A DNA stretch of 64,000 nt from contig CAVXEP010000013.1 of assembly GCA_963760795.1 (NCBI GenBank), forward strand, positions 1 through 64,000, given 5' to 3'. Below, piece after piece: positions 1-64,000 of this stretch (its first letter is position 1; each line of letters opens with the position of its first letter). The notes beneath the pieces are model-generated. The model was given only the letters and a program-made list of their open reading frames with translations, did no database searches and was not told where the DNA came from. Origin of the DNA: an uncultured delta proteobacterium. Lineage in GTDB: Bacteria; Desulfobacterota; Binatia; UBA9968. The translations under genes were made by a program, and so were the position numbers.

Positions 1-110
1 CGTCTCGATAACTCATCACGACTCCTTCAATTTAGTCAGACATAGGAGTTTGCCCCAACCTTTGCAAGCATCAAACGGACTTGCTACATCCATCACTCAG
101 GTAATTCACA

Positions 111-1061
111 ATGATGAGAATTCCCTACTTAATCTTTCTTGGCTCATTGCTCTTCTCTAGTGTATCCACCACAGCCCAGGAGAAGGTCATCGTCGGCCAC
201 TCGGCGCGCGCCGCGCTGTCCATCGGACCGTTACTCTACGGCATCGAGCGCGGCTTTTACCGCGACGAGGGCATCGATCTGGTCTACGTTTCGCTGCGCG
301 CCGATCTCGGCATCAAGGCGATGCTCTCCGGCGACATCGATTACAGCTATAGCACCGGCACGATCATTCGCGGTGCGATCCTCGGCGTGCCGGTGCGCAA
401 TCTGACTTTCGATTTCTCGCGGGTACTGCACGGGCTCATGTCGCGCCCCGACATTCCCAATGCCGCGGCACTTCGCGGCAAACGCGTCGGCGTCAGCTCC
501 TTTGGCGCCACCGGCGATCTCGCCGCCAGGGTCGGCCTGCGCTCACTTGGTCTCGATCCGGAAAAAGATGTGACGATCATCACTCTCGGTACCGACACCC
601 TGCGCCACGCCGCACTCTTAGCGGGCACTGTGCCGGCAACCCATATGCCGGTGCCACTCAACATCCAGCTCAAGAAAGAGGGCTAACATGAATTAGTCCA
701 CGCTGGGAAAATTCTCCAGCGCCCGCTCACCGGCCTGGCGAATAGTTTAGACAAAATTCACAAAAATCCCGGCCAAGTCCAGCGCATGGTGCGCGCCTTC
801 TTGCGCTCCACCCGCGCCCTGAAAGCGGAACGCGTCGGTTTTATCTCATTCGCCCAGAAAAAATATGGCTACTCCAAGGATGTCATGGAAGAAGCTTACA
901 AATATCTTGTCGACGCCTTGGCCCAAGACGGCTTCGTCGAAGATAGCTCCTTGCAGGCCGCCATCGACGAAGCCAAGACTCTAGCGAAGATCACGAAATC
1001 GATACCCCAGTCCGACATTGTCGACTACAGCTTTTTGCGTGCGGCGGTTAAGAAACCGTAA
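111..1061 (+). CDS. NitT/TauT (NMT1/SsuA-like) ABC substrate-binding protein, interrupted by an in-frame TAA at 684-686
   Basis: Signal peptide and LRGKRVGVSSFG motif. ORFs 111..686 and 786..1061 are in the same frame; read-through gives KEG*HELV (likely TAC/TAT to TAA). C-terminal VDYSFL is typical of the family. Confidence 0.8.
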
Positions 1062-1104
1062 CCGAAGAGCTATTTTTTGTCTGCGATTGTTTGAGAGACA
1101 GTTT

Positions 1105-2304
1105 TCACCTGTGTGGAACAATTTCGATAAAACTCGACAAAAAATACAGCGTGAAAGCGAAGCCAAGAACCGTCAGCAGTTTGAACCCTACCGGCACTGG
1201 GCCGCCGTGAAATCCATTGCGCGCGAGCAAAAAAACCACGACCGGAAGGAAATCCAACGAAAACCGATAGCCCAATTGGAGCTGACCGTTGGAACGCCAG
1301 GAAAGTACCGCCACAAGCACAACCATGCAATTCAGCAGAGCAATAAAAGAGCAGCGGTTCAGCTTCAGCGACCCGAGATAGCAAAGCCAAGGCGAGAGCA
1401 GGAAGACGCTCATGCCGATGGCTTGGGTGATGACGAACGGGAATTTGTCTGACAACGCCGGCGGTCCGAATAGAAATAGGCGCAAGTGCGGCAGCACGTT
1501 GGCAAGCGACGTTGACGGGAAATCCCCCGGTCCCGGCAGCTGTAATCCATATCCGGTTTCTAAAACTGAATCGAATCGAGCAAAGTTGTATAACCCCAGT
1601 AACGCGGTGGGCATGACAAAACCCAGCGTTAGCGACAGCAAAGCTTTTTTTCTAGCCTGGGGCTCGGTCATCAACGCCGCGGCGGCGAACAAACTTATAT
1701 TTAATCCAGCGGACAGACGGGTGGCCACCGTCAAACCCAAGAGAAGTCCGATGACCAGCCAACGCTGGCGGCCAAGCCACTCATGCAGGGCAAGGAAAAG
1801 CAGATGGATCGCCACCACCTGGGCAAACGGCCAACTCATCGAGATCGCGGCGACGCTGGGATACGATGACGCACCGCAGAACGCCAGCGCCAGCCAAGCC
1901 GATTCGAGTTTACTTCGGCCACACTTTGCCGCTAACCGAAAAATTAGCCAGCTGGTCCAAAGCGACAGCGGCAGCGACGCGTAGGCCTGGTAAAATTCGA
2001 CGCCAATCCAACGGCACACCAGCACAAAAGGCATCAGCAGCACCGCCGGGAACGGCCCCAGCGGCCAATAGTATCGACCGCGGTAGAGCGCGGTATCGTG
2101 TAAATGTTCGGGCAGCTCGACAAGCAGATGGAGATTTCCGCTGAGAAACGATTCGGCCAGCCGGACGTATTGTTGCTCATGACGAACCAGCAACAAGCTG
2201 CCGAACATCACCACTAAGCCCAGCAGCGCTACGCAACCGACCAAGAGCACGCGCTCCGCCGGCTGGAACCGATGGAGTTGTGACCCATGATCGTCTACGG
2301 ACAT
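1105..2304 (-). CDS. Polytopic membrane protein, probable GT-C superfamily glycosyltransferase
   Basis: Many TM segments; YYWPLGPFPAVL, YNFARF and GYRFSLDFLP motifs resemble GT-C/PMT-like proteins. Confidence 0.6.
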   Translation of the reverse strand: MSVDDHGSQLHRFQPAERVLLVGCVALLGLVVMFGSLLLVRHEQQYVRLAESFLSGNLHLLVELPEHLHDTALYRGRYYWPLGPFPAVLLMPFVLVCRWIGVEFYQAYASLPLSLWTSWLIFRLAAKCGRSKLESAWLALAFCGASSYPSVAAISMSWPFAQVVAIHLLFLALHEWLGRQRWLVIGLLLGLTVATRLSAGLNISLFAAAALMTEPQARKKALLSLTLGFVMPTALLGLYNFARFDSVLETGYGLQLPGPGDFPSTSLANVLPHLRLFLFGPPALSDKFPFVITQAIGMSVFLLSPWLCYLGSLKLNRCSFIALLNCMVVLVAVLSWRSNGQLQLGYRFSLDFLPVVVFLLARNGFHGGPVPVGFKLLTVLGFAFTLYFLSSFIEIVPHR

Positions 2305-2352
2305 TTTCCGAAGTCTCTACAAATTAGCGTGAGCAAGGTACCCAGCGGTTCG

Positions 2353-3303
2353 TTAACGGAGAGCTTCCGCGCCAAGGGAAAAGTCGAAAACCTTTTCCAC
2401 CGCCACCGGCTCTTTAATGCGCAGCGCTTCTCTGGCGGTGTCGAGAATCTCGCGCGCCGCATCGTTGTTTAAAATCCCGGTGAGTGAGATGATCTCGCGA
2501 TCCTCGTCATACATGCGCCGCGCCATTTTGGCATCGCTAACCGCCAGTTTCTTTTGAATGTAGGGAATCATAGTTTCGGGATTGTCCTGATAAAATTTTA
2601 GCGCGCGATTCCAGCCGCGTAGGAATCGAATGATGTTGCCGCGTTTCTGTTTGATCGCTGTATCGGTGGCTACCACGCCGGTTTGTAAATAGCGAATATG
2701 ATCGCGGCCGCGCGCCATGGTGCGAAAACCGCGGTCCACGGCTAAATAAGTTGTCGGCGGCGTCACCAATCCAGCGGCAACTCGGCCGCTCAAGAGCGAC
2801 TGCAAGCGCGCCGGCGAATCCATGCTTAGTAATGTCACGTCTTTCTGGGCGTCGAGGCCTTTGGCTTGCAAGATCCGCCGTGCGATCACCGCGGCGGTCC
2901 CTTCCAAAGAGCCGACGGCGATCGCTTTGCCCTTCAAGTCGCCCGACGTCACGATGGACGGGTGGACGACCAGGTCATGCACCGGCCGGTCGTGGGTGAC
3001 ATTGACAATCTTGATCGGCAAACCGCGCAGCGCCGCCGCCAGACCGCTGCCGGCATGGCAAGTGACATCGATCTCGCCGGACATCAAACTGCTCAAGCCA
3101 ATCACGCCGCGCACCACCAAAACTTGCAGGTCCAATCCCTCCTGGCTAAAGAAGCCGCGCTCTTGGCCGTAGTAAAGATGCGCGTAACTGAGCGTCGGAC
3201 CGGGAATGCTGATGTAGAAACGCTCCGCCGCCACTGCGCGTTGGCTTACGCTAAGTGCCAGCGCAATTAAAAGCCCAACAGTCCCATAGCGAACTTGCTG
3301 CAT
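2353..3303 (-). CDS. NitT/TauT family ABC substrate-binding protein
   Basis: Signal peptide, GFFSQEGLD, DLKGKAIAVGS, C-terminal VFDFSL. Confidence 0.88.
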   Translation of the reverse strand: MQQVRYGTVGLLIALALSVSQRAVAAERFYISIPGPTLSYAHLYYGQERGFFSQEGLDLQVLVVRGVIGLSSLMSGEIDVTCHAGSGLAAALRGLPIKIVNVTHDRPVHDLVVHPSIVTSGDLKGKAIAVGSLEGTAAVIARRILQAKGLDAQKDVTLLSMDSPARLQSLLSGRVAAGLVTPPTTYLAVDRGFRTMARGRDHIRYLQTGVVATDTAIKQKRGNIIRFLRGWNRALKFYQDNPETMIPYIQKKLAVSDAKMARRMYDEDREIISLTGILNNDAAREILDTAREALRIKEPVAVEKVFDFSLGAEALR

Positions 3304-3339
3304 ACAACCTCCGCGAACTTGGTTGGTTATGGAATCAAA

Positions 3340-5115
3340 TCATTTCGGTGCCAACGCGCCATAGGGTCCGGTGGCGTAGACAATCCGCCCGCCGACCATC
3401 GTCAGCAGCGATGCCAACGAACGAATCTGCTCCTCCGGCACGGTTAAGTAATCGGCGTTGAGTACCGCCAGGTCGGCGAACTTGCCGACTTCGATAGAGC
3501 CTTTGCGTCCTTCGTCCGAGGTCATCCAAGCGCTGCCCATGGTGTACATGCGTAAAGCTTCGGCGCGAGTGACATTTTGACTGGCATCGCGAATCGCCGA
3601 GCCCGCCACCGTCTTACCGGTGACCAACCACCACAACGATAGCATCGGCGAATAACTCGCCGAGCGAAACCCGTCGGTGCCGGCGCCGACTTGCATCCCG
3701 CTGTCGAGCATCGTCCGCAACGGCGGCGCACGCCGTGCTTTCGCTTCGCCCCATAGCTCGATATTGCGTTCGGCGGTGAGCGCCAGGCGGTCCTGGACGG
3801 CAATGCCGCCGCCGAGATTTTTAATTCGCGCCAGGGTTTCCGCGGTCGCATCCTCGAGATGGGCAAAAACCATGCGCTGGCGCGACAGCGGGGTCGCCGC
3901 ATGCACCTGCTCGATCACGTCTAACAATTGGCGCGCGGTCTGGTCTTGGGTCGTGTGCAGATGAAAGCTCTGGCCGGTCTCAGCAAGATAGCCCAAGATA
4001 CGGCGAAACTTGTCTTTGGCTTCGACGGAAATCTGCACCCCTTGCGGATTCGACAGCACGTCGCCGTCGCCGCTACCGTGCACCAGTGTTTCGGCGAATC
4101 CGGAAAAGCGAAACAGCTCATTGTGGCTGAGTCCCTTAATTTCCTCAGCGGCCAACTTCAATTGCTCCAACTCGTCGCCGGGCTCGGTGGGCGCGATGTA
4201 GTAGTTGACCCGCAAACTGAGATCGCCAGTGCGCGCCATGTCGGCGAGCAGACGCCGATGGGCAAAATTTACTCCGCCGGTGTGCAGGTCGCCCACCGAA
4301 GTCACTGCCAATCGATTCAATTCACGAAAACAGTTGCGCAGACTCTGCCGCGTTTCAGCGAGAGAAAGGCGGGGGACTTTGTTGTAGGCAAACTCCCACG
4401 CCGCCACGCCCTGCAACCAGCCGGTGAGAACTCCGGTATTGGGATTGCGTTCGAACTTGCCGCCAGCCGGATCGCCCGTCTTACTCGTAATGCCGAGCGC
4501 GGCCAACGCTGCGCTATTGAGCAGCGCGCCTTGCCGCAAGTATTGGATGTATATCGGATGATTCGGCGCCAGAGTATCGAGCTCGGCCCGCGTCGGGAAC
4601 CGCCTCTCGGCAAACTGCGTCGGCACCCAACCGCCGCCGACCACGATCCAACGACCCGGCGCTAGGCTCTTCGTCGCCGTGGCGATTTGCCGCAGGCCAT
4701 CGGCGAGGGTGAGATTGAACTCCCAGTGGAGCTCCGCGTCCCAGTTCAACCCCGCCACCGTCGCGTGAATATGCGAATCGATCAACCCTGGGATTACCGT
4801 GCGCCCGAGCAAATCAATGACGCGCGTGCCGGGGCCGATGTAGTCACGGATCTCGCCATCGCTGCCGACAGCGACGAAGCGGCCATCCCTGATCGCCACC
4901 GCTTGTTTGATCGAGAAGGCGCCATCGACGGTAATGATCTTGCCACCGCGCAAGACGATATCGGCGGCAGTCTTGACCGCCAACGAGCGCGCGTAGTTGG
5001 CCTCGTTCCCGGAGCAGCCGATGGCAACGAATAACAACGCGACGAGTTTCAGTTTCAAAGCTGATTTCACGATCGTTCCGAGTCGGATTGCGATTCTACT
5101 CTCCGACCCGCGCAT
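3340..5115 (-). CDS. Amidohydrolase 3 (YtcJ-like), possible lipoprotein
   Basis: PGLIDSHIH metal motif, AGTDG, GSIEVGKFADLAVL, TMVGGRIVY; lipobox-like AIGC. Confidence 0.88.
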   Translation of the reverse strand: MRGSESRIAIRLGTIVKSALKLKLVALLFVAIGCSGNEANYARSLAVKTAADIVLRGGKIITVDGAFSIKQAVAIRDGRFVAVGSDGEIRDYIGPGTRVIDLLGRTVIPGLIDSHIHATVAGLNWDAELHWEFNLTLADGLRQIATATKSLAPGRWIVVGGGWVPTQFAERRFPTRAELDTLAPNHPIYIQYLRQGALLNSAALAALGITSKTGDPAGGKFERNPNTGVLTGWLQGVAAWEFAYNKVPRLSLAETRQSLRNCFRELNRLAVTSVGDLHTGGVNFAHRRLLADMARTGDLSLRVNYYIAPTEPGDELEQLKLAAEEIKGLSHNELFRFSGFAETLVHGSGDGDVLSNPQGVQISVEAKDKFRRILGYLAETGQSFHLHTTQDQTARQLLDVIEQVHAATPLSRQRMVFAHLEDATAETLARIKNLGGGIAVQDRLALTAERNIELWGEAKARRAPPLRTMLDSGMQVGAGTDGFRSASYSPMLSLWWLVTGKTVAGSAIRDASQNVTRAEALRMYTMGSAWMTSDEGRKGSIEVGKFADLAVLNADYLTVPEEQIRSLASLLTMVGGRIVYATGPYGALAPK

Positions 5116-5253
5116 TTGCGAGCCACGAATGCGACAATTGCCGATCTCGCTGGACGAAACCGGTGCGGTATTGCAGTTGCGCTGCGCCGATGTTTGTCGC
5201 TATAGTCGAGAAAAATTTCGCCGCGAATTTTAAACGCTTCCGTGAGGTGAACG

Positions 5254-6498
5254 ATGCAACCAGTTCAGCTGTTCTGCTGGCATTTTATGGCCTATCCCTA
5301 TCTCGACAAGGACTTCGACAAGTCCGGACATAGCGGTTGGGTGACCACGCCCAACAAACTCTGGGACAACAACCAAGCTCGCGGCCTCTATCAGGAGTAT
5401 ATCGATCAGCTCGCGCTCGCCGACGAGTTGGGCTTCGACGGCATGGTGTTGAACGAACATCATCAAAACATCTACGGGTTGATGCCGTCGCCCAATATTA
5501 TCGCCTCGGCGCTCACCCAGCGCTCCTCGCGCGGCAAAATCGTCATCCTGGGAAATCTCTTGCCGCTGCATTTGAATCCCATGCGCGTCGCCGAGGAATA
5601 CGCCATGCTCGACCAGATGAGCAACGGCAGGTTAATCGCCGGTTTCGCCCCCGGTGGCGGCCCTGAGACGTTCAACTACGACATACCGTCGGCCAACACC
5701 AGGGAAAAATTCTGGGAAGCCGCGGACTTAATCGTGCGCTCCTGGACCGACGACGGACCGTTCGCCCACGAGGGGCGCTACTATCCGCTGCGCTATGTCA
5801 ATCTCTGGCCCAAGCCGCTGCAAAAACCCTATCCGCCGGTGTGGATTCCCGGCTCGCGCAGTCCGTCGACCATGATCGAAGTCGCCAAGCGCGGTTACTG
5901 CTACTTTCTCTCGTCGCGCAGCCATGGCGGCGAGACCCACCGCGCTCAGCAAGAGTTCGCCAAGGTCTTGGAAGATCATGGCGACAAGTACCATCCATTC
6001 AGATTCGGTATCTTAATGTCGGTCTACGTCGCCGACACCGACCAGCAGGCGCGCGAGGAATGCGAAGAGGGCGTCTGGTATTTTTTGAAGAACTGTTTGA
6101 AGGGCCACCTGCGCAAGGAAGGCCGCCAGCTCACCTACGGTCCCGGCGTGCCCTACATCCCCGCCGCCGCCTGGCGCGAGTATATGAAAGGCTACAAACC
6201 CGGCCGCAAGCTCCTGGGCGACGTGGAAAACTGGGAAGAGCTCGAAGCTTCGCAATCGATCATCGTCGGCAGTCCGGAGACCGTGACCAACCGTATCCGC
6301 GCATTGATTGAACGAGCCAAGGTCGGCAATCTGTTGATTCAGTTCCAGTTCGGCAACATGCCGGACCATCTGGCGCGCAAAAACATGACACTGTTCGCCG
6401 AGAAAGTCGCACCGATCCTGCGCCACGACTCAGCCAAACAGTTCACTAGAGAATTTCCCGGTATCAACATCGAGCAATCGGCACAGGCGGTGCAGTAA
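5254..6498 (+). CDS. LLM class (luciferase-like) flavin-dependent oxidoreductase
   Basis: ADELGFDGMVLNEHH, PMRVAEEYAMLDQMSNGRL, PKPLQKPYPPVW, IVGSPETV. Confidence 0.92.
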   Translation: MQPVQLFCWHFMAYPYLDKDFDKSGHSGWVTTPNKLWDNNQARGLYQEYIDQLALADELGFDGMVLNEHHQNIYGLMPSPNIIASALTQRSSRGKIVILGNLLPLHLNPMRVAEEYAMLDQMSNGRLIAGFAPGGGPETFNYDIPSANTREKFWEAADLIVRSWTDDGPFAHEGRYYPLRYVNLWPKPLQKPYPPVWIPGSRSPSTMIEVAKRGYCYFLSSRSHGGETHRAQQEFAKVLEDHGDKYHPFRFGILMSVYVADTDQQAREECEEGVWYFLKNCLKGHLRKEGRQLTYGPGVPYIPAAAWREYMKGYKPGRKLLGDVENWEELEASQSIIVGSPETVTNRIRALIERAKVGNLLIQFQFGNMPDHLARKNMTLFAEKVAPILRHDSAKQFTREFPGINIEQSAQAVQ

Positions 6499-7313
6499 TG
6501 AGCGGTCGCATCTTGGAAGTTAACGGCAGAAAAGTTTGGCTTTTAGAAAACGGCAGCGGCGCGCCGCTCTTGTACTTGCATGGCTTCGCCGACGTGCACG
6601 CGGTCAAAGAGAGTTGGCTGCCGTTCCACGAACAGCTGGCGCAAAGCGCCCGCGTCATCTCGCCGGCCCATCCCGGCTGCGCCCAGAGCGATGAGAACAA
6701 AGACATCGACGTTATCGAAGACGTGGTCTTTCACTATCTCGAAGTCCTCGACGCCTTGAAGCTCGACAAGTTCGACCTCGTCGGCCACTGCCTCGGCGGC
6801 TGGATCGCCGCCGAACTCGCCGCGCGCCATCCGGAAAAAATCAGAAAACTGGTTTTGATCGGCGCCTCCGGCATGTTCGTCGAAGGCGCGCTCATCAGCG
6901 ACATCTTCATGAATGCCCAACCCGAGTTCGGCGAAAGCTACGCCACTCTGCGCGAGATGCTTTTCGCCAGTTCGACGCAACCCAACGCCCTCGACATGTT
7001 CCCCGACGGCAAAGGCGAGATCGAAGACGAAGTGCGCCGCTATCAAATGTTACGTTTAAGCTCGCGCATCGGCTTCAAGCCGCCGTACTTTTACAATCGC
7101 CCGCTAAGAAACCGCTTGCACCGCGTCACCTCGCCGGCGCTAGTCATATGGGGCGAAAAAGACGGCTTCGTGCCGCGTTCCCACGGCGAGACCTACGCGA
7201 AGTTGATTCCGAATAGCGGTCAATTGAAAGTGATCGCAGGAGCTGGACACAGCGCGCATGTGGAGAAGCCGGAGGAGACAGCGAAGTTGGTGATGGATTT
7301 TCTCGCGACGTAG
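6498..7313 (+). CDS. Alpha/beta fold hydrolase with Cys at the nucleophile elbow
   Basis: LYLHG, GHCLGG, WGEKD, AGHSAHVE; TAATG overlap with the LLM gene. Confidence 0.88.
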   Translation: MSGRILEVNGRKVWLLENGSGAPLLYLHGFADVHAVKESWLPFHEQLAQSARVISPAHPGCAQSDENKDIDVIEDVVFHYLEVLDALKLDKFDLVGHCLGGWIAAELAARHPEKIRKLVLIGASGMFVEGALISDIFMNAQPEFGESYATLREMLFASSTQPNALDMFPDGKGEIEDEVRRYQMLRLSSRIGFKPPYFYNRPLRNRLHRVTSPALVIWGEKDGFVPRSHGETYAKLIPNSGQLKVIAGAGHSAHVEKPEETAKLVMDFLAT

Positions 7314-7461
7314 ACAGTCGGAAGTTCTCGCTTACGAGTATTTTGACCAGGTGAAATTTAATTCCCCACAATCCCGTCCCGGGGCGTAAACAAGTTAACT
7401 TTTGAAGCCGCAAGCAGTCAGGGATCGATTGCAGCACCAAACAGCGAAAGGGTCCATACCT

Positions 7462-8469
7462 ATGGCTTCAGCAATGCCGGCGAATAAATTAATCATCCGA
7501 ATATTTGTTGCGACCTTTGCGTTCTTTGCGGCCAATCCTCTTCACGCGGCCGCGGCGACGACGACGACGATCCGTGTCGGTTACCCGCAACTGAACGGCG
7601 GCCAGACGCCGCTGTGGAACATCGCCGACAGCAAACTCGATCAGAAGTACAACCTCGACATCAAGCCGGTTTACATCCCCGGCGGTGTACGCCTGACCCA
7701 ATCGATGCTGTCCGGCGCGGTCGATATTGCCATGACCGGCGGCGCGGCGGTCAACGCCATGCTGAGCGGCGCCGAGTTCGTCTACGTCGGCATGCCGGTG
7801 GCCACCTATGCGTTTTCTTTATACGCCCGCCCGGAGATCAAAGAGGTCACCGACCTGCGCGGCAAAGTGCTTGGCGTGATCACCAAAGGCGCGTCTTCCG
7901 ACCATGCCGCCACCGCCCTGCTGAGACAATACAAGATGACCCAGCAGGATATGAAGGTGCTCTACTTCTCGCGCCAGGAAGATGCCCTGGCGGCGTTGAA
8001 TCAGGGCATCGTGCAAGCGGCGGTGCATTCGGCGCCAACGACGTTGATGGCGCGCCGCTTGGGCTTCAAGGAATTGGTCAACATCGGCGCGCTGAAATTG
8101 CCCTATCCGTTTATGGGACTAGCGGTGCGCCGCTCGGCGATCCAGCAAAGTCCCGATGTCGTGCGGGGATTTTTGAAAGCCATGGTGGCCGGCTTAAGAT
8201 TGTCGATCGAGCAGCCCGACATTTCCAAGCGCGCCATCGGCAAATATCTGGCCTCAAAAGATCAAGAAATCATCGACGAGGCCTACCGCAGCTTCGCCCA
8301 GTTGTTCCCGCGGGTTCCTTACGTCACCGACGACGCCATCCGCGCCGCGCTGTCGGTGACCGATCATCCCAAAGCCGCTTCCGCCAATCCCAAGGATTTC
8401 TATGACAACCGCTTTCTCCAAGAACTGGAAAGTTCCGGTTTTATCAAGGAAGTCTACGCCGGAAAATAA
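7462..8469 (+). CDS. NitT/TauT family ABC substrate-binding protein
   Basis: Signal peptide, DLRGKVLGV, FYDNRFLQELESSGFIKEVY. Confidence 0.88.
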   Translation: MASAMPANKLIIRIFVATFAFFAANPLHAAAATTTTIRVGYPQLNGGQTPLWNIADSKLDQKYNLDIKPVYIPGGVRLTQSMLSGAVDIAMTGGAAVNAMLSGAEFVYVGMPVATYAFSLYARPEIKEVTDLRGKVLGVITKGASSDHAATALLRQYKMTQQDMKVLYFSRQEDALAALNQGIVQAAVHSAPTTLMARRLGFKELVNIGALKLPYPFMGLAVRRSAIQQSPDVVRGFLKAMVAGLRLSIEQPDISKRAIGKYLASKDQEIIDEAYRSFAQLFPRVPYVTDDAIRAALSVTDHPKAASANPKDFYDNRFLQELESSGFIKEVYAGK

Positions 8470-8579
8470 CGCTTGGATAGAATTGCCGGTGGGAGTTTAC
8501 CAGAATAGTTTAGCCACGCCATCGCCGCTTTGACGCGGGAGCGCATGCGAAGTCATCGAAGATGGCGAAAAGCCGCGGG

Positions 8580-9776
8580 CTATAAAGACTGACGCTGCCG
8601 ATTGTTCTGTTCAGTCACCGCTGGCGCGGTGCCAATACGCGCGAGGACTGCGCGCAAACTCGAACGCATGCGTTCCATCGACCGGGCCAAATCTCCCAAC
8701 TCGTCGACGCGTTTGGTGCCTACGCTAGCGGAAAAATCGCCCCGGCCGATGCGTTCCGACTGCTCTACCAACTCAAGCAGGGACCGATGCGAGTCGCGCA
8801 ACAAAACGATGAAGACCCAGGCCACACCGGCTACGACCAATAACCCCAGCAGTAATACCGGCCCCACGAACGGCCAAGTCGCCGCCGCGACCGAGTCGTG
8901 CCAGACCCCTATGTGCACGACAAAGCGATGGTTAACGCCGCTGCGCTGAGCGTGATCATAGACAATTTCGTTGCGGTAGCGCACCCGCTGTTCAGCGGTC
9001 ATCAATCGCGGCGCCAGCGACGGCCGGCGAGTTAAGTGATCAGGCATGTCTGTCGGCGCATGGGCGATCAACTCGCCTGCGTCGTCCTCAATATAAGCGT
9101 AGGCTATGGTGGGACGAGCAATGACTTTAGCCAATTCCTTGCGCAGCTCCCGGTACTGCGCGCCGTCGACATGCCAAACCGTCGTGGTATTGACCGCCAT
9201 CGCGACGATGCCGGCCCGCGCCTTTGTGCTGCGCTCCGCCGCGCCGTAGAGGTAGCTATAGGTTATCGAGCTCGCCGAGATGGCGACAAAAAGGCCGATC
9301 GCAATAAACGCAACGATCAGCTTACTGCGCAGACAGTTGTAACGAAAGGATTGCAGAGACCAAGAGAGTTCTGGCGGCGGTCCCGGCTCGTCCGCTAAGA
9401 TCGGCGCCTCGACGGCCGGGATCACCCAGACCGGCAACTCGGCGCTTAGCGTCGCCTGGAGCATCGCCCGTCTGGCGCCGGCGATAAACAGCCACACCAC
9501 TACACACGCCGCGCCCAGCACCACCATGGGCAGCGCTAAATGCTCGTGAAAAAATATGCCAACCTCGTCTGGCGGGGTAAAGATCACGCCGAGGATCGTC
9601 ATGACTTTGCCCAGTACCTCGATCACACTCCACCCCTTTTCGCGGAGCAGATGATGCTGCAGCAGCAACAAGCAAATTAGCGCAATGACAAGCGTCGGTC
9701 CAACAAGCCTACGTTTCATGTTCGATCTTTGTCCAAATAACTCGGCATTAACCTTGCCACCTAATTGGGAAACCAT
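8580..9776 (-). CDS. Membrane protein with C-terminal HAMP domain and no output domain
   Basis: Several TM helices, an extracytoplasmic domain, and RIGRGDFSASVGTKRVDELGDLARSMERMRSSL (HAMP) at the C-terminus. Start is 9776 or 9719. Confidence 0.72.
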   Translation of the reverse strand: MVSQLGGKVNAELFGQRSNMKRRLVGPTLVIALICLLLLQHHLLREKGWSVIEVLGKVMTILGVIFTPPDEVGIFFHEHLALPMVVLGAACVVVWLFIAGARRAMLQATLSAELPVWVIPAVEAPILADEPGPPPELSWSLQSFRYNCLRSKLIVAFIAIGLFVAISASSITYSYLYGAAERSTKARAGIVAMAVNTTTVWHVDGAQYRELRKELAKVIARPTIAYAYIEDDAGELIAHAPTDMPDHLTRRPSLAPRLMTAEQRVRYRNEIVYDHAQRSGVNHRFVVHIGVWHDSVAAATWPFVGPVLLLGLLVVAGVAWVFIVLLRDSHRSLLELVEQSERIGRGDFSASVGTKRVDELGDLARSMERMRSSLRAVLARIGTAPAVTEQNNRQRQSL

Positions 9777-9839
9777 CAGCAGCCTTTACCCGGCATACTG
9801 ATCATGTTCACCGAGTATAATATAGCCCTAACCAGCAAA

Positions 9840-9855
9840 CGCAAAACAAGTGCCA
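9840..9855 (-). promoter_or_regulatory. Sigma54 (-24/-12) promoter for the HAMP gene
   Basis: Minus strand TGGCACTTGTTTTGCG, exact GG-N10-GC spacing, ~65 nt upstream of the ORF. Confidence 0.7.
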
Positions 9856-9940
9856 ACGCAAGCGGCGCATAGGCAGCTGCCGCGAACGCGCGTTGGACGG
9901 ATGAGATTGGACAGTAACCGGAACGAGAATCTGGCGATTA

Positions 9941-11212
9941 TCACTTTTGCATCGCCGCCAGCGCCTGTTCCACCAACTTACGCCGCAGTTTCTTCTCGTC
10001 CTCTGCCGATACCTTGGCATCGCCGACCACATGGACGATGCCATTGCCGAGGACCAGCCGGTTGGCACCAACCATTTTTGCCACCGGCAGTGCCGCGGTA
10101 ATTTGCACCGTGGGGATTCCAGCTTTTTCCAACTCCGTGGTGATCGCAGCGCCGCTGCGAGTGCTGGTCCCTCACGTCGAGGTGAGGATAATCGCATCGA
10201 TACCCAACTCTTTTGCCTTGGCCGCCATCTCCCGCCCCATGCGCCGGGTGTTCGACAATGGATTGGACAGCCCCGAAGTGGAAATAAATTCTTCGTGCAA
10301 CTGACCGATCACGCCCTCCCGCTCGAGGTCGCGCATGACGTCCAGCGGCACCAGCCGGTCCGGGTCCTGGCGGACAAACTGCGGATCGTAGCCGCCGTGG
10401 GAAATCTCATAATCGGCGCCATTCAAATCCTGGCAGTCCTTGATGCTGTAGCTGCCCCAGCGCGTCGCCGCCGAACCCTGGATCTTATCCGGGTTGCCCT
10501 TCGGCACCAGCCCACCGTCGGTGACCAGCATCACCTTCGCCTTGGTTAAATCGGCGATCGCCGGCGGCAGCGGCACCGGCGCGAATTGAGTCGGACTCAT
10601 CTCGCTATCGAACGCTTCGCCCTTGACCTTTTTAAGCACCATATCGACTAGCCGCTGGCCGGCGGAGCGCTCGACAAACTGATCGCGAATCAAGCCGCGA
10701 GCGATATAACCTTCGACCCTAGGGCTGCCGATACTCTCACCGCGCAGGAGCTTTTGCGCCAAGGCTGCCATGCGCGCCAGCACATCGCGCATCTTCGCGC
10801 CATTATCCCCTGAGTCGACGATATACATGAACTCGCGGTAGAGATCGGCGCCGGGATTTTCCGCCGCCATGGCGGTGACGACGGGAATGTTCAATTTATT
10901 TTGCACCGCCGCGCACAGAGCCCCCGCCGCCATGCCGTAGCGCCCCGCTAAGAAGCATGGCCCAGCGATGAACAGTTCGGCATTCGCCGCGCGAACTTTC
11001 TCCAACACCTTGGCGGTTAGCGCTTCCTGATTTTCCACCGCGTAGTTATCGCCGCAGACGAGTGTCGTCACAATATGACACTCGCCGCCTAAAAGCTGCT
11101 CAAGTAGCTTGCCCGGTCCCACCGCACCATCGCGAATTTCCAGCGCGATTCCGGCAAGTTCTTCACCGCCGAGTCCGCCGAAAAATTGATTTAAATAATG
11201 TACGATTCGCAT
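9941..11212 (-). CDS. grdB: Glycine/sarcosine/betaine reductase selenoprotein B family protein (Sec at codon 347, UGA 10172-10174), 423 aa
   Basis: MRIVHYLNQFFGG, GPCFLAGRYG, LVTDGGLVPKGNPDKI, HGGYD, DPDRLVPLD. ORFs 10172..11251 and 9941..10132 are in frame across UGA: IILTST-U-GTSTRSGAAITTELEKAGIP. RBS GGAG upstream. Confidence 0.9.
10144..10160 (-). promoter_or_regulatory. Putative bacterial SECIS hairpin of the grdB-like gene
   Basis: UGA + 11 nt (GGGACCAGCAC), then UCGCAGC-GGC-GCUGCGA: perfect 7-bp stem with a G-initial loop. Confidence 0.72.
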
Positions 11213-11238
11213 TGGATTGCTCCTTGTAAGATCTGCCG

Positions 11239-11262
11239 CAGGGCGCAGCATGCTGCGCCCTG
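11239..11262. repeat. Perfect 24-bp palindrome (REP-like) between grdE and grdB
   Basis: cagggcgcagca/tgctgcgccctg. Confidence 0.7.
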
Positions 11263-11308
11263 ATCTTTTGTGTAATTTGCGTTCTTTGCGGCCAAACTCT
11301 TTATCATC

Positions 11309-12584
11309 TCAGTAAACGGTGGAGCGCAACCGTGACGCCCCCTGCTGATTTGCGACGCCGATCACGTTGAGCGAATCGATTTCCAACGGGCCGGCGAGCA
11401 GTCTCCGCCAGACCGCTATTGGCCGCGATCACGCGCTCGACTTGCGGCAGCTTCCAATGGGTGTCATTGCCGCCGATGCAGACGATGGCGTCGACCTCGG
11501 GGAAGTTGAAGAGTAGGGCTGACTCAACCTTATGATCCCGCGCCGCATCGGTGACTTGTACCGCGGTCTTCACGCCCATGATTTCTAACAATCGCGCGGT
11601 CTCCGACAAATCCGTATGCGGCACGCCGCCGCCGAACTTGGTCAGCACCGCCGCGTCGGCGCGCAGTGCCCACTTGGCAAGATTGGCGGCAAAGCGGGTG
11701 TTGCGCTCGCGGTCGAAATTATTCGCCGAGGCGATGGTCGCCACCGTGCCGGCGAAATTTATCTCGCCAGTCCGATGACGCCGGTAGAGTTCGAGAATCA
11801 CCGGATGATTTTGATAGAAATAGGTTTCCGCGCCGCCGATCGACGCGTGGTACGACGGCACCAACGCCCCGTCGAGCCACTCGTTGGGATGGAGCAACGT
11901 CGGTAACATGCCGTCAGTGTCGGCGCCGTAAAGAATATGCTCATCGGCTTCCGGTTTGCGCTGGCGCGAAAAAATTTGGCCAATGTAAGCGAGCCGGGGT
12001 AAGCCGGCGCGCGTCTCGGAGTCCGCGTTATCAAATACTTCAGTCCGGGCTGGTGCAGCGGAGAAAGCCGCCTGTGCTAGGCGCACGGCGATTTTCAAAT
12101 GAGCTAAACGATAAGCACGCTGCCGTGCGGCCGCAGGAGTGTTCGGCCGAGTATGCGGCACGACGATCAAGTGTTGCAGCGTGCCATAAGGCGAGCCCGC
12201 CGCCGGCGCGCCGCTCATTTCGAGGACGTAGCCTGTGGCGCCGCGCGAATCGCCCGAAGAGTCTTCGCGCAACATGGTCACCGCTGCACCCGCCAGCGCA
12301 TGACTCGTACCGCTGCCGGCAGTATGCGGCGCGCCGAGAATCCCCGGCCAGTCCGGGCTGCCGCCCGGCGCTTTGGCGCGCGGCTCGACGATATCGAACA
12401 CCGGCCCGGCACGCAGGCTGTCGTTGGGCGCGGCGACGGCGAAGTCGACCGCGTCGATTAGCGGATCTTCGAGGACGATGGCGCGCAATTCGTCTTGGCT
12501 GACGGTCAGCGCCGTGCCGTCCAAACTCAGGCGCTCGCCGAAACCAATCGAATTAACCGGGTGATAAGCCAGTGTCAGTTGCAT
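11309..12584 (-). CDS. grdE: Glycine/sarcosine/betaine reductase component B alpha/beta proprotein (GrdE/GrdI-like); frameshift near 11401
   Basis: DIVEPRAK, EMSG, PTLLHPNEWLDGALV, TYFYQNHPVILELY, TKFGGGVPHTD. The alternative frame gives a family-like end LEIDSLNVIGVANQQGASRLRSTVY* (TGA 11309-11311). Confidence 0.82.
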
Positions 12585-12631
12585 AGACTCTTTCCCAGCA
12601 GACTTAGTACCGGAGCAAGGATTTTATCAAT

Positions 12632-13612
12632 TCACGAACCCGGCTGCCAGCCTTTGGCCTGCAGCGCCGCGTTGGCTTTGCGCACGAATGAGAAATCGAA
12701 CACCTTTTCCATCGGCGGGATTTCTTTCAATCCGGCAGTCTTAGCGACAAAGGCCGCCATTTTCTTTTGCGCCTCTTCAGATGAAGTACCATCGGCGGTC
12801 ATGGTCGGCCTCGACGAATCGTAAACTTTGGCGGCGATGCCATCGTCGATCTTTAGACTCTTGGACAACACCTTGATCGCGCCGCCGCGATTGTCGCGCG
12901 AGTAAAGAAATCCCATCATCGACGCGCGCACGAAGCGCTCCACCAGCGGCGCATCGGCGCGCAGCATCTCATCCCGAGCGACGATGCCGCCTCCCGGCAG
13001 CAGTAGACCCTGCTCGCGAAACACCACCAGCTCGCGGAAGCCGGCGTCTTTGGCAGTAAAGGTAAACGGCGCGATGATCATCGCGCCATCCACGGCGCCG
13101 CTGATCAAACTGTTCACCCGCGTATCCGCTGCGCCCATGCTGAGAATCGTCACGTCGCGGTTGGCGTCCAAGCCGTTGGCTATCAAAACCTCGCGCAAGA
13201 TCAGGTCGTCGATCACGCCGGGTCCGGACACCGCCAGCTTTTTACCGCGCAGCAATTTCAAATTTTGCAGCTCGTTCTTGGCAAACAGCACATGCTGCGG
13301 CTTGTCAAAGTGTACCATCAGAACCTTTAAAGCACCGGTGCGCAGCGCCGTGTTAAGCCCCACCAGCGGCACGGTGGAGAACTCCACGCTGCCGCTCAGC
13401 ACGGCGAGATTGGCCGTCGGCGCGCGCATGGCGATCAATTCGACGTCCAAGCCTTCGCCGGCGTAATAGCCGTTTAACTTCGCGGTGAGAAACGATAGGC
13501 CGGCGATGGTGTACCCCGGCATCGCGACGCGAACTTTGCGGCTTTGCGCGCTTAGGTCGACGGAACCCAACGAAATGATAGTAACGACGCCGATCAATAT
13601 CCGAAGAATCAT
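12632..13612 (-). CDS. NitT/TauT family ABC substrate-binding protein, first gene of the grdE-grdB operon
   Basis: AGGAG RBS, signal peptide, LRGKKLAVSG, VFDFSFV. Confidence 0.87.
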   Translation of the reverse strand: MILRILIGVVTIISLGSVDLSAQSRKVRVAMPGYTIAGLSFLTAKLNGYYAGEGLDVELIAMRAPTANLAVLSGSVEFSTVPLVGLNTALRTGALKVLMVHFDKPQHVLFAKNELQNLKLLRGKKLAVSGPGVIDDLILREVLIANGLDANRDVTILSMGAADTRVNSLISGAVDGAMIIAPFTFTAKDAGFRELVVFREQGLLLPGGGIVARDEMLRADAPLVERFVRASMMGFLYSRDNRGGAIKVLSKSLKIDDGIAAKVYDSSRPTMTADGTSSEEAQKKMAAFVAKTAGLKEIPPMEKVFDFSFVRKANAALQAKGWQPGS

Positions 13613-13736
13613 GCTGGCAACTCCTACCGTTGCTTTGCGCCTCGACTGCACGAGATGTAGTTGGGCAGAGAGCGCTTGTCAATTGACCACCGGGAAAGAA
13701 TTGATTACTTCAATCAAGACCGCAACGGAGACAAAC

Positions 13737-14612
13737 ATGCTTAGCTTAACCCGGATGGTCATACTCTGTATCGTGCTGCTTTGCGCCGCCGGCACACCCG
13801 CCCAAGAGCGCTTTTCGTTTTTCCAAGCGAGCACTCCCGAGAGCGTCGAGCGCATGCTCAAGCTCGCCAACCTGCGCGACGACGACATAATCGTCGACCT
13901 CGGCTCGGGCGACGGCCTCATTGTCCTCACCGCGGCCAAGATGAACGCAAAACTGCGCGGCTGGGGCGTCGATATCGACCAGAAGCTGATCGCCGAATCC
14001 AACGGCGTCGCCAAAGCCCAGGGAGTCGCCGACCGCGTACAATTTTTCCATCAGAATGCCTTCGACGCCGACCTGCGCGAAGCCACGGTGATCACCCTGT
14101 GGTTATTCCCAGAACTCCTGCGCCTGCTCAGGCCAATCATTTTCGAACGAGCGCGTCCAGGCACACGTGTCCTAACCAGCACCTGGGACTTCGGCACTTG
14201 GCCCGCCGACAAGATCGACGCCGGCAATCCATCGATCCAACTCTGGACCGTGCCCGCCCGAGTCGCCGGCAACTGGAGCTGGGAATTCCCCCTAGCCAAC
14301 CAGCGGGTTGCCTACGCCGCGGTGCTGGACCAGCTATTTCAAGCCGCCGAAGGCGTCGTCCGCGCCGGCCCCAACCGTGAAGTGCTCACAGATGTGAAGT
14401 TGGCCGGCGAGAACATCTCCTTCAATCTCGCCATGACTCTCGAGGGGTTGGGCCTCACCCGCCACGAGTTCACTGGCAAGGTCCGCGGCGAGCAAATCGA
14501 CGGAACCGCTCAAGTGATCTTACCGGAAGGAAATCGGCTCGAACTACCCTGGCGTGCGTCGCGCACATCGGACTCAAACTACTTTGCGCCAACCGGCGTT
14601 AACATACCGTGA
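13737..14612 (+). CDS. Class I SAM-dependent methyltransferase with N-terminal signal/anchor
   Basis: VDLGSGDG motif I, GVDID, ADLREATVITLW; GGAG RBS before ATG 13737. Confidence 0.8.
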   Translation: MLSLTRMVILCIVLLCAAGTPAQERFSFFQASTPESVERMLKLANLRDDDIIVDLGSGDGLIVLTAAKMNAKLRGWGVDIDQKLIAESNGVAKAQGVADRVQFFHQNAFDADLREATVITLWLFPELLRLLRPIIFERARPGTRVLTSTWDFGTWPADKIDAGNPSIQLWTVPARVAGNWSWEFPLANQRVAYAAVLDQLFQAAEGVVRAGPNREVLTDVKLAGENISFNLAMTLEGLGLTRHEFTGKVRGEQIDGTAQVILPEGNRLELPWRASRTSDSNYFAPTGVNIP

Positions 14613-15010
14613 TACGGTAATTCAAAGATATACATTGGACCCAATCGCTCTGAACGCTCTTCGTATCGAGGTCACGCAACGACGAACCGTTCGTGTGATG
14701 CTCTATTACCGCGACTCTTTTTGCACCGAGTGAACGCAAGCACCTAGCCCGCAGAATTTCCTTGCCGGACCGGCGAAAGTTTTCTAAGTGAATTCGATAG
14801 CGACTTTCATCCGGTTTGCATCGCCCGCATGGCGGGTTAGATAGACCGTAGAGCTTTTGGGCCCACCGACAAAATCGAACACGGCAATTCATCGATCCTC
14901 GGTCGCTTAATCCGCAGAATGGCACACCCTGTCGCATTCATTCCTATGCACCGTCATTGCTTGACATCCGCCCTAGGTCGGCATTACGCTCAGAGATCGG
15001 AGGAGAAACC

Positions 15011-16184
15011 ATGGCGAAAAAAGGTTTCAAAGTTTTCGACAGCGACATGCATATCATGGAGCCGCCCGATCTTTGGGAGCGCTACATCGATCCCAAGTTT
15101 CGCGATCAGGCGCCGCGCGGCAGAACGTCGGATAATGTGCGCGATCTCGGCACGATTTTTCCTAACGTGCCCAAGGACACCCGGCGCACCGGCGGCACGC
15201 CGCACCGCGGCAGCAATTTTAACAAGAACCAGGAAATCTATCGCAGCCACGCCGAGCGCGGCTGGACCGGTCAGGTGCAGTTGGAAGCGATGGACACCGA
15301 AGGCATCGATACCGCGGTGCTGTTCCCGACCCGTGGCTTGGGCATCCTGACCTTTCCCGACCAAGATCCGCGCTTCGCCGACGCCATGGCGCGCGCCTAC
15401 AACGACTGGCTGCATGACTTCTGCTCCGCCGATCCCGAACGTTTACTCGGCGCCGGCATGATCTCGGTTTACGACCTCGACGACGCTTTGCGCGAAACCC
15501 GCCGGGTCAAAGAAGAGTATGGTTTCCGTTCGGTGTTTCTGCGCTCGAACATCATCAACGGCAAAAACTGGTACGACCCGCACTACGAGCCGCTGTGGGA
15601 TTTGCTCGAAGAGCTGAACCTGCCGCTGGGCTTTCACGAGGCCTCGGCGTCACGTTCGCGCCAGGCCGCGGAACACTTCGAGCCCAACTTCGGCCTGCGC
15701 CGGGTCTACGCCCAGCCGTTCGAGCAGATGATGGGCATGGGCGCTTTCTTGGGCGGCGGCATTTTGGAACGCCACCCGAAGATGCGCGTGGCCTTTCTCG
15801 AAGCCAACTGCTCCTGGCTGCCTTGGCTGCTTTGGCGCCTGGACGAGGGCTACGAGCGCGAAGGCGATGTCTTCATGCCGGATCTGAAGATGAAGCCCAG
15901 CGAGTATTTCAAGCGCCAGTGCTGGATCTCCATCGAACCGGATGAAGCGCCGGCGCGTTATACGATCGAGGAATTCGGCTGCGATCAGTTGGTATTTTCC
16001 ACCGACTATCCCCATGGCGACTCGAAGTACCCCCATGCCGTCGAAAGCTTTCTTGAGCTGACACTTTCCGACGACAACAAGCGCAAGATCCTGTGGGACA
16101 ACTGCGCGCGCTTTTACGGCGCCGGAGAATATCGAAAGCCGGAGCAATACCGCGGCAACCCATCAACAACAAATCCAACCCTAA
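15011..16184 (+). CDS. Amidohydrolase_2 family protein (3' end uncertain, stop lost by a probable frameshift)
   Basis: FDSDMHIMEP, RAYNDWL, FSTDYPHGD, KILWDNCARFY. Homology ends ~16120; the 596-aa ORF runs into the next gene. Confidence 0.85.
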
Positions 16185-16197
16185 CCCAGGAGGAAAC

Positions 16198-16837
16198 ATG
16201 GAAACTCAAACCGCAGACAAACACAGAGAGACAGACGAGCAGCGAAAACGCCAGGGACCGTTTCATCAGAAAGACCCGCGAGCTATTCGCCAAGGAAGTC
16301 CGATCTCGACAAACGCTGGAACGGCCTGCGGCCGGTCTTGGCCGAGCTCTTGGCCGATCCCGACATGATCGCCGCCTCGAAAAAATGGCCCGACTGCGTG
16401 CCCGCCAACGGCCGCGCCGAGAATCTGCTGTTCTACGAGGACCCCGATTACGGCTTCGCCATCAACGGCCTGACCAAAGGCCAAGCGCGCCAAGGCGTGG
16501 CGGCACGGATTCACGATCACGCCCATATCTACACGCTCTATGGCGTCATCGATGGCCGGGAGAAAGTCGTGCGCTACGACCGGATCGACGATCGCTCGAA
16601 ACCGAACTTCGCGCAGATCAAAGAATCGGCCAACGTGCTCTGCGGCCCCGGCGACATCGATCTGGTGAAGCCCTACGAAATCCACACCGAACTCACCGTC
16701 GGCGAGCGCACGGTGGCGGTCATCATCCGCAGCCAAAAAGGCGGTGACTTCAACCAGGGCCGGTACAATACCGAAACCAACGAATACTTCGAAAGCTTGG
16801 GCCCAGGCAGACGCCCTGCGAGATGATGCCGAAGTAG
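16198..16837 (+). CDS. Cysteine-dioxygenase-like cupin (frameshifted)
   Basis: AGGAGG RBS before ATG 16198; IHDHAHIYTLYGVIDGRE...EIHTE (three-His cupin). Frame changes near 16230, 16300 and ~16805. Confidence 0.6.
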
Positions 16838-16870
16838 GAAGACTATCAAAGAGAAGCTGAAAGAATCGTT

Positions 16871-16950
16871 CACCACGAAGCATACGAAGAGCACGAAGTT
16901 ACGGAGTTTGATTTTTACAAACCTTCGTGGCCTTCGTGATCTTCGTGGTG
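16871..16950. repeat. 9-bp-period palindromic repeat (CACGAAGnn x3 / nnCTTCGTG x3)
   Basis: caccacgaagcatacgaagagcacgaag...cttcgtggccttcgtgatcttcgtggtg. Confidence 0.85.
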
Positions 16951-17020
16951 GAATCGACTCTTCGTAGTAACCGGCAACGTTACATTCCAGGGGCCGACGG
17001 GTTGAGAAAGGGAGTCGCTT

Positions 17021-17857
17021 ATGTCACGAGCCGAACGAGTCGAAGCATCGGCACCGGCCTTTGAAGCGCTGCTGCATTACCTCACCGACACCACCGAGAC
17101 GCCCGAAAGTTACGGCGGCGTCAGCCAATCGGAGGCGGATCAAAAGCGCAAGGGCAAATACGCCGAGCATTCGATGCCGATTTACAACGGCCGCACCATC
17201 GCCGATCGGCTGTCACTGGAGCGTGAAGGGTTTGTCCTGGTCGATCATGACACCCAGGTAAAGAATTTCTACGACGAGGCGGAGGTGCGCTCGGTCTACT
17301 ACAAAGAAACCGAGGAGCTGGTAAAGCGAATATCCGGCGCCAAACGGGTGTTGGTATTCGATCACACGCTGCGCTCTGCCGACATGGCGACCCGGGAGGA
17401 AAAACAGATCAGCGGCCCGGTGCGTAACGCGCATAACGACTACACCGAATGGTCCGGACCGCAGCGTGTGCGCGACCTGTTGCCGGATGAAGCCGAAGAC
17501 CTACTCAAACATCGCTTCGCGGTGGTGCAAACCTGGCGGCCGATTAATAAACCGGTTACGCGAGAGCCGCTGGCGATAGCCGACGCCCGCACCATCGGTA
17601 CCAAGGAGTTAATAGCGAGCGCGCGCATCTACCCCGACCGCCGCGGCGAGGTTTACCACTCCTCATTCAATCCGCAGCACCGCTGGTATTACTTCCCGAA
17701 CATGCAGCGCAATGAGGCGATGGTGTTTAAGACCTTCGATTCGATGAAAGACGGCCGCGCCCGCTGGACGGCCCACTGCGCCTTTGACGACCCGACCAGC
17801 CCACCGGATGCGCCGCCACGCGAGAGCATTGAAATGCGCACCTTAGCTTTCTTCTAA
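17021..17857 (+). CDS. CmcJ/NvfI (AsaB-like) family oxidoreductase
   Basis: LEREGF, VFDHTLR, AHNDYT, WRPI, PLAIAD, AHCAFDDP, RESIEMR. Confidence 0.85.
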   Translation: MSRAERVEASAPAFEALLHYLTDTTETPESYGGVSQSEADQKRKGKYAEHSMPIYNGRTIADRLSLEREGFVLVDHDTQVKNFYDEAEVRSVYYKETEELVKRISGAKRVLVFDHTLRSADMATREEKQISGPVRNAHNDYTEWSGPQRVRDLLPDEAEDLLKHRFAVVQTWRPINKPVTREPLAIADARTIGTKELIASARIYPDRRGEVYHSSFNPQHRWYYFPNMQRNEAMVFKTFDSMKDGRARWTAHCAFDDPTSPPDAPPRESIEMRTLAFF

Positions 17858-17874
17858 AAATTTAACTCGCTCAC

Positions 17875-17920
17875 AAACAAAAAAGGGCCTGCGTTATTTA
17901 GCGCAGGCCCTTTTTGTTTT
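17875..17920. terminator. Bidirectional intrinsic terminator
   Basis: aaacaaaaaagggcctgcg-loop-cgcaggccctttttgtttt between convergent ORFs. Confidence 0.85.
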
Positions 17921-17958
17921 TGCTATTCGCTCCAGCGAAATTTTCGAGCTTCGATCCG

Positions 17959-18021
17959 CTATTTTCGCGGTTTTTTTCTCGGCCGTTTCCGGCAGGTCAT
18001 ACAGTCGATTTTAGCAGCCAT
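17959..18021 (-). CDS. Putative 20-aa basic micropeptide MAAKIDCMTCRKRPRKKPRK
   Basis: Hand-translated. Strong RBS GGGGAGGG just upstream and a terminator ~40 nt downstream. Confidence 0.5.
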   Translation of the reverse strand: MAAKIDCMTCRKRPRKKPRK

Positions 18022-18270
18022 ATTGCCCTCCCCCTAGTTGGCGCAGGTACGCTTATCACCGGTTAGTTAGACGTCAAAGGGAGGGGGCGCGGGATTCACC
18101 CCACCAATGGGAGGTTTCCCGTTGAATTTCGCCGGGTTGAAAATATTTTTCCAGCCCAACGGGCCGGTTTAGCTAGCCAATCCTCAAGGTAATACTCCGA
18201 AATCTTGGCAAACGCCTGTTAACTAAGGGGAAGCTGCACTATTTATTGACACGGGAGAGTATCCCGCAAG

Positions 18271-18540
18271 CTACTTTCGGCTAATCTCGCGCAGCAACTT
18301 GAGCCACTTTTCTGATCGCTCCTCATACTCCGCCGTGGTTAGCCCCTTGTGGGATACCATTTTTCATAGCTGACTTTGCGCGTCGCGCTGGTGTAAAAAA
18401 TTTGTCGACGTACATCTTCTGCCCCTCCGGGCTGAGCAGAAAATCGATGAACAACAGCGCCGCGTGTGGATGCGGCGCATTAACCGGCACAACTTCGTCG
18501 GCAGCCAGCCCACCGGTGCGCCGCGGCTGGCCGCCGAGGG
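18271..18540 (-). pseudogene. C-terminal remnant of an extracellular solute-binding protein (Fe3+/thiamine-type)
   Basis: Fragments GAPVGWLP / APHPHAALLFIDFLLSPEGQKMY / EKWLKLLREISRK* in shifting frames, similar to the C-terminus of 42879..43874. Confidence 0.65.
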
Positions 18541-18643
18541 ATCAATTCTGCCAACGCGCTGTGATACCGGTAGCCTGGACGCTTGTGTTCCAGCCGTAAC
18601 ATCCTGTAGATTTAGTGGGACCGAACTAACCAGGAGGACATCC

Positions 18644-19090
18644 ATGGAAAAAATTGACAAGATTACCAAAGTCGACGTCGTCAATGAGGCTCAGTGGGGC
18701 AAGCCCACGGGCCGTAACTACGCACGTCCGACCCAAACCGACCGGCTCCACATCGCGCTCAACAGTTACGAGCCCGGCATCAATGACGAGCTGCACTGCC
18801 ATCCGGGCTCCGATCACACCTTTTTCGTGGTCCAGGGCGAGTGCACCATGAGGGGATTGCATGACGGCGAAGAGTTTCATCTCAAACAACACCAAGCCGT
18901 CCACGTCCCTCCGGGCTTTTTCTACCAGCTCAACAACACCGGCACCGAACGGCTGATCCTCTACCAGGTAAGCACCGAGCCATTGAAAAAACCTAAGATC
19001 GGCAAAGTGATCTACGGTGTTCATACCGGGCTGAAAGAACATCTATACAATCCGGTCAAATTGGAGAACAAACCAGCGGAGCAGCAGTAA
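18644..19090 (+). CDS. Cupin domain protein
   Basis: AGGAGG RBS; ELHCHPGSDHTFFVVQG, VHVPPGFFYQLNNTG. Confidence 0.8.
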   Translation: MEKIDKITKVDVVNEAQWGKPTGRNYARPTQTDRLHIALNSYEPGINDELHCHPGSDHTFFVVQGECTMRGLHDGEEFHLKQHQAVHVPPGFFYQLNNTGTERLILYQVSTEPLKKPKIGKVIYGVHTGLKEHLYNPVKLENKPAEQQ

Positions 19091-19347
19091 TGACGTTTGC
19101 CGAAGTACTCGATTGGTGCAAAAAACAAAAGGCCAACGTGCGCGGCCTCGGCCGTGGCATGGAGATCCCAATCTCTTATAAAGACCAACAACTCCCCGCC
19201 AACCTCCCCCCTATGAGCAAAGTCATGCACTGGGACCTGGAGATCGGCAACTGGAGCCACTACACCAGCGGCTCGGATATGGAGCTGATGGTCGCCGGCA
19301 AAATGACCGTCGACGAGTTTAAGGGTACTTTGCGCGGCGGGGGATGA
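19090..19347 (+). CDS. Hypothetical protein (85 aa), translationally coupled to the cupin
   Basis: TAATG overlap, plausible codon usage, terminator downstream. Confidence 0.7.
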   Translation: MTFAEVLDWCKKQKANVRGLGRGMEIPISYKDQQLPANLPPMSKVMHWDLEIGNWSHYTSGSDMELMVAGKMTVDEFKGTLRGGG

Positions 19348-19387
19348 AACGGTTGCGCGAAACCAATTTCGCTACTCACCTACCTAA

Positions 19388-19427
19388 AACAACGCCGCCC
19401 TGGAAAATCATCCAGGGCGGCGTTGTT
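19388..19427. terminator. Intrinsic terminator hairpin between convergent genes
   Basis: aacaacgccgccctgga-aaatca-tccagggcggcgttgtt (17-bp perfect stem). Confidence 0.8.
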
Positions 19428-19448
19428 ATTCAGATACCGTTGCAACTT

Positions 19449-20210
19449 CTAGACGATGGCGTTCGGATTCGCCACCTCGGGAGAACTCCAGACTAGATTG
19501 CGCTCCAAGAAGTCGGCCACCAACGGCCATGACAAATCAGCGGTGCGGGGATTGTAACCGGGCGCGCCTGGATCGACAAAACCATGTCCGCCGAAGGGGA
19601 AGAAGTGCCACTCGAGCGACTGGCCATTTTCTTTGAACGCCTGGTACATCTGCTCTTGCACCGGCAGCACCGTCGTCACATCGTCGACACCGTATAAATT
19701 GATCGACGGACAACGAAACTTCTGCACGGCTTTGGACGGATGCACCGGCCGGAGCGGCGAATCGGGTTCGGCGCGCACGGTCGGATAATAACCGACAAAG
19801 GCGCGCACTTCTTCTGGCACCGCCGCGACGAAGTGAATCGCGATGCGCCCGCCCATGCAGTAGCCGCACACGGCCACGCGATCTTTGTTGACGTTGGGCT
19901 GTTTGAGCAAGAAACGCCAGCCCTCGATGAGCACGCGGGTGAACTCGGGGTCGGGAGTCTTGGCCTGGATCTGCGCGCCGGTGACGATATGGGTCTCTTC
20001 GGGAAAACCCAACTGCTCGAAGACAGTTGCGGCGAACGTCGTGTAGCCCAGCTTGGCGAACTTGCGCGTCTCGGTCTTGATGTACTCGCCCATACCCCCT
20101 TTGGGATGGATCAGGTATAACGCCGGACCTGGTTGGCTGCGTTCCGGCGCTGCCAAATATCCGGCAACGCCATGTTGCTTGGTGGTAAATAGTTTCTCAA
20201 CTATGCGCAT
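19449..20210 (-). CDS. Dienelactone hydrolase family protein
   Basis: GYCMGG nucleophile, YGVDD, GHGF. Confidence 0.9.
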   Translation of the reverse strand: MRIVEKLFTTKQHGVAGYLAAPERSQPGPALYLIHPKGGMGEYIKTETRKFAKLGYTTFAATVFEQLGFPEETHIVTGAQIQAKTPDPEFTRVLIEGWRFLLKQPNVNKDRVAVCGYCMGGRIAIHFVAAVPEEVRAFVGYYPTVRAEPDSPLRPVHPSKAVQKFRCPSINLYGVDDVTTVLPVQEQMYQAFKENGQSLEWHFFPFGGHGFVDPGAPGYNPRTADLSWPLVADFLERNLVWSSPEVANPNAIV

Positions 20211-20296
20211 GATGGTTTCCTCGCGGTAATAGATTTATCCAGGTTACTAGCATGATCTCCGTCCGCGGCGCAAAGGCTGCGGCAAGAGAAATCCGC

Positions 20297-21172
20297 TTAA
20301 GATGGTAGATAGCCTTTTTCGGCCAGATAAGCGCGCAGGGCATTGCGCCAATGCGGCATGGTGATGGCGAATTCTTGCTGCAACCTGGCGCTCGCCAGTG
20401 CCGAGTTTTTCGCCCGGCGCGCCGGTGTCGGAAACTGCGACGAGGCCACCGCGTCGAGCGGTGCCGTCAATTGGCAAAGTTCCAAGGCCGTCTTGGCGAA
20501 CTCGAACCAGGTACAAGAGCCGCTGTTAGCCGCGTGAATAATTCCTCTGGCATCGCCAGCGATCAGTTGAGCGATCGCCTGCGCCGCATCGCGAGTGTAA
20601 GTCGGCGAGATTTGAATATCGTCGATGACTTTCAGCGGCTCGCCTTTGCGCGCTCTGGCGAGGATCGTCTCAATAAAATTACCGCCCTTACCGCGCGCGC
20701 CGGTCTTGCCGAATAGGCTGGCGACTCTGACAACCGACCAGTCCGGCACCGCCTGCTCGACTAAATACTCCCCCGCAAGTTTTGACGTGCCATATACGTT
20801 GATCGGCGCCGGCACATCGGACTCGATGTAGGGCGTATCTTTGCCGCCGTCGAAAACATAATCGGTGCTGATGTAAATGCATTTCGCGCCGCTCTCAGCG
20901 GCAACCCGCGCAACGTTAAGCGCACCGATGGCGTTGACGGCAAAGGCTTCGCGCGCCAGCGATTCACAGTCATCGACTCGGACAAAAGCAGCACAGTTAA
21001 TGATCGTTTGAGCCTTGAGCGGCAACAAAACCTGGCGCACCGAAGCCAATTCCGAGCATTCAATCCGACTATGGTCGAGTGCGATCACCTCGAAACGATC
21101 GGCAGCCCGCAGAATCTCGACTAGGTCATGGCCCAGTTGGCCGCTACTGCCGATAACAACGACGCGATCCAT
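20297..21172 (-). CDS. rmlD: dTDP-4-dehydrorhamnose reductase
   Basis: GSSGQLG, ISTDYVFDG, YGTSKLAGE, SPTY. Confidence 0.95.
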   Translation of the reverse strand: MDRVVVIGSSGQLGHDLVEILRAADRFEVIALDHSRIECSELASVRQVLLPLKAQTIINCAAFVRVDDCESLAREAFAVNAIGALNVARVAAESGAKCIYISTDYVFDGGKDTPYIESDVPAPINVYGTSKLAGEYLVEQAVPDWSVVRVASLFGKTGARGKGGNFIETILARARKGEPLKVIDDIQISPTYTRDAAQAIAQLIAGDARGIIHAANSGSCTWFEFAKTALELCQLTAPLDAVASSQFPTPARRAKNSALASARLQQEFAITMPHWRNALRAYLAEKGYLPS

Positions 21173-22221
21173 CAGGAGGTCTTGCCCCAATTCTGGGCGT
21201 AAACCGATTCGTAGTAGTTGCGATATTCACCCGAAGTCACCCGCGCCACCCAGTCGGCGTGGGACAAATACCAATCGACAGTCCGTTGTAAGCCGACGGG
21301 AAACTCCACGCGCGCTGTCCAGCCCAGCTCATTCCGTACTTTGGCAGTATCGAGGGCGTAGCGCCGATCGTGGCCGGGACGGTCGGTGACGTAGCGGATG
21401 CGCGCGGTGAGTTGGCCTAGGTCAACGCCCTTGTGCGCCGCGAGGGCACCGCAGATCGCTTCGACCACGGCGAGATTACTGCGCTCTTCGCTGGTGCCGA
21501 TATTATAAATCGAACCTATCTGGCCTTTCTCCAGGACCGCCAACAAAGCCCGGCAGTTATCCTCGACATGAATCCAATCGCGGATCTGCAAGCCGTCGCC
21601 ATAGACCGGGAAGTCGGAATCGCCGAGACCGTTGCGCAAGAGCAATGGGATGAGCTTTTCTGGAAACTGATACGGTCCGTAATTGTTCGAGCTGCGCGTG
21701 ATCAGAATCGGCAATCCATAGGTACGGCGATAGGAGAAACAGAGCAGATCGGCGGCGGCTTTGCTCGCCGAATAGGGACTGCTTGGGGCCAAGGAAGAAT
21801 CTTCGTTCGACGGCGCCTTGGCTTCCTTATCGCCATAAACTTCGTCGGTGGAAATGTGCAGGAAACGCTCCACCGCCACCCGCCGCGCAGCTTCGAGCAA
21901 AGACTGCACGCCGCCGATATTGGTTTGGAGAAACGGCGACGAGTCGAGGATACTGCGATCTACATGGGACTCGGCGGCGAAGTTGACCACCGCCCAGGGC
22001 TGCTCTTCAACAAGCATGCGCTCGACCAGTTCGCGGTCGCAAATATCGCCCTGGACGAAACGCATGCGTTCCCGGCTAATATCGGCGACATTTTCCAAAT
22101 TGCCGGCGTAGGTCAGCTTGTCGAAATTGACAATGCGGTAATCCGTAGAGGTCGACAGCAGGCGAACGAAGTTACTGCCGATAAAACCGCAGCCGCCGGT
22201 GACAAAGATAGTTTTCATCAT
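21172..22221 (-). CDS. rmlB: dTDP-glucose 4,6-dehydratase
   Basis: TGGCGFIGSNF, DKLTYAGN, AAESHVDRSI, STDEVYG, YSASK, DRPGHDRRY. Confidence 0.97.
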   Translation of the reverse strand: MMKTIFVTGGCGFIGSNFVRLLSTSTDYRIVNFDKLTYAGNLENVADISRERMRFVQGDICDRELVERMLVEEQPWAVVNFAAESHVDRSILDSSPFLQTNIGGVQSLLEAARRVAVERFLHISTDEVYGDKEAKAPSNEDSSLAPSSPYSASKAAADLLCFSYRRTYGLPILITRSSNNYGPYQFPEKLIPLLLRNGLGDSDFPVYGDGLQIRDWIHVEDNCRALLAVLEKGQIGSIYNIGTSEERSNLAVVEAICGALAAHKGVDLGQLTARIRYVTDRPGHDRRYALDTAKVRNELGWTARVEFPVGLQRTVDWYLSHADWVARVTSGEYRNYYESVYAQNWGKTS

Positions 22222-22242
22222 TTCTGCCGAAACGCGCAGCGA

Positions 22243-22806
22243 TCAGCCACCGTGAAAGACAAAGCCAGCGTCGGCGTCGCGCAGCCGCGGCCACTGGCGA
22301 TCGCGCGGCGAAAGTTGCGGCGCCGCAACCGGCCAGGCGATTTGCAAATCCGGATCGTCCCAGGCGATACCGGACTCAAGTGCCGGTGCGTATTCATCGC
22401 TGGTCATATACAAGATATCCGCTTCGGCGCTGACGACGCAAAAACCATGGGCGAAACCCGCCGGCGCGTAGAGCATTTTTTTATTTTCCGCGCTCAACTC
22501 CATGCTGACCCATTTGCCGCAGTTCGGCGACCCCTGGCGCAGGTCCACCGCGACGTCGAAGATCGTGCCGGTGATGGCGCGCACGAGCTTGCCTTGAGCC
22601 TTCGGCTGCTTTTGAAAGTGCAGACCGCGCAAGATGCCGCGCGCCGAGCGCGACTGATTGGCCTGCACGAATATTTCGCGAATACCCTGGGCGGCGAATT
22701 CCGAATGCTTGTAGGTTTCCATGAAAAACCCGCGCTCGTCGGGAAACACCCGCGGCTCGATGATAATGACGTCGGCAATGCTGGTGGGCGTAAAAGTAAA
22801 CGGCAT
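22243..22806 (-). CDS. rmlC: dTDP-4-dehydrorhamnose 3,5-epimerase
   Basis: DERGFFME, LRGLHFQ, QGKLVR, GFAHGF. Confidence 0.97.
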   Translation of the reverse strand: MPFTFTPTSIADVIIIEPRVFPDERGFFMETYKHSEFAAQGIREIFVQANQSRSARGILRGLHFQKQPKAQGKLVRAITGTIFDVAVDLRQGSPNCGKWVSMELSAENKKMLYAPAGFAHGFCVVSAEADILYMTSDEYAPALESGIAWDDPDLQIAWPVAAPQLSPRDRQWPRLRDADAGFVFHGG

Positions 22807-23888
22807 CAGAGCAACACTTCGGAGTCGTCGCCGATCATCAAGCGGTAGGCCTGGCGGCTCTTTTGCTCGCGCACCACGGCGGAGTTTTTGCCGAGCAAGC
22901 TATCTTCAAGACGGTCGACAAACTCCACTCGCGCGCTTTCCAACAACAGGCAATGTTCGAGCACGGATGAGATGATGCGGCAGCCATTGCCGATGGAAGT
23001 AAACGGTCCGACGAAAGAGTTCTCAACCAGCACGTGATCGCCGATCACCACCGGTCCGCGCACGGTGCTATTGACGACGCGGCTGCCTTTGCCCAACCGC
23101 ACTCGCCCGGTCACCTGGCTCAGGCCATCGATCTCGCCATCGATCTTGCGCTGCACCCACTCGTCGAGCACGACGGTATTGGCGGTCAACAAATCGTCTT
23201 TCTTGCCGGTGTCAAGCCACCAGGCATCGATGCGATGGCTCAAAACTTGGCCGCCCTGGCTGAGCAACAGCTGGATCGCGTCGGTGATCTCCAATTCGCC
23301 GCGCCAGGAGGGCGCGATCTTGTCGATGGCATCGTGAATTTTTGCTGTGAAAAAATAAATGCCAACTAGCGCGAGATTGGATTTCGGTTGCTTCGGTTTT
23401 TCCACCAGACTGAGCACGCGCTGTTGGCCATCGACTTCGGCGATACCAAAGCTTGACGGGTTGTCGACTTCCTTCAGCAAGATCGAAGCAACCGCAGCGG
23501 ACTTTTCAAACTCTTCGCGAAAGCTTTCAATTCCCGATCCGATGAGATTATCGCCCAGATACATAACAAAGGCGTCGTCGCCCAGGTAGGGCCGCGCCAC
23601 TTTCACCGCGTGAGCGAGGCCGAGGGGCTCGGTCTGCTCGATAAACGAGACGCTCATACCCCAGGCGCCGCCGTCGCCCACAGCGTCGCGAATCGCCTGG
23701 CCGGTCTCGGGTGAGATCACGATGCCGACGTCATTGACCGCGGCTTTTTGCAGGTTATCGAGGACATGGAACAAAATCGGCCGATTAGCCACCGGCACGA
23801 GCTGTTTGGCCGCGGTGTGGGTAAGCGGACGCAGCCGGGTGCCGCGGCCGCCGCTCAAGACCAGCCCTTTGAGCTTATTCGCGGCCAT
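22806..23888 (-). CDS. rmlA: Glucose-1-phosphate thymidylyltransferase (long form)
   Basis: GGRGTRLRPLTHTAAKQLVPVAN, RGELEITDAIQ, WLDTG, C-terminal hexapeptide domain. Confidence 0.95.
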   Translation of the reverse strand: MAANKLKGLVLSGGRGTRLRPLTHTAAKQLVPVANRPILFHVLDNLQKAAVNDVGIVISPETGQAIRDAVGDGGAWGMSVSFIEQTEPLGLAHAVKVARPYLGDDAFVMYLGDNLIGSGIESFREEFEKSAAVASILLKEVDNPSSFGIAEVDGQQRVLSLVEKPKQPKSNLALVGIYFFTAKIHDAIDKIAPSWRGELEITDAIQLLLSQGGQVLSHRIDAWWLDTGKKDDLLTANTVVLDEWVQRKIDGEIDGLSQVTGRVRLGKGSRVVNSTVRGPVVIGDHVLVENSFVGPFTSIGNGCRIISSVLEHCLLLESARVEFVDRLEDSLLGKNSAVVREQKSRQAYRLMIGDDSEVLL

Positions 23889-24144
23889 GGGCTTGATTCA
23901 ATGCTTGGTGAAGAAGCGTCGCTGCAAATCTCATGTGGCGCAGATTACCTTCATTGAAGCTAATTTTCCATCGATAAAGACCATGAACTTCAGCCTTTGC
24001 GTTGGCTTTCCTCGCGCCGACCCGTTCGATTTCTTCATTGACCTCGGCGCCAAGTCCCTCCGCCTTGGTCAAAATCTGCGTCCGATTTCCGTTCGCCACT
24101 GTCATGAGCGCGGGTGGTTTTTGATATCCGAAGGGATTTGCCAA
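23875..24144 (-). CDS. Hypothetical protein (89 aa) upstream of rmlA
   Basis: Overlaps the rmlA start on the same strand; no recognised motif. Confidence 0.4.
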   Translation of the reverse strand: MANPFGYQKPPALMTVANGNRTQILTKAEGLGAEVNEEIERVGARKANAKAEVHGLYRWKISFNEGNLRHMRFAATLLHQALNQAHGRE

Positions 24145-24513
24145 TCGGGCTCACAATAGTTCTCCGCCGATCGACTGGTCAAAATATTTTCGCTCCAATC
24201 GTGCAAAATTTTGCAGCGCGCGCAACAACTCACTTTGCCGGCGCCGGACTCTTTGAAGCAATTCACGCTGGGAACTAATACGTCGATCGAAATAGAAAGC
24301 GCCACTGCTTTTCATCCCCGCTGACGAAGTCAATTGACGCTTCGGAAATCTGCGCGCCCCATATCGCTATCCACGGTCGATTAAATTGCTCTTATTTACG
24401 ACGCATGGACGTTATTGGCCAGGTTTCGACGTTAACCGCCATCGCGATGGCATCAAGCTAAAAATAAGCTCACCTTTTCGAGCAGTTATGATCAGTCCGC
24501 CAAGTGCCCCAGA

Positions 24514-24529
24514 TGGTATGACATTTGCT
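24514..24529 (+). promoter_or_regulatory. Sigma54 (-24/-12) promoter for the coiled-coil gene
   Basis: TGGTATGACATTTGCT, exact GG-N10-GC, 50 nt upstream of ATG 24579. Confidence 0.7.
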
Positions 24530-24578
24530 GAAACTCTAGTGTCCCTGTCCTGTTAGTATCGGCGGAGGAAATCTTGCA

Positions 24579-25478
24579 ATGCGTGCCAATGATAACGTTG
24601 TATCGCTAGTTCGCAGCCAACCCGAGGTTGAGCCCGAAAAAAGTTATAGCGACATGCCAAATTTATCCTTCGACGAGGCCTCCGGCTTGGCCGAAATTGA
24701 GACTCAGGCCAATCAACTGCTCGACTATATCGGCAAGCTTAGCAACCTCGCGGACCGCGCCTGTGTCACCGCGATCCGGCAAACCGAAACCGCGCAACGC
24801 AGCGAAGAAACCCGCCAGACCGAAGTCGCGACGTTACGCAACCAGCTGGAGCAAAGTACCTCGGCGCTTCAGGAGCGCAATCTCGCTTTCACCATGCTCG
24901 ATAACAGCTCGCGCGAGCAGTTGGCGTCAACGGAGCAGCGCCTGCGCGCAGCCGAGCGCCAACTCGAAGAACGCGAAACCGAGATCGCATCGTTGAACCG
25001 CCAGATCAACGAACTGGCCAACCGCCCCAACACCCCCGGATACACGACCGAGCAACTCGAACAGGAAGTCGCCGAGAAAACCGCAGCGCTCAACCAGGAA
25101 TGCACCGCGCTCAAAAGCCAACTGAGCCAGCGCGACGAACTGGTTAAGTCAAAAACCAACATGTTTAGAAAAGCCGAAGCGGATTTTCGCGCAAATATCA
25201 TTGAGCTCGAACAGCGGCTCAAAGATGCCGAGGGAACAGTGCAGCGCCAAGAAACCCAGCTCAAAGATAAAGAGGTCGTCCTTCAAGCGACGGCGGCGAA
25301 AGAAGTGGAAATTGGCAAGCTGATCAAACGGCTCTCTCTGGAATGCGAAAACCTGAGCAATGAGTTGCAGGAAAAGACCCGGCTGATGGGCCAACTGGAC
25401 GGCAAAAAGCCGCAAACCCAACCCGACAAGAACGTCTGGCGCCGCATGATCGGCCGGCTCCAGGACGATCCGCTTTAG
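24579..25478 (+). CDS. Long coiled-coil protein with C-terminal amphipathic helix
   Basis: GGAGG RBS; E/Q/L/K-rich heptads; ends VWRRMIGRL. Confidence 0.8.
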   Translation: MRANDNVVSLVRSQPEVEPEKSYSDMPNLSFDEASGLAEIETQANQLLDYIGKLSNLADRACVTAIRQTETAQRSEETRQTEVATLRNQLEQSTSALQERNLAFTMLDNSSREQLASTEQRLRAAERQLEERETEIASLNRQINELANRPNTPGYTTEQLEQEVAEKTAALNQECTALKSQLSQRDELVKSKTNMFRKAEADFRANIIELEQRLKDAEGTVQRQETQLKDKEVVLQATAAKEVEIGKLIKRLSLECENLSNELQEKTRLMGQLDGKKPQTQPDKNVWRRMIGRLQDDPL

Positions 25479-25602
25479 AAAATTCCCCCGACGCAGAGTT
25501 CTAGCCAATTTACCACGAACGGTAGGTTTCGATGGTAAACTCAACTCCTTCTCCGTTCGTCCTGAGCGAGTCGAAGCGCTCTGGGTGCAGTGCACGCAGC
25601 CG

Positions 25603-26619
25603 CTAACGGTCGAACATCCCCTCACGGTCCAAACGCTCGACAAACGACGAATCCACCAGAGACGCTAAGTTAACGCTCTTGGCCTTAGGATTGGACTCGG
25701 CGATTATTTCCAGCAGAATCTTCATCGCGCCGATATCGGCATAAGGTTTTTTCAACATCATTTCACGATAGGTTTCGTAGCCTTCCTCGATCATGGCGCG
25801 GTTTTTCTCCAGCGGCAGGCGCAGATACTTCGCCAAGATCTTCATACTGTCGTCTTTGTTGCTCTTGTTGCGGTAGAACTGCATGCCCTCGGCCAGGCCG
25901 GCGACAAAGCGCGCCACCATGCGGCCATCGTCGCGCAGGGTTTTCTCCGACACCGCGACGATGTTACGTAAATAGGGCACATCCAGCGGCGCCAGATCGA
26001 CGAGCAAGCGATATCCTTCCTTCGCCGCCAGCGTCGTATAGGGCGGATCGAGGATCGCCGCCGGCACGCGATTGCCGAGCAAGGCTTCGAAGCGCGCGCT
26101 CTTGCCGCCGATGTTGAGCGGCACGACCTGCTCCTTGGTCAGACCGAGCTCGCGCAAACAGAGCAGCAGGCCGGTGTAGGGCAATCCGGAAAAGCCGGTG
26201 ATCGCCACCGACTTGCCTTTGAGATCGGCCGCCGAGCGGATCGACGGATGCACCGTCAAGGCAAGATTCAACCCGCGTGCCGTGCCCATCACCATCTTCA
26301 CCGGAAAGCCGCCGAGAGCGCTATGCACGACCTTATCCGGCGACGTCAGGTCGAATTGAATATCGCCCGACACCAAGGCATTGATGTCGTTGCTGCGGCT
26401 GAACGTCACCATGCGGGTATCGAGCTCACGCCGCTTGAAGAACCCTTTCTCCTCGGCGATGTATGCCGGCAAATACATCGCCCCGCGCACTCCCTCGCCG
26501 ATGATGATCGACTTGGTCTGCGCATTTGCCAGCACCGGCATTAACAGCACCCAGAAATAAATCAGCCGGGTCGCGAACTGCCGATTCTGACCGATTATTC
26601 CATCACGCCAATACTCCAT
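25603..26619 (-). CDS. NitT/TauT family ABC substrate-binding protein
   Basis: TAATG-coupled to the upstream gene; AEEKGFF, DLKGKSVAI, VDSSFVERLDREG. Confidence 0.86.
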   Translation of the reverse strand: MEYWRDGIIGQNRQFATRLIYFWVLLMPVLANAQTKSIIIGEGVRGAMYLPAYIAEEKGFFKRRELDTRMVTFSRSNDINALVSGDIQFDLTSPDKVVHSALGGFPVKMVMGTARGLNLALTVHPSIRSAADLKGKSVAITGFSGLPYTGLLLCLRELGLTKEQVVPLNIGGKSARFEALLGNRVPAAILDPPYTTLAAKEGYRLLVDLAPLDVPYLRNIVAVSEKTLRDDGRMVARFVAGLAEGMQFYRNKSNKDDSMKILAKYLRLPLEKNRAMIEEGYETYREMMLKKPYADIGAMKILLEIIAESNPKAKSVNLASLVDSSFVERLDREGMFDR

Positions 26620-28245
26620 TACTCCACTCCTCGCTCGCGCACCGCCACCGTCTGCATTCGCGTCGCGGTGCGCCCCGGAATATACGCCGACTTGGCGCCC
26701 GCGCCGCCGGCGACCACGAGCCAAATATCCTCGGGTCGGTCGATCACGCCAACCTCGCGCAACCTACCCGGTGTGAACCACAGGGGCCGCCGTTTGGCGA
26801 GCAGCTCTAAGTTTTCATCGGCGATCTTGTCGTAGGGCACACGAGCTTGAGCGAACAACGCTTCGCGCAGTTTCGCCTTGGAATAACCATCCCGCGCCAG
26901 GATCGCCGCATGCTCGGGGCAAATCACCCAGAGCACTTCGGTCGAGGTCACGCCACTGGCCAAACCGCCGGTCATCGTCAGCGCGAAAGTCTTGAGCAGA
27001 CCGGTTGCCGACTGGCTCGCCATGTCGACCGCGCTATAAATACCGCTGGCGCCGAACATATGAACCGTATCGCAATCGCGCGCCAAGCCGCGTTCGACAT
27101 GAAAGGGCTCCCAAGGATTCTCTTCTTCGTTTTCAGCGAAACAAAAAGTGTATTTGGCCGGCTGCCCCATGGTCGATTTATCGAAACCGCCGGGTCGAGC
27201 ACCGCCGATATTGGTCAAGACGAATCGAATCGCCCGGCCGATGGTCGCGTTGGCGCGCCAGCCCTGGCCGAGCACGTTGGCACCGTAATTAATCGCCAAA
27301 GTATTGCGGCAGGGGCCGTTGACGATGGCCAGCGGCGCGATATTGCCCGTGGTCGTTTGCAAGCCATCGAGGTTGTAGCCCGGCCGCGTCATGCCGCGCA
27401 GCGCCGCGAGCACCAGCGGGAAATAGTCCGGCAAGCAGCCGGCCATCACCGCATTGGCGGCGATCTTTTCGACCGTGGCAACGCCGTTCAGCGGCGGAAT
27501 GACGCCCAATACGCGCATCTGCCGTCTTGCCGCCGGCGGCGAACATTGTCTGCACCGCCGCTAACGTCGGCGGCAATACCGGCAAACCGTCGGTCCAGCC
27601 GCGCTCGAAAAAGTAACCGAACATCTCGGCGGGATCGCTGGGAGCGTATAAGCTGGAAGCCGTGTTGCCTTCGCTGGCATGCGCGGATAATGCGAGATCG
27701 CGCGCATTCGCACCATTGCCGCTCACTAGTTTACCGGCAATGGCATCGACCACCGACTCGGCCACTGAGCGTAGAGCTTCAAGCGAAATTGTCCCGACCG
27801 GATGGGGCACTTTAACCAGCGGCAGATTCGCCATACCACGCGACCGAGTTTCCGCTTGCGCCAACGTCCAAAACTCGCTGCTCACCACCGTCGCCGTGGC
27901 GACTCCCGCGCTTTCCAGTTGCACCGAGTCGTGGACACTCCACGACGTGCACGAGCCTCAATCGGCGAAGGCGTTGATAACGACATCGCAGCGGCTGGCC
28001 AGCGCCGCCAAACCATCCGACTCCATGCGGGTCATCTTGCGCTTGGTCACCAGTTCGATATCGGGATGACGCGCCTGGAGAAATTCGCCGATGAATTGCA
28101 AAAACTTGTCGGCGTTGGGCTTGTTGTTATCGAGCAAGCCAACGCGCCGGCCGGCGAGGTTTTCGTAGCGGCGCGGCGCTAATTTGCTCGCTTGCTGGCG
28201 TGGGACGCCGATCGGATTGACGATTTCAATGACATTTTCCATCAT
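26619..28245 (-). CDS. UGSC-motif selenoprotein (Sec96, UGA 27958-27960) fused to a GWTDGLP/AVMAGC-type domain; one frameshift near 27516; ~541 aa
   Basis: GLLDNNKPNAD...INAFAD-U-GSCTSWSVHDSVQLESAGV is in frame with ORF 27289..27924. GWTDGLPVLPPT then continues after a 1-nt shift into VLGVIPP...VEKIAANAVMAGC (ORF 26619..27518). Confidence 0.85.
27920..27951 (-). promoter_or_regulatory. Putative bacterial SECIS hairpin of the UGSC gene
   Basis: UGA + 11 nt, then GUCGUGGA-GUG-UCCACGAC (8-bp stem); lower stem UGCAC/GUGCA with a 3-nt bulge. Confidence 0.78.
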
Positions 28246-28292
28246 CAGTCACCTTTCTCTGCCGCGCCGCATCGATCACTCAGGCCGCGCAA

Positions 28293-29390
28293 TCAAACGA
28301 TACTCAACATCCGCTCGATTGGCAGCCGCGCCCGCGCCGCCAGCTCGGCATCTACCGTGATTTCGTGGACGCCGTCGCGCAGTGAGTTGCGCAATTTGCG
28401 CAACGTATTCTGTTTCATGAACGCACATACGGCTTCGGCGCTCGCCGGTATAATGGTTTTCCCCGGCACCGCCTTGGACAGCGGATAGATATTACCGACT
28501 TCGGTGGCCATGATCACGACCTGCTGAGGCGTGTCGCGGACAAACTGCACCATGCCTTGGGTCGAGCGGAACTGCATCATGTCCGCCGGAGTTTTGCCCT
28601 CGGCCATCTGGCGCATGCAGGCGCTGGTGCAGCCGCACTCGGGATGCACGACCACGGCGGCGTCGGGGTAGAGTTTGCGCTGCTGCTCGACATGGTAGGG
28701 CCGAATGCGGTCGTGGACATGACATGCGCCCATCATCAGCCACAGACGGTCGACGGACTGCTTTTGCTGCTCCAACAGTTTCGCCGCGTAGAATCCAAGA
28801 TAAACATCGGGAAGAAAAAGAATCGGCTGGTCGGCTGTGGAATGTTCCAACACATGGAGAATGACTTTCGCGGCGTTGGCCGACGCGCAGCAGTAATCGC
28901 TCTCCGCTTTCACGTCTAAATAGGTGTTGACGTAACTGATGACGATACCGTCCGGGTGTTCGCGCCGCCACTGGCGAATCTTGTTCACGTCGGCGTGCGC
29001 GGCCAGAGAACAGAGCGCGCCTAAATCCGGCGCCAGCACCCGCTGGCCGGGCTTTTTCAGGATCGCCAGGATTTCATTCATGAACAACACCGACGCTTCG
29101 ACCAAAACCTCGGCCTCGGAGTCCGCGCCCTTTTGCGCGAGGTAAAGAGAATCTCCCACCGCATCGGCGACATCCTGAATATCGCGCGGCGCGTAGTTGT
29201 GCGCCAGGATGTAGGCGTTTTTTGATTTCTTGAGTTCGGCGATCTCCGCCAACAGCGCGCGATGCTCTTCCGCCGGCACATTATCGGGCTCGGCTTCTTT
29301 TGGCACCGGCGGTATTTCAATCGGCAAAGAGAGATCGACCTGATCGATCATCTCAATCGCCTGTTTAGCAGGGAAAATATCGCCGGACAT
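28293..29390 (-). CDS. nadA: Quinolinate synthase
   Basis: ILAHNY, VGDSLYL, CSLA, YVNT, CHVH, HPEC, CAFMK (three Fe-S Cys). Confidence 0.92.
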   Translation of the reverse strand: MSGDIFPAKQAIEMIDQVDLSLPIEIPPVPKEAEPDNVPAEEHRALLAEIAELKKSKNAYILAHNYAPRDIQDVADAVGDSLYLAQKGADSEAEVLVEASVLFMNEILAILKKPGQRVLAPDLGALCSLAAHADVNKIRQWRREHPDGIVISYVNTYLDVKAESDYCCASANAAKVILHVLEHSTADQPILFLPDVYLGFYAAKLLEQQKQSVDRLWLMMGACHVHDRIRPYHVEQQRKLYPDAAVVVHPECGCTSACMRQMAEGKTPADMMQFRSTQGMVQFVRDTPQQVVIMATEVGNIYPLSKAVPGKTIIPASAEAVCAFMKQNTLRKLRNSLRDGVHEITVDAELAARARLPIERMLSIV

Positions 29391-29477
29391 CGATCATGTC
29401 CATTGTACTTATCCTCGGTTTCTAAGGAGGCTAACTCGCACCGTGAAATCAAGCTGATGGTTCAGTTTGGCAAGATC

Positions 29478-29562
29478 GTTCACGGAGCTTATCCTGAGTG
29501 TAGCCGAAGGGTTCGGGATGACAACCACTCGAAGTATGGTCATTTCGAGCGCAGCGAGAAAT
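29478..29562. repeat. REP-like intergenic palindromic elements
   Basis: cttatcctgagtgtagccgaaggg and gtcatttcgagcgcagcgagaaat; related motifs at 25554-25576 (cgttcgtcctgagcgagtcgaag) and 42706-42731. Confidence 0.5.
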
Positions 29563-29846
29563 TTTTCCCACTCCAAGCAGCCGAGCCACAATCGAACTGA
29601 ACCATTACCGAATTTAACCACGATATAGATGATCAACAGCGCGCCTATGGCTAACGCCGACCGAAGAAGTTTCCCCTTCGAGCCGTCGGTGGAATTCCTC
29701 AACCGCTCCAACTCGTCCTCGGTAGAGCCGTCGACCTGAATTGGAGTTGCCTCATGAAATACCCGCCAGTGAGACCCGACATCAGCTCGGGCGGAAGCTC
29801 GATTCAAGCTCAAACTTTCGCGCAACGGGTTTCTATGGCGTCCCGA

Positions 29847-30932
29847 CTAGCCCAACGGCTTCAAGCCGTAAAACCTCTCGGCATTGCGGTGCAGCACCGC
29901 ATGCTTGTCATCGTCGGTGAGATGCTCATTCTCGATGATCTCTTCGATTTCATGCTTGCAATATTCGTTATTGACCTCATGGGGAAAGTCGCTGGAGAAC
30001 ATGAAGGGCTTGTTGCCCACCGCTTCGACCAACTGATGCAGCCCTTTTTCAGTGCCCTCGCAGCCGACGAAGATGCGTCCCGCCTCGACATGGCGGCGAA
30101 TATAGTCGCTGACCTTTTCGCCGGGCTTGAGCTGGAGGTACTCGCTGCGCGGATCGTATTGGATATGGGTCTCCCAGCCGCGGTCAAATCTTTCTAAACA
30201 GGTTTGCAGCCACGCCACCCCGGCCTCCATGAAGCCGATGCGCAGATTGGGATACTTGTCGAAGATGCCGTTGAAGATGATGCCGGCGAAGGCCACCATT
30301 TGGCCCACCGCATGGCCCAAGCCGTTGATCGGCGCGTAGGGCGTCAGCCAATCCATGCCGAGTCCCTCATGGGCGCCGCCATGAACGCCGATGCAGCAGC
30401 CAAGTTCGTTGGCAGCGGCGTAGAACGGCCAATATTCTTTGTCGCCAAGGTGCCCTTTGAAGCCGGTGGACGGCAGCATGACGCCACAGAATTTGAGCTC
30501 GGTCACGGCGCGGCGCATTTCTTTGATCGCTTCCTCCGGCTCCTGCAGCGGCACCAGGGCCAAGCCTTGAAAGCGCGGGCTCTTTTTCAAATAGGTATCG
30601 GCGAACCAGTTGTTCCACGCCCGCGCGACATCGACGGCAAATTCGCGGGTGATCACTTTGCCGAAGGCCAAGCCGCCGGTGCTGTAAAGCACGGCGCGCT
30701 CGATGCCGACATCTTCCATGAACTCCAGCCAGCCGTCTTCGCGCACCGGCTTGAACGCGCCGGGGACCAATTGATAGAGCGTCGCCGAATGCAGATGATC
30801 CAGCGGCGGAAAAATCCGCCCCTTGAAGCGGCCACTCTTGATGTACGGCTCCGGCATATACTGCAAGAGCGCGTCCCAGTCTTCCATCACATGACCGTCG
30901 CCATCGACCACGGGGATTCCATTGCGTGCCAT
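29847..30932 (-). CDS. Amidohydrolase_2 family protein
   Basis: VDGDGHVME, RAWNNW, GVHGG, FSSDFPHE, NAERFY. Confidence 0.9.
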   Translation of the reverse strand: MARNGIPVVDGDGHVMEDWDALLQYMPEPYIKSGRFKGRIFPPLDHLHSATLYQLVPGAFKPVREDGWLEFMEDVGIERAVLYSTGGLAFGKVITREFAVDVARAWNNWFADTYLKKSPRFQGLALVPLQEPEEAIKEMRRAVTELKFCGVMLPSTGFKGHLGDKEYWPFYAAANELGCCIGVHGGAHEGLGMDWLTPYAPINGLGHAVGQMVAFAGIIFNGIFDKYPNLRIGFMEAGVAWLQTCLERFDRGWETHIQYDPRSEYLQLKPGEKVSDYIRRHVEAGRIFVGCEGTEKGLHQLVEAVGNKPFMFSSDFPHEVNNEYCKHEIEEIIENEHLTDDDKHAVLHRNAERFYGLKPLG

Positions 30933-31080
30933 AACTATTCCTCCAATGAAAAGTTAATTTCCTCCTGTCTAACCCAAAACCGCTGCCGCAAGCAACGTCT
31001 ATCGCGGCAGCTCAAATCGTCGCTTGACAGAAAAAAGTTCACGGACTACCGTCCGCCAAAAGAACCAGCTATTCCAATAA

Positions 31081-32103
31081 ATGTTTTTCCGACCCAACAC
31101 TTCCACGCTCCCTTACGCCGATTTCGTGCTCGTGCTCGTGACTTGCTTGCTCAGCGCGGCAACTTCATCGGCCCAACCGCTCCTTAAAGTCCCTTTTCCC
31201 TATTCGCCGATAAATACCAGCGCGCTGCCGTTCATGATCGCCAAGGATGCCAAGATTTTTGAAAAGCACGGCGTCGACGTCGATTTGATTTTCATGGGCG
31301 CCTCGGCGCTGATCATTCAGTCGATGCTTTCCGGCGCAGCGAATATCGCCGGCTTCGGCGGCCCGGCAATTGTTACCAACGTATTGCGCGGTGGCGACGT
31401 GATTTCGGTCGCTGCCACCGTGCCGCTGGCGCAACCAATGATCACCCGCGCCAGCATCGAGAAGCCGGAAGATCTCAAGGGCAAAAAGATCGGCATCAGC
31501 CGGCTGGGCGGGATTCCGCACTTTTCCCTGCAAATGATTCTCGACCGCTACGCCATCAAAGATGTCACCATGCTCCAGTTGGGCACTCAGTCAGAAGCCG
31601 AGATCGGCCTGCGCCGCGGCATTGTCGATGGCGCCATGGTGTCGCCGCCGCAGTCCTTTTTGCTCATCCGCGACGGCTTTCGCGAATTGGTCAGCGCCCA
31701 GGACTACAGCAAATTCACCAGCCGGCTGATTTCCGGCGGCATCGCCGCGCGCCGTTCCTGGGCCGTGAAGAATCGCGACACCGTGACGCGCATGATCAAG
31801 GCGGTGCTCGAAGGCATCAAAGTAATGACCGTACAAGAAAGCCTCGCCAAGAAAACCCTCGCCAAATACACCCGGCAAAGCCAGCCGGAAATCCTCGACC
31901 GGCTTTACAAATTCGCTCAGGACACCTTCGGCCGCGATCCGGCCATGCCGCGCGACGCCATGGTCAATATGGCGAGACTCATGGGTGAATTCGGCCTGGT
32001 CGACCGCACATTAGCCGCCAATACGCCACCGGAAGCCTATTACGACAATACCTACGTCGACGAACTGAAGCAGTCCGGGTTTATCAAAGAGCTGTGGAAA
32101 TAG
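31081..32103 (+). CDS. NitT/TauT family ABC substrate-binding protein (close paralog of 43877..44911)
   Basis: KVPFPYSPIN, DLKGKKIGISRLG, YYDNTYVDELKQSGFIKELWK. Confidence 0.9.
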   Translation: MFFRPNTSTLPYADFVLVLVTCLLSAATSSAQPLLKVPFPYSPINTSALPFMIAKDAKIFEKHGVDVDLIFMGASALIIQSMLSGAANIAGFGGPAIVTNVLRGGDVISVAATVPLAQPMITRASIEKPEDLKGKKIGISRLGGIPHFSLQMILDRYAIKDVTMLQLGTQSEAEIGLRRGIVDGAMVSPPQSFLLIRDGFRELVSAQDYSKFTSRLISGGIAARRSWAVKNRDTVTRMIKAVLEGIKVMTVQESLAKKTLAKYTRQSQPEILDRLYKFAQDTFGRDPAMPRDAMVNMARLMGEFGLVDRTLAANTPPEAYYDNTYVDELKQSGFIKELWK

Positions 32104-32159
32104 ACCAACGGCTCGCTTCGATCCAATTGTCGTTAAGAAAAACAGTCAACAGTCCCGTT

Positions 32160-32575
32160 ATGATGTACTGGCTGCTTATTTTCCTGATCGCCCCCCCTGG
32201 TTGATTGCCACACTGCCGCGAGCGAATCCGTCGCCTTGTACTCGGCCAGTTTCGATCCGTCGACCCGCTCGCAACTGCGCATGCTCCGTTGTGCTCTTGG
32301 CGCCGCCGATTTGCCGCAGGAGTGTCGAGAACTCGGCAGCTAAATCTCCCGCCTGGTCATTTTGGTCAATGCCGCGCCGAAAATCGAAGCGCGCGCTTCG
32401 GCCAAGGAGCGGGTCCTTATGCTCACCCGAGCCTTGCAGGCAAACCGCCCTCGCGTGGAGATTTCCGCCCAATCACCGACAGCGATCGAACAGCAACGCC
32501 ATGCGCGGCCCCATCGATGCCACGGTGGCGAAACTGGTGGCGTTTCTCTATCCGAAGCTGGTGAATCCAAGCTGA
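32160..32575 (+). pseudogene. Degenerate exported protein with a nucleotidyltransferase-like N-terminal motif
   Basis: MMYWLLIFLIAP; after a shift in the C7 run, VALYSASFDPST (cf. ALYGGSFDP); in-frame TAA at 32341. Confidence 0.3.
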
Positions 32576-32675
32576 TCGGCGGCGCAGAACCAACCGCGGT
32601 CTATAACTTTTCTTGACAGACGCGCCGCCGCGGCTTAGGTTTCGCCGTGACAGTTACGTCACCCCGGGAGGAACC

Positions 32676-33717
32676 ATGACCAAGTCCAAAGTTATCGACG
32701 CCGACGGCCATATCTACGAGAATCACGAGGAGATCGAAGAGTATTTCGAGGGCAAATACCGCGGCATGCGCCGGGCGCGCGCGTATCCGCTGTTCCCGTC
32801 CCTCGACGGCTGGCCGCGCGGTCTCGGCGCCGGGCGCCCGGATAAAGTAACCGAGACCAAACCGGAAGACGTTATCAAGTTCGTCGACAACATGGGGCTG
32901 GAAAGCACCGTGCTCTATCCCACCGCGGCGCTGGCCATCGGCTTAGTCCAAGAGCCGGCCTGGGCCTGCGCGGTTTCACGGGCCTATAACAATTGGTTCC
33001 ACGACCGCTACATCAAAAAAGACTCGCGCTTGAAAGGCGTCGCCGTGCTGCCGATCCAAGATCCCGCGAAAGCGGCCGAAGAGCTGCGCTACGCCGTGGA
33101 GAAGCTCGACATGGTCGGCGCCTTTCTACCGTCGGCCATGGTGATGAGCAAAGCCTTCGGCCATGCCGACTTTGCGCCGATCTTTCGCGAAGCCGAGCAG
33201 TTCGGCGTGCCCTTGGGCGTCCATGGCGCGCCGAGCCGCGGCTTCGGTTTCGACTTTTTCGAAGACCAGGGCCAAGTCCACGCCCTCGAACATCCGTTCC
33301 CGCTGATGATTCAGTTCACCAGCATCATTTGCGACGGCGTGTTGGAAAGATTTCCCAAGCTTAAAATCGCCTTCCTCGAAGCCGGCTGCGGCTGGCTGCC
33401 CTACATGATGGATCGTTTGGATTACGAATACGAAACCCGCGGCGCCCGCTCGTTTCCCAACATGAAAAAGAAACCCAGCGACTACGTCAAAGACTGTCCG
33501 GTGTACGTCAGCTGCGAACCGGAAGAACATTCCCTCGCCTATGTGTCGCCAAGTCATCGGCGCCGACCGCATCATGTTTCCCTCCGACTATCCGCACGAA
33601 CGAGTCTACGGCGAGTTCTTGAAGGACATCCCAGAATTGCTCAAGCGCCCGGAGTTATCCGATGACGCCAAGCAAAAAATCCTCTACGACAACGCCAAGG
33701 AGTTTTACCGGATCTGA
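32676..33717 (+). CDS. Amidohydrolase_2 family protein (frameshift ~33548)
   Basis: IDADGHIYE, RAYNNW, GVHG; the alternative frame gives IGADRIMFPSDYPHE...KILYDNAKEFYRI*. Confidence 0.88.
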
Positions 33718-33800
33718 TCCCTGACCTAGTAGGGGCCTTCCCTCTCCCACGAATGGGAACAGGTTGCCCATACGAGGACGAGGGTGAGGCAAAAACTCCC

Positions 33801-34798
33801 ATGCACAAAAAATTCACTAGACTAGCTCTATGCTCTCTGCTCCTCGCTCAGAGCGTTTCCAGCTCAGGCCCAGCAGCCGAAGAAAGTCCTGCGGATAGGG
33901 TATCTAGCGCCGTTCGATCCAGCTCGTGAGTCCGCCCGTGCCGAGGGAATTCGTCTGGCTCTGCGCGAGCGTGGCTACATAGATGGACAGAACATCGCCA
34001 TCGAGTACCGATATGCGGAGGGGAAGATCGATCGGGCCCCTGAGCTTGCGAACGAGCTTGTACGTCTCAAGGTTGATCTCATCGTGGTACCAGGAGGAGA
34101 CCCATGGATTCGTGCGGCCAAGAATGCGACCAAGACGATTCCCATCGTTATAGCGGGCGGCGGGTCCGACCCTGTCGAGGCAGGCCTTGTTGAAAGCCTT
34201 GCCCGTCCCGGCGGCAACGTTACCGGCATTACAAACCTTTCCCGAGTACTAGGCGGGAAGCGGCTGGAGTTGCTCAAAGAGGCGGTTCCAAAAGTTGTCC
34301 GTGTCGCGGTACTCTACGATCCAGCCTTACCCGGCTCTGAACTCGATGTGAAAGAGGTTCTCCCAGTCGCGGCGCACGCGCTGAGGTTGACTCTTCAGCC
34401 ATGGGAGGTCCGAGGTGCGGACGGTCTCGAGAAGGTATTCGCCGCACTGAACAAGCAGCGCCCGGATGGACTCTACGTGCCCCCGTCGGGCCCGCTAATG
34501 TTTGCTAACCCAAATCGGATCGCGGACTTTGCGTTAAAAAGGCGCTTACCGTCGATGTACATCACCAGAAGCTTTGTAGATGCCGGCGGGCTCATGTCCT
34601 ACGCGGCGGACCAACGCGGAGAGCTACCGGCGCGTCGCATACTACGTGGACAGAATCCTGAAGGGAACCAAGCCCGCCGATCTGCCGGTGGAGCAGCCGA
34701 CGAAGTTCGAGTTCGTGATCAACCTTCAGACCGGCAAGCAGATCGGCGTGGCGATTGCGCCGGAGGTGTTGGCGCGGGCGAGTAGGATAATCAAATGA
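33801..34798 (+). CDS. ABC_sub_bind (PF04392-type) substrate-binding protein, frameshifted (~33850, ~34615)
   Basis: [57 protein letters not shown]. Confidence 0.85.
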
Positions 34799-35199
34799 CA
34801 GCGGCCACCAACGCGAGAGGGCATGCCGAGTGCGGACGGTAGGTCGAGCATAAAAAAGGCGCCCCGATTGAGGCGCCTGAGTTGGCGGTACGTTGCGGTA
34901 TCACCCCTAGCTGTAATCCACCCCTGCTGTGCTATGGGGAGGCAAAGCCAAATAGCAGAGCTAACTCTTACACGAGTCGCCAACTACTGACTTAAGCATA
35001 GCGCTGGAAAAGTGGAAGTGAAGACCTTTCAAAAAAAATAATCAAATTTCCTAACCCGTCAAAATGCCCGGGTATCCGACTAGAGGTTTCAACCTATGGG
35101 ATGTTGCGGCAATCGTCCCTAAGCCGGCTTCGGGACTCCCTGCGCCGTGGGTCCTTGGTGGCGTGCTTCCTTCCTATGTGAGCGCCGGTGGGATTCTTA

Positions 35200-35499
35200 T
35201 TACCGTCGGTAAGGCGATCTCGGGTTTTGCCGTCGTTCTCGTTGCTCAATTTCCTCCCGCTCGCGCATAAGTTCAGGATAGCAAGCGTCAACGATCAGCC
35301 TAGCGAGTTCCAGACCGACCAACTCGGCTACCTCACGGTTCTCCAACTCGAAGTTGTGTACATTCAGTGTCGTTAGCTCTAACACTGAATTGTCGCGGCG
35401 CTGGTATAGGACGCAAGCGCCAGGCGTCGAGTTATTGCCGCCGGGATAGCCGGGAGTGGCATGCCCGGAAATCCAAAGGTCTTTGTATTGTTCCATCAT
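35200..35499 (-). CDS. Small hypothetical protein (YK...AE..GL..AR..VD type)
   Basis: Coherent ORF with a pattern shared with 36916 and 38066. Confidence 0.6.
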   Translation of the reverse strand: MMEQYKDLWISGHATPGYPGGNNSTPGACVLYQRRDNSVLELTTLNVHNFELENREVAELVGLELARLIVDACYPELMREREEIEQRERRQNPRSPYRR

Positions 35500-35514
35500 G
35501 GTGATGAGTGCGGC

Positions 35515-35763
35515 TTATTTGATCGGTTTTACATAGGCCAACACAATGGCTTTCGCGATGGCGGTTCGGATTCGCTCTGTCTTTATCTCATCGTCTGGAT
35601 TATCACCTAGGTCTGGCAACGAGACCGGAATTGAAACTCTACGCCCTCGAAGGATTACCATGTCCGGAAGACCGTTAGGATCAGGTTCTACATGCCAATC
35701 CTCGGCGAGGCCCATTAGTGCCAAAACACGGGTTATCTCTGCGCCTTGGTCAACGCTCATCAC
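35515..35763 (-). CDS. Small hypothetical protein (82 aa)
   Basis: Co-oriented with neighbours, protein-like composition. Confidence 0.5.
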   Translation of the reverse strand: MMSVDQGAEITRVLALMGLAEDWHVEPDPNGLPDMVILRGRRVSIPVSLPDLGDNPDDEIKTERIRTAIAKAIVLAYVKPIK

Positions 35764-35843
35764 ATTGTCCGCTAGAAATCGATTTAAATCATTCTGAGGG
35801 ACTGAAGGTCAACTATGATTTTTACGAGAGTACGGATGGGCGC

Positions 35844-36104
35844 TTAAGTGGTTAGAACTCCGGCCTCTCTAAGCCCTTGGCGTATTCTTTTTATCGAGGT
35901 TGGACACTGTGCTGTGGCAATTTCCAGTAACCGTAAGGCGTCATTTTCACTACATCGAATTGCACTCATCGGCCAGGGGATAGAGAGACGTGCAGCTTCT
36001 GATTGAAGTAGTAATCGCCCAAGTCGAGAGTCGTGGTCAACGTGATTAAGAAAGAGCTTGACCTCGGTTGGGAACAGCTCAATGAAAATTTCCATCATTT
36101 GCAC
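35844..36104 (-). CDS. Small hypothetical protein (86 aa)
   Basis: Co-oriented, protein-like composition. Confidence 0.55.
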   Translation of the reverse strand: MQMMEIFIELFPTEVKLFLNHVDHDSRLGRLLLQSEAARLSIPWPMSAIRCSENDALRLLEIATAQCPTSIKRIRQGLREAGVLTT

Positions 36105-36532
36105 TCAATTGCGACGTTTCTTGACGAGTTTCTTCTTTCCACGGCGCTTATAAACTTCGAGTTGTTTAGCCCCCATTTTTGCTAAGACAGAAGTAAAAGC
36201 CTTCGTGATCGGCGCCAGTTGAACTGCGTAGTCTGGTTTGTTGTTCGCCGAGATTCACTACGTCGCGCATAGAATGGTGTTCCTTCCGCGCCGTTTTCGG
36301 CGAAAACAAACAGGGTACCAATGATCGCTAAGACAGAGAAGAAACGCTGCATCGTAGCCACGTTTCACGGAGCGTTCTTCTACCGCACGTCCCAGAGATA
36401 AAGCAAGGCGCCGATCGCCATTGCAATTCTCAAATGCGTTAGCCTATAAATTAGCTCCATGCCCTATTGATTCTATCAAGCCCGCGTGTGCCTATTCGCA
36501 TGCAAATTCACGAACAAGAAAGGTGTGACGAT

Positions 36533-36688
36533 ATGGTCAAACCAAATAGTACGTGTCCGAAGTGCGGCAAAGGTGTGATGAAGTTGATACCCAACACTAC
36601 ACCGCTTGATCCTTCGGTCTGGAAGGACTGTCTTCGAGCGCGATGCACTGAGTGCGGACATGTGGACGACATTGCGCTCAATCCGTAA
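36533..36688 (+). CDS. Small zinc-ribbon protein (51 aa)
   Basis: CPKCG...CTECGH; AAAGGT RBS-like sequence. Confidence 0.6.
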   Translation: MVKPNSTCPKCGKGVMKLIPNTTPLDPSVWKDCLRARCTECGHVDDIALNP

Positions 36689-36704
36689 GTGCTAGTGTCT
36701 CCCG

Positions 36705-36788
36705 ATGGATTCCTGGACAATCGTTGCGCTTAGTCTTGGCGTGATCCTGCCACTCTTTATCGTCGTCTGTATAATGTTCTTCCTGTAG
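36705..36788 (+). CDS. Putative 27-aa single-TM micropeptide MDSWTIVALSLGVILPLFIVVCIMFFL
   Basis: Hand-translated hydrophobic ORF directly after the zinc-ribbon gene. Confidence 0.35.
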   Translation: MDSWTIVALSLGVILPLFIVVCIMFFL

Positions 36789-36915
36789 AGCGGCACCTAG
36801 TCCTACGCCCTTTGGCCGATAGTACAGCGGCGCCCGTGAGTGCTATTGCTTAGCCGTGGAATTCCGGAAAATCCTCGTCCTTATCTTCGGCGTGATCGGA
36901 TAATTTAGCAGGCCC

Positions 36916-37140
36916 ATGACAACGGCATACAGGGGTTATACAATCAACGTCACGGCGACGAGGCAGGTGGATGGGCTCTGGAGTGCGAAGATTTTGATTT
37001 GGCCGATAACTGAAACCACTAAAGGCTTGCGCCAACATAGCGAAATAAAAGGCTACTCTAGTCAGGTAAAAGCGGAGCATGCAGGTCTGCAATTGGGTCG
37101 TAAGCGACTCAATCTATACGCCCAAAATAAACTTCGTTAG
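36916..37140 (+). CDS. Small hypothetical protein (74 aa), paralog of 38066..38281
   Basis: YRGYTINV...GLWSA...GYSS..KAEHAGL. Confidence 0.65.
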   Translation: MTTAYRGYTINVTATRQVDGLWSAKILIWPITETTKGLRQHSEIKGYSSQVKAEHAGLQLGRKRLNLYAQNKLR

Positions 37141-37261
37141 TTTCAACCTCACCCGAGCCCAACGACCCGGCGCCAGAGAAAGCACCAGAGGCGTCCAATA
37201 CTGAACAGTAATCTATACCCGGCATGATGGATTGTCTCTAGGACCACCGAGGGAGGTCCTG

Positions 37262-37390
37262 ATGACTATCGCACAAATCGAACTGATCACCGTGAAAACC
37301 CGCGAGGTAATTGATGCTGCCAACCATACGATGGAGTATACAGCAACGATAATCGAGCAATCGAAAAGATTGATGCGCAGCATGAAATGA
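37262..37390 (+). CDS. Putative 42-aa helical micro-protein
   Basis: GGGAGGT RBS; MTIAQIELITVKTREVIDAANHTMEYTATIIEQSKRLMRSMK. Confidence 0.5.
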   Translation: MTIAQIELITVKTREVIDAANHTMEYTATIIEQSKRLMRSMK

Positions 37391-37615
37391 AAAAACACCC
37401 TCCTACGCCCGCGGGTGAAACGCCGGGGTCAGTTGATTCGAACAGATAGGTTCTACGTGGCCAGCGCATTTTCTCTAATCGTGGCGCGCGCCCGCGTCGA
37501 CTGGAAAGCGGAATGAAGCAAAGCGGCCGACAGTGAAAAGCGACTATGACATTTATTGCACCGGGTCAAATCGTAACAGCCAAAAGCCGAAGGGGATTTA
37601 AGGCGAGTAAGGGCC

Positions 37616-37909
37616 TCAGTTGCCGTGCAGCATTTCAAACTCGGTGAAATCTTCCTGGCCAATATAGCGGATTACCGTCAACTGGATCTTCCTTTCTTTT
37701 GCGAAGTCTACAGCTTCTCCGCGAGTAAAGAATCTGGCAATGTCTGATCTTAATTTAGTAACGCTTCCCTTCTTGTCGATATAGCGCTTTTCTAGGCTTT
37801 TAAACTGTTGCGGACTCGCAAAGATCACCCACATGGTCGTGCGCTTCGGCTTCCGCTTCATAAGAAACGCCTCCGCTGAAGCCCATTCTATTAACACCTT
37901 GTCAGTCAT
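37616..37909 (-). CDS. Small hypothetical protein (97 aa)
   Basis: Protein-like ORF (WVIF...YID..G...ARFF...AVDFA). Confidence 0.55.
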   Translation of the reverse strand: MTDKVLIEWASAEAFLMKRKPKRTTMWVIFASPQQFKSLEKRYIDKKGSVTKLRSDIARFFTRGEAVDFAKERKIQLTVIRYIGQEDFTEFEMLHGN

Positions 37910-38065
37910 TTACTTGGTTTCTACCCCCGGGGCGATGGTGCCATAGGAAAGAAATCCCGCACCCGGCCGTGGATTTCTGTTCAATATTAGACAATTTCGC
38001 GATCACCACTTCCGCGCCGTCCAAGGGTTTGACTATCTGTGAGCCGGTGATAAGTAGCGGGTCCG

Positions 38066-38281
38066 ATGAAGACGGTATACAAGGGCCATACGATCGAAGT
38101 GACGATGAAGCAGAAAAATGGGCTCTGGGCGGCAGACGTTTGGACCTGGACGCCAGATCAATTTGGGAGCCACTTAAACAACTGGTGGGGAGCAGAAGGC
38201 CATAGTAGCGCGCATGACGCGGAGGTTGCGGGCCTGGTTTGGGCTAAGGCGCACATCGATATACTCTCTCAAATACGATAG
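38066..38281 (+). CDS. Small hypothetical protein (71 aa), paralog of 36916..37140
   Basis: YKGHTIEV...GLWAA...GHSS..DAEVAGLVWAKAHID. Confidence 0.65.
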   Translation: MKTVYKGHTIEVTMKQKNGLWAADVWTWTPDQFGSHLNNWWGAEGHSSAHDAEVAGLVWAKAHIDILSQIR

Positions 38282-39136
38282 TCGCAATTAATCGTGTTTC
38301 TGTTCGCAATTCGCAACAGCTCAACGGCGGGTAAGTGAAACGCAGCGATCAGTTGACGTTGAGCAGATAGTTCCTCGTTGCATGAAGCCAAGTATCTATC
38401 GCATTTAGGAGTGTCTGATTGTCGATCTGATTGTCGATCTCTTTGTCGAGCCCTTTCTCTTTCAACGAGACCCGGAGTTCAGTGAATGCTAATCAAGTTT
38501 TTCGCTCACAATGTTCTCGAACTCGTCTTCCTTATCGCGTATGGCTTCTGCCTCCGCCACCAGTTATCGATTTCTATCAAGCCGAACTGCACTACTTTGC
38601 TGACTCGAACAGCAAGCGCAGGGTGTGCCCCTGTGGTTGCAGCCGGTCTGTCTTTGACCGGAGGAAGTGGGCGATACCAGGAATGTCAAAAGAAAGCACG
38701 CGCGGCGAGTCACGGACCAGCGTTTTGCCTGCGTCCATGTAGTTGATTTTGTTAACGCTAAACCGGGACAAAAAAGAGGAATGGCTATATAGTCCCGTAT
38801 GCCGGGTTGATGCCCTGAAATCAGGGACATCATTTGAAGGAAGGAAACAGCAATGAGCCAGGGAAAGCGGCAAACACAAGCTTACGACGAGAGAAAAGAA
38901 CCACCCTCACCGAAGAGACCTCCAATAAAAGAGCCGACGAAACCCAAGAAGCCCATCGGCGATCCGACATCAAAGAAACCACCAAAGCGGGTTTCGTCTC
39001 CCATGGCGCGATAGTTTCATGTATTGAAACCGCCCCCGCGGAGGCGATGATAGTGAAAAACGGCTCGCTAGAATACCCTCAGGATCAACGCTACGACGAG
39101 CAAATTATCAATGACTACATTGGGGTATCGCATCAT

Positions 39137-39715
39137 ATGGCTCACTCTGAATCACTACGTGTCATAGGGCAGTTGCTCGAGGCTGCGAACATCCGTAACT
39201 TCGTGCTGGAAACGGACGGTCCGAATTATATCGTCACCTGTGATCCCCTGACTCAAAATGGTGAATGGGTTCCCCATGAATTCAGTCCTAGTGAGTTTAC
39301 CGCGCAGACCACTCACCGACCAGTAGTTACCGGTCCAGTACGGGTCAGGCTGCCGGATATTTTTCGGCTTGAGACGCAGGCGAAGCAGCGAAGACGACAA
39401 GATTCTTTTCAAAGTGAGGCATACTCTACTGTGTCTCAATTATTGCGTAGTCTTGGCGCTCTTCTTGAGCGAATGAACGTAAGGGTTTTTCAGATTCGCT
39501 GGGGGTCTAATTCGGTCGCGGTCGATTGTCGCCGTCTCGATGGCCGATATGATTCCGTAACGTATTCCCTTGAAAAACTACAGCGATTAAGCGCATCTTC
39601 ACTATCGCGACGCTCGAAGCGCAAGTTTCCCAACCACGCGCCGTCATCAGAAGCGCTAGGTGGCGTCAAGTTTTTAGGATGTTCTAGTGGCACCCTGCCT
39701 ATCCTGGCTCTCTAA
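39137..39715 (+). CDS. Hypothetical protein with an apparent internal duplication
   Basis: SESLRVIGQLLEAANIRNFVL vs SQLLRSLGALLERMNVRVFQI; start uncertain (ORF opens at 38834). Confidence 0.55.
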   Translation: MAHSESLRVIGQLLEAANIRNFVLETDGPNYIVTCDPLTQNGEWVPHEFSPSEFTAQTTHRPVVTGPVRVRLPDIFRLETQAKQRRRQDSFQSEAYSTVSQLLRSLGALLERMNVRVFQIRWGSNSVAVDCRRLDGRYDSVTYSLEKLQRLSASSLSRRSKRKFPNHAPSSEALGGVKFLGCSSGTLPILAL

Positions 39716-40672
39716 CCACGTCTCGCGCTTTCTTGTCCTTGCGAATCCCGACAAACGCGGCATGGCGCAAGTGATCGTCCGGTGTCCATTCGGTAAATTC
39801 GATTTGTACGACTAACTCAGGTTTGAGCCAGACGCAGTTTTTCATTTCTTCGGCAGTAAGCGCCCATTGGGTGCGTCTCTTTTTCTCCGGCAGATTCGCG
39901 AACGGGCAGACATCGGTTTCCAGCGGTTTCATGCGGGCCATGACTTCGCGCCGTACATGGGGCACAAAGCCGGCGCGAACTTTCCCGGCATAGAGCAGCT
40001 TGTCGCCCTCATAGTACCCTACGATTATGGCATCGAAGGGATTGCCGGGAGTGTAGCCGCCAACGACGAACTCCTGGCCTTTGTTAACCTTATATTTGAC
40101 CCAGGCTCCGCTGCGCTTTCCAGGCTCATAAAGCGAATCTTGCCGCTTGGCGATGATACCTTCAAGTCCAAGTTCCGTGATCGCCCGGATCATGTCATTG
40201 GCGGAAGCGGTCACGGTTTGCGACAGGTCAATCACTGATGGTTTCTTACGGACGGGTCGCAATAGGTCGGTGAGTGCGTCACGGCGTTTCAACAGCGGCT
40301 CATGGAGCATGCTTCGGCCACGAAGGATCAGAAGGTCAAAGACGTAGAAGCGGATCGCGGACGCTTCGGAGCGGTGACGCTGGAGCGTATTGAACGAGAC
40401 TTGTCCCTTGGAATCCATCGCGACGATCTCGCCGTCGACGAGTGTGCCGGTCGGCAGAAGTTCACATGCTTTGGCAATTGCGGGGAACTGAGAGTGAGAG
40501 CATTCGCTCTGCGCGACCATAGGCTCACGCCGCTGGCATCCTTCCCTGCCAAACATCGATAGCCGTCTAATTTGATTTCGTAGAGCCAGTCCGGCCCTTC
40601 GGGCAGGTTACGGACGCCGAGCGCATACATCGGTTCGATAAAGCTGATTTTGTCTGGCAGTGATTTCGCCAC
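39699..40672 (-). CDS. ATP-dependent DNA ligase (LigD ligase-domain/LigC-like), frameshift ~40500
   Basis: YEIKLDGYR (motif I), VDGEIV, YVFDLL, EGIIAKR, YEPGKRSGAWVKYK, LRHAAFVGIRKDK. Confidence 0.9.
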
Positions 40673-40909
40673 GCATCATGTTAACGAGTGGAGAAGCGCG
40701 TTGCTAGAAGGCAATCGAGGCCCATTTGCGTGAAGCGGGCGCCGTATGACATGCGCCGCCTTCGGCGCGCCTCTTTCGATGGTGCCGGCACTGTGTGACA
40801 AAGCGCCGGATACCCCACGGAGAAAGTGACGGACCTGGTTCATTATCTGCCGTAAATAATACTTTTCGCCAGTGCCACATGCGTGATAGCTTCCAGCACG
40901 AGGTGCGCA

Positions 40910-41652
40910 ATGAGGATAGTTTCTCTCAGATCAATCCTGGTCGTTACCATGCTGCTTGCTCCCTGCCTCCCAGCCGAGGCGCAGCAGCCGGCGGGAATTC
41001 CCCGGATAGGAATTATGTTGCCGACCACCGCATCCTTTTATTTGCCCCGGGTCGAAGCATTTCGCCAACGGCTGCGCGAGCTTGAGTACGTCGAAGGGAA
41101 AAACATTGTCATTGAGTACCGATATGCAGAAGGGAAACTCGAACGGCTGCCTGATCTGGCAGCCGAGCTAGTCCGTCTCAAAGGTGGAACAAGGGGAAAC
41201 CTGACCCTCACAGACATGGAGGCTGCCGCTAAGGCGTTGGGATTCAAACTTCAATCGCTTCCAGTGCGAGGCCTTGACGATTTCGAGAGCGCATTTGCGC
41301 GAGCGAAAACCGAGGGTGCCCAGGCGCTCGTTACGACCGTAAGTCCACTTATCAATACTCAGCAACGCCAAGTGTTGGACTTCGCAGCAAAGAACGGTTT
41401 GCCCGCGATGTACACAGCGAGTGAGTTTGTCGAGGCCGGCGGCTTGATGAGCTACGCGCCAAGCTCTACGGACTTATACCGGCGCGCCGCTGACTTTGTC
41501 GACAAGATCTTGAAAGGCACCAAGCCCGCCGATATTCCCGTCGAGCAGCCGACGAAGTTCGAGTTTGTAATCAATCTTGAAGACCGCCAAGCAGATCGGC
41601 CTGACGATTCCGCCGGAGGTGCTGGCGCGGGCGACGTAGGATTATCAAATGA
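40910..41652 (+). pseudogene. ABC_sub_bind protein with a large internal deletion and a 3' frameshift
   Basis: AAELVRLK joins directly to GGTRGNLTL; the VDVIV...PGGNVTG...KRLE segment of its paralogs is missing. Confidence 0.75.
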
Positions 41653-41707
41653 CAGCGGCCACCAGTCCGCGATCAGTTGTCAGCAAAAACCTCGGAGATA
41701 AAAATCC

Positions 41708-42698
41708 ATGATGAAATCCATAGTCATCTGGTTACTGGCAACTGCCATTGTGATTTCTGCTCCCACCGCCAACGCGCAACAGGCTGGGAAAATCCTCCGC
41801 ATCGGTTTCCTGGATCCAAGCACCGCTTCTGGCAGGTCGGTCCTCATGGAGGCGTTCCGGCAGGAGTTGCAGAAGCTTGGTTGGATCGAGGGGAAAAATA
41901 TCACCATCGAATACCGATTTACAGACCACAAGACTGAGCGCCTACCTGAGCTTGCGGCAGACCTTGTCCGTCTCAAGGTTGATGTCATCATCGTTACATC
42001 GCCGGCGGCGGCGTTGGCGGCCAAGAGCGCCACTACTACCATCCCTATCGTGGTGACGAACTCTGCGGACCCCGTCGGCGAAGGTCTGGTTGCCAGCCTG
42101 GCGCGGCCGGGAGGCAATGTCACCGGTTTCTCGAATTTAGCAACCGAGCTAAATACCAAAAGGCTAGAGGTACTCAAGGACGCGGTCCCCAAGCTCGCCC
42201 GAGTTGGTACTTATGCGGCGGTCGACAAATAGCGTAGCAGTAGACCTCCAAATGAAAGAGCTTAGGCCTGCGGCTCTGGCACTGAAGCTAAAATTGGAGG
42301 AGATCGAAACTCAACCCGACGCCAAGGGTTTAGAGAGCGCCTTTAATACCGCGAAGCAGAAACAGGTGGACGCGATTATGACCACCTCCAGTCCCTCCTT
42401 TTTCGCCGAAAGAAAGCGGATCGTCGAGCTTGCCGGCAAATACCGGTTGCCGGCTATTTACTCCCAGAAGGAGTTTGTCGATGAAGGCGGTCTCATGTCC
42501 TACGGGGCGGACTACGATGACCTCTATCGGCGCGCGGCTGTTTACGTCGACAAGATTTTGAAAGGCGCCAAACCGGCTGACCTGCCGGTGCAGCAGGCGA
42601 CCAAGTTTGAGTTTGTCATCAACTTGAAGGCGGCGAAACAGATCGGACTGACACTTTCACCGGAGTTTCTCTCGCGGGCGAATCGGGTGATCAAATGA
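41708..42698 (+). CDS. ABC_sub_bind substrate-binding protein (frameshift ~42208)
   Basis: [43 protein letters not shown]. Confidence 0.85.
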
Positions 42699-42821
42699 AT
42701 CAAGATCCTTCACATTCGTTCAGGACAAGTTTTGGATTTTCGTCTGCGGAACCGCTTTTCGAATTTGGATTGGGGACTAGGACATGACTTGCCTGCCCTC
42801 GGCGCAATTTAACTGTTCGGA

Positions 42822-42848
42822 CGGGCAACCACGGGGGGTTGCCCCTAC
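42822..42848. repeat. REP-like palindrome with CTAC (GTAG) end
   Basis: gggcaaccacggggggttgcccctac. Confidence 0.6.
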
Positions 42849-42878
42849 ATCGATAAATGATAAGAGGTGCAGATCATT

Positions 42879-43874
42879 ATGAAGCAATCCTTATTCATCT
42901 CGCTACTACTGCTTTTCACCAACGTTGCCTTCGCCCAGGACGCCAAGCTCATCGAAGCGGCCAAGAAAGACGGCAAGCTGATCGTCTACGGCACCATGCA
43001 ATCGGATATATTCGAACTGCTGCAAAAATCCTTTCAAAGAAAGACCGGCATCGCCATCGACTACTGGCGCACCTCGGCGACCAAGGTGATGGAGCGCGCG
43101 CTCAGCGAAGCGCGCGCCGGCAAGGCGCTGTTCGATCTGGTCATGTCCACCGAAGACACCCAGCGGATTATGCTCAAGGAAGGCATCCTGACGAAATACG
43201 AATCGCCGATGATCAAAGACTTTCCCAAAGACGCGATCGACCCGCAATTGGGACCGCGGGCGCGCAACCATATCGTCGGCGTCATGTATAACAAGAATGA
43301 GATAAAACCCGCCGACGCGCCGAAGACTTTAGAAGATCTAGTCAAGCCGCAATACCGCGGCAAGCTGGTCATGGCCGATCCGACCTTGCACACGACGACG
43401 GCGCAATGGCTCGCCAACTTGCATAAGCTCATGGGCAAAGACCGGGCCGACAAATTTATCCGCGATCTCGCCGCGATGAAGCCGATCCTAGTGGAATCCT
43501 TCGCCCCCTCCGCCGACCGCGTCACCACCGGCGAGACTCCCATCGGCATCACCTACGTCTATTACGTATTTTTGAACGGCCAGAAAGGCGCGCCAGTGGA
43601 CTACGTGCGCGGCGACTACCGGCTCCTGGGCGACGCCAGCTACATGTCGATCTTCCACAAAGCGCCCCATCCGAGCGCCGCCAAAGCTTTCATCGACTTT
43701 TTCCTCGATGACGAGAGCATGAACATCATGGCCAAGGCCGGCGAGTTCGTAAACCGCAAAGGCGTCTACCCGCCGGTGCCCGACGCGGATAAGATCAAGT
43801 TCGTCGAGATGGACGATCTCGGCGAGATCTTCTACGCCGAGAAACGCAAAGAGTTCCAGAAGCTATTTCGCTAA
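42879..43874 (+). CDS. Extracellular solute-binding protein (Fe3+/thiamine-type)
   Basis: LIEAAKKDGKLIVYG, APKTLEDLVKPQYRGK, APHPSAAKAFIDFFL. Confidence 0.88.
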   Translation: MKQSLFISLLLLFTNVAFAQDAKLIEAAKKDGKLIVYGTMQSDIFELLQKSFQRKTGIAIDYWRTSATKVMERALSEARAGKALFDLVMSTEDTQRIMLKEGILTKYESPMIKDFPKDAIDPQLGPRARNHIVGVMYNKNEIKPADAPKTLEDLVKPQYRGKLVMADPTLHTTTAQWLANLHKLMGKDRADKFIRDLAAMKPILVESFAPSADRVTTGETPIGITYVYYVFLNGQKGAPVDYVRGDYRLLGDASYMSIFHKAPHPSAAKAFIDFFLDDESMNIMAKAGEFVNRKGVYPPVPDADKIKFVEMDDLGEIFYAEKRKEFQKLFR

Positions 43875-43876
43875 TT

Positions 43877-44911
43877 ATGATGATCCGACCCAGCACCCGA
43901 TTACTCCAACACTCTAATTTCGTGTTCGTCTTCGTGCTCGTGCTCGTGACTTTGATTGCGAGTGGCGGTGAATTGCGCGCGCAAGCCCTGATCAAGGTCC
44001 CCTTCCCCTACTCGCCGATCAACTCAAGCAGTTTACCTTGGATGATCGCCAAGGATGCCAAGCTGTTTGAGAAGCATGGGCTCGATGTCGACTTGGTCTA
44101 CTTCGGCGCTTCGTCGCTGATTCTCCAGACGATGCTGTCAGGCTCGGCCAACTATGCCGGCTTTGCCGGACCGGCGATCATCTCCAACGTGCTCAAAGGC
44201 GGCGACGTGATTACCATAGGCGCTCTCACGCCGATGAGCATTTCGCTGCTCACCCGGGCGTCCATCGAAAAGGGCGAAGACCTGCGCGGCAAGAAGATCG
44301 GCATCAGCCGCCTCGGCGCGGTGCCGCACTTAGCGATTCAGTTGATCCTGGATAAATTCGCGATCAAAGACGCGACCATTCTACAAATGGGCGGCCAGCC
44401 CGAAGCAGCGGCCGCGCTACGAAGGGGCATCGTCGACGGCGCCATGGTTTCGGCGCCACTATCGTTTCAGCTGGTCAAAGAGGGGTTTCGCGAGTTGATC
44501 GGCACACCGGAGTACCAGAGGTTAGGAATCAATTTTACTTCGCAGGGCATCGCCGCGCGCCGGTCCTTTGCCGCGAAGAACCGCGACGTGACGGTGCGCT
44601 TGATCAAAGGCACCATGGAAGGCGTCAAAACCATGTGGGCGAACGAGAGCCTGGCCAAGAAAGTACTCGCCAAGTACGCGCGCCAAAGCGATGCCGAATT
44701 GCTCGACCGCACCTACAAAGACGCGCTCGCAACCGTTGCCCGCGATCCGACCTCATCGAAAGATTCCGTTGTTTCGACAGTGCGGCTGATGGCCGACCTC
44801 GGCCTCGCCGACCGCGCTGCGGTCAACAGCACGCCAGTAGAAGCGTTCTACGACAACAGCTACATCGATGAGATCAAACAATCGGGCTTTCTAAAGGAGC
44901 TGTGGCGATGA
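43877..44911 (+). CDS. NitT/TauT family ABC substrate-binding protein
   Basis: KVPFPYSPIN, DLRGKKIGISRLG, FYDNSYIDEIKQSGFLKELWR. Confidence 0.9.
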   Translation: MMIRPSTRLLQHSNFVFVFVLVLVTLIASGGELRAQALIKVPFPYSPINSSSLPWMIAKDAKLFEKHGLDVDLVYFGASSLILQTMLSGSANYAGFAGPAIISNVLKGGDVITIGALTPMSISLLTRASIEKGEDLRGKKIGISRLGAVPHLAIQLILDKFAIKDATILQMGGQPEAAAALRRGIVDGAMVSAPLSFQLVKEGFRELIGTPEYQRLGINFTSQGIAARRSFAAKNRDVTVRLIKGTMEGVKTMWANESLAKKVLAKYARQSDAELLDRTYKDALATVARDPTSSKDSVVSTVRLMADLGLADRAAVNSTPVEAFYDNSYIDEIKQSGFLKELWR

Positions 44912-45895
44912 CCCAACGGCGCTTTGTCGGATCTGTCCTATCCATTCTATGTTTCTACACGCTGCTACAATCGAGCGCAGAGGCTTTCGCCGCCGACGCC
45001 CCGGCGCAGAACCAAGATCAGGATCGCCACCGCGGCGCCGTCGTTGAGCTACTTTCCGATCTACGCCGCGGTGCAAAAAGGCTTCTTCGCCCGGCGCGGC
45101 TTCGACGTCGAGATGATCCAGATGGCCCCTAGCTTAACCGCGGCGGCGCTGCTCAATCGCTCGGTGGATTACACGATCATCCCCAGCACCATCGCCACCG
45201 CCGCCGCCCGCGGCGCGCCGGCGAAAGTCATCATGTTTGCCTCGGTGAAACTGCAACACACCCTGGTCGTGCGCGCCGATGTCAATGCAATCACCGATTT
45301 AGCCGGCAAGAAAATCGCCGGCAGCGGCTTCGGCAACCTGGTCGCCTATGAAATCCAGTTTCTCATCGAGCGCTACAAGCTCGGTCCCAAGACCACCATC
45401 ATCAACGCGCCGTCCTCCATCGACCGCTTGATCGCCGTGCAGAAAGGCCTTGCCGAAGCCGCGATCATCGCCGCTCCGGCCGATATCAAAGGCGAAGAGA
45501 TGGGGCTCAAGCGCTTGGTGCAGATGGGCACGCTGCTGCAAATTCCCCAGGCCGGCCTCGCCGCCACCGACGAGAAAATCAAAACCAACCGCGGCGAAGT
45601 CATCGAAGTTCTCAAAGCCGCCATCGACGGTTTGGAATACACGGCGAATCAGCGGGAAGACGCCACGGCATTAATCGGCAAATGGATGGCGCTCACGCCA
45701 ACCCAAGCAGTCAAAGCGTACGATAGCGTCAAAGACACCTACTCCCGCGACGGCGTGCCGACGCCCGAGCAAAGTAAAGCCTACATCGCCATGCTCGCCG
45801 CCACCGCCGGCCTGAGCGCCGATCTGCCGGCGGCGACGATCTTCGATTTTTCGCTGTCCGCCGCCGCTGCCAAAGAACTCGCGGCAAAAAAGTGA
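44908..45895 (+). CDS. NitT/TauT family ABC substrate-binding protein (frameshift ~45008)
   Basis: ATGA overlap; signal peptide MTQRRFVG...AFA in one frame, TKIRIAT...IFDFSL in the next. Confidence 0.83.
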
Positions 45896-45980
45896 GAGTA
45901 AGGAGTTAGGCGTGAAGGGTTAGGAGATCTCTGACCCCACTGACTTCTGACTCCTTACTCCTAACTATTTACGATTTACC
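45891..45980. repeat. 7-bp-period palindromic repeat
   Basis: AGTAAGG AGTTAGG CGTGAAG GGTTAGG ... CTGACTT CTGACT CCTTACT CCTAACT. Confidence 0.7.
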
Positions 45981-46053
45981 CCTCCCACTGTTCAGGAATT
46001 CTCCGGTGGAATGTTATGATGTTGAGATTCGCATCAATTCCACGGAGACTTTC

Positions 46054-47338
46054 TTGTCCAAAGCATTCGGTCTCGACTTCGGCACCACCAATAGCGCCTT
46101 GGCCCTCGCCCACGCCGACCACACCGTGGAGCTCGCCCGTTTTGGCGCCGGCTCGACCTTTCGGTCGATTCTTTACTTTGAGCAAGACGAGGCTTCGAAG
46201 AGCGGCTCGCTGCGCGTGGTCGCCGGGCCTGACGCGATCCAAGGCTATTTGAATGCGCGCATGCCGGGACGGTTGATTCAATCGACCAAGTCCTATCTCG
46301 CCAGCCGGTTATTCAGCCAGACACAGATATTCAATCAAACTTTCTCACTGGAAGAATTGATCGGCACCCTGCTGCGTTATCTGCGCAAGTCCGCCGAATC
46401 TCAGTTCGGCGATCTCGGCACCAAGCTGGTGGTCGGCCGCCCGGTTCACTTCAGCGGCACGAAAGATTCAAAGGACGACGCCTTCGCGGTTGCGCGCTTG
46501 CGCAAAGCCTTTGCCAACGCCGGCTTCGACGAGGTCCACTTCTTGCCCGAGCCGGTCGCCGCCGCCTACAAGTACCGCCAGCGGCTCGACCACGACGAAC
46601 TCGTGCTGATCGCCGACTTCGGCGGCGGCACCAGCGATTTTTCCCTGGTCAAATTGCAACCGGCGCAAACTTCGACAGCTGAATTGGCCGATCAAGTGAT
46701 CGGCAATCGATGGCGTCGGCATCGCCGGCGATACTTTTGACAGTAAACTTGTGCGCCATCTGGTGGCGCCGATGCTGGGCTTGGGCAGCCAATACAAGAC
46801 TGAATTCGGCAAAGTCCTACCCGTGCCCAACTGGCTCTACGAGCATTTGGAACGCTGGCACTACCTGTCGTTTCTCAAGACCCGGAAAAACATCGAACTG
46901 CTCAAGCAGATTCGCTTCCAAGCCCTGGCGCCGGAAAAGCTCGACGCGCTGATCGAGCTGGTCGACCAGGATCTCGGCTACCGCCTGCACCAAGCGATCG
47001 AGGCGGTCAAGTGCGGTTTATCGGAACAGACGAGCAGCCAATTTCATTTCAAAGAAGCGGCCATCGATATCGAGAAATCCGTCGCACGCGGCGATTTCGA
47101 GCAGTGGATCGGCGCCGAAGTGAGCGCGATCGCAGCCTGTGTCGACAGACTGCTCGCCAATTGCAACATCGCTGCCCATGAAATCGATGCGGTATTCATG
47201 ACCGGCGGCTCGTCGTTCGTACCGGCGATCCGAAGAATCTTTGACAGCAAATTCCCCAAGGCGCCGATCCGCGCCGGCCAGGAGTTCACCTCGGTGGCCG
47301 AGGGTTTGGCGCTGCATGCGCTGGAACAGCTAAATTGA
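46054..47338 (+). CDS. yegD: Hsp70 family protein (YegD-like), frameshift ~46707
   Basis: GLDFGTTNS, GRLIQSTKSYL, VVGRPVHF, PEPVAAA, ADFGGGTSDFS, MTGGSS. Confidence 0.85.
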
Positions 47339-47414
47339 ATGCTGGCGCCGGCGCGTTGACACTGCGAATCGCTATCGGCTACTGTCGGTGCAAATGCAAA
47401 TCACACTTGGAGGC

Positions 47415-48401
47415 ATGATGGCGCAGTGGAAAACAGTTGCCTTGACGCTCTGGCTGGCGATCGGCTGCTTGGGCGCGCCGCTGCACGCCCAGAGCGCGCC
47501 GGACAAGATCACCCTCGGCACGATCACGCTTTCGCTCAACAATTTGCCGATTTACGTCGCCCAGGAAAAGGGCTTTTTCGTCAAAGAGAATATTTTTCTT
47601 GAAGCCGTGGTGTTGAACGCCAGCACGCTGGCGATCCCCGTGTTGATCGCCGGCTCGACCCAGGTGTCGGCATCCTCGGCCATGACCACCATCCGGGCGG
47701 TTGAGAAAGGCGCGGCGCTCAAGATCGTCGGCGGCCTGACCAACGCGCCGGTTTACGATCTCTACGCCAGTCCCAAGCACAAAACTTTCAAAGATCTCAA
47801 AGGCAGCACCATCGGCGTGTCGGGCTTGATCACCAGCGACACGGTGATCATGAAAGAAATGCTCAAGGCCAACGGCCTGGAGTATCCGCGCGATTACGCC
47901 TTACGCGTCATGGGCAGCATGCCCGACCGCTTCCTGGCGATGCAGACCGGCAATATCGCCGCGGCGATTCTCAGCCCGCCCTACAGCTTCGGCGCCGACG
48001 AAGCCGGCTTGATCAACCTCGGCGCCACCGCCAAGTACACGCCAAATTTCGTTCAGACTGTCTTCAACGTCCGCGCCGACTTCGCCCAAGACAAGAAAGC
48101 GTTGTTGGTTCGTTTCCTGCGCGCGATCCTGCGCGCCGACCAATGGATCCACAACCAGAAGGAAGACACCGTGCGCATCATCGTCAAGCGGCTTAAGTAT
48201 AGCGAGAAACATTCCGAAGCGAGTTGGCGCTACTACATCAACACCAACGCCATCCCCAAAGACGGCGAAATCAATCCCAAGGGCATGGACAAGGTCATGC
48301 AGTTGCTGGTCGAAGACGGCACCCTGGCCCAACCACCGCCCAAGACCGACAAGTATGTCGACATGAGCTATCTCGCCGAAGCGCGCCGGACGTTACAATA
48401 A
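47415..48401 (+). CDS. NitT/TauT family ABC substrate-binding protein
   Basis: Signal peptide, VAQEKGFF, DLKGSTIGV, YVDMSYL. Confidence 0.88.
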   Translation: MMAQWKTVALTLWLAIGCLGAPLHAQSAPDKITLGTITLSLNNLPIYVAQEKGFFVKENIFLEAVVLNASTLAIPVLIAGSTQVSASSAMTTIRAVEKGAALKIVGGLTNAPVYDLYASPKHKTFKDLKGSTIGVSGLITSDTVIMKEMLKANGLEYPRDYALRVMGSMPDRFLAMQTGNIAAAILSPPYSFGADEAGLINLGATAKYTPNFVQTVFNVRADFAQDKKALLVRFLRAILRADQWIHNQKEDTVRIIVKRLKYSEKHSEASWRYYINTNAIPKDGEINPKGMDKVMQLLVEDGTLAQPPPKTDKYVDMSYLAEARRTLQ

Positions 48402-48460
48402 AGTTCTGCGTGACCCGCGTTGGCGATCTACCGATACCGATCACCAGATTCCCAGATTCA

Positions 48461-50371
48461 ATGATTAATCCGTCACTCGCGCTTCGCGTCACCGTTTGCG
48501 CCCTGCTTGCGCTCCAGTTTGTCCTGCCGCCGCAGACTCACGCACAGGCAGCGTCAAAAGCCATCGTCATGGCCTGGGACGGCACCGTGCCGTCATTCGT
48601 GAAAGAACTAATCCGCGAAGGTAAATTGCCCAACCTAGCCAAGCTCATCGCCGGCGGCAGCTTTGCCGACGATGTCATGGCCGGATATCCATCGAAGACC
48701 GCGCCGGGCTTTGCCTCGCTCATGACCGGTGCGCCACCGCGGGTCACCGGCATCAGCGGCAACCGCGTACCGCGCGCGCCACGTGAACAGTTTACGATCC
48801 TCGACAGTCTCGCCGGCTTCGCCGGCGCGCCGCTGCGCGCCGAGCCGATCTGGGCCACCGCCCAACGTGGCGGCAAGAAGTCGGTGGTTTCGCATATCCC
48901 GTCCTTCGCCGAGGAGCGGGCCGAGGACGTCGTACGATTCTCCGGCTACGACAATCTGATCGCCGGACGCGACGGCATCGTCACCCGGCGCGCGGTTAAA
49001 AGCGAAAGCGGCGCGCCTTGGCAAGATCCGCCGGCGAGCGACGCGACGCCCATCGAGTTTGAATTTACCGTCGGTGAATCCCAGCTGATCGGTCTGCTGA
49101 TCGACGATCCCGCCGATCCGCAAGTCGGCTACGACACCGCCGTGATCGCCGCCAGCCGCAATAGCCGCGAGATCAAAACCAGACTAAAGCCGGCGCCGCC
49201 AAGCCCCGGCAGCGAACTTTTCTGGTCCAGCCCCATCGCGGTCAAAGGCACGGGCAGTGTTGACGCGAGAGTTTATTTGCGTCTGTTCGATCTCAAGCCG
49301 GACGGCAGCGACTTTTTTCTCTACTACACCCGGCCGAGCCGCGATCTTGAGTTTAAAAAAGACACCGAGACCGGCGCCACCGTGCGCACCTTCATCGGCA
49401 ACGGCGCCAGCATTCTCTATCAAAACGGCGCCCTCGGCCGGACGCTAGCCAACGACGGCAGCGGCGGCGCCGAGGCGCGCTATTTGGAGACCATCATGTT
49501 CGCGCAGCACCAGTTGATGGAAACCAACCGCTGGGCGATTGAGAATTTACCCTGGGATCTGTTTCTCGCCTACACGCCGTTCCCCGACGAGGCCGAGCAT
49601 GCCTGGCGCGGCCATCTCGACACAACACTGCCGACCTATCGTCCGGAGATCGCCGGCAAGCTCCGGCCTTTTCTCGAACGGGTGTACCGCTCCAGCGACG
49701 AGCATCTTGGCCTGTTGTTATCCAAGCGGCCTGACGACGCCCTATTTGCGATCATCTCCGACCATGGCATGCAAGGCAGCTACAAACGCGTCGCGCTCAA
49801 TCTTTGGCTGCAACAAAACGGCTTTCTCGCGCTCGACGGACAGAACCGCGTCGACCTCACAAAAACCCAAGTACTCTACCCGGCGGTGAACAGCGGCTAC
49901 TTGCTGATCAATTCAAACGACCGCAAGGGCGGCATCGTCCGCAGCGACGAACGCAATGAGCTAATCCGCAAGTTGCGCGAATCGCTCAACTCGCTGCGTG
50001 ATGGTGATCGTCAAGTGATCGTGTCAATCATCGATGCGGAAATCGACGGAGAAACAAAAGGCATCGGCGGCGAGGTCGGCGGCGATCTTTACATCGAACT
50101 TGCCGCTGGCTATGACTTCGACCCGCGCCTGAGCGGCGGTCAACTGATCGCCGACGCCGAGCCCTACGGCACTCATGGCGCCAATCCCGACCAACCTTCC
50201 ATGCGCACGCTCATGGTGCTTAACGGTCCCGGCATTCGCGCCGGACAGAAACTTACCAACGTGCGGATTATCGATTTCGCTCCCACCCTCGCCTGGCTGC
50301 TCGGCTTGTCCCAGCCCAAAGACGCAACCGGCAAAGTGCTTTACGAAGCTTTTGTCGACAGCCCGCGTTGA
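48461..50371 (+). CDS. Alkaline phosphatase superfamily (nucleotide pyrophosphatase/phosphodiesterase)
   Basis: Signal peptide, MAWDG, PSKTAPGFASLMTG, DEAEH, ISDHG, GTHG, IDFAPTL. Confidence 0.85.
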   Translation: MINPSLALRVTVCALLALQFVLPPQTHAQAASKAIVMAWDGTVPSFVKELIREGKLPNLAKLIAGGSFADDVMAGYPSKTAPGFASLMTGAPPRVTGISGNRVPRAPREQFTILDSLAGFAGAPLRAEPIWATAQRGGKKSVVSHIPSFAEERAEDVVRFSGYDNLIAGRDGIVTRRAVKSESGAPWQDPPASDATPIEFEFTVGESQLIGLLIDDPADPQVGYDTAVIAASRNSREIKTRLKPAPPSPGSELFWSSPIAVKGTGSVDARVYLRLFDLKPDGSDFFLYYTRPSRDLEFKKDTETGATVRTFIGNGASILYQNGALGRTLANDGSGGAEARYLETIMFAQHQLMETNRWAIENLPWDLFLAYTPFPDEAEHAWRGHLDTTLPTYRPEIAGKLRPFLERVYRSSDEHLGLLLSKRPDDALFAIISDHGMQGSYKRVALNLWLQQNGFLALDGQNRVDLTKTQVLYPAVNSGYLLINSNDRKGGIVRSDERNELIRKLRESLNSLRDGDRQVIVSIIDAEIDGETKGIGGEVGGDLYIELAAGYDFDPRLSGGQLIADAEPYGTHGANPDQPSMRTLMVLNGPGIRAGQKLTNVRIIDFAPTLAWLLGLSQPKDATGKVLYEAFVDSPR

Positions 50372-50432
50372 CATCGGCGTCGTCGTCCCATAATTTCCGT
50401 CATAGTAAATTTGTCCTTGGGAGACATTTTCC

Positions 50433-51722
50433 ATGGCATTCAATGCCTCTTGGGAACCGCCGGCGGTAGTTTCCTTCGACGAAGTTCTCAAACTCAACGA
50501 CGAAGTCACGACCAAAGCCGGTGCGCCCATCGACATCAGCGAAGATATTTTTCGCATTCATGAACTGGCCATGGACTGGGACATCGGCGTGGTTCGCTAC
50601 GCGCCGAGAGACCAGCGCCGCATCCCCACCGGACCCGACGGCAAGAAGGTCGGCATCTTCCTCCTCCACGGCGGCGTTTCCGACTTCAAATCGGTGCAGC
50701 GGATCGCCAAACTTTTACCGGAAAAGTTCGGCATCCCGGTGGCGACCATGACGTTTCCCGGCCGGTTTTACTTCCTTGACGCCAACCGCGATTGGCCCGG
50801 CGACGTCGAAAACTCCGATGGCGCGGCGCGCACACCGCTGTGGACCAAGGAAACCAAGATCACCAAAGATCAGTACACGACGGTCCAAGACACGTCGAAG
50901 CGTGAAGACTACGGCACGCTGGTTTCTCTGTCGGCAAAAGAAGGCACGGAGTTTTACCACCGCATGGCCGCCTGGCCGGTGGCCTTCGAGCAAGCGGTCA
51001 TAGATTCCGCACGCCGGCAATTTCCCGCGGGCGAATACTCCATTTACATCCACGGCCACTCCACCGGCGGCCCCTTCGCGATGATGGCCTCCCAGCGCGT
51101 CCCCAATATCGCCGGCCTGCTCGGCTGGGGCAGTTCGCCCTTCGGCTGGATGTATCCGATAGTCAGCGGCGACGACTGGAGTTTTCCGTTCAACCAATTG
51201 CGCCTGCGCACTTGGCGCGACACCGCGCGATACATGTACGAAGGCATGAAGAACCAAGACATCGGCCTGCCGATGCTGATCGAGCTTACATTTGAACGCT
51301 GGGAGAGCGCCAAGAAGCGGCCCAACTTCAAAGCCGAAGACTTTATTCACAAGAATTCGACCCAGGCCCTCGAAGCCGCCGCCCGCGCCGCCGCAACTCG
51401 GCTCAAACTATCGCACCAGGAAACCGCCGCCTTGGTCCAGCGTTATCTCGGCTACACCAGGGAGTTGTCGGGCCCCGGCGTCAAACCGGTGCCGAACTTT
51501 CTGTCGATCCACGGCATCAACGATGCCACCGTCACGCTCAAACGCTGCGAACGTTCGCTGCCGCTGTTCGCCAATTTGAATCCCGCACCCAAAGTCCGCC
51601 CCGTCTCCCTCGGCGCCGGCATTCACTCGTGGGGCTGGACAGACGATAAGCTGCCGCAAGGCATCGTGCCCCCGGTGGCAAAGCTCTGGCACGACGCGAT
51701 CATGAATGGATTCTTTCTCTAA
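50433..51722 (+). CDS. Hypothetical alpha/beta hydrolase-fold protein
   Basis: LLHGG, GHSTGG, HGINDAT, GIHS. Confidence 0.7.
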   Translation: MAFNASWEPPAVVSFDEVLKLNDEVTTKAGAPIDISEDIFRIHELAMDWDIGVVRYAPRDQRRIPTGPDGKKVGIFLLHGGVSDFKSVQRIAKLLPEKFGIPVATMTFPGRFYFLDANRDWPGDVENSDGAARTPLWTKETKITKDQYTTVQDTSKREDYGTLVSLSAKEGTEFYHRMAAWPVAFEQAVIDSARRQFPAGEYSIYIHGHSTGGPFAMMASQRVPNIAGLLGWGSSPFGWMYPIVSGDDWSFPFNQLRLRTWRDTARYMYEGMKNQDIGLPMLIELTFERWESAKKRPNFKAEDFIHKNSTQALEAAARAAATRLKLSHQETAALVQRYLGYTRELSGPGVKPVPNFLSIHGINDATVTLKRCERSLPLFANLNPAPKVRPVSLGAGIHSWGWTDDKLPQGIVPPVAKLWHDAIMNGFFL

Positions 51723-51751
51723 AGTAGACGATCAGGAGATTCCAAGCGAGG

Positions 51752-51830
51752 AACGAAGTGCTTAACGAAGGACACGAGAGTTCGGAATAATCCCATCACT
51801 CCGAATCCTTCGTGCACTTCGTGCTCTCCG
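51752..51830. repeat. 9-bp-period palindromic repeat (degenerate CACGAAG family)
   Basis: aacgaaggacacgagagttcgga...tccgaatccttcgtgcacttcgtg. Confidence 0.7.
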
Positions 51831-51906
51831 ATTGGATCAAGAATTTGTCACACTGTTTTGAACGGCTTGAACGATTAATGTTTGACGAATTCATTAGGTT
51901 GAAGCC

Positions 51907-52443
51907 ATGCCAGACTCCAATCACCTAATTCTCACCGCCGTCGGCCCGGATCGGGTCGGTCTAGTGGAAAAGATCGCCGCGTTCATCGCCCGCCATGATT
52001 GCAACATCGAGGACAGTAAGATGGCGGTGTTCTGCGGCGAGTTCGCCGTCATCGTCTTGATCACCGGCGACGGCAACAAACTGGCCAAGATCGGCCGCGA
52101 TTATCGCGAGATCGAAAGCGAAACCGGCTTGACCATCTCGATCAAGACGCCGGCGCTGCGCAGCACCGCCGAATCGTTTCTGCCCTACAAACTCACCGCC
52201 TCGTGCATGGACCATCCGGGGATCGTTTATCAAATTAGTAACGTGCTGAGCGGCATGGGCGTGAATATAGAATCGATGGAAACCAAAACCTACGCCGCGC
52301 CGATCAGCGGCACGCCGATCTTCCAACTCGAAGCCGAGCTGGCCGTACCGACGCGAACCAACATCGCCGAGCTACGCGAGCGTTTCGGCGAGATCCAGCG
52401 GCAGGAGAATATCGATATCGATCTAGCAGCGGCGAAAAATTAA
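51907..52443 (+). CDS. GcvR-like tandem ACT domain protein
   Basis: LTAVGPDRVGLV, CNIEDSKM, MDHPGIV, VNIESM. Confidence 0.85.
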   Translation: MPDSNHLILTAVGPDRVGLVEKIAAFIARHDCNIEDSKMAVFCGEFAVIVLITGDGNKLAKIGRDYREIESETGLTISIKTPALRSTAESFLPYKLTASCMDHPGIVYQISNVLSGMGVNIESMETKTYAAPISGTPIFQLEAELAVPTRTNIAELRERFGEIQRQENIDIDLAAAKN

Positions 52444-52450
52444 CGCCGCG

Positions 52451-52550
52451 GTTCCACTGGTTCCAAACGTTCCAGGGTTCCAAACGTTTCGGAAGGGCGT
52501 CGGACCGTCGAGCGGGTTGGAACGATTGGAACCGCTGGAACCGTTGGAAC
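52451..52550. repeat. 9-bp-period palindromic repeat (GTTCCAnnn / nnnTGGAAC)
   Basis: gttccactg gttccaaac gttccagg gttccaaac ... ttggaacga ttggaaccg ctggaaccg ttggaac. Confidence 0.85.
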
Positions 52551-53866
52551 TATCCGGCGTATGGAACCGCCTCAAGCGCTCTTTGCTTTCTCCCCAGCCA
52601 CAAACTATTGACCAGCCAAAGAATTGAAATCGGCACAGCGACGATGGATACCCCGGTCATCGCCAAACCGAGCGCGCCCAAGCCGGCATAGGACCATGCG
52701 CCCACCTGATCGCCCAAGCGATACACCACCGTATCGATAAAACTCTTGGCCTTGTACTTATCCTCCCGCGGCACGACGGTGAACAGCACTTCGCGGGTCG
52801 GCCGGGCGAAGGCGAAATTACCGGCGCGGCGAATCACCTGAAAGGCCACCAGCGCAGCGATGGTCGGCGCCCAGGCCAGGGTGCCGAAACCGAAGACGCT
52901 GAGCAACGGCAGCAACGCCAAGGTAAGCGCTACACCGATACGTTTGATCGTTCTGCCTGTGACAAACAGTTGCGCGCCGAGGGTGAGAATATTCACCCAA
53001 AGATCGACGCGCGCAAAAAATGCTGTGCGCGCGCCGCGGTCGGCGAAATATTTCCTGGCGATCTCGGCTTGCTGGAAATAAAGAAACGTCGAGGTAATCG
53101 CGAACAGCAAAAGAAAAATACTGACGTTGATCAGATAGGGCGACTTGAGCGCGTGGGACAAGCCGCTCAGGATCGGACCGCCGATGAGCGACTCGTCGTT
53201 GCGACCTGCAGGCCGTTCGCTCAACGCCGACGACAAACGTGACAAACGTCCGACACAGAAGACCGCGACTTCCAGCAAAATCGCGGAGCCAAGCAGAAGA
53301 TAGGTCGCCGGAACTTGCTTGGCGAGAGCCGCGGTCAAGCTCGAACCGAAGATACCGCCGAGGGTCGCGCCGGCGGCGATGAAGCCGAACAGCCGCTTGC
53401 TCTGCTCGGTGTCGAACACGTCGACCATCAGCGCCCAAAACACCGACACCACGAACAGATTGAAAATCGATGTCCAGATGAAAAACAGCCGGCCGATCCA
53501 GATGCTCTGTTCCCCGGAAGCCATCTGAAAAAGCGCGACAAAACATAAAAGATTGACGGCAAAAAAACGATAGGTGATGCCGATGAATTTGACCCGCGGC
53601 AGCTTTGCCACCAGCGCAGCGAAGGGCGGATTGACCGCGATCATGCCGACCAGCGTGCCGGTGAAAAGCCACTGGAGATTCTCCACCCCGCCGGCCACGC
53701 CCATCTCGTCGCGGATCGGCCGGAGAATATAGTAGGAGATAAAAAGTGAAATGATATACAGCCACGACCAGCCAAGCGCGCGCAACTCGGCCGGCCGGAC
53801 ATCGATCGCTCGCGATAGAAGTCGATGCACAGCGCCATTACCCGTCGATGCGACCGAATCCGTCAC
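52550..53866 (-). CDS. NTP/NDP exchange transporter-like MFS protein (TLC/AAA family)
   Basis: YYILRPIRDEMG, NLFVVSVFW, KRLFGFI, PTREVLFT, KYKAKSFIDTVVYRLGD. Confidence 0.85.
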   Translation of the reverse strand: MTDSVASTGNGAVHRLLSRAIDVRPAELRALGWSWLYIISLFISYYILRPIRDEMGVAGGVENLQWLFTGTLVGMIAVNPPFAALVAKLPRVKFIGITYRFFAVNLLCFVALFQMASGEQSIWIGRLFFIWTSIFNLFVVSVFWALMVDVFDTEQSKRLFGFIAAGATLGGIFGSSLTAALAKQVPATYLLLGSAILLEVAVFCVGRLSRLSSALSERPAGRNDESLIGGPILSGLSHALKSPYLINVSIFLLLFAITSTFLYFQQAEIARKYFADRGARTAFFARVDLWVNILTLGAQLFVTGRTIKRIGVALTLALLPLLSVFGFGTLAWAPTIAALVAFQVIRRAGNFAFARPTREVLFTVVPREDKYKAKSFIDTVVYRLGDQVGAWSYAGLGALGLAMTGVSIVAVPISILWLVNSLWLGRKQRALEAVPYAG

Positions 53867-53899
53867 TCCTCACACCTCACCACTCGCTCGTAACTTCCC

Positions 53900-54826
53900 C
53901 TAAACGCTATCGATGAACTGCTCCATGCGCTTGCGCATGGCCGCATCCGGCAGCCGGCCGCGCGCCGCGCCGAGATTGTCGACGACATACTCGGCCCGCG
54001 CCATGCCGGGCACGGCGCAAGTGATGGCGGGATGCGAGACGATATATTTCAAAAAGAACTGCGCCCAAGTCGCGCAGTCGAACTCGGCGGCCCACTCCGG
54101 CAACTTCTTCCCCTGCACGGCGTTGAACAGCCGGCCGCGGCCGAACGGCAGATTGATCATCACGCCCATGCCGCGGTCCGGTGCCAGCGGAATAATCCGC
54201 TCGCCGGCGTCGCGGTTGTCCAGCGCGTAATCGACTTGAATGAAGTCGAGGGTTTCTTTCTTCATCACCTGCTCGAATTCGCCGTATTGGTTATCGAACG
54301 ACGTGGTGATGCCGACATAGCGAATCCGCCCCGCCGCTTTCATCTCGCGCAGGGTTTTCAACTGCACGTCGGTGTCGCGCAAGTTATGCACGGCGAGCAG
54401 GTCGATCCGGTTGGTGCGCAGTTTTTTGAAAGACTCGTCGATTTGTTTGATGCCCTCTGCGCGGCCGACGTTGCGCAGGCTCACCTTGGTGGCGAGAAAC
54501 AGCGAGTCGCGGACTTTCAGACCATCGACCAATTCGCCGACGACCGCCTCCGCGGTGCCATAGGATGGCGAGCTATCGATGACCTTCCCTCCCAGCGCTT
54601 GGAACTGGCGGATGGTTTCGCGCAGCGGCGCTTTCTCGCTATCGTTTTTAACTTCTTCATAACGGCGCGCCGTGCCGATACCGATGATGGGGATCGCCTC
54701 ACCCGACGATGGGATTTTTTTCTGAATCAGCGGTTGGCTCTGCGCCGCGACATACTCAGGACGCAGCAGCAACGACGCTCCCAGTCCCAATCCAGCTTTG
54801 ATGACATTCCGACGACTCTGGTCCAT
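53900..54826 (-). CDS. Aldo/keto reductase with Tat signal
   Basis: SRRNVIK Tat motif; IGIGT, IDSSPSYG, LATKV, LLAVHN. Confidence 0.9.
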   Translation of the reverse strand: MDQSRRNVIKAGLGLGASLLLRPEYVAAQSQPLIQKKIPSSGEAIPIIGIGTARRYEEVKNDSEKAPLRETIRQFQALGGKVIDSSPSYGTAEAVVGELVDGLKVRDSLFLATKVSLRNVGRAEGIKQIDESFKKLRTNRIDLLAVHNLRDTDVQLKTLREMKAAGRIRYVGITTSFDNQYGEFEQVMKKETLDFIQVDYALDNRDAGERIIPLAPDRGMGVMINLPFGRGRLFNAVQGKKLPEWAAEFDCATWAQFFLKYIVSHPAITCAVPGMARAEYVVDNLGAARGRLPDAAMRKRMEQFIDSV

Positions 54827-54981
54827 AAATGCTCCTTGTCGCTCGACAGCATCATCTAGCACCAGTCGCGCAACCCCACAAGACAATGGCGCGCCGTGTG
54901 TCTTCAGGTTTTCCCCTTGTGCTCGCCGGCCGCCGGCATTAGCATGCGCACATTGCACTCGCATGAGAGGAGATCGCCTGA

Positions 54982-55962
54982 ATGAAAGCCGATCTGAAGC
55001 TCATTGGCGTCCTGGCGGTTCTGGCAGGGTTAATCGGAACTCGACCGGCCATAGGTCAGACTCTCGATAAAGTCCGCTTGGGCAACAGCGGGACCGGCAT
55101 CAACGTTTACCTGCTGGATATCGGCAAGCGCTTAGGCATCTTCCGTAAGCACGGCATCGACCTCGAAGCGATCTATGTGAGCAGCGGCTCGCTGCTCAAC
55201 CAAGCGCTGCTGGCCGGCACCTTCGACATGGTCATGTCGCAGGGCTCGGAAGCGATGATGATGAAACTGCGCGGCGCCGATCTGCGCATCAACGCCGTGG
55301 TCGCCAACCGTTTCAATCACGTCTATCTCAGCGGTCCCTCGATCACTTCGATCAAACAACTCAAAGGCAAACGGGTCGCCGTCAGCCGCTTCGGTTCGGG
55401 CTCCCACTTCCAGACCAACCTCGCGCTCAAGGACGGCGGACTCGATACGGAAAAGGATGTGACAGTTTTGCAAATCGGCAATTCCGCGGCGCGCATGGCA
55501 GCGATCTTAAGCGGCACCGTCGACGGCACGATCATGGCCGCCGACTTCGTACCCAGGGCGAAGAAAGCCGGCTTTAATATTCTCACCGATCTCGCTGAGA
55601 CCAAGATCGAATATCCATTTCTTTCCGTGCATATGCTCGGTAGCTATACCGACCGCAATCTACGCGTCGTCAAAGCCCTGATCAAGGGGATGTCGGAATC
55701 CATCCGCGCGCTGCAGAGCGATCCGGCAATAGCCAAAACGGCGATCCGCGCCGCCCTGCGCACCGATGACCAGGAAACCATCGACTACGCGCTGGCGCGC
55801 GCCGTTCAAGTGCTCGACCGCCGCCCCTTCCCTACTCCCGGCGGCATTCAAACCGTGCTTGACGAGCTCGGCAAAGAGGCTAAAGCCAAAGCGTGGAAGT
55901 TCGACGACTTCGTCGATCTGCGCGCGCTGCGGGAACTGGAGAAAGAAGGATTTTTCAAATAG
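54982..55962 (+). CDS. NitT/TauT family ABC substrate-binding protein
   Basis: Signal peptide, LKGKRVAVSRFGS, FVDLRALRELEKEGFFK. Confidence 0.9.
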   Translation: MKADLKLIGVLAVLAGLIGTRPAIGQTLDKVRLGNSGTGINVYLLDIGKRLGIFRKHGIDLEAIYVSSGSLLNQALLAGTFDMVMSQGSEAMMMKLRGADLRINAVVANRFNHVYLSGPSITSIKQLKGKRVAVSRFGSGSHFQTNLALKDGGLDTEKDVTVLQIGNSAARMAAILSGTVDGTIMAADFVPRAKKAGFNILTDLAETKIEYPFLSVHMLGSYTDRNLRVVKALIKGMSESIRALQSDPAIAKTAIRAALRTDDQETIDYALARAVQVLDRRPFPTPGGIQTVLDELGKEAKAKAWKFDDFVDLRALRELEKEGFFK

Positions 55963-55963
55963 C

Positions 55964-57681
55964 TCTACGGGAAGAACCGCGTGCAACAGCACCAGCGGCG
56001 CGTCGCCTTCAGGCCCCCTGCCGCGGCTCCGAAGCAACGGGGGCGTCAATTGAGGTTGCGCTTGCTGAAGTCTGTTCCACACTTTCTCGGTGGTGATGAT
56101 GTAGCCGTCGCCGTCAGCGATCTGCGCCACGGTGGAATCCACGGGCCGTTCGGCAACCTCAACTGCCCCGCCGCGATAGAACACCACGGCATCGCCATTA
56201 AAGCCACCGTACAAAACCAACTTGTCCGCTGGTTGCACCAGACGGTTCACTTCGACCATGAAGTCACGATAGCTCTTGGTCTCGGCGATCTTCACTTCCA
56301 CCAAGCCTCGGCTCAAAAACGCGAAAATAATCGATAGCGCCACCAACGAGCCGCCGGCCGCGATCATGCGGCCGCGCCACAGGTAATAGCCGAACAGCGA
56401 CCAGAGACGCGGCCCAGGCCAGCGCGACGGCATCGAACTTCCAGCCCCAACCGGCGATCTGATTGACGATGACGAGAAAGTTAGCACGGTCTTTGGGCTT
56501 GAGCAATTTTCTCGATGGGCTCGAACAACCAGGCCGGATCATGAGTCCATAAATCGCCCAGCGCGATAATTAGCAGGATCAAGGCCGTGATCGCAGCAAC
56601 GCCGGAAATCAGCCGGAGAAACCAAGTTCGAACAACATCAAACTTCGCCTGGCGATGAACCCACACGGCCAAGAGCAGCGCCAAGGCCGGATAGATCGGC
56701 AACAGATAAACCGCCCGTTTGCCCGACGACAGCGAGAAAAACAGCAGCATGACGCCGAACCAAGTTTGGAAAAACAGCACATCATCATTGTCGTCGCCAC
56801 GAGTTCTTGCGCCAGTCCCAAAACATAAACGGATAGAACAATCCCCAAGGCGCCGCGAGACTGAAGAGATAAGACAAATAGTAATAAACTGGATGGCTGT
56901 GGCCGGAGCCGCCAACAAAGCGTCGCAGATTTTCCGACAGCAGTTGGCGATCGACAAATCCCTCGCCGCCCCGGCTAATCGCCATGCCATACCAGCCGAC
57001 GACCAGAAGTAATGCGATCAGCACGCCGGGATGAAAGGCGAATTTGAAAAACATTTTCCAATTGCGTTTGATGGCGAGGAAGACCGCGATCACCAGCCCC
57101 GGCAAAACAATCCCCAACGGCCCTTTGGAAAGAGTCGCCAAACCCACCAGCAGGTACATCGCATAGGGCCACAGCGGATGGCGCAAGAAACCGCGGTAAA
57201 TGGCGTAGAACAGGATCAAACTCAGCGTGACGAAGAAACACAAGGTCATATCGACGCGGGCATTGACCGCCTGGGTTTGATAGATCATCGTCGTCGCCAG
57301 GATCGCGCCGCCCAACAAGCCGACCTGCGCACCGAACAGGTTGGCGCCGAGTAGATAGAGAAAAACCACGCCGAGAGTCGCGTACAGCGCAGACGGGAAA
57401 CGGATCGTCGCTTCGTCGAGCACACCGGTAATCTGATAGGTCAGCGCCGCCGACCAATGAAACATCGGCGGTTTGGACGGTATCGCGGTGGCGCGCTTGA
57501 GCGGAAACAGCCACTCGCCGCGCTGGACAATATCCTGCACGGCCAAAGCCTCGCGCGGCTCGCCTTTGTCGAACATCGGCGTGCTGCCGAGGTAAGGAAA
57601 GTACAGGACGCCGCAGAGCGCCAGCAGGAGAACTATATGAAAGAAGGAATAGGATCGATCCGACGCCGGTACTGCCATCAC
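55964..57681 (-). CDS. ArnT/PMT family glycosyltransferase (GT83-like), several frameshifts, 3' end uncertain
   Basis: DKGEPRE, SKPPMFHW, RFPSA, ARVDM, LSKGPLG, KRAVYLLPIYPA across ORFs 56785..57681, 56481..56990, 56264..56542 and 55660..56487. Confidence 0.82.
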
Positions 57682-57793
57682 CTCAGTTAGATAACCTTTT
57701 CACCGGAGTTGTTAAAGAGAAGCGTGACGGGAAAAGGAAGGGTCGGCATCCCGGCAAATTCGTCGGCATTGTCCTCGATTGAAAGGATTTCTT

Positions 57794-57875
57794 TCACCCC
57801 GAAGGACACGAAGAGCACCAAGTGTCAGGGATTTGTTTATCCGAACCGTTCGTGTCTTCGTGCGCTTCGTGGTGA
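57794..57875. repeat. 9-bp-period palindromic repeat (CACGAAG family)
   Basis: tcaccccgaaggacacgaagagcacca...ttcgtgtcttcgtgcgcttcgtggtga. Confidence 0.8.
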
Positions 57876-57924
57876 CAATTACGAAAGCATATTGCCGCAG
57901 GTTAGCGCCTGAGAATAGGAACGC

Positions 57925-58896
57925 TTATTTTTTCGTCAGCGCATCCGGATTCAACACATGGCTCGGCTTGCCGGCGGCGAAGCTGACGAGGTCGTCAACG
58001 ACCGTGGCGTAATACTCTTCATAACTTTCACGGGTGACATAACCCAAATGCGGCGTGCAGGTGACGTTGGCCATTTTGACCAATGGCTCGTCCGCGCCAA
58101 CCGGCTCTTTATCGTAAACGTCGACGGCGGCGAAGCCCGGCCGGCCGGCCTTCAACGCCTCGACCAACGCGCCCTTGGCGATCAACCCGGAACGGCTCGC
58201 GTTGACGAGCAACGCGCTCGGCTTCATGCGGGCTAAATCATTACTGGTAATGATGCCGCGGGTGTCCTTGTTGAGCGGCAGATGAAAGCTCACGATATCC
58301 ACTTCGGCGAAGAACTCCTCGCGGCTCTTGGCGACTTCGAACCCAGCGGCTTTCGCTCGGCCTGTCGAACCTTCGCGCCCCCAGCAAACCACCCGCGCGC
58401 CGAAGGCTTTGCCCACCCCGGCAACGATACTGCCGATCTTGCCGTAGGCGTAAATGCCGATGGTCTTGCCACTGACGCCGATACCCAACGTCGACTGCCA
58501 GCCGCCGTTCTTCAAGCTGGTCACTTCACGCGGCAAACTGCGCAGCGACGACAGAATCAATCCCCAAGTAAGCTCCGCCGTCGCGTTGGGATTGCCCGAG
58601 CCGCCGGCCGACACGACGATCCCCTTCTCGGTGCACGCTTCGAGATCGACATGGGTCGCCGCCCGGCCGGTTTGACCGATCAGCTTGAGCTTGGGTAATT
58701 TCTCGACCAACTCACGCGGAAAATAGGAACGCTGCTGGGTCAGCACCACGGCATCGGCGTCTTTCAATTTCGTCGCCAAACTCGCCACATCGTTGGCGGT
58801 GTCCGTGAATACCACCACGTCATGACCGGCCAGCTTGGGAAAACATTTCAAAGTTTTAAAAGCATTCTGATAATCATCGATCACAGCAATTTTCAT
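57925..58896 (-). CDS. D-2-hydroxyacid dehydrogenase family protein
   Basis: MKIAVIDDYQ, YAYGKIG, LVNASR, AVDVY, TPHLGY. Confidence 0.92.
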   Translation of the reverse strand: MKIAVIDDYQNAFKTLKCFPKLAGHDVVVFTDTANDVASLATKLKDADAVVLTQQRSYFPRELVEKLPKLKLIGQTGRAATHVDLEACTEKGIVVSAGGSGNPNATAELTWGLILSSLRSLPREVTSLKNGGWQSTLGIGVSGKTIGIYAYGKIGSIVAGVGKAFGARVVCWGREGSTGRAKAAGFEVAKSREEFFAEVDIVSFHLPLNKDTRGIITSNDLARMKPSALLVNASRSGLIAKGALVEALKAGRPGFAAVDVYDKEPVGADEPLVKMANVTCTPHLGYVTRESYEEYYATVVDDLVSFAAGKPSHVLNPDALTKK

Positions 58897-58960
58897 TTTA
58901 CTCTCCCTTTTTTGCGCCCTTTGCGTTCTTTGCGGCCAATTTTCTTTCTCCCAGCATTTC

Positions 58961-60005
58961 TTACATGTCACCCAGTCCATACAACCGACGCGGGTTTTCC
59001 GAAAGGATCTGCCGAGTTGTCGCTTCGGATAAATCCTCGCGGCCGATGAACTTATCGAGATCGCCGGAGAATTGATCCCAAGGTTTCTCATGGGGAAAAT
59101 CCGACGGCCAGATCAACTGCGTGCTGCCCATGAGCGACGCCACCGAGCTCAGCGTCGACTCGCCGACTTCACAGGAATAATAGAGGTTACCGCCGCGCAT
59201 GATCTCCTTGGGCGAGCGCGCCGGTTTATGCGGCCAGCGATTGGTGCGGTGCTCGAAACTCTCTTCGAGGCGGTCCATCAGATAGGGCACCCAGCCGCAG
59301 CCCGATTCGAGAAACACCACGCGCAGTTTGGGAAAGCGTTCGAACACGCCGTGAATCATCATGCTGGTCAACTGCTGCATCTGCGCGAACGGATGGCTCA
59401 GCGGGTAGACGCCGGCGAAACTGGTGAAAGTGATCCAAACCCAGCTCCGCCGCCGAACCGGCATGGACGCCGAGCGGCACGTTCAAGCGCTCGGCCGCGG
59501 CGAAGATTGGATCGAACTGCGGCAGTCCGTAGCCGCGCATGGGATTCATCACCGCCGCCAGCATGCCGCCGACCATGCCCAAGTCGCGCACGCAGCGTTC
59601 TAGTTCTTTGGCGGCTTCTTGCGGCTCTTGAATCGCCAACAGCGCCACGCCTTTGAAACGCGGATTGACGCGGAGAAAATACTGGTGCAGCCAATCGTTG
59701 TACGCCCGCGCCATGATCACCGCCCAATCGGCATCGTGGATCAGGCCGATGCTCAATCCGGCGCTGGTATAAAGCACGGTGGTCGAAATGCCGCAGTGAT
59801 CGAGAAACTTGATCCAGCGCTCGGCATCCGGGTGCTCGCGCTGGCGCGGCGACAGCGCGCCGCGCATCCAACCATCGCGCGGAAACAACACGTACTCGCG
59901 CTTGCCGTCTTCCTTCTGAAACGCCCCCGGCAAAAACTCCCGCAGTTGCTTAATGTCTTCGATGACATGGCCGTCGGCATCGATGACTGGAAATTCTCTC
60001 TTCAC
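58961..60005 (-). CDS. Amidohydrolase_2 family protein (frameshift ~59428)
   Basis: IDADGHVIE, RAYNDWL, LESGCGW, WPSDFPHE. Confidence 0.88.
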
Positions 60006-60041
60006 GGTGGTGTCTCCTTATGAATGAATGCACAAGTCGTG

Positions 60042-60120
60042 TTCACCACGAAGGACACGAAGAGCACGAAGTTCGGATAACTTTCCGAACTTCGTGCTCT
60101 TCGTGATCCTTCGTGGTGAA
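60042..60120. repeat. 9-bp-period palindromic repeat, near-perfect 36-bp stem
   Basis: ttcaccacgaaggacacgaagagcacgaagttcgga-taactt-tccgaacttcgtgctcttcgtg(a)tccttcgtggtgaa. Confidence 0.9.
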
Positions 60121-60160
60121 AGAACTTTTCCGAACTTTGCGCCCTTTGCGTTCTTTGCGG

Positions 60161-61076
60161 CTAACTTCCCTTCTTCAACTCCGCGACGTAATCGCGCAGG
60201 CCGGCTTCCAACTTGTACTCGGGACTGTAGCCCAACTCTGTCTGCGCTCTGCGTGATATCCATGCGCGGCCGCGCCGGCGTCAGTTTGCCGCGCTGCATA
60301 TTAACGCCGGGGAAAATCGCTTTGAGCGCGGACTCGACATCTTCCACCGTCGTCAACCGGCCGCTGCCCAAGTTGAAAACATTATGCGGCAGCGGCGAAG
60401 TATGCACGGCCAAAGCAATGCCGTTTGCCAGGTCCTTGGCATAAATGAAATCGACGGTCTCGTAAACATTGAGCGTCACCGGCTTGCCGGCCATGGCATC
60501 CCACACCGCTTGCTGCACCGCCACCCCCGGGCCGCCGGCGACCGAATAGTAACCGTAGACGCCGGCGAAGCGCAGCAGCGCCAACTCGATTTTATGCTTT
60601 GCCGAATAGGTGCGCAGCACATGTTCGCAACCGATCTTCGACGCGTTGTAAACCCGCTCGCGGCAATCGATCGGCGAGTCCTCGCGCAGCAACTCTTTGG
60701 GATCTTCGCCGGCATAGACCGCCTGGGTGCTGGCATGGACGAGCCTGCGCACGCCGGCCAAGCGCACCGCCTCCGCGACGTTGATCGCGGCGACTAGATT
60801 TACTTGAAAGCCCGTATAGACGTTGTTGATATTGGCCTCGCCCACGGACGCGGCCAGGTGAATCACGCACTCCGGCCGCACGGTCTGAAACGCATCCACC
60901 AGCGCCGCCAGATCGCGGATGTCGCCGCGCAGCACCGGCAGATCCTTGCCGGTCACCTGGCGGATATAATCCGGCCGCGGCGCGAAATCGAAAAACGTCA
61001 CCTCATCGCCGCGGTCGATTAATTCCTTCGCAGTGTGGGTGCCGATCAGGCCGGCGCCGGTTATGAGTACGCGCAT
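60161..61076 (-). CDS. NAD-dependent epimerase/dehydratase (frameshift ~60250)
   Basis: [18 protein letters not shown]; the alternative frame ends [28 protein letters not shown]. Confidence 0.88.
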
Positions 61077-61102
61077 CGCTAACCTCCAATTTAAATAATG
61101 CC

Positions 61103-61187
61103 CGTTCAAGGTTCAAAAGTTCAAGAGTTCAAGGTTCGGACTCCGGATTCTTCACCTTGAACTCTTTACTCCTTGAACCCTTGAACG
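61103..61187. repeat. 7-8-bp-period palindromic repeat (GTTCAA / TTGAAC)
   Basis: gttcaag gttcaaaa gttcaaga gttcaag ... ccttgaact ... ccttgaac ccttgaac. Confidence 0.8.
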
Positions 61188-61188
61188 T

Positions 61189-62244
61189 TCAGTTATCCAG
61201 CCAACCTTTAAGCTTATAAAACCGCCGCGGGATTATCGAAAAGTATCTGCTTCGGCAGCGCCTCCGGCAAATCTTTGCGGTTCACCAGCGTATCGATGTC
61301 ACCGCTGAACTCATCCCAGGGGCGTTCGTGGGGGAAATCGGACGCCCACAGTAATTGCCCCGCGCCGACTATTTCAGCCACCGTCGCCAAGAGTGCGCTC
61401 TTCCCGTTCGCAGGCGTAGTACAGATTGCCGCCGCTCATGATTTCGCTCGGCGATTGCTTGGTCGGGTGCGGCCAGCGCTTGCGCCGGTGCTCCCAGCTC
61501 TCGTCCAAGCGGTCGGCCATATACGGCACCCAGCCGCAGCCCGACTCGAGATAGGCGACGCGCAGCTTGGGGAAGCGCTCGAACACGCCGTAGATCATCA
61601 TGCTGGTGATTTGCTGCATCTGCGCGAACGGATGACTGAGCGGATAGACACCGGCAAAGGACTGCATATGATCCAAGCCCCAGCTCCACCGCCGGCCCGC
61701 TATGCACGGCCAGCGGCACATCGAGCTTCTCAGCCATTTGGTAAATCGGATCGAACTCCGGCAATCCCAGTCCCTTCATCGGACTCATCACCCCCGGCAA
61801 CATGCCGGCGACCATGCCGAGATCGCGCACCGCGCGTTCCAACTCTCTTGCCGCTTCTTGCGGATCCTGCGGCGCCAACAGCGCCACGCCTTGAAAGCGC
61901 GGGCTCACGCTCAAGAAATCATGATGCAGCCAGTCGTTATACGCCCGCGCCAAACCGACGGCCCAATCGCCATCGCGCTGCAGGCCGATGTTCAAGCCTT
62001 CGTTGGGATAAAGAACTGTGAGCGCGATCTCCGTCGCATCGAGAAAGCGCAGCCATAACTCGACGCTCGGATGCTCGCGTTTCGTCGGCGACAATGCACC
62101 GCGCGCCCAACCATCCCAGGAAAACAATGGATACTCGCGCTTCCCCGGCACGGCGCGAAACTCGGGCGGGAGAAATTCCCTCAGCTCGTGATCCTTTTCC
62201 AGAATGTGACCGTCGGCATCGATGACCGGGAAAGATCGTTTCAT
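61189..62244 (-). CDS. Amidohydrolase_2 family protein, close paralog of 58961..60005 (several frameshifts)
   Basis: IDADGHILE, FAGVYPLSHPFAQMQQITSMMI, WASDFPHE. Confidence 0.85.
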
Positions 62245-63090
62245 GGCTTCTTCTCCGAAAAGATTCTACTTCGCAAGAAATACAAAATGGCGCTCCACTG
62301 CTCTTCTACTACCGCGCAGTTGATTTCGTCAACATGAGCGCGCGGAAACTGCGCTGATGAATTCTTGAGAACTCATGTCAGCCCTAACGGGAAAAGAGTG
62401 GTCTTCGTTAGTCGGCGGAATCTGCCAGGATGAAAAAGTTGACAAGTCATCCTTTTAACAATACAAACTGGACATTGTTATCGAAATCTAGCTTGGCTAA
62501 TTGGAAGACTCGAGTACTCACTCGTTATGGCTTCAGAACGATCTGGACGAAGAATCTTGAGCACCAGACGCGTAGGATCACTCGTGGTCGACCGAGCATT
62601 CGGACGACAAGAATACTGATCTCACGCTCAGCCGCACACATCCAGCGTTGTTGTGCTTATCTCGAGACGCTCGATTGCTAACAACACCACCATACGACGG
62701 CAATCTAGGGCGTGCTGCCTGTGCGCGCTTTACGCTGCTCTTGACCACCGCAGCGGGCACGGACGGTCTCGGCTCATGGCAGCGTTCGTTATGCGCTCAA
62801 CGACACCTGATGGACATTCGCCTCAGTCGATACTGTAATATTGTCGCACTCCGCGAGACCACGTGCATGAGCACAGTTACATGGCCGCGTGGTACTTCTC
62901 GGACAGAACAAGTACGGCATCAGACTCCGACTGCGATTCTTGCGATACGTCACCAACGAAACGTCTAACTATGCGCTGAACCCGTCATCGCGCGCCGGTT
63001 ACAACCACGCTCCCCGTCGCGAGCAAGCTCGCCGAGCTTGGGTCTCCGAAGAATGAGCAGAAGCAAGATTACATAGAGGAGGAACTCACA

Positions 63091-63669
63091 ATGGCACAAT
63101 CAATTTCCATACATCCAGCGGTGGATCAGGGCGTGAAACCCGCGGCGGCGAACTTCGCCGGCGGCACTTTACTCTGTCGCTGCGCCGACAAGAAAGTGGC
63201 GGTCTCGATCAAAGGCCAATGCGCCCACAACCACGTCTGCGGCTGCACCAAATGTTGGAAGCCGGCCGGCGCGCTGTTCTCCCAGGTCGCCGTCGTCAGC
63301 CGCGATAATCTCACCGTGACGGCCAATGGCGACAAGCTAAAAGTCGTCGACGCCAACGCCGCGATCAAACGCCACGCATGCAGCGGCTGCGGCGTGCACA
63401 TGTACGGCCGCATCGATAACACGAAGCATCCGTTCTACGGCTTCGACTTCTTCCACACGGAATTGTCGTCAGAGTCCGGTTGGGCGCCGCCGGAATTCGC
63501 CGCTTTTGTCTCATCGATCATCGAGTCCGGCGCCGATCCCGCCAACATGGGCGCCGTGAGAGCAAGACTGAAAGAATTGAAGCTGGAACCGTACGATTGC
63601 TTGTCACCGGCACTGATGGACGCCATCGCTACCCATGCGGCAAAAGCATCGGGGGTGCTCAGTCGTTAA
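63091..63669 (+). CDS. gfa: S-(hydroxymethyl)glutathione synthase (glutathione-dependent formaldehyde-activating enzyme)
   Basis: [59 protein letters not shown]. Confidence 0.95.
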
Positions 63670-63732
63670 CGCTAGCAACAACGGTTCTTCAGGTTTTGGC
63701 TGGATGATGTATTACGTTCAGCTTGTTTTGTG

Positions 63733-63796
63733 CACCACGAAGGGTTCGGATGACCAAAACTCCGAACTTCGTGCACTTCGTGTTCTTCGTGGTGAA
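63733..63796. repeat. 9-bp-period palindromic repeat (CACGAAG family, left arm shortened)
   Basis: caccacgaagggttcgga...tccgaacttcgtgcacttcgtgttcttcgtggtgaa. Confidence 0.8.
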
Positions 63797-63858
63797 AAGT
63801 CTTCACTATGGACCCGGACGAGCATTCTTCAGAGTTCGACGAATGTGAGGATGCCGCC

Positions 63859-64000
63859 ATGGAAAAGCAATCTTATTGCCTCGCCATCGCACTCTGGGTC
63901 GCGACGCTCCTGCTTACAGCGGTTCTAAAAGCCGAAGCGCAAACGAAACCAGACACGAGCATCAAAACGCTCACGCTAGGGGCGGTTTTCCAAGACCCGC
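63859..64000 (+). CDS. Exported protein, probably another substrate-binding protein (truncated by window end)
   Basis: MEKQSYCLAIALWVATLLLTAVLKAEAQ signal peptide, then KTLTLGAV. Confidence 0.5.
   Translation, partial: MEKQSYCLAIALWVATLLLTAVLKAEAQTKPDTSIKTLTLGAVFQDP

Follow-up and report, generated by a model that had tools for sequence, protein, structure and literature searches.

Reductases of the Grd type are textbook examples of enzymes with which strict anaerobes ferment amino acids, conserving energy through acetyl phosphate; GrdD, the alpha subunit of component C, is the subunit that forms it. In the clostridial GrdABCDE/thioredoxin system, the selenocysteine (Sec) of GrdB opens the sequence UGTCTRC, in keeping with the UxxCxxC motif reported in the relevant passages of PMC6778437 (citing Wagner 1999) and PMC13188914, and the part of Nobu et al. 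2022 that deals with GrdB lists the substrate motifs GPxF[NF]AGRYG, AHGGxD..RV[IL]PxD and TxGNxTxV. According to the sections of PMC10838667 devoted to it, the fluoroacetate reductase of Cloacibacillus porcorum comprises a FarB subunit without CxxC and a FarE subunit without processing cysteines, ‘similar to grdI’; a direct attack of Sec on a carbon bearing a good leaving group was proposed for FarB, feeding GrdA and GrdC, and grdA was up-regulated with the substrate of the enzyme. Its host is described there as a strict anaerobe, with a gene map that includes grdD. In the betaine reductase GrdH/GrdI, the partner is likewise not processed to a pyruvoyl enzyme, as cited in PMC10838667, the substrate needs no Schiff base and the reaction runs via GrdA and GrdC; the literature assigns UxxCxxC to GrdH. 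The passage of the DCMF genome paper on a B component without UxxCxxC infers that it is inactive or decaying.

We analysed a 64-kb stretch of DNA, hereafter the window, from an uncultured member of the Binatia. On its minus strand, an open reading frame at 10172–11251 stops at a TGA (10172–10174) and, with this TGA read as Sec, runs on in the same frame until it reaches a stop codon (9941–9943). The product is a GrdB-family selenoprotein of 436 residues from the ATG at 11251, or of 423 residues from Met14 (MRIVHYLNQFF; gene at 9941–11212), to which the starts of the orthologues correspond. Sec is residue 360 of the longer reading, in the context ILTSTUGTSTRSGA, and AGC encodes both Ser. Read-through translation therefore bears out an earlier note on this DNA, which had joined two reading frames across the UGA into a 423-residue GrdB homologue with the motif STUGTSTRSGA and two AGC codons; its claim that UxxSxxS departs from the published motif also agrees with what the passages of PMC6778437 and PMC13188914 describe.

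Profile searches placed the protein in the same families as clostridial GrdB, PF07355 (447 bits against a cut-off of 22) and TIGR01918 (494 bits against 65), the latter being the only subfamily model that it passes. It scores below the cut-offs for the glycine reductase GrdB equivalog (TIGR01917; 457 bits against 602, whereas the Firmicute controls L098, L099 and L108 reach 663–722 bits), for the sarcosine reductase GrdF (NF040794; 491 against 800) and for the betaine reductase GrdH (NF040795; 447 against 775). The substrate motifs of Nobu et al. 2022 are replaced by GPCFLAGRYG, SHGGYDP..RLVPLD and STSGLSNPLS. Clostridial GrdB and the window protein share the position of Sec and, after it, the residues G, T, R, G and A, which do not vary; their SECIS hairpins are homologous and occupy corresponding codons. 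In contrast, the four Cys that all five canonical GrdB compared have in common (109, 363, 366 and 385) are replaced in the window protein, where UGTSTRS follows instead of UGTCTRC, and a new, clade-specific Cys99 appears in the GPCFxAGRYG loop. In the predicted structure (pLDDT 88.7), Sec360 sits between a strand (353–358) and a helix (361–376).

The TGA is kept at the Sec codon in 80/80 related loci, and the genome encodes selA, selB, selC (tRNA-Sec) and selD, the genes for which the earlier note had recommended a search. A SECIS-type hairpin (10144–10160, minus strand), with a 7-bp stem UCGCAGC/GCUGCGA and a GGC loop, begins at the 12th nucleotide past the UGA, which leaves the 11-nt spacing recognized before, and overlaps codons +4 to +10, among them the codon for Ser +6. 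The 68-nt region folds at −27.6 kcal/mol (z = −3.2), and none of 200 shuffled sequences folds as well. Codons +5 to +9 (CGC AGC GGN GCT GCG) are near-invariant at synonymous sites in 64/64 Ser-type loci while adjacent codons vary freely, and position 1 of codon +6 is paired with position 3 of codon +8, as A-U if residue +6 is Ser (64/64), as U-A if it is Cys (12/13, with one U-G) and as G-C if it is Gly (1/1). The dN/dS ratio is 0.04–0.14 over the gene and 0–0.12 past the UGA, and none of the 40 listed of 154 differences across four sequencing runs falls at 10172–10174. Since the TGA is conserved, the hairpin does not vary at synonymous sites but covaries with residue +6, dN/dS is low past the UGA and the sel genes are present, comparative sequence analysis identifies this UGA as a Sec codon. 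The identity of residue +6 is coupled to a SECIS base pair, which illustrates how the evolution of a selenoprotein active site is constrained by RNA structure.

UGTSTRS was found in 64 of the 80 related loci, in hosts with four phylum labels (Binatia, ‘delta’, Chloroflexota/SAR202 and Nitrospinota). In a quick tree, the 64 UGTSTRS rows and one UGTSTRC row form one clade (SH-aLRT 100), and the canonical UGTCTRC clade is recovered with an SH-aLRT of 98. Judged from this tree, and from family scores that pass TIGR01918 alone, the motif defines a well-supported, widespread and uncharacterised branch of the GrdB family rather than a local oddity; this is the branch that the earlier note had suspected and had proposed to delimit by aligning and counting UxxSxxS members.

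The GrdB-like gene follows a gene for a GrdE-like subunit (11304–12584, minus strand), which is itself preceded by a gene for an NMT1/SsuA-family solute-binding protein (12632–13651, minus strand, or from 13612 if the start is Met14). The three genes are co-oriented, as originally described, with gaps of 47–52 nt (47 nt between the binding-protein and GrdE-like genes). The GrdE-like protein matches PF09338 (241 bits), the family of the clostridial partner; it scores 176 bits with the GrdG model (cut-off 800) and 133 bits with that of the fluoroacetate reductase subunit FarE (NF053623; cut-off 675). The canonical SGNCVSACDK aligns to PSYHASIGGAE, with His opposite the pyruvoyl-forming Cys and no Cys in the region, the whole protein holding a single Cys. 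This pyruvoyl Cys is absent from the window partner, from all four paralogues of the same genome examined and from the clade members aligned, and the loss of the known Cys suggests that the pyruvoyl cofactor has been lost, although a Ser could in principle also give rise to a pyruvoyl group.

As assembled, the GrdE-like gene contains an extra base at 11401, a one-base insertion relative to loci L034, L035 and L036 that shifts its last ~32 codons; its conserved frame would end at the stop at 11309–11311. The base is missing from contigs of the runs X1, X5 and X7, which are 3/3 DNA runs covering the position. It is probably an assembly error, and since these contigs come from three independent soil studies, the natural gene is most likely unbroken. 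Further genes in the window are likewise split.

The assembled frameshift, the missing UxxCxxC motif and the state of another GrdB paralogue, broken beside a transposase among the five GrdB-family loci of the genome, could together be taken to indicate a decaying or inactive relic. We consider this highly improbable: besides the low dN/dS on both sides of the UGA and the absence of the frameshift base from the independent runs, the TGA and the SECIS element are kept in 64/64 Ser-type loci across the four phylum labels, Ser +3 is conserved through AGC, AGT and TCC codons, and contigs from RNA libraries cover parts of both genes, although this last point is weak.

The earlier note had observed that the window holds no grdA, grdC, grdD or thioredoxin gene, and had deduced from this a different chemistry with another acceptor. 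The observation holds, as tblastn detected neither grdA nor grdC within the 64 kb, and no GrdD, thioredoxin or thioredoxin reductase family was found among the window ORFs scanned, but the deduction is not supported. A single GrdA–GrdC pair lies on the same contig, 145 kb from the window pair (C13:157,075-159,122). GrdA (C13:157,075-157,515) is encoded by a UGA-containing gene with a CFVU motif, of the CxxU type (NF040748, 180 bits against 130), and the adjoining gene encodes GrdC (NF040746, 537–539 bits against 450), in which Cys235 falls opposite the catalytic residue Cys112 when GrdC is aligned with FabH (1zow). Among 20 genomes carrying the branch, GrdA was detected in 19 and GrdC in 19, and both occur in 18/18 of the other UGTSTRS genomes. 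grdC and grdA directly adjoin the pair in 20/64 Ser-type loci and are not adjacent in the remaining 44/64, the window included. Within 121 genomes of the class, 11 encode both GrdB-family proteins and GrdA, one the former only, none GrdA only and 109 neither, a co-occurrence that stems from just five genera and from kin that are not independent. Genomes carry 1–5 GrdB-family genes against one GrdA–GrdC.

These data weigh against a stand-alone Sec enzyme that would cleave C-N or C-S bonds in a substrate brought in by the binding protein, with an acceptor other than GrdA and GrdC. Such an enzyme would account for the empty gene neighbourhood in the window, for the compact co-oriented arrangement of the three genes, the order of which is kept in the four closest loci, and for two exceptional genomes: one, 95% complete, with GrdB-family genes in which GrdA was not detected, and one of the Planctomycetota, with UGTSTRG, in which neither GrdA nor GrdC was detected. 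It does not fit readily with the presence of both proteins on the same contig and in all 18 Ser-motif genomes, with their adjacency in 20 loci or with the fact that GrdA was never seen without GrdB-family genes in the 121 genomes, and we regard it as quite unlikely. The binding protein (PF09084, 63 bits; TIGR01728, 77.5 bits against a cut-off of 163.5) has a signal-like N-terminus and distant PDB matches only. Because it is one of 10 paralogues in the window and adjoins the pair only in the four closest loci (L034–L037, 78–92% identity), being absent in 60/64, its functional link to the pair is weak and uncertain. The onium-type substrate that was first proposed remains reasonable, since the pyruvoyl Cys is missing from the GrdE-like partner, in line with published accounts of GrdI and FarE.

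The same genome search yielded grdA and grdC but no grdD. No GrdD scored above cut-off in any of the 20 genomes carrying the branch or in the window's own genome, whereas 5/5 Firmicute controls passed; as the completeness of the own genome is 89%, the absence of GrdD there leans on complete chromosomes of relatives. The best GrdD match in the own genome (24.5 bits against 350) falls at the only PF02504 locus, which probably encodes PlsX. The earlier note had named Ser-motif homologues in a complete, ordinary glycine reductase cluster as evidence against its reading, and this is largely what the 20 loci beside grdC–grdA represent, except that GrdD is missing everywhere. In L074 and L096, TrxB-like genes lie close to the cluster, and a DUF255 thioredoxin-like gene is the most frequent other neighbour of the pair.

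We favour, with moderate confidence, the interpretation that the pair (9941–12584) encodes a ‘protein B’, the substrate-specific component of a selenium-dependent reductase of the Grd type, which uses GrdA and GrdC encoded elsewhere. The GrdB-like Sec protein and its unprocessed GrdE-like partner would then form one of five B modules sharing a single GrdA and a single GrdC. We infer the following chemical course. Without a pyruvoyl group, the substrate would not be activated as a Schiff base, and glycine and sarcosine are therefore unlikely substrates. The Sec360 selenolate, at the N-terminus of a helix, may attack a compound of the type X-CH2-COO(-) at its methylene carbon, X being a good leaving group such as an ammonium of the betaine type, a sulfonium, a halide or a sulfonate. 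The two Ser leave Sec360 without a neighbouring thiol for an internal Se-S bond, and Cys99 of the GPCFxAGRYG loop may or may not replace it. The Se-carboxymethyl group would be handed to the Sec of GrdA, a Cys of GrdA would form the Se-S bond and the two-carbon unit would be taken by Cys235 of GrdC as a thioester, oxidised GrdA being re-reduced by a thioredoxin-type protein. As GrdD is lacking, acetyl phosphate made in the clostridial way is probably not the end product, and acetate or acetyl-CoA appears more likely.

A more specific proposal is that the module acts as a betaine reductase analogous to GrdH/GrdI, which would split trimethylamine off a betaine (glycine betaine or a related one) and feed it into the methylated-amine metabolism of the host. 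The unprocessed partner agrees with GrdI as described in PMC10838667, betaine needs no Schiff base, an NMT1/OpuAC-like binding-protein family is close by, and the relevant part of 10.1101/2020.09.14.296780 presents Binatota as methylotrophs using methylamine. The GrdH score, however, lies far below its cut-off and below the GrdF score, neither a betaine transporter nor a trimethylamine pathway gene was seen beside the 64 loci, and the several paralogous subclades in the genome cannot all share one substrate. We therefore consider this specialization unlikely. More generally, no conserved transporter or catabolic neighbour hinting at a substrate was seen beside the 64 Ser-type loci.

FarB/FarE provides a published precedent for a pair that has lost both CxxC and the pyruvoyl site. 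The two systems differ in that the window partner does not reach the FarE cut-off, the window operon has no radical-SAM or antiporter gene, and FarB/FarE comes from a strict anaerobe with grdD in its gene map. The host genome of the window, unlike the clostridial Grd setting, carries three haem-copper oxidase genes. The Grd machinery occurs here in a stripped form, in which GrdA, GrdC and a Sec B subunit are kept and the flanking Cys, the pyruvoyl site and GrdD are lost, in uncultured lineages that are abundant in soil and sea and possess oxygen reductases as well. Tentatively, Ser-type pairs, GrdA and a distinct, GrdD-independent GrdC subtype might constitute a class of their own, namely selenium-dependent lyases that cleave C-X bonds reductively in O2-respiring bacteria of soil (Binatia) and ocean (SAR202). 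Its thiol-free Sec centre, with no carbonyl cofactor, might take carboxymethyl groups off betaines, sulfonium compounds, haloacetates or sulfoacetate, each paralogous B module serving its own substrate and GrdC alone turning over the two-carbon unit to yield acetyl-CoA or acetate instead of acetyl phosphate. If active, the system would imply an unrecognised reductive cleavage of carboxymethyl compounds, and an unrecognised selenium demand, in oxic or fluctuating habitats. Gene callers truncate Ser-type genes at the UGA, members without UxxCxxC have been written off as pseudogenes, and the name ‘glycine reductase’ given to these genes is unlikely to be apt because the cofactor site is missing.

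A gene 165 nt downstream of the GrdB-like gene (8580–9776, minus strand; PF00672, 43 bits) encodes a membrane protein that carries a HAMP domain at its C-terminus but lacks an output domain. A homologue follows the pair in 11 loci (L034–L038, L040, L042, L043, L046, L047 and L049), all of which belong to the window's own 17-row subclade in the tree.

The GrdB-like gene of the window lies on the minus strand as an ORF (10172..11251) whose stop is the TGA at 10172-10174; with this TGA read as selenocysteine (Sec), the frame continues to a stop at 9941-9943. The product comprises 436 aa counted from the first ATG, the numbering used here, or 423 aa from Met14, the start used by orthologues, and its translation includes ...AIILTSTUGTSTRSGAAITTELEKAG..., in which both motif serines are encoded by AGC codons. 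The protein matches Pfam GRDB with 447 bits and is assigned by NCBIfam to the subfamily model TIGR01918 only (494 bits, cut-off 65), its scores falling under the curated cut-offs for GrdF (491 vs 800 bits), GrdB (457 vs 602) and GrdH (447 vs 775). Upstream and co-oriented on the minus strand are a GrdE-family gene (11304-12584; PF09338, 241 bits), with which it forms the pair discussed below, and an NMT1/SsuA-type binding-protein gene (12632-13651), and downstream lies the gene of a HAMP-domain membrane protein (8580-9776), the latter two recognized by profile search. An earlier note, made from the sequence without database searches, had given the coordinates and description of this module correctly, as judged by ORF reading, read-through translation and profile scores.

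Four lines of evidence agree that UGA 10172-10174 is a probable Sec codon. A TGA occupies the identical codon in all 80 related loci, which were retrieved from genomes representing species. A 7-bp hairpin starts at the 12th nucleotide past the UGA (fold -27.6 kcal/mol, z -3.2), and codons +5 to +9 after the UGA read CGC/CGT AGC GGN GCT GCG in 64/64 loci with the UGTSTRS motif (hereafter Ser-type), the AGC, GCT and GCG of the hairpin being invariant and the flanking codons free to vary at third positions. In the stem, codon +6 contributes its first base and codon +8 its third base to one base pair, which is A-U in loci with Ser at residue +6 (64/64), U-A in those with Cys (12/13, the other being U-G) and G-C in the one with Gly (1/1). 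Because the +6/+8 pair switches with the residue, the substitution at +6 is coupled to a compensating base change within the SECIS stem. The hairpin is homologous throughout the family. The 76 codons downstream of the UGA are under purifying selection, with dN/dS of 0 to 0.12 in pairs with unsaturated dS (several dS values were saturated), similar to that ahead of the UGA; the upstream comparison with locus L034 was disregarded as an ungapped misalignment (dN 0.73).

As the fourth line, the Sec machinery that the earlier note had proposed searching for is present in the window's own genome (G000), with selD, selB and selA clustered on contig C11 and tRNA-Sec encoded on the window's own contig. 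The cluster is ordered selD-selB-(405-aa ORF without Pfam match)-selA, and selD itself (C11:1948-2862) carries an in-frame TGA, that is, a Sec-containing SelD. When public soil metagenome contigs were compared with the window, none of the differences listed (40 of 154) fell at 10172-10174, which is weak evidence because only those 40 were listed. An Rfam scan of the whole window returned 0 matches at the gathering score, so neither a curated SECIS nor any other RNA family was found.

The 80 related loci comprise 64 with UGTSTRS, nine with UGTCTRC, six with UGTSTRC and one with UGTSTRG. The UGTCTRC rows are Firmicutes, and all three tested pass the GrdB equivalog. In a maximum-likelihood tree obtained by quick search from 80 rows, from which L073, L097, L110 and L113 were left out for short flanks, all 64 UGTSTRS rows and one UGTSTRC row nested inside them form a single clade (SH-aLRT 100), the canonical clade is separate from it (SH-aLRT 98) and the remaining UGTSTRC/G rows fall between the two; two divergent paralogues from G000 sit on long branches, and their placement is uncertain. 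According to record titles, members of the clade come from Candidatus Binatia and 'delta proteobacterium' MAGs, from Dehalococcoidia/SAR202/Chloroflexota and from one Nitrospinota. The window gene belongs to a 17-row Binatia subclade, and the second UGTSTRS copy of G000, on contig C20, to a different one.

The Ser motif defines a clade. Serine at +3 is encoded by AGC in 57 Ser-type loci, AGT in six and TCC in one; with three codon types in use, Ser itself is therefore selected. An alignment of 17 clade members with five canonical GrdB proteins showed that four cysteines fixed in the latter are replaced in the clade (window positions 109, 363, 366 and 385). Conversely, a cysteine at position 99 (GPCFxAGRYG) occurs in 63/63 Ser-type sequences examined vs 1/14 others. 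The single clade and the match to TIGR01918 alone support the earlier description of the protein as an uncharacterised branch of the family.

Neither the GrdB-like nor the GrdE-like protein had a match when PDB sequences were searched (0 hits with E of 0.01 or less). An AlphaFold model of the GrdB-like protein (mean pLDDT 88.7, pTM 0.54) places Sec360 between a predicted strand (353-358) and a helix (361-376) whose first turns carry residues 363 and 366. Such a position between strand and helix is the usual setting for CxxC- and UxxC-type centres. A Foldseek search of the PDB with this model found no specific relative, retrieving only generic two-domain alpha/beta folds (TM about 0.2).

The earlier note had also suggested a different chemistry, for example with another acceptor. 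A reading without GrdA and with another acceptor is not supported by the genome: grdA and grdC were not found within the 64-kb window, but farther along the same contig, at 157,075-157,515, lies a GrdA gene with the motif CFVU and an in-frame TGA (NF040748, 180 bits vs 130), adjoining GrdC (NF040746, 537-539 bits vs 450). Moreover, grdC and grdA lie within 8 kb of the pair in 20/64 Ser-type loci (2 Binatia, 18 Chloroflexota). In 20 further genomes that carry this branch, many being complete chromosomes, GrdA and GrdC each exceed their cut-offs in 19, with GrdA adjoining GrdC in every case; the sole genome without both is a Planctomycetota with UGTSTRG. Among 121 genomes sampled evenly across the host's class, 11 have GrdB-family and GrdA genes, one has GrdB-family alone (a 95% complete genome), none has GrdA alone and 109 have neither, the 12 positive genomes not being independent because they come from five genera only and overlap with the 20.

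GrdD was not detected in G000, where the best match, at the sole PF02504 locus, scores 24.5 bits vs 350, and exceeds its cut-off in 0/20 branch-carrying genomes; it does so in 5/5 Firmicute controls (559-622 bits). An ORF between grdC and grdA in locus L074 was considered as GrdD and ruled out, as it encodes an HTH plus glutaredoxin protein. The GrdC of GrdD-less genomes (G000 C13:157743-159122 = L027:10241-11608; L050, L074-L096) is a subtype distinct from Firmicute GrdC, with about 20 fixed column differences (for example EEAVGDRY vs EEACGDMN, and His vs Gln at its own position 350) and no C-terminal tail. It retains the Cys aligned with the FabH catalytic Cys112 and is common to the UGTSTRS and UGTSTRC groups.

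In G000, GrdB-family genes occur at five loci, always together with a GrdE-like gene: UGTSTRS in the window and on C20, UGTCSRS on C4, UGTGTRS on C1 and a frameshifted copy beside a transposase at a second C4 locus (C4:155454-156504; L030:9455-10508). The GrdE-like neighbour of this broken fifth gene is also fragmented, and a DDE transposase and a TIR/AAA gene lie beside it. G000 and its relatives, with one to five GrdB-family genes per genome vs one GrdA-GrdC, resemble the anaerobes for which PMC10838667 describes a layout of several B components and one A/C. G000 also carries three haem-copper oxidase subunit I genes.

At the pyruvoyl site, canonical Firmicute GrdE reads DGAIVSGNCVSACDK, where a Cys becomes the pyruvoyl group (Bednarski 2001, cited by PMC10838667). 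The window GrdE-like protein reads DGALVPSYHASIGGAE, with His in the Cys column, and contains one Cys only in its entire length. The Cys is likewise absent from this column in all four G000 GrdE-like paralogues aligned, and in Chloroflexota members the loop is shorter and different (for L060 and L096 the selected ORFs were in the wrong frame and were disregarded). The GrdE-like partner thus appears to lack the cofactor site. As assembled, the window gene has one surplus base at 11401, and its conserved C-terminus is thereby replaced. We read this base as an assembly error because it is missing from the contigs of all three soil studies and because other genes of the window are split; such contigs show neither depth nor ends, and parts uncovered in runs X7 and X15 are uninformative. 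The split genes encode an ABC_sub_bind protein (41708-42695; ORFs 41708-42229 and 42204-42695) and an Hsp70-like protein (46006-47335; ORFs 46006-46737 and 46751-47335), each matching successive parts of one Pfam profile, which suggests assembly indel errors or pseudogenes. Contigs of the RNA library X15 cover parts of both genes of the pair, which does not imply transcription, as DNA carry-over is possible.

Clustering of all 3,286 ORFs around the 64 Ser-type loci recovered GrdE-like genes at 61, an intact DUF255 thioredoxin-like protein of ~500-550 aa beside the pair at 22, GrdC at 20 and GrdA (C-terminal part) at 17. The clusters at ranks three to eight consist of antisense shadow ORFs overlying the two pair genes, the remaining neighbours are lineage-restricted (isochorismatase, luciferase-like monooxygenase, amidohydrolase, SDR) and no conserved transporter was found. 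Beside the C20 pair, the DUF255 gene (L028:6672-8181, minus) is split into overlapping 143-aa and 372-aa ORFs. Eleven loci, all within the window's subclade, have the HAMP protein downstream of the pair.

The adjacency of the binding protein, which the earlier note took as the source of the substrate, is likely due to chance, since it is retained in the four closest loci only and is one of ten NMT1/SsuA-type paralogues in 64 kb. These share 21-30% mutual identity (111-1046, 2353-3303, 7402-8469, 12632-13651, 25603-26724, 31081-32103, 43877-44911, 44924-45895, 47388-48401 and 54982-55962), and no ABC permease or ATPase genes were seen among the window ORFs scanned; such a density of orphan binding proteins is unusual. 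A PDB search with the binding protein gave distant matches only (E 3e-5 and weaker) and no ligand hint.

We propose that the pair would act as a substrate-specific protein B supplying the shared GrdA and GrdC. No Schiff base would form; instead, the selenolate may directly attack a carboxymethyl compound bearing a good leaving group, and the end product would be made without GrdD. The published motif for GrdB, GrdF and GrdH is UxxCxxC (PMC6778437 and PMC13188914), whereas the window protein has UGTSTRS, and the DCMF genome paper judges a B component without UxxCxxC a likely pseudogene. The closest published precedent is fluoroacetate reductase (PMC10838667), in which FarB is without the CxxC residues, FarE is without processing cysteines, a lack described as 'similar to grdI', and grdA responds to substrate; the FarE model, however, scores just 133 bits against the window GrdE-like protein. 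The Lost City preprint places SAR202 GrdB copies in a separate clade and gives the clusters as GrdEBCA. Setting aside the supplements of Nobu et al. and of that preprint, we found no description of a UxxSxxS GrdB clade or of GrdD-less Grd systems in the literature.

Elsewhere in the window, the stretch 34800-38800 has a G+C of 0.49-0.55 vs about 0.58 and holds ORFs of 100 aa or less only, with no Pfam or Rfam match; it is followed by a truncated gene for an ATP-dependent DNA ligase (39699-40556). A complete dTDP-rhamnose operon (rmlA, rmlC, rmlB, rmlD) occupies 20297-23888, each gene scoring over its equivalog cut-off.
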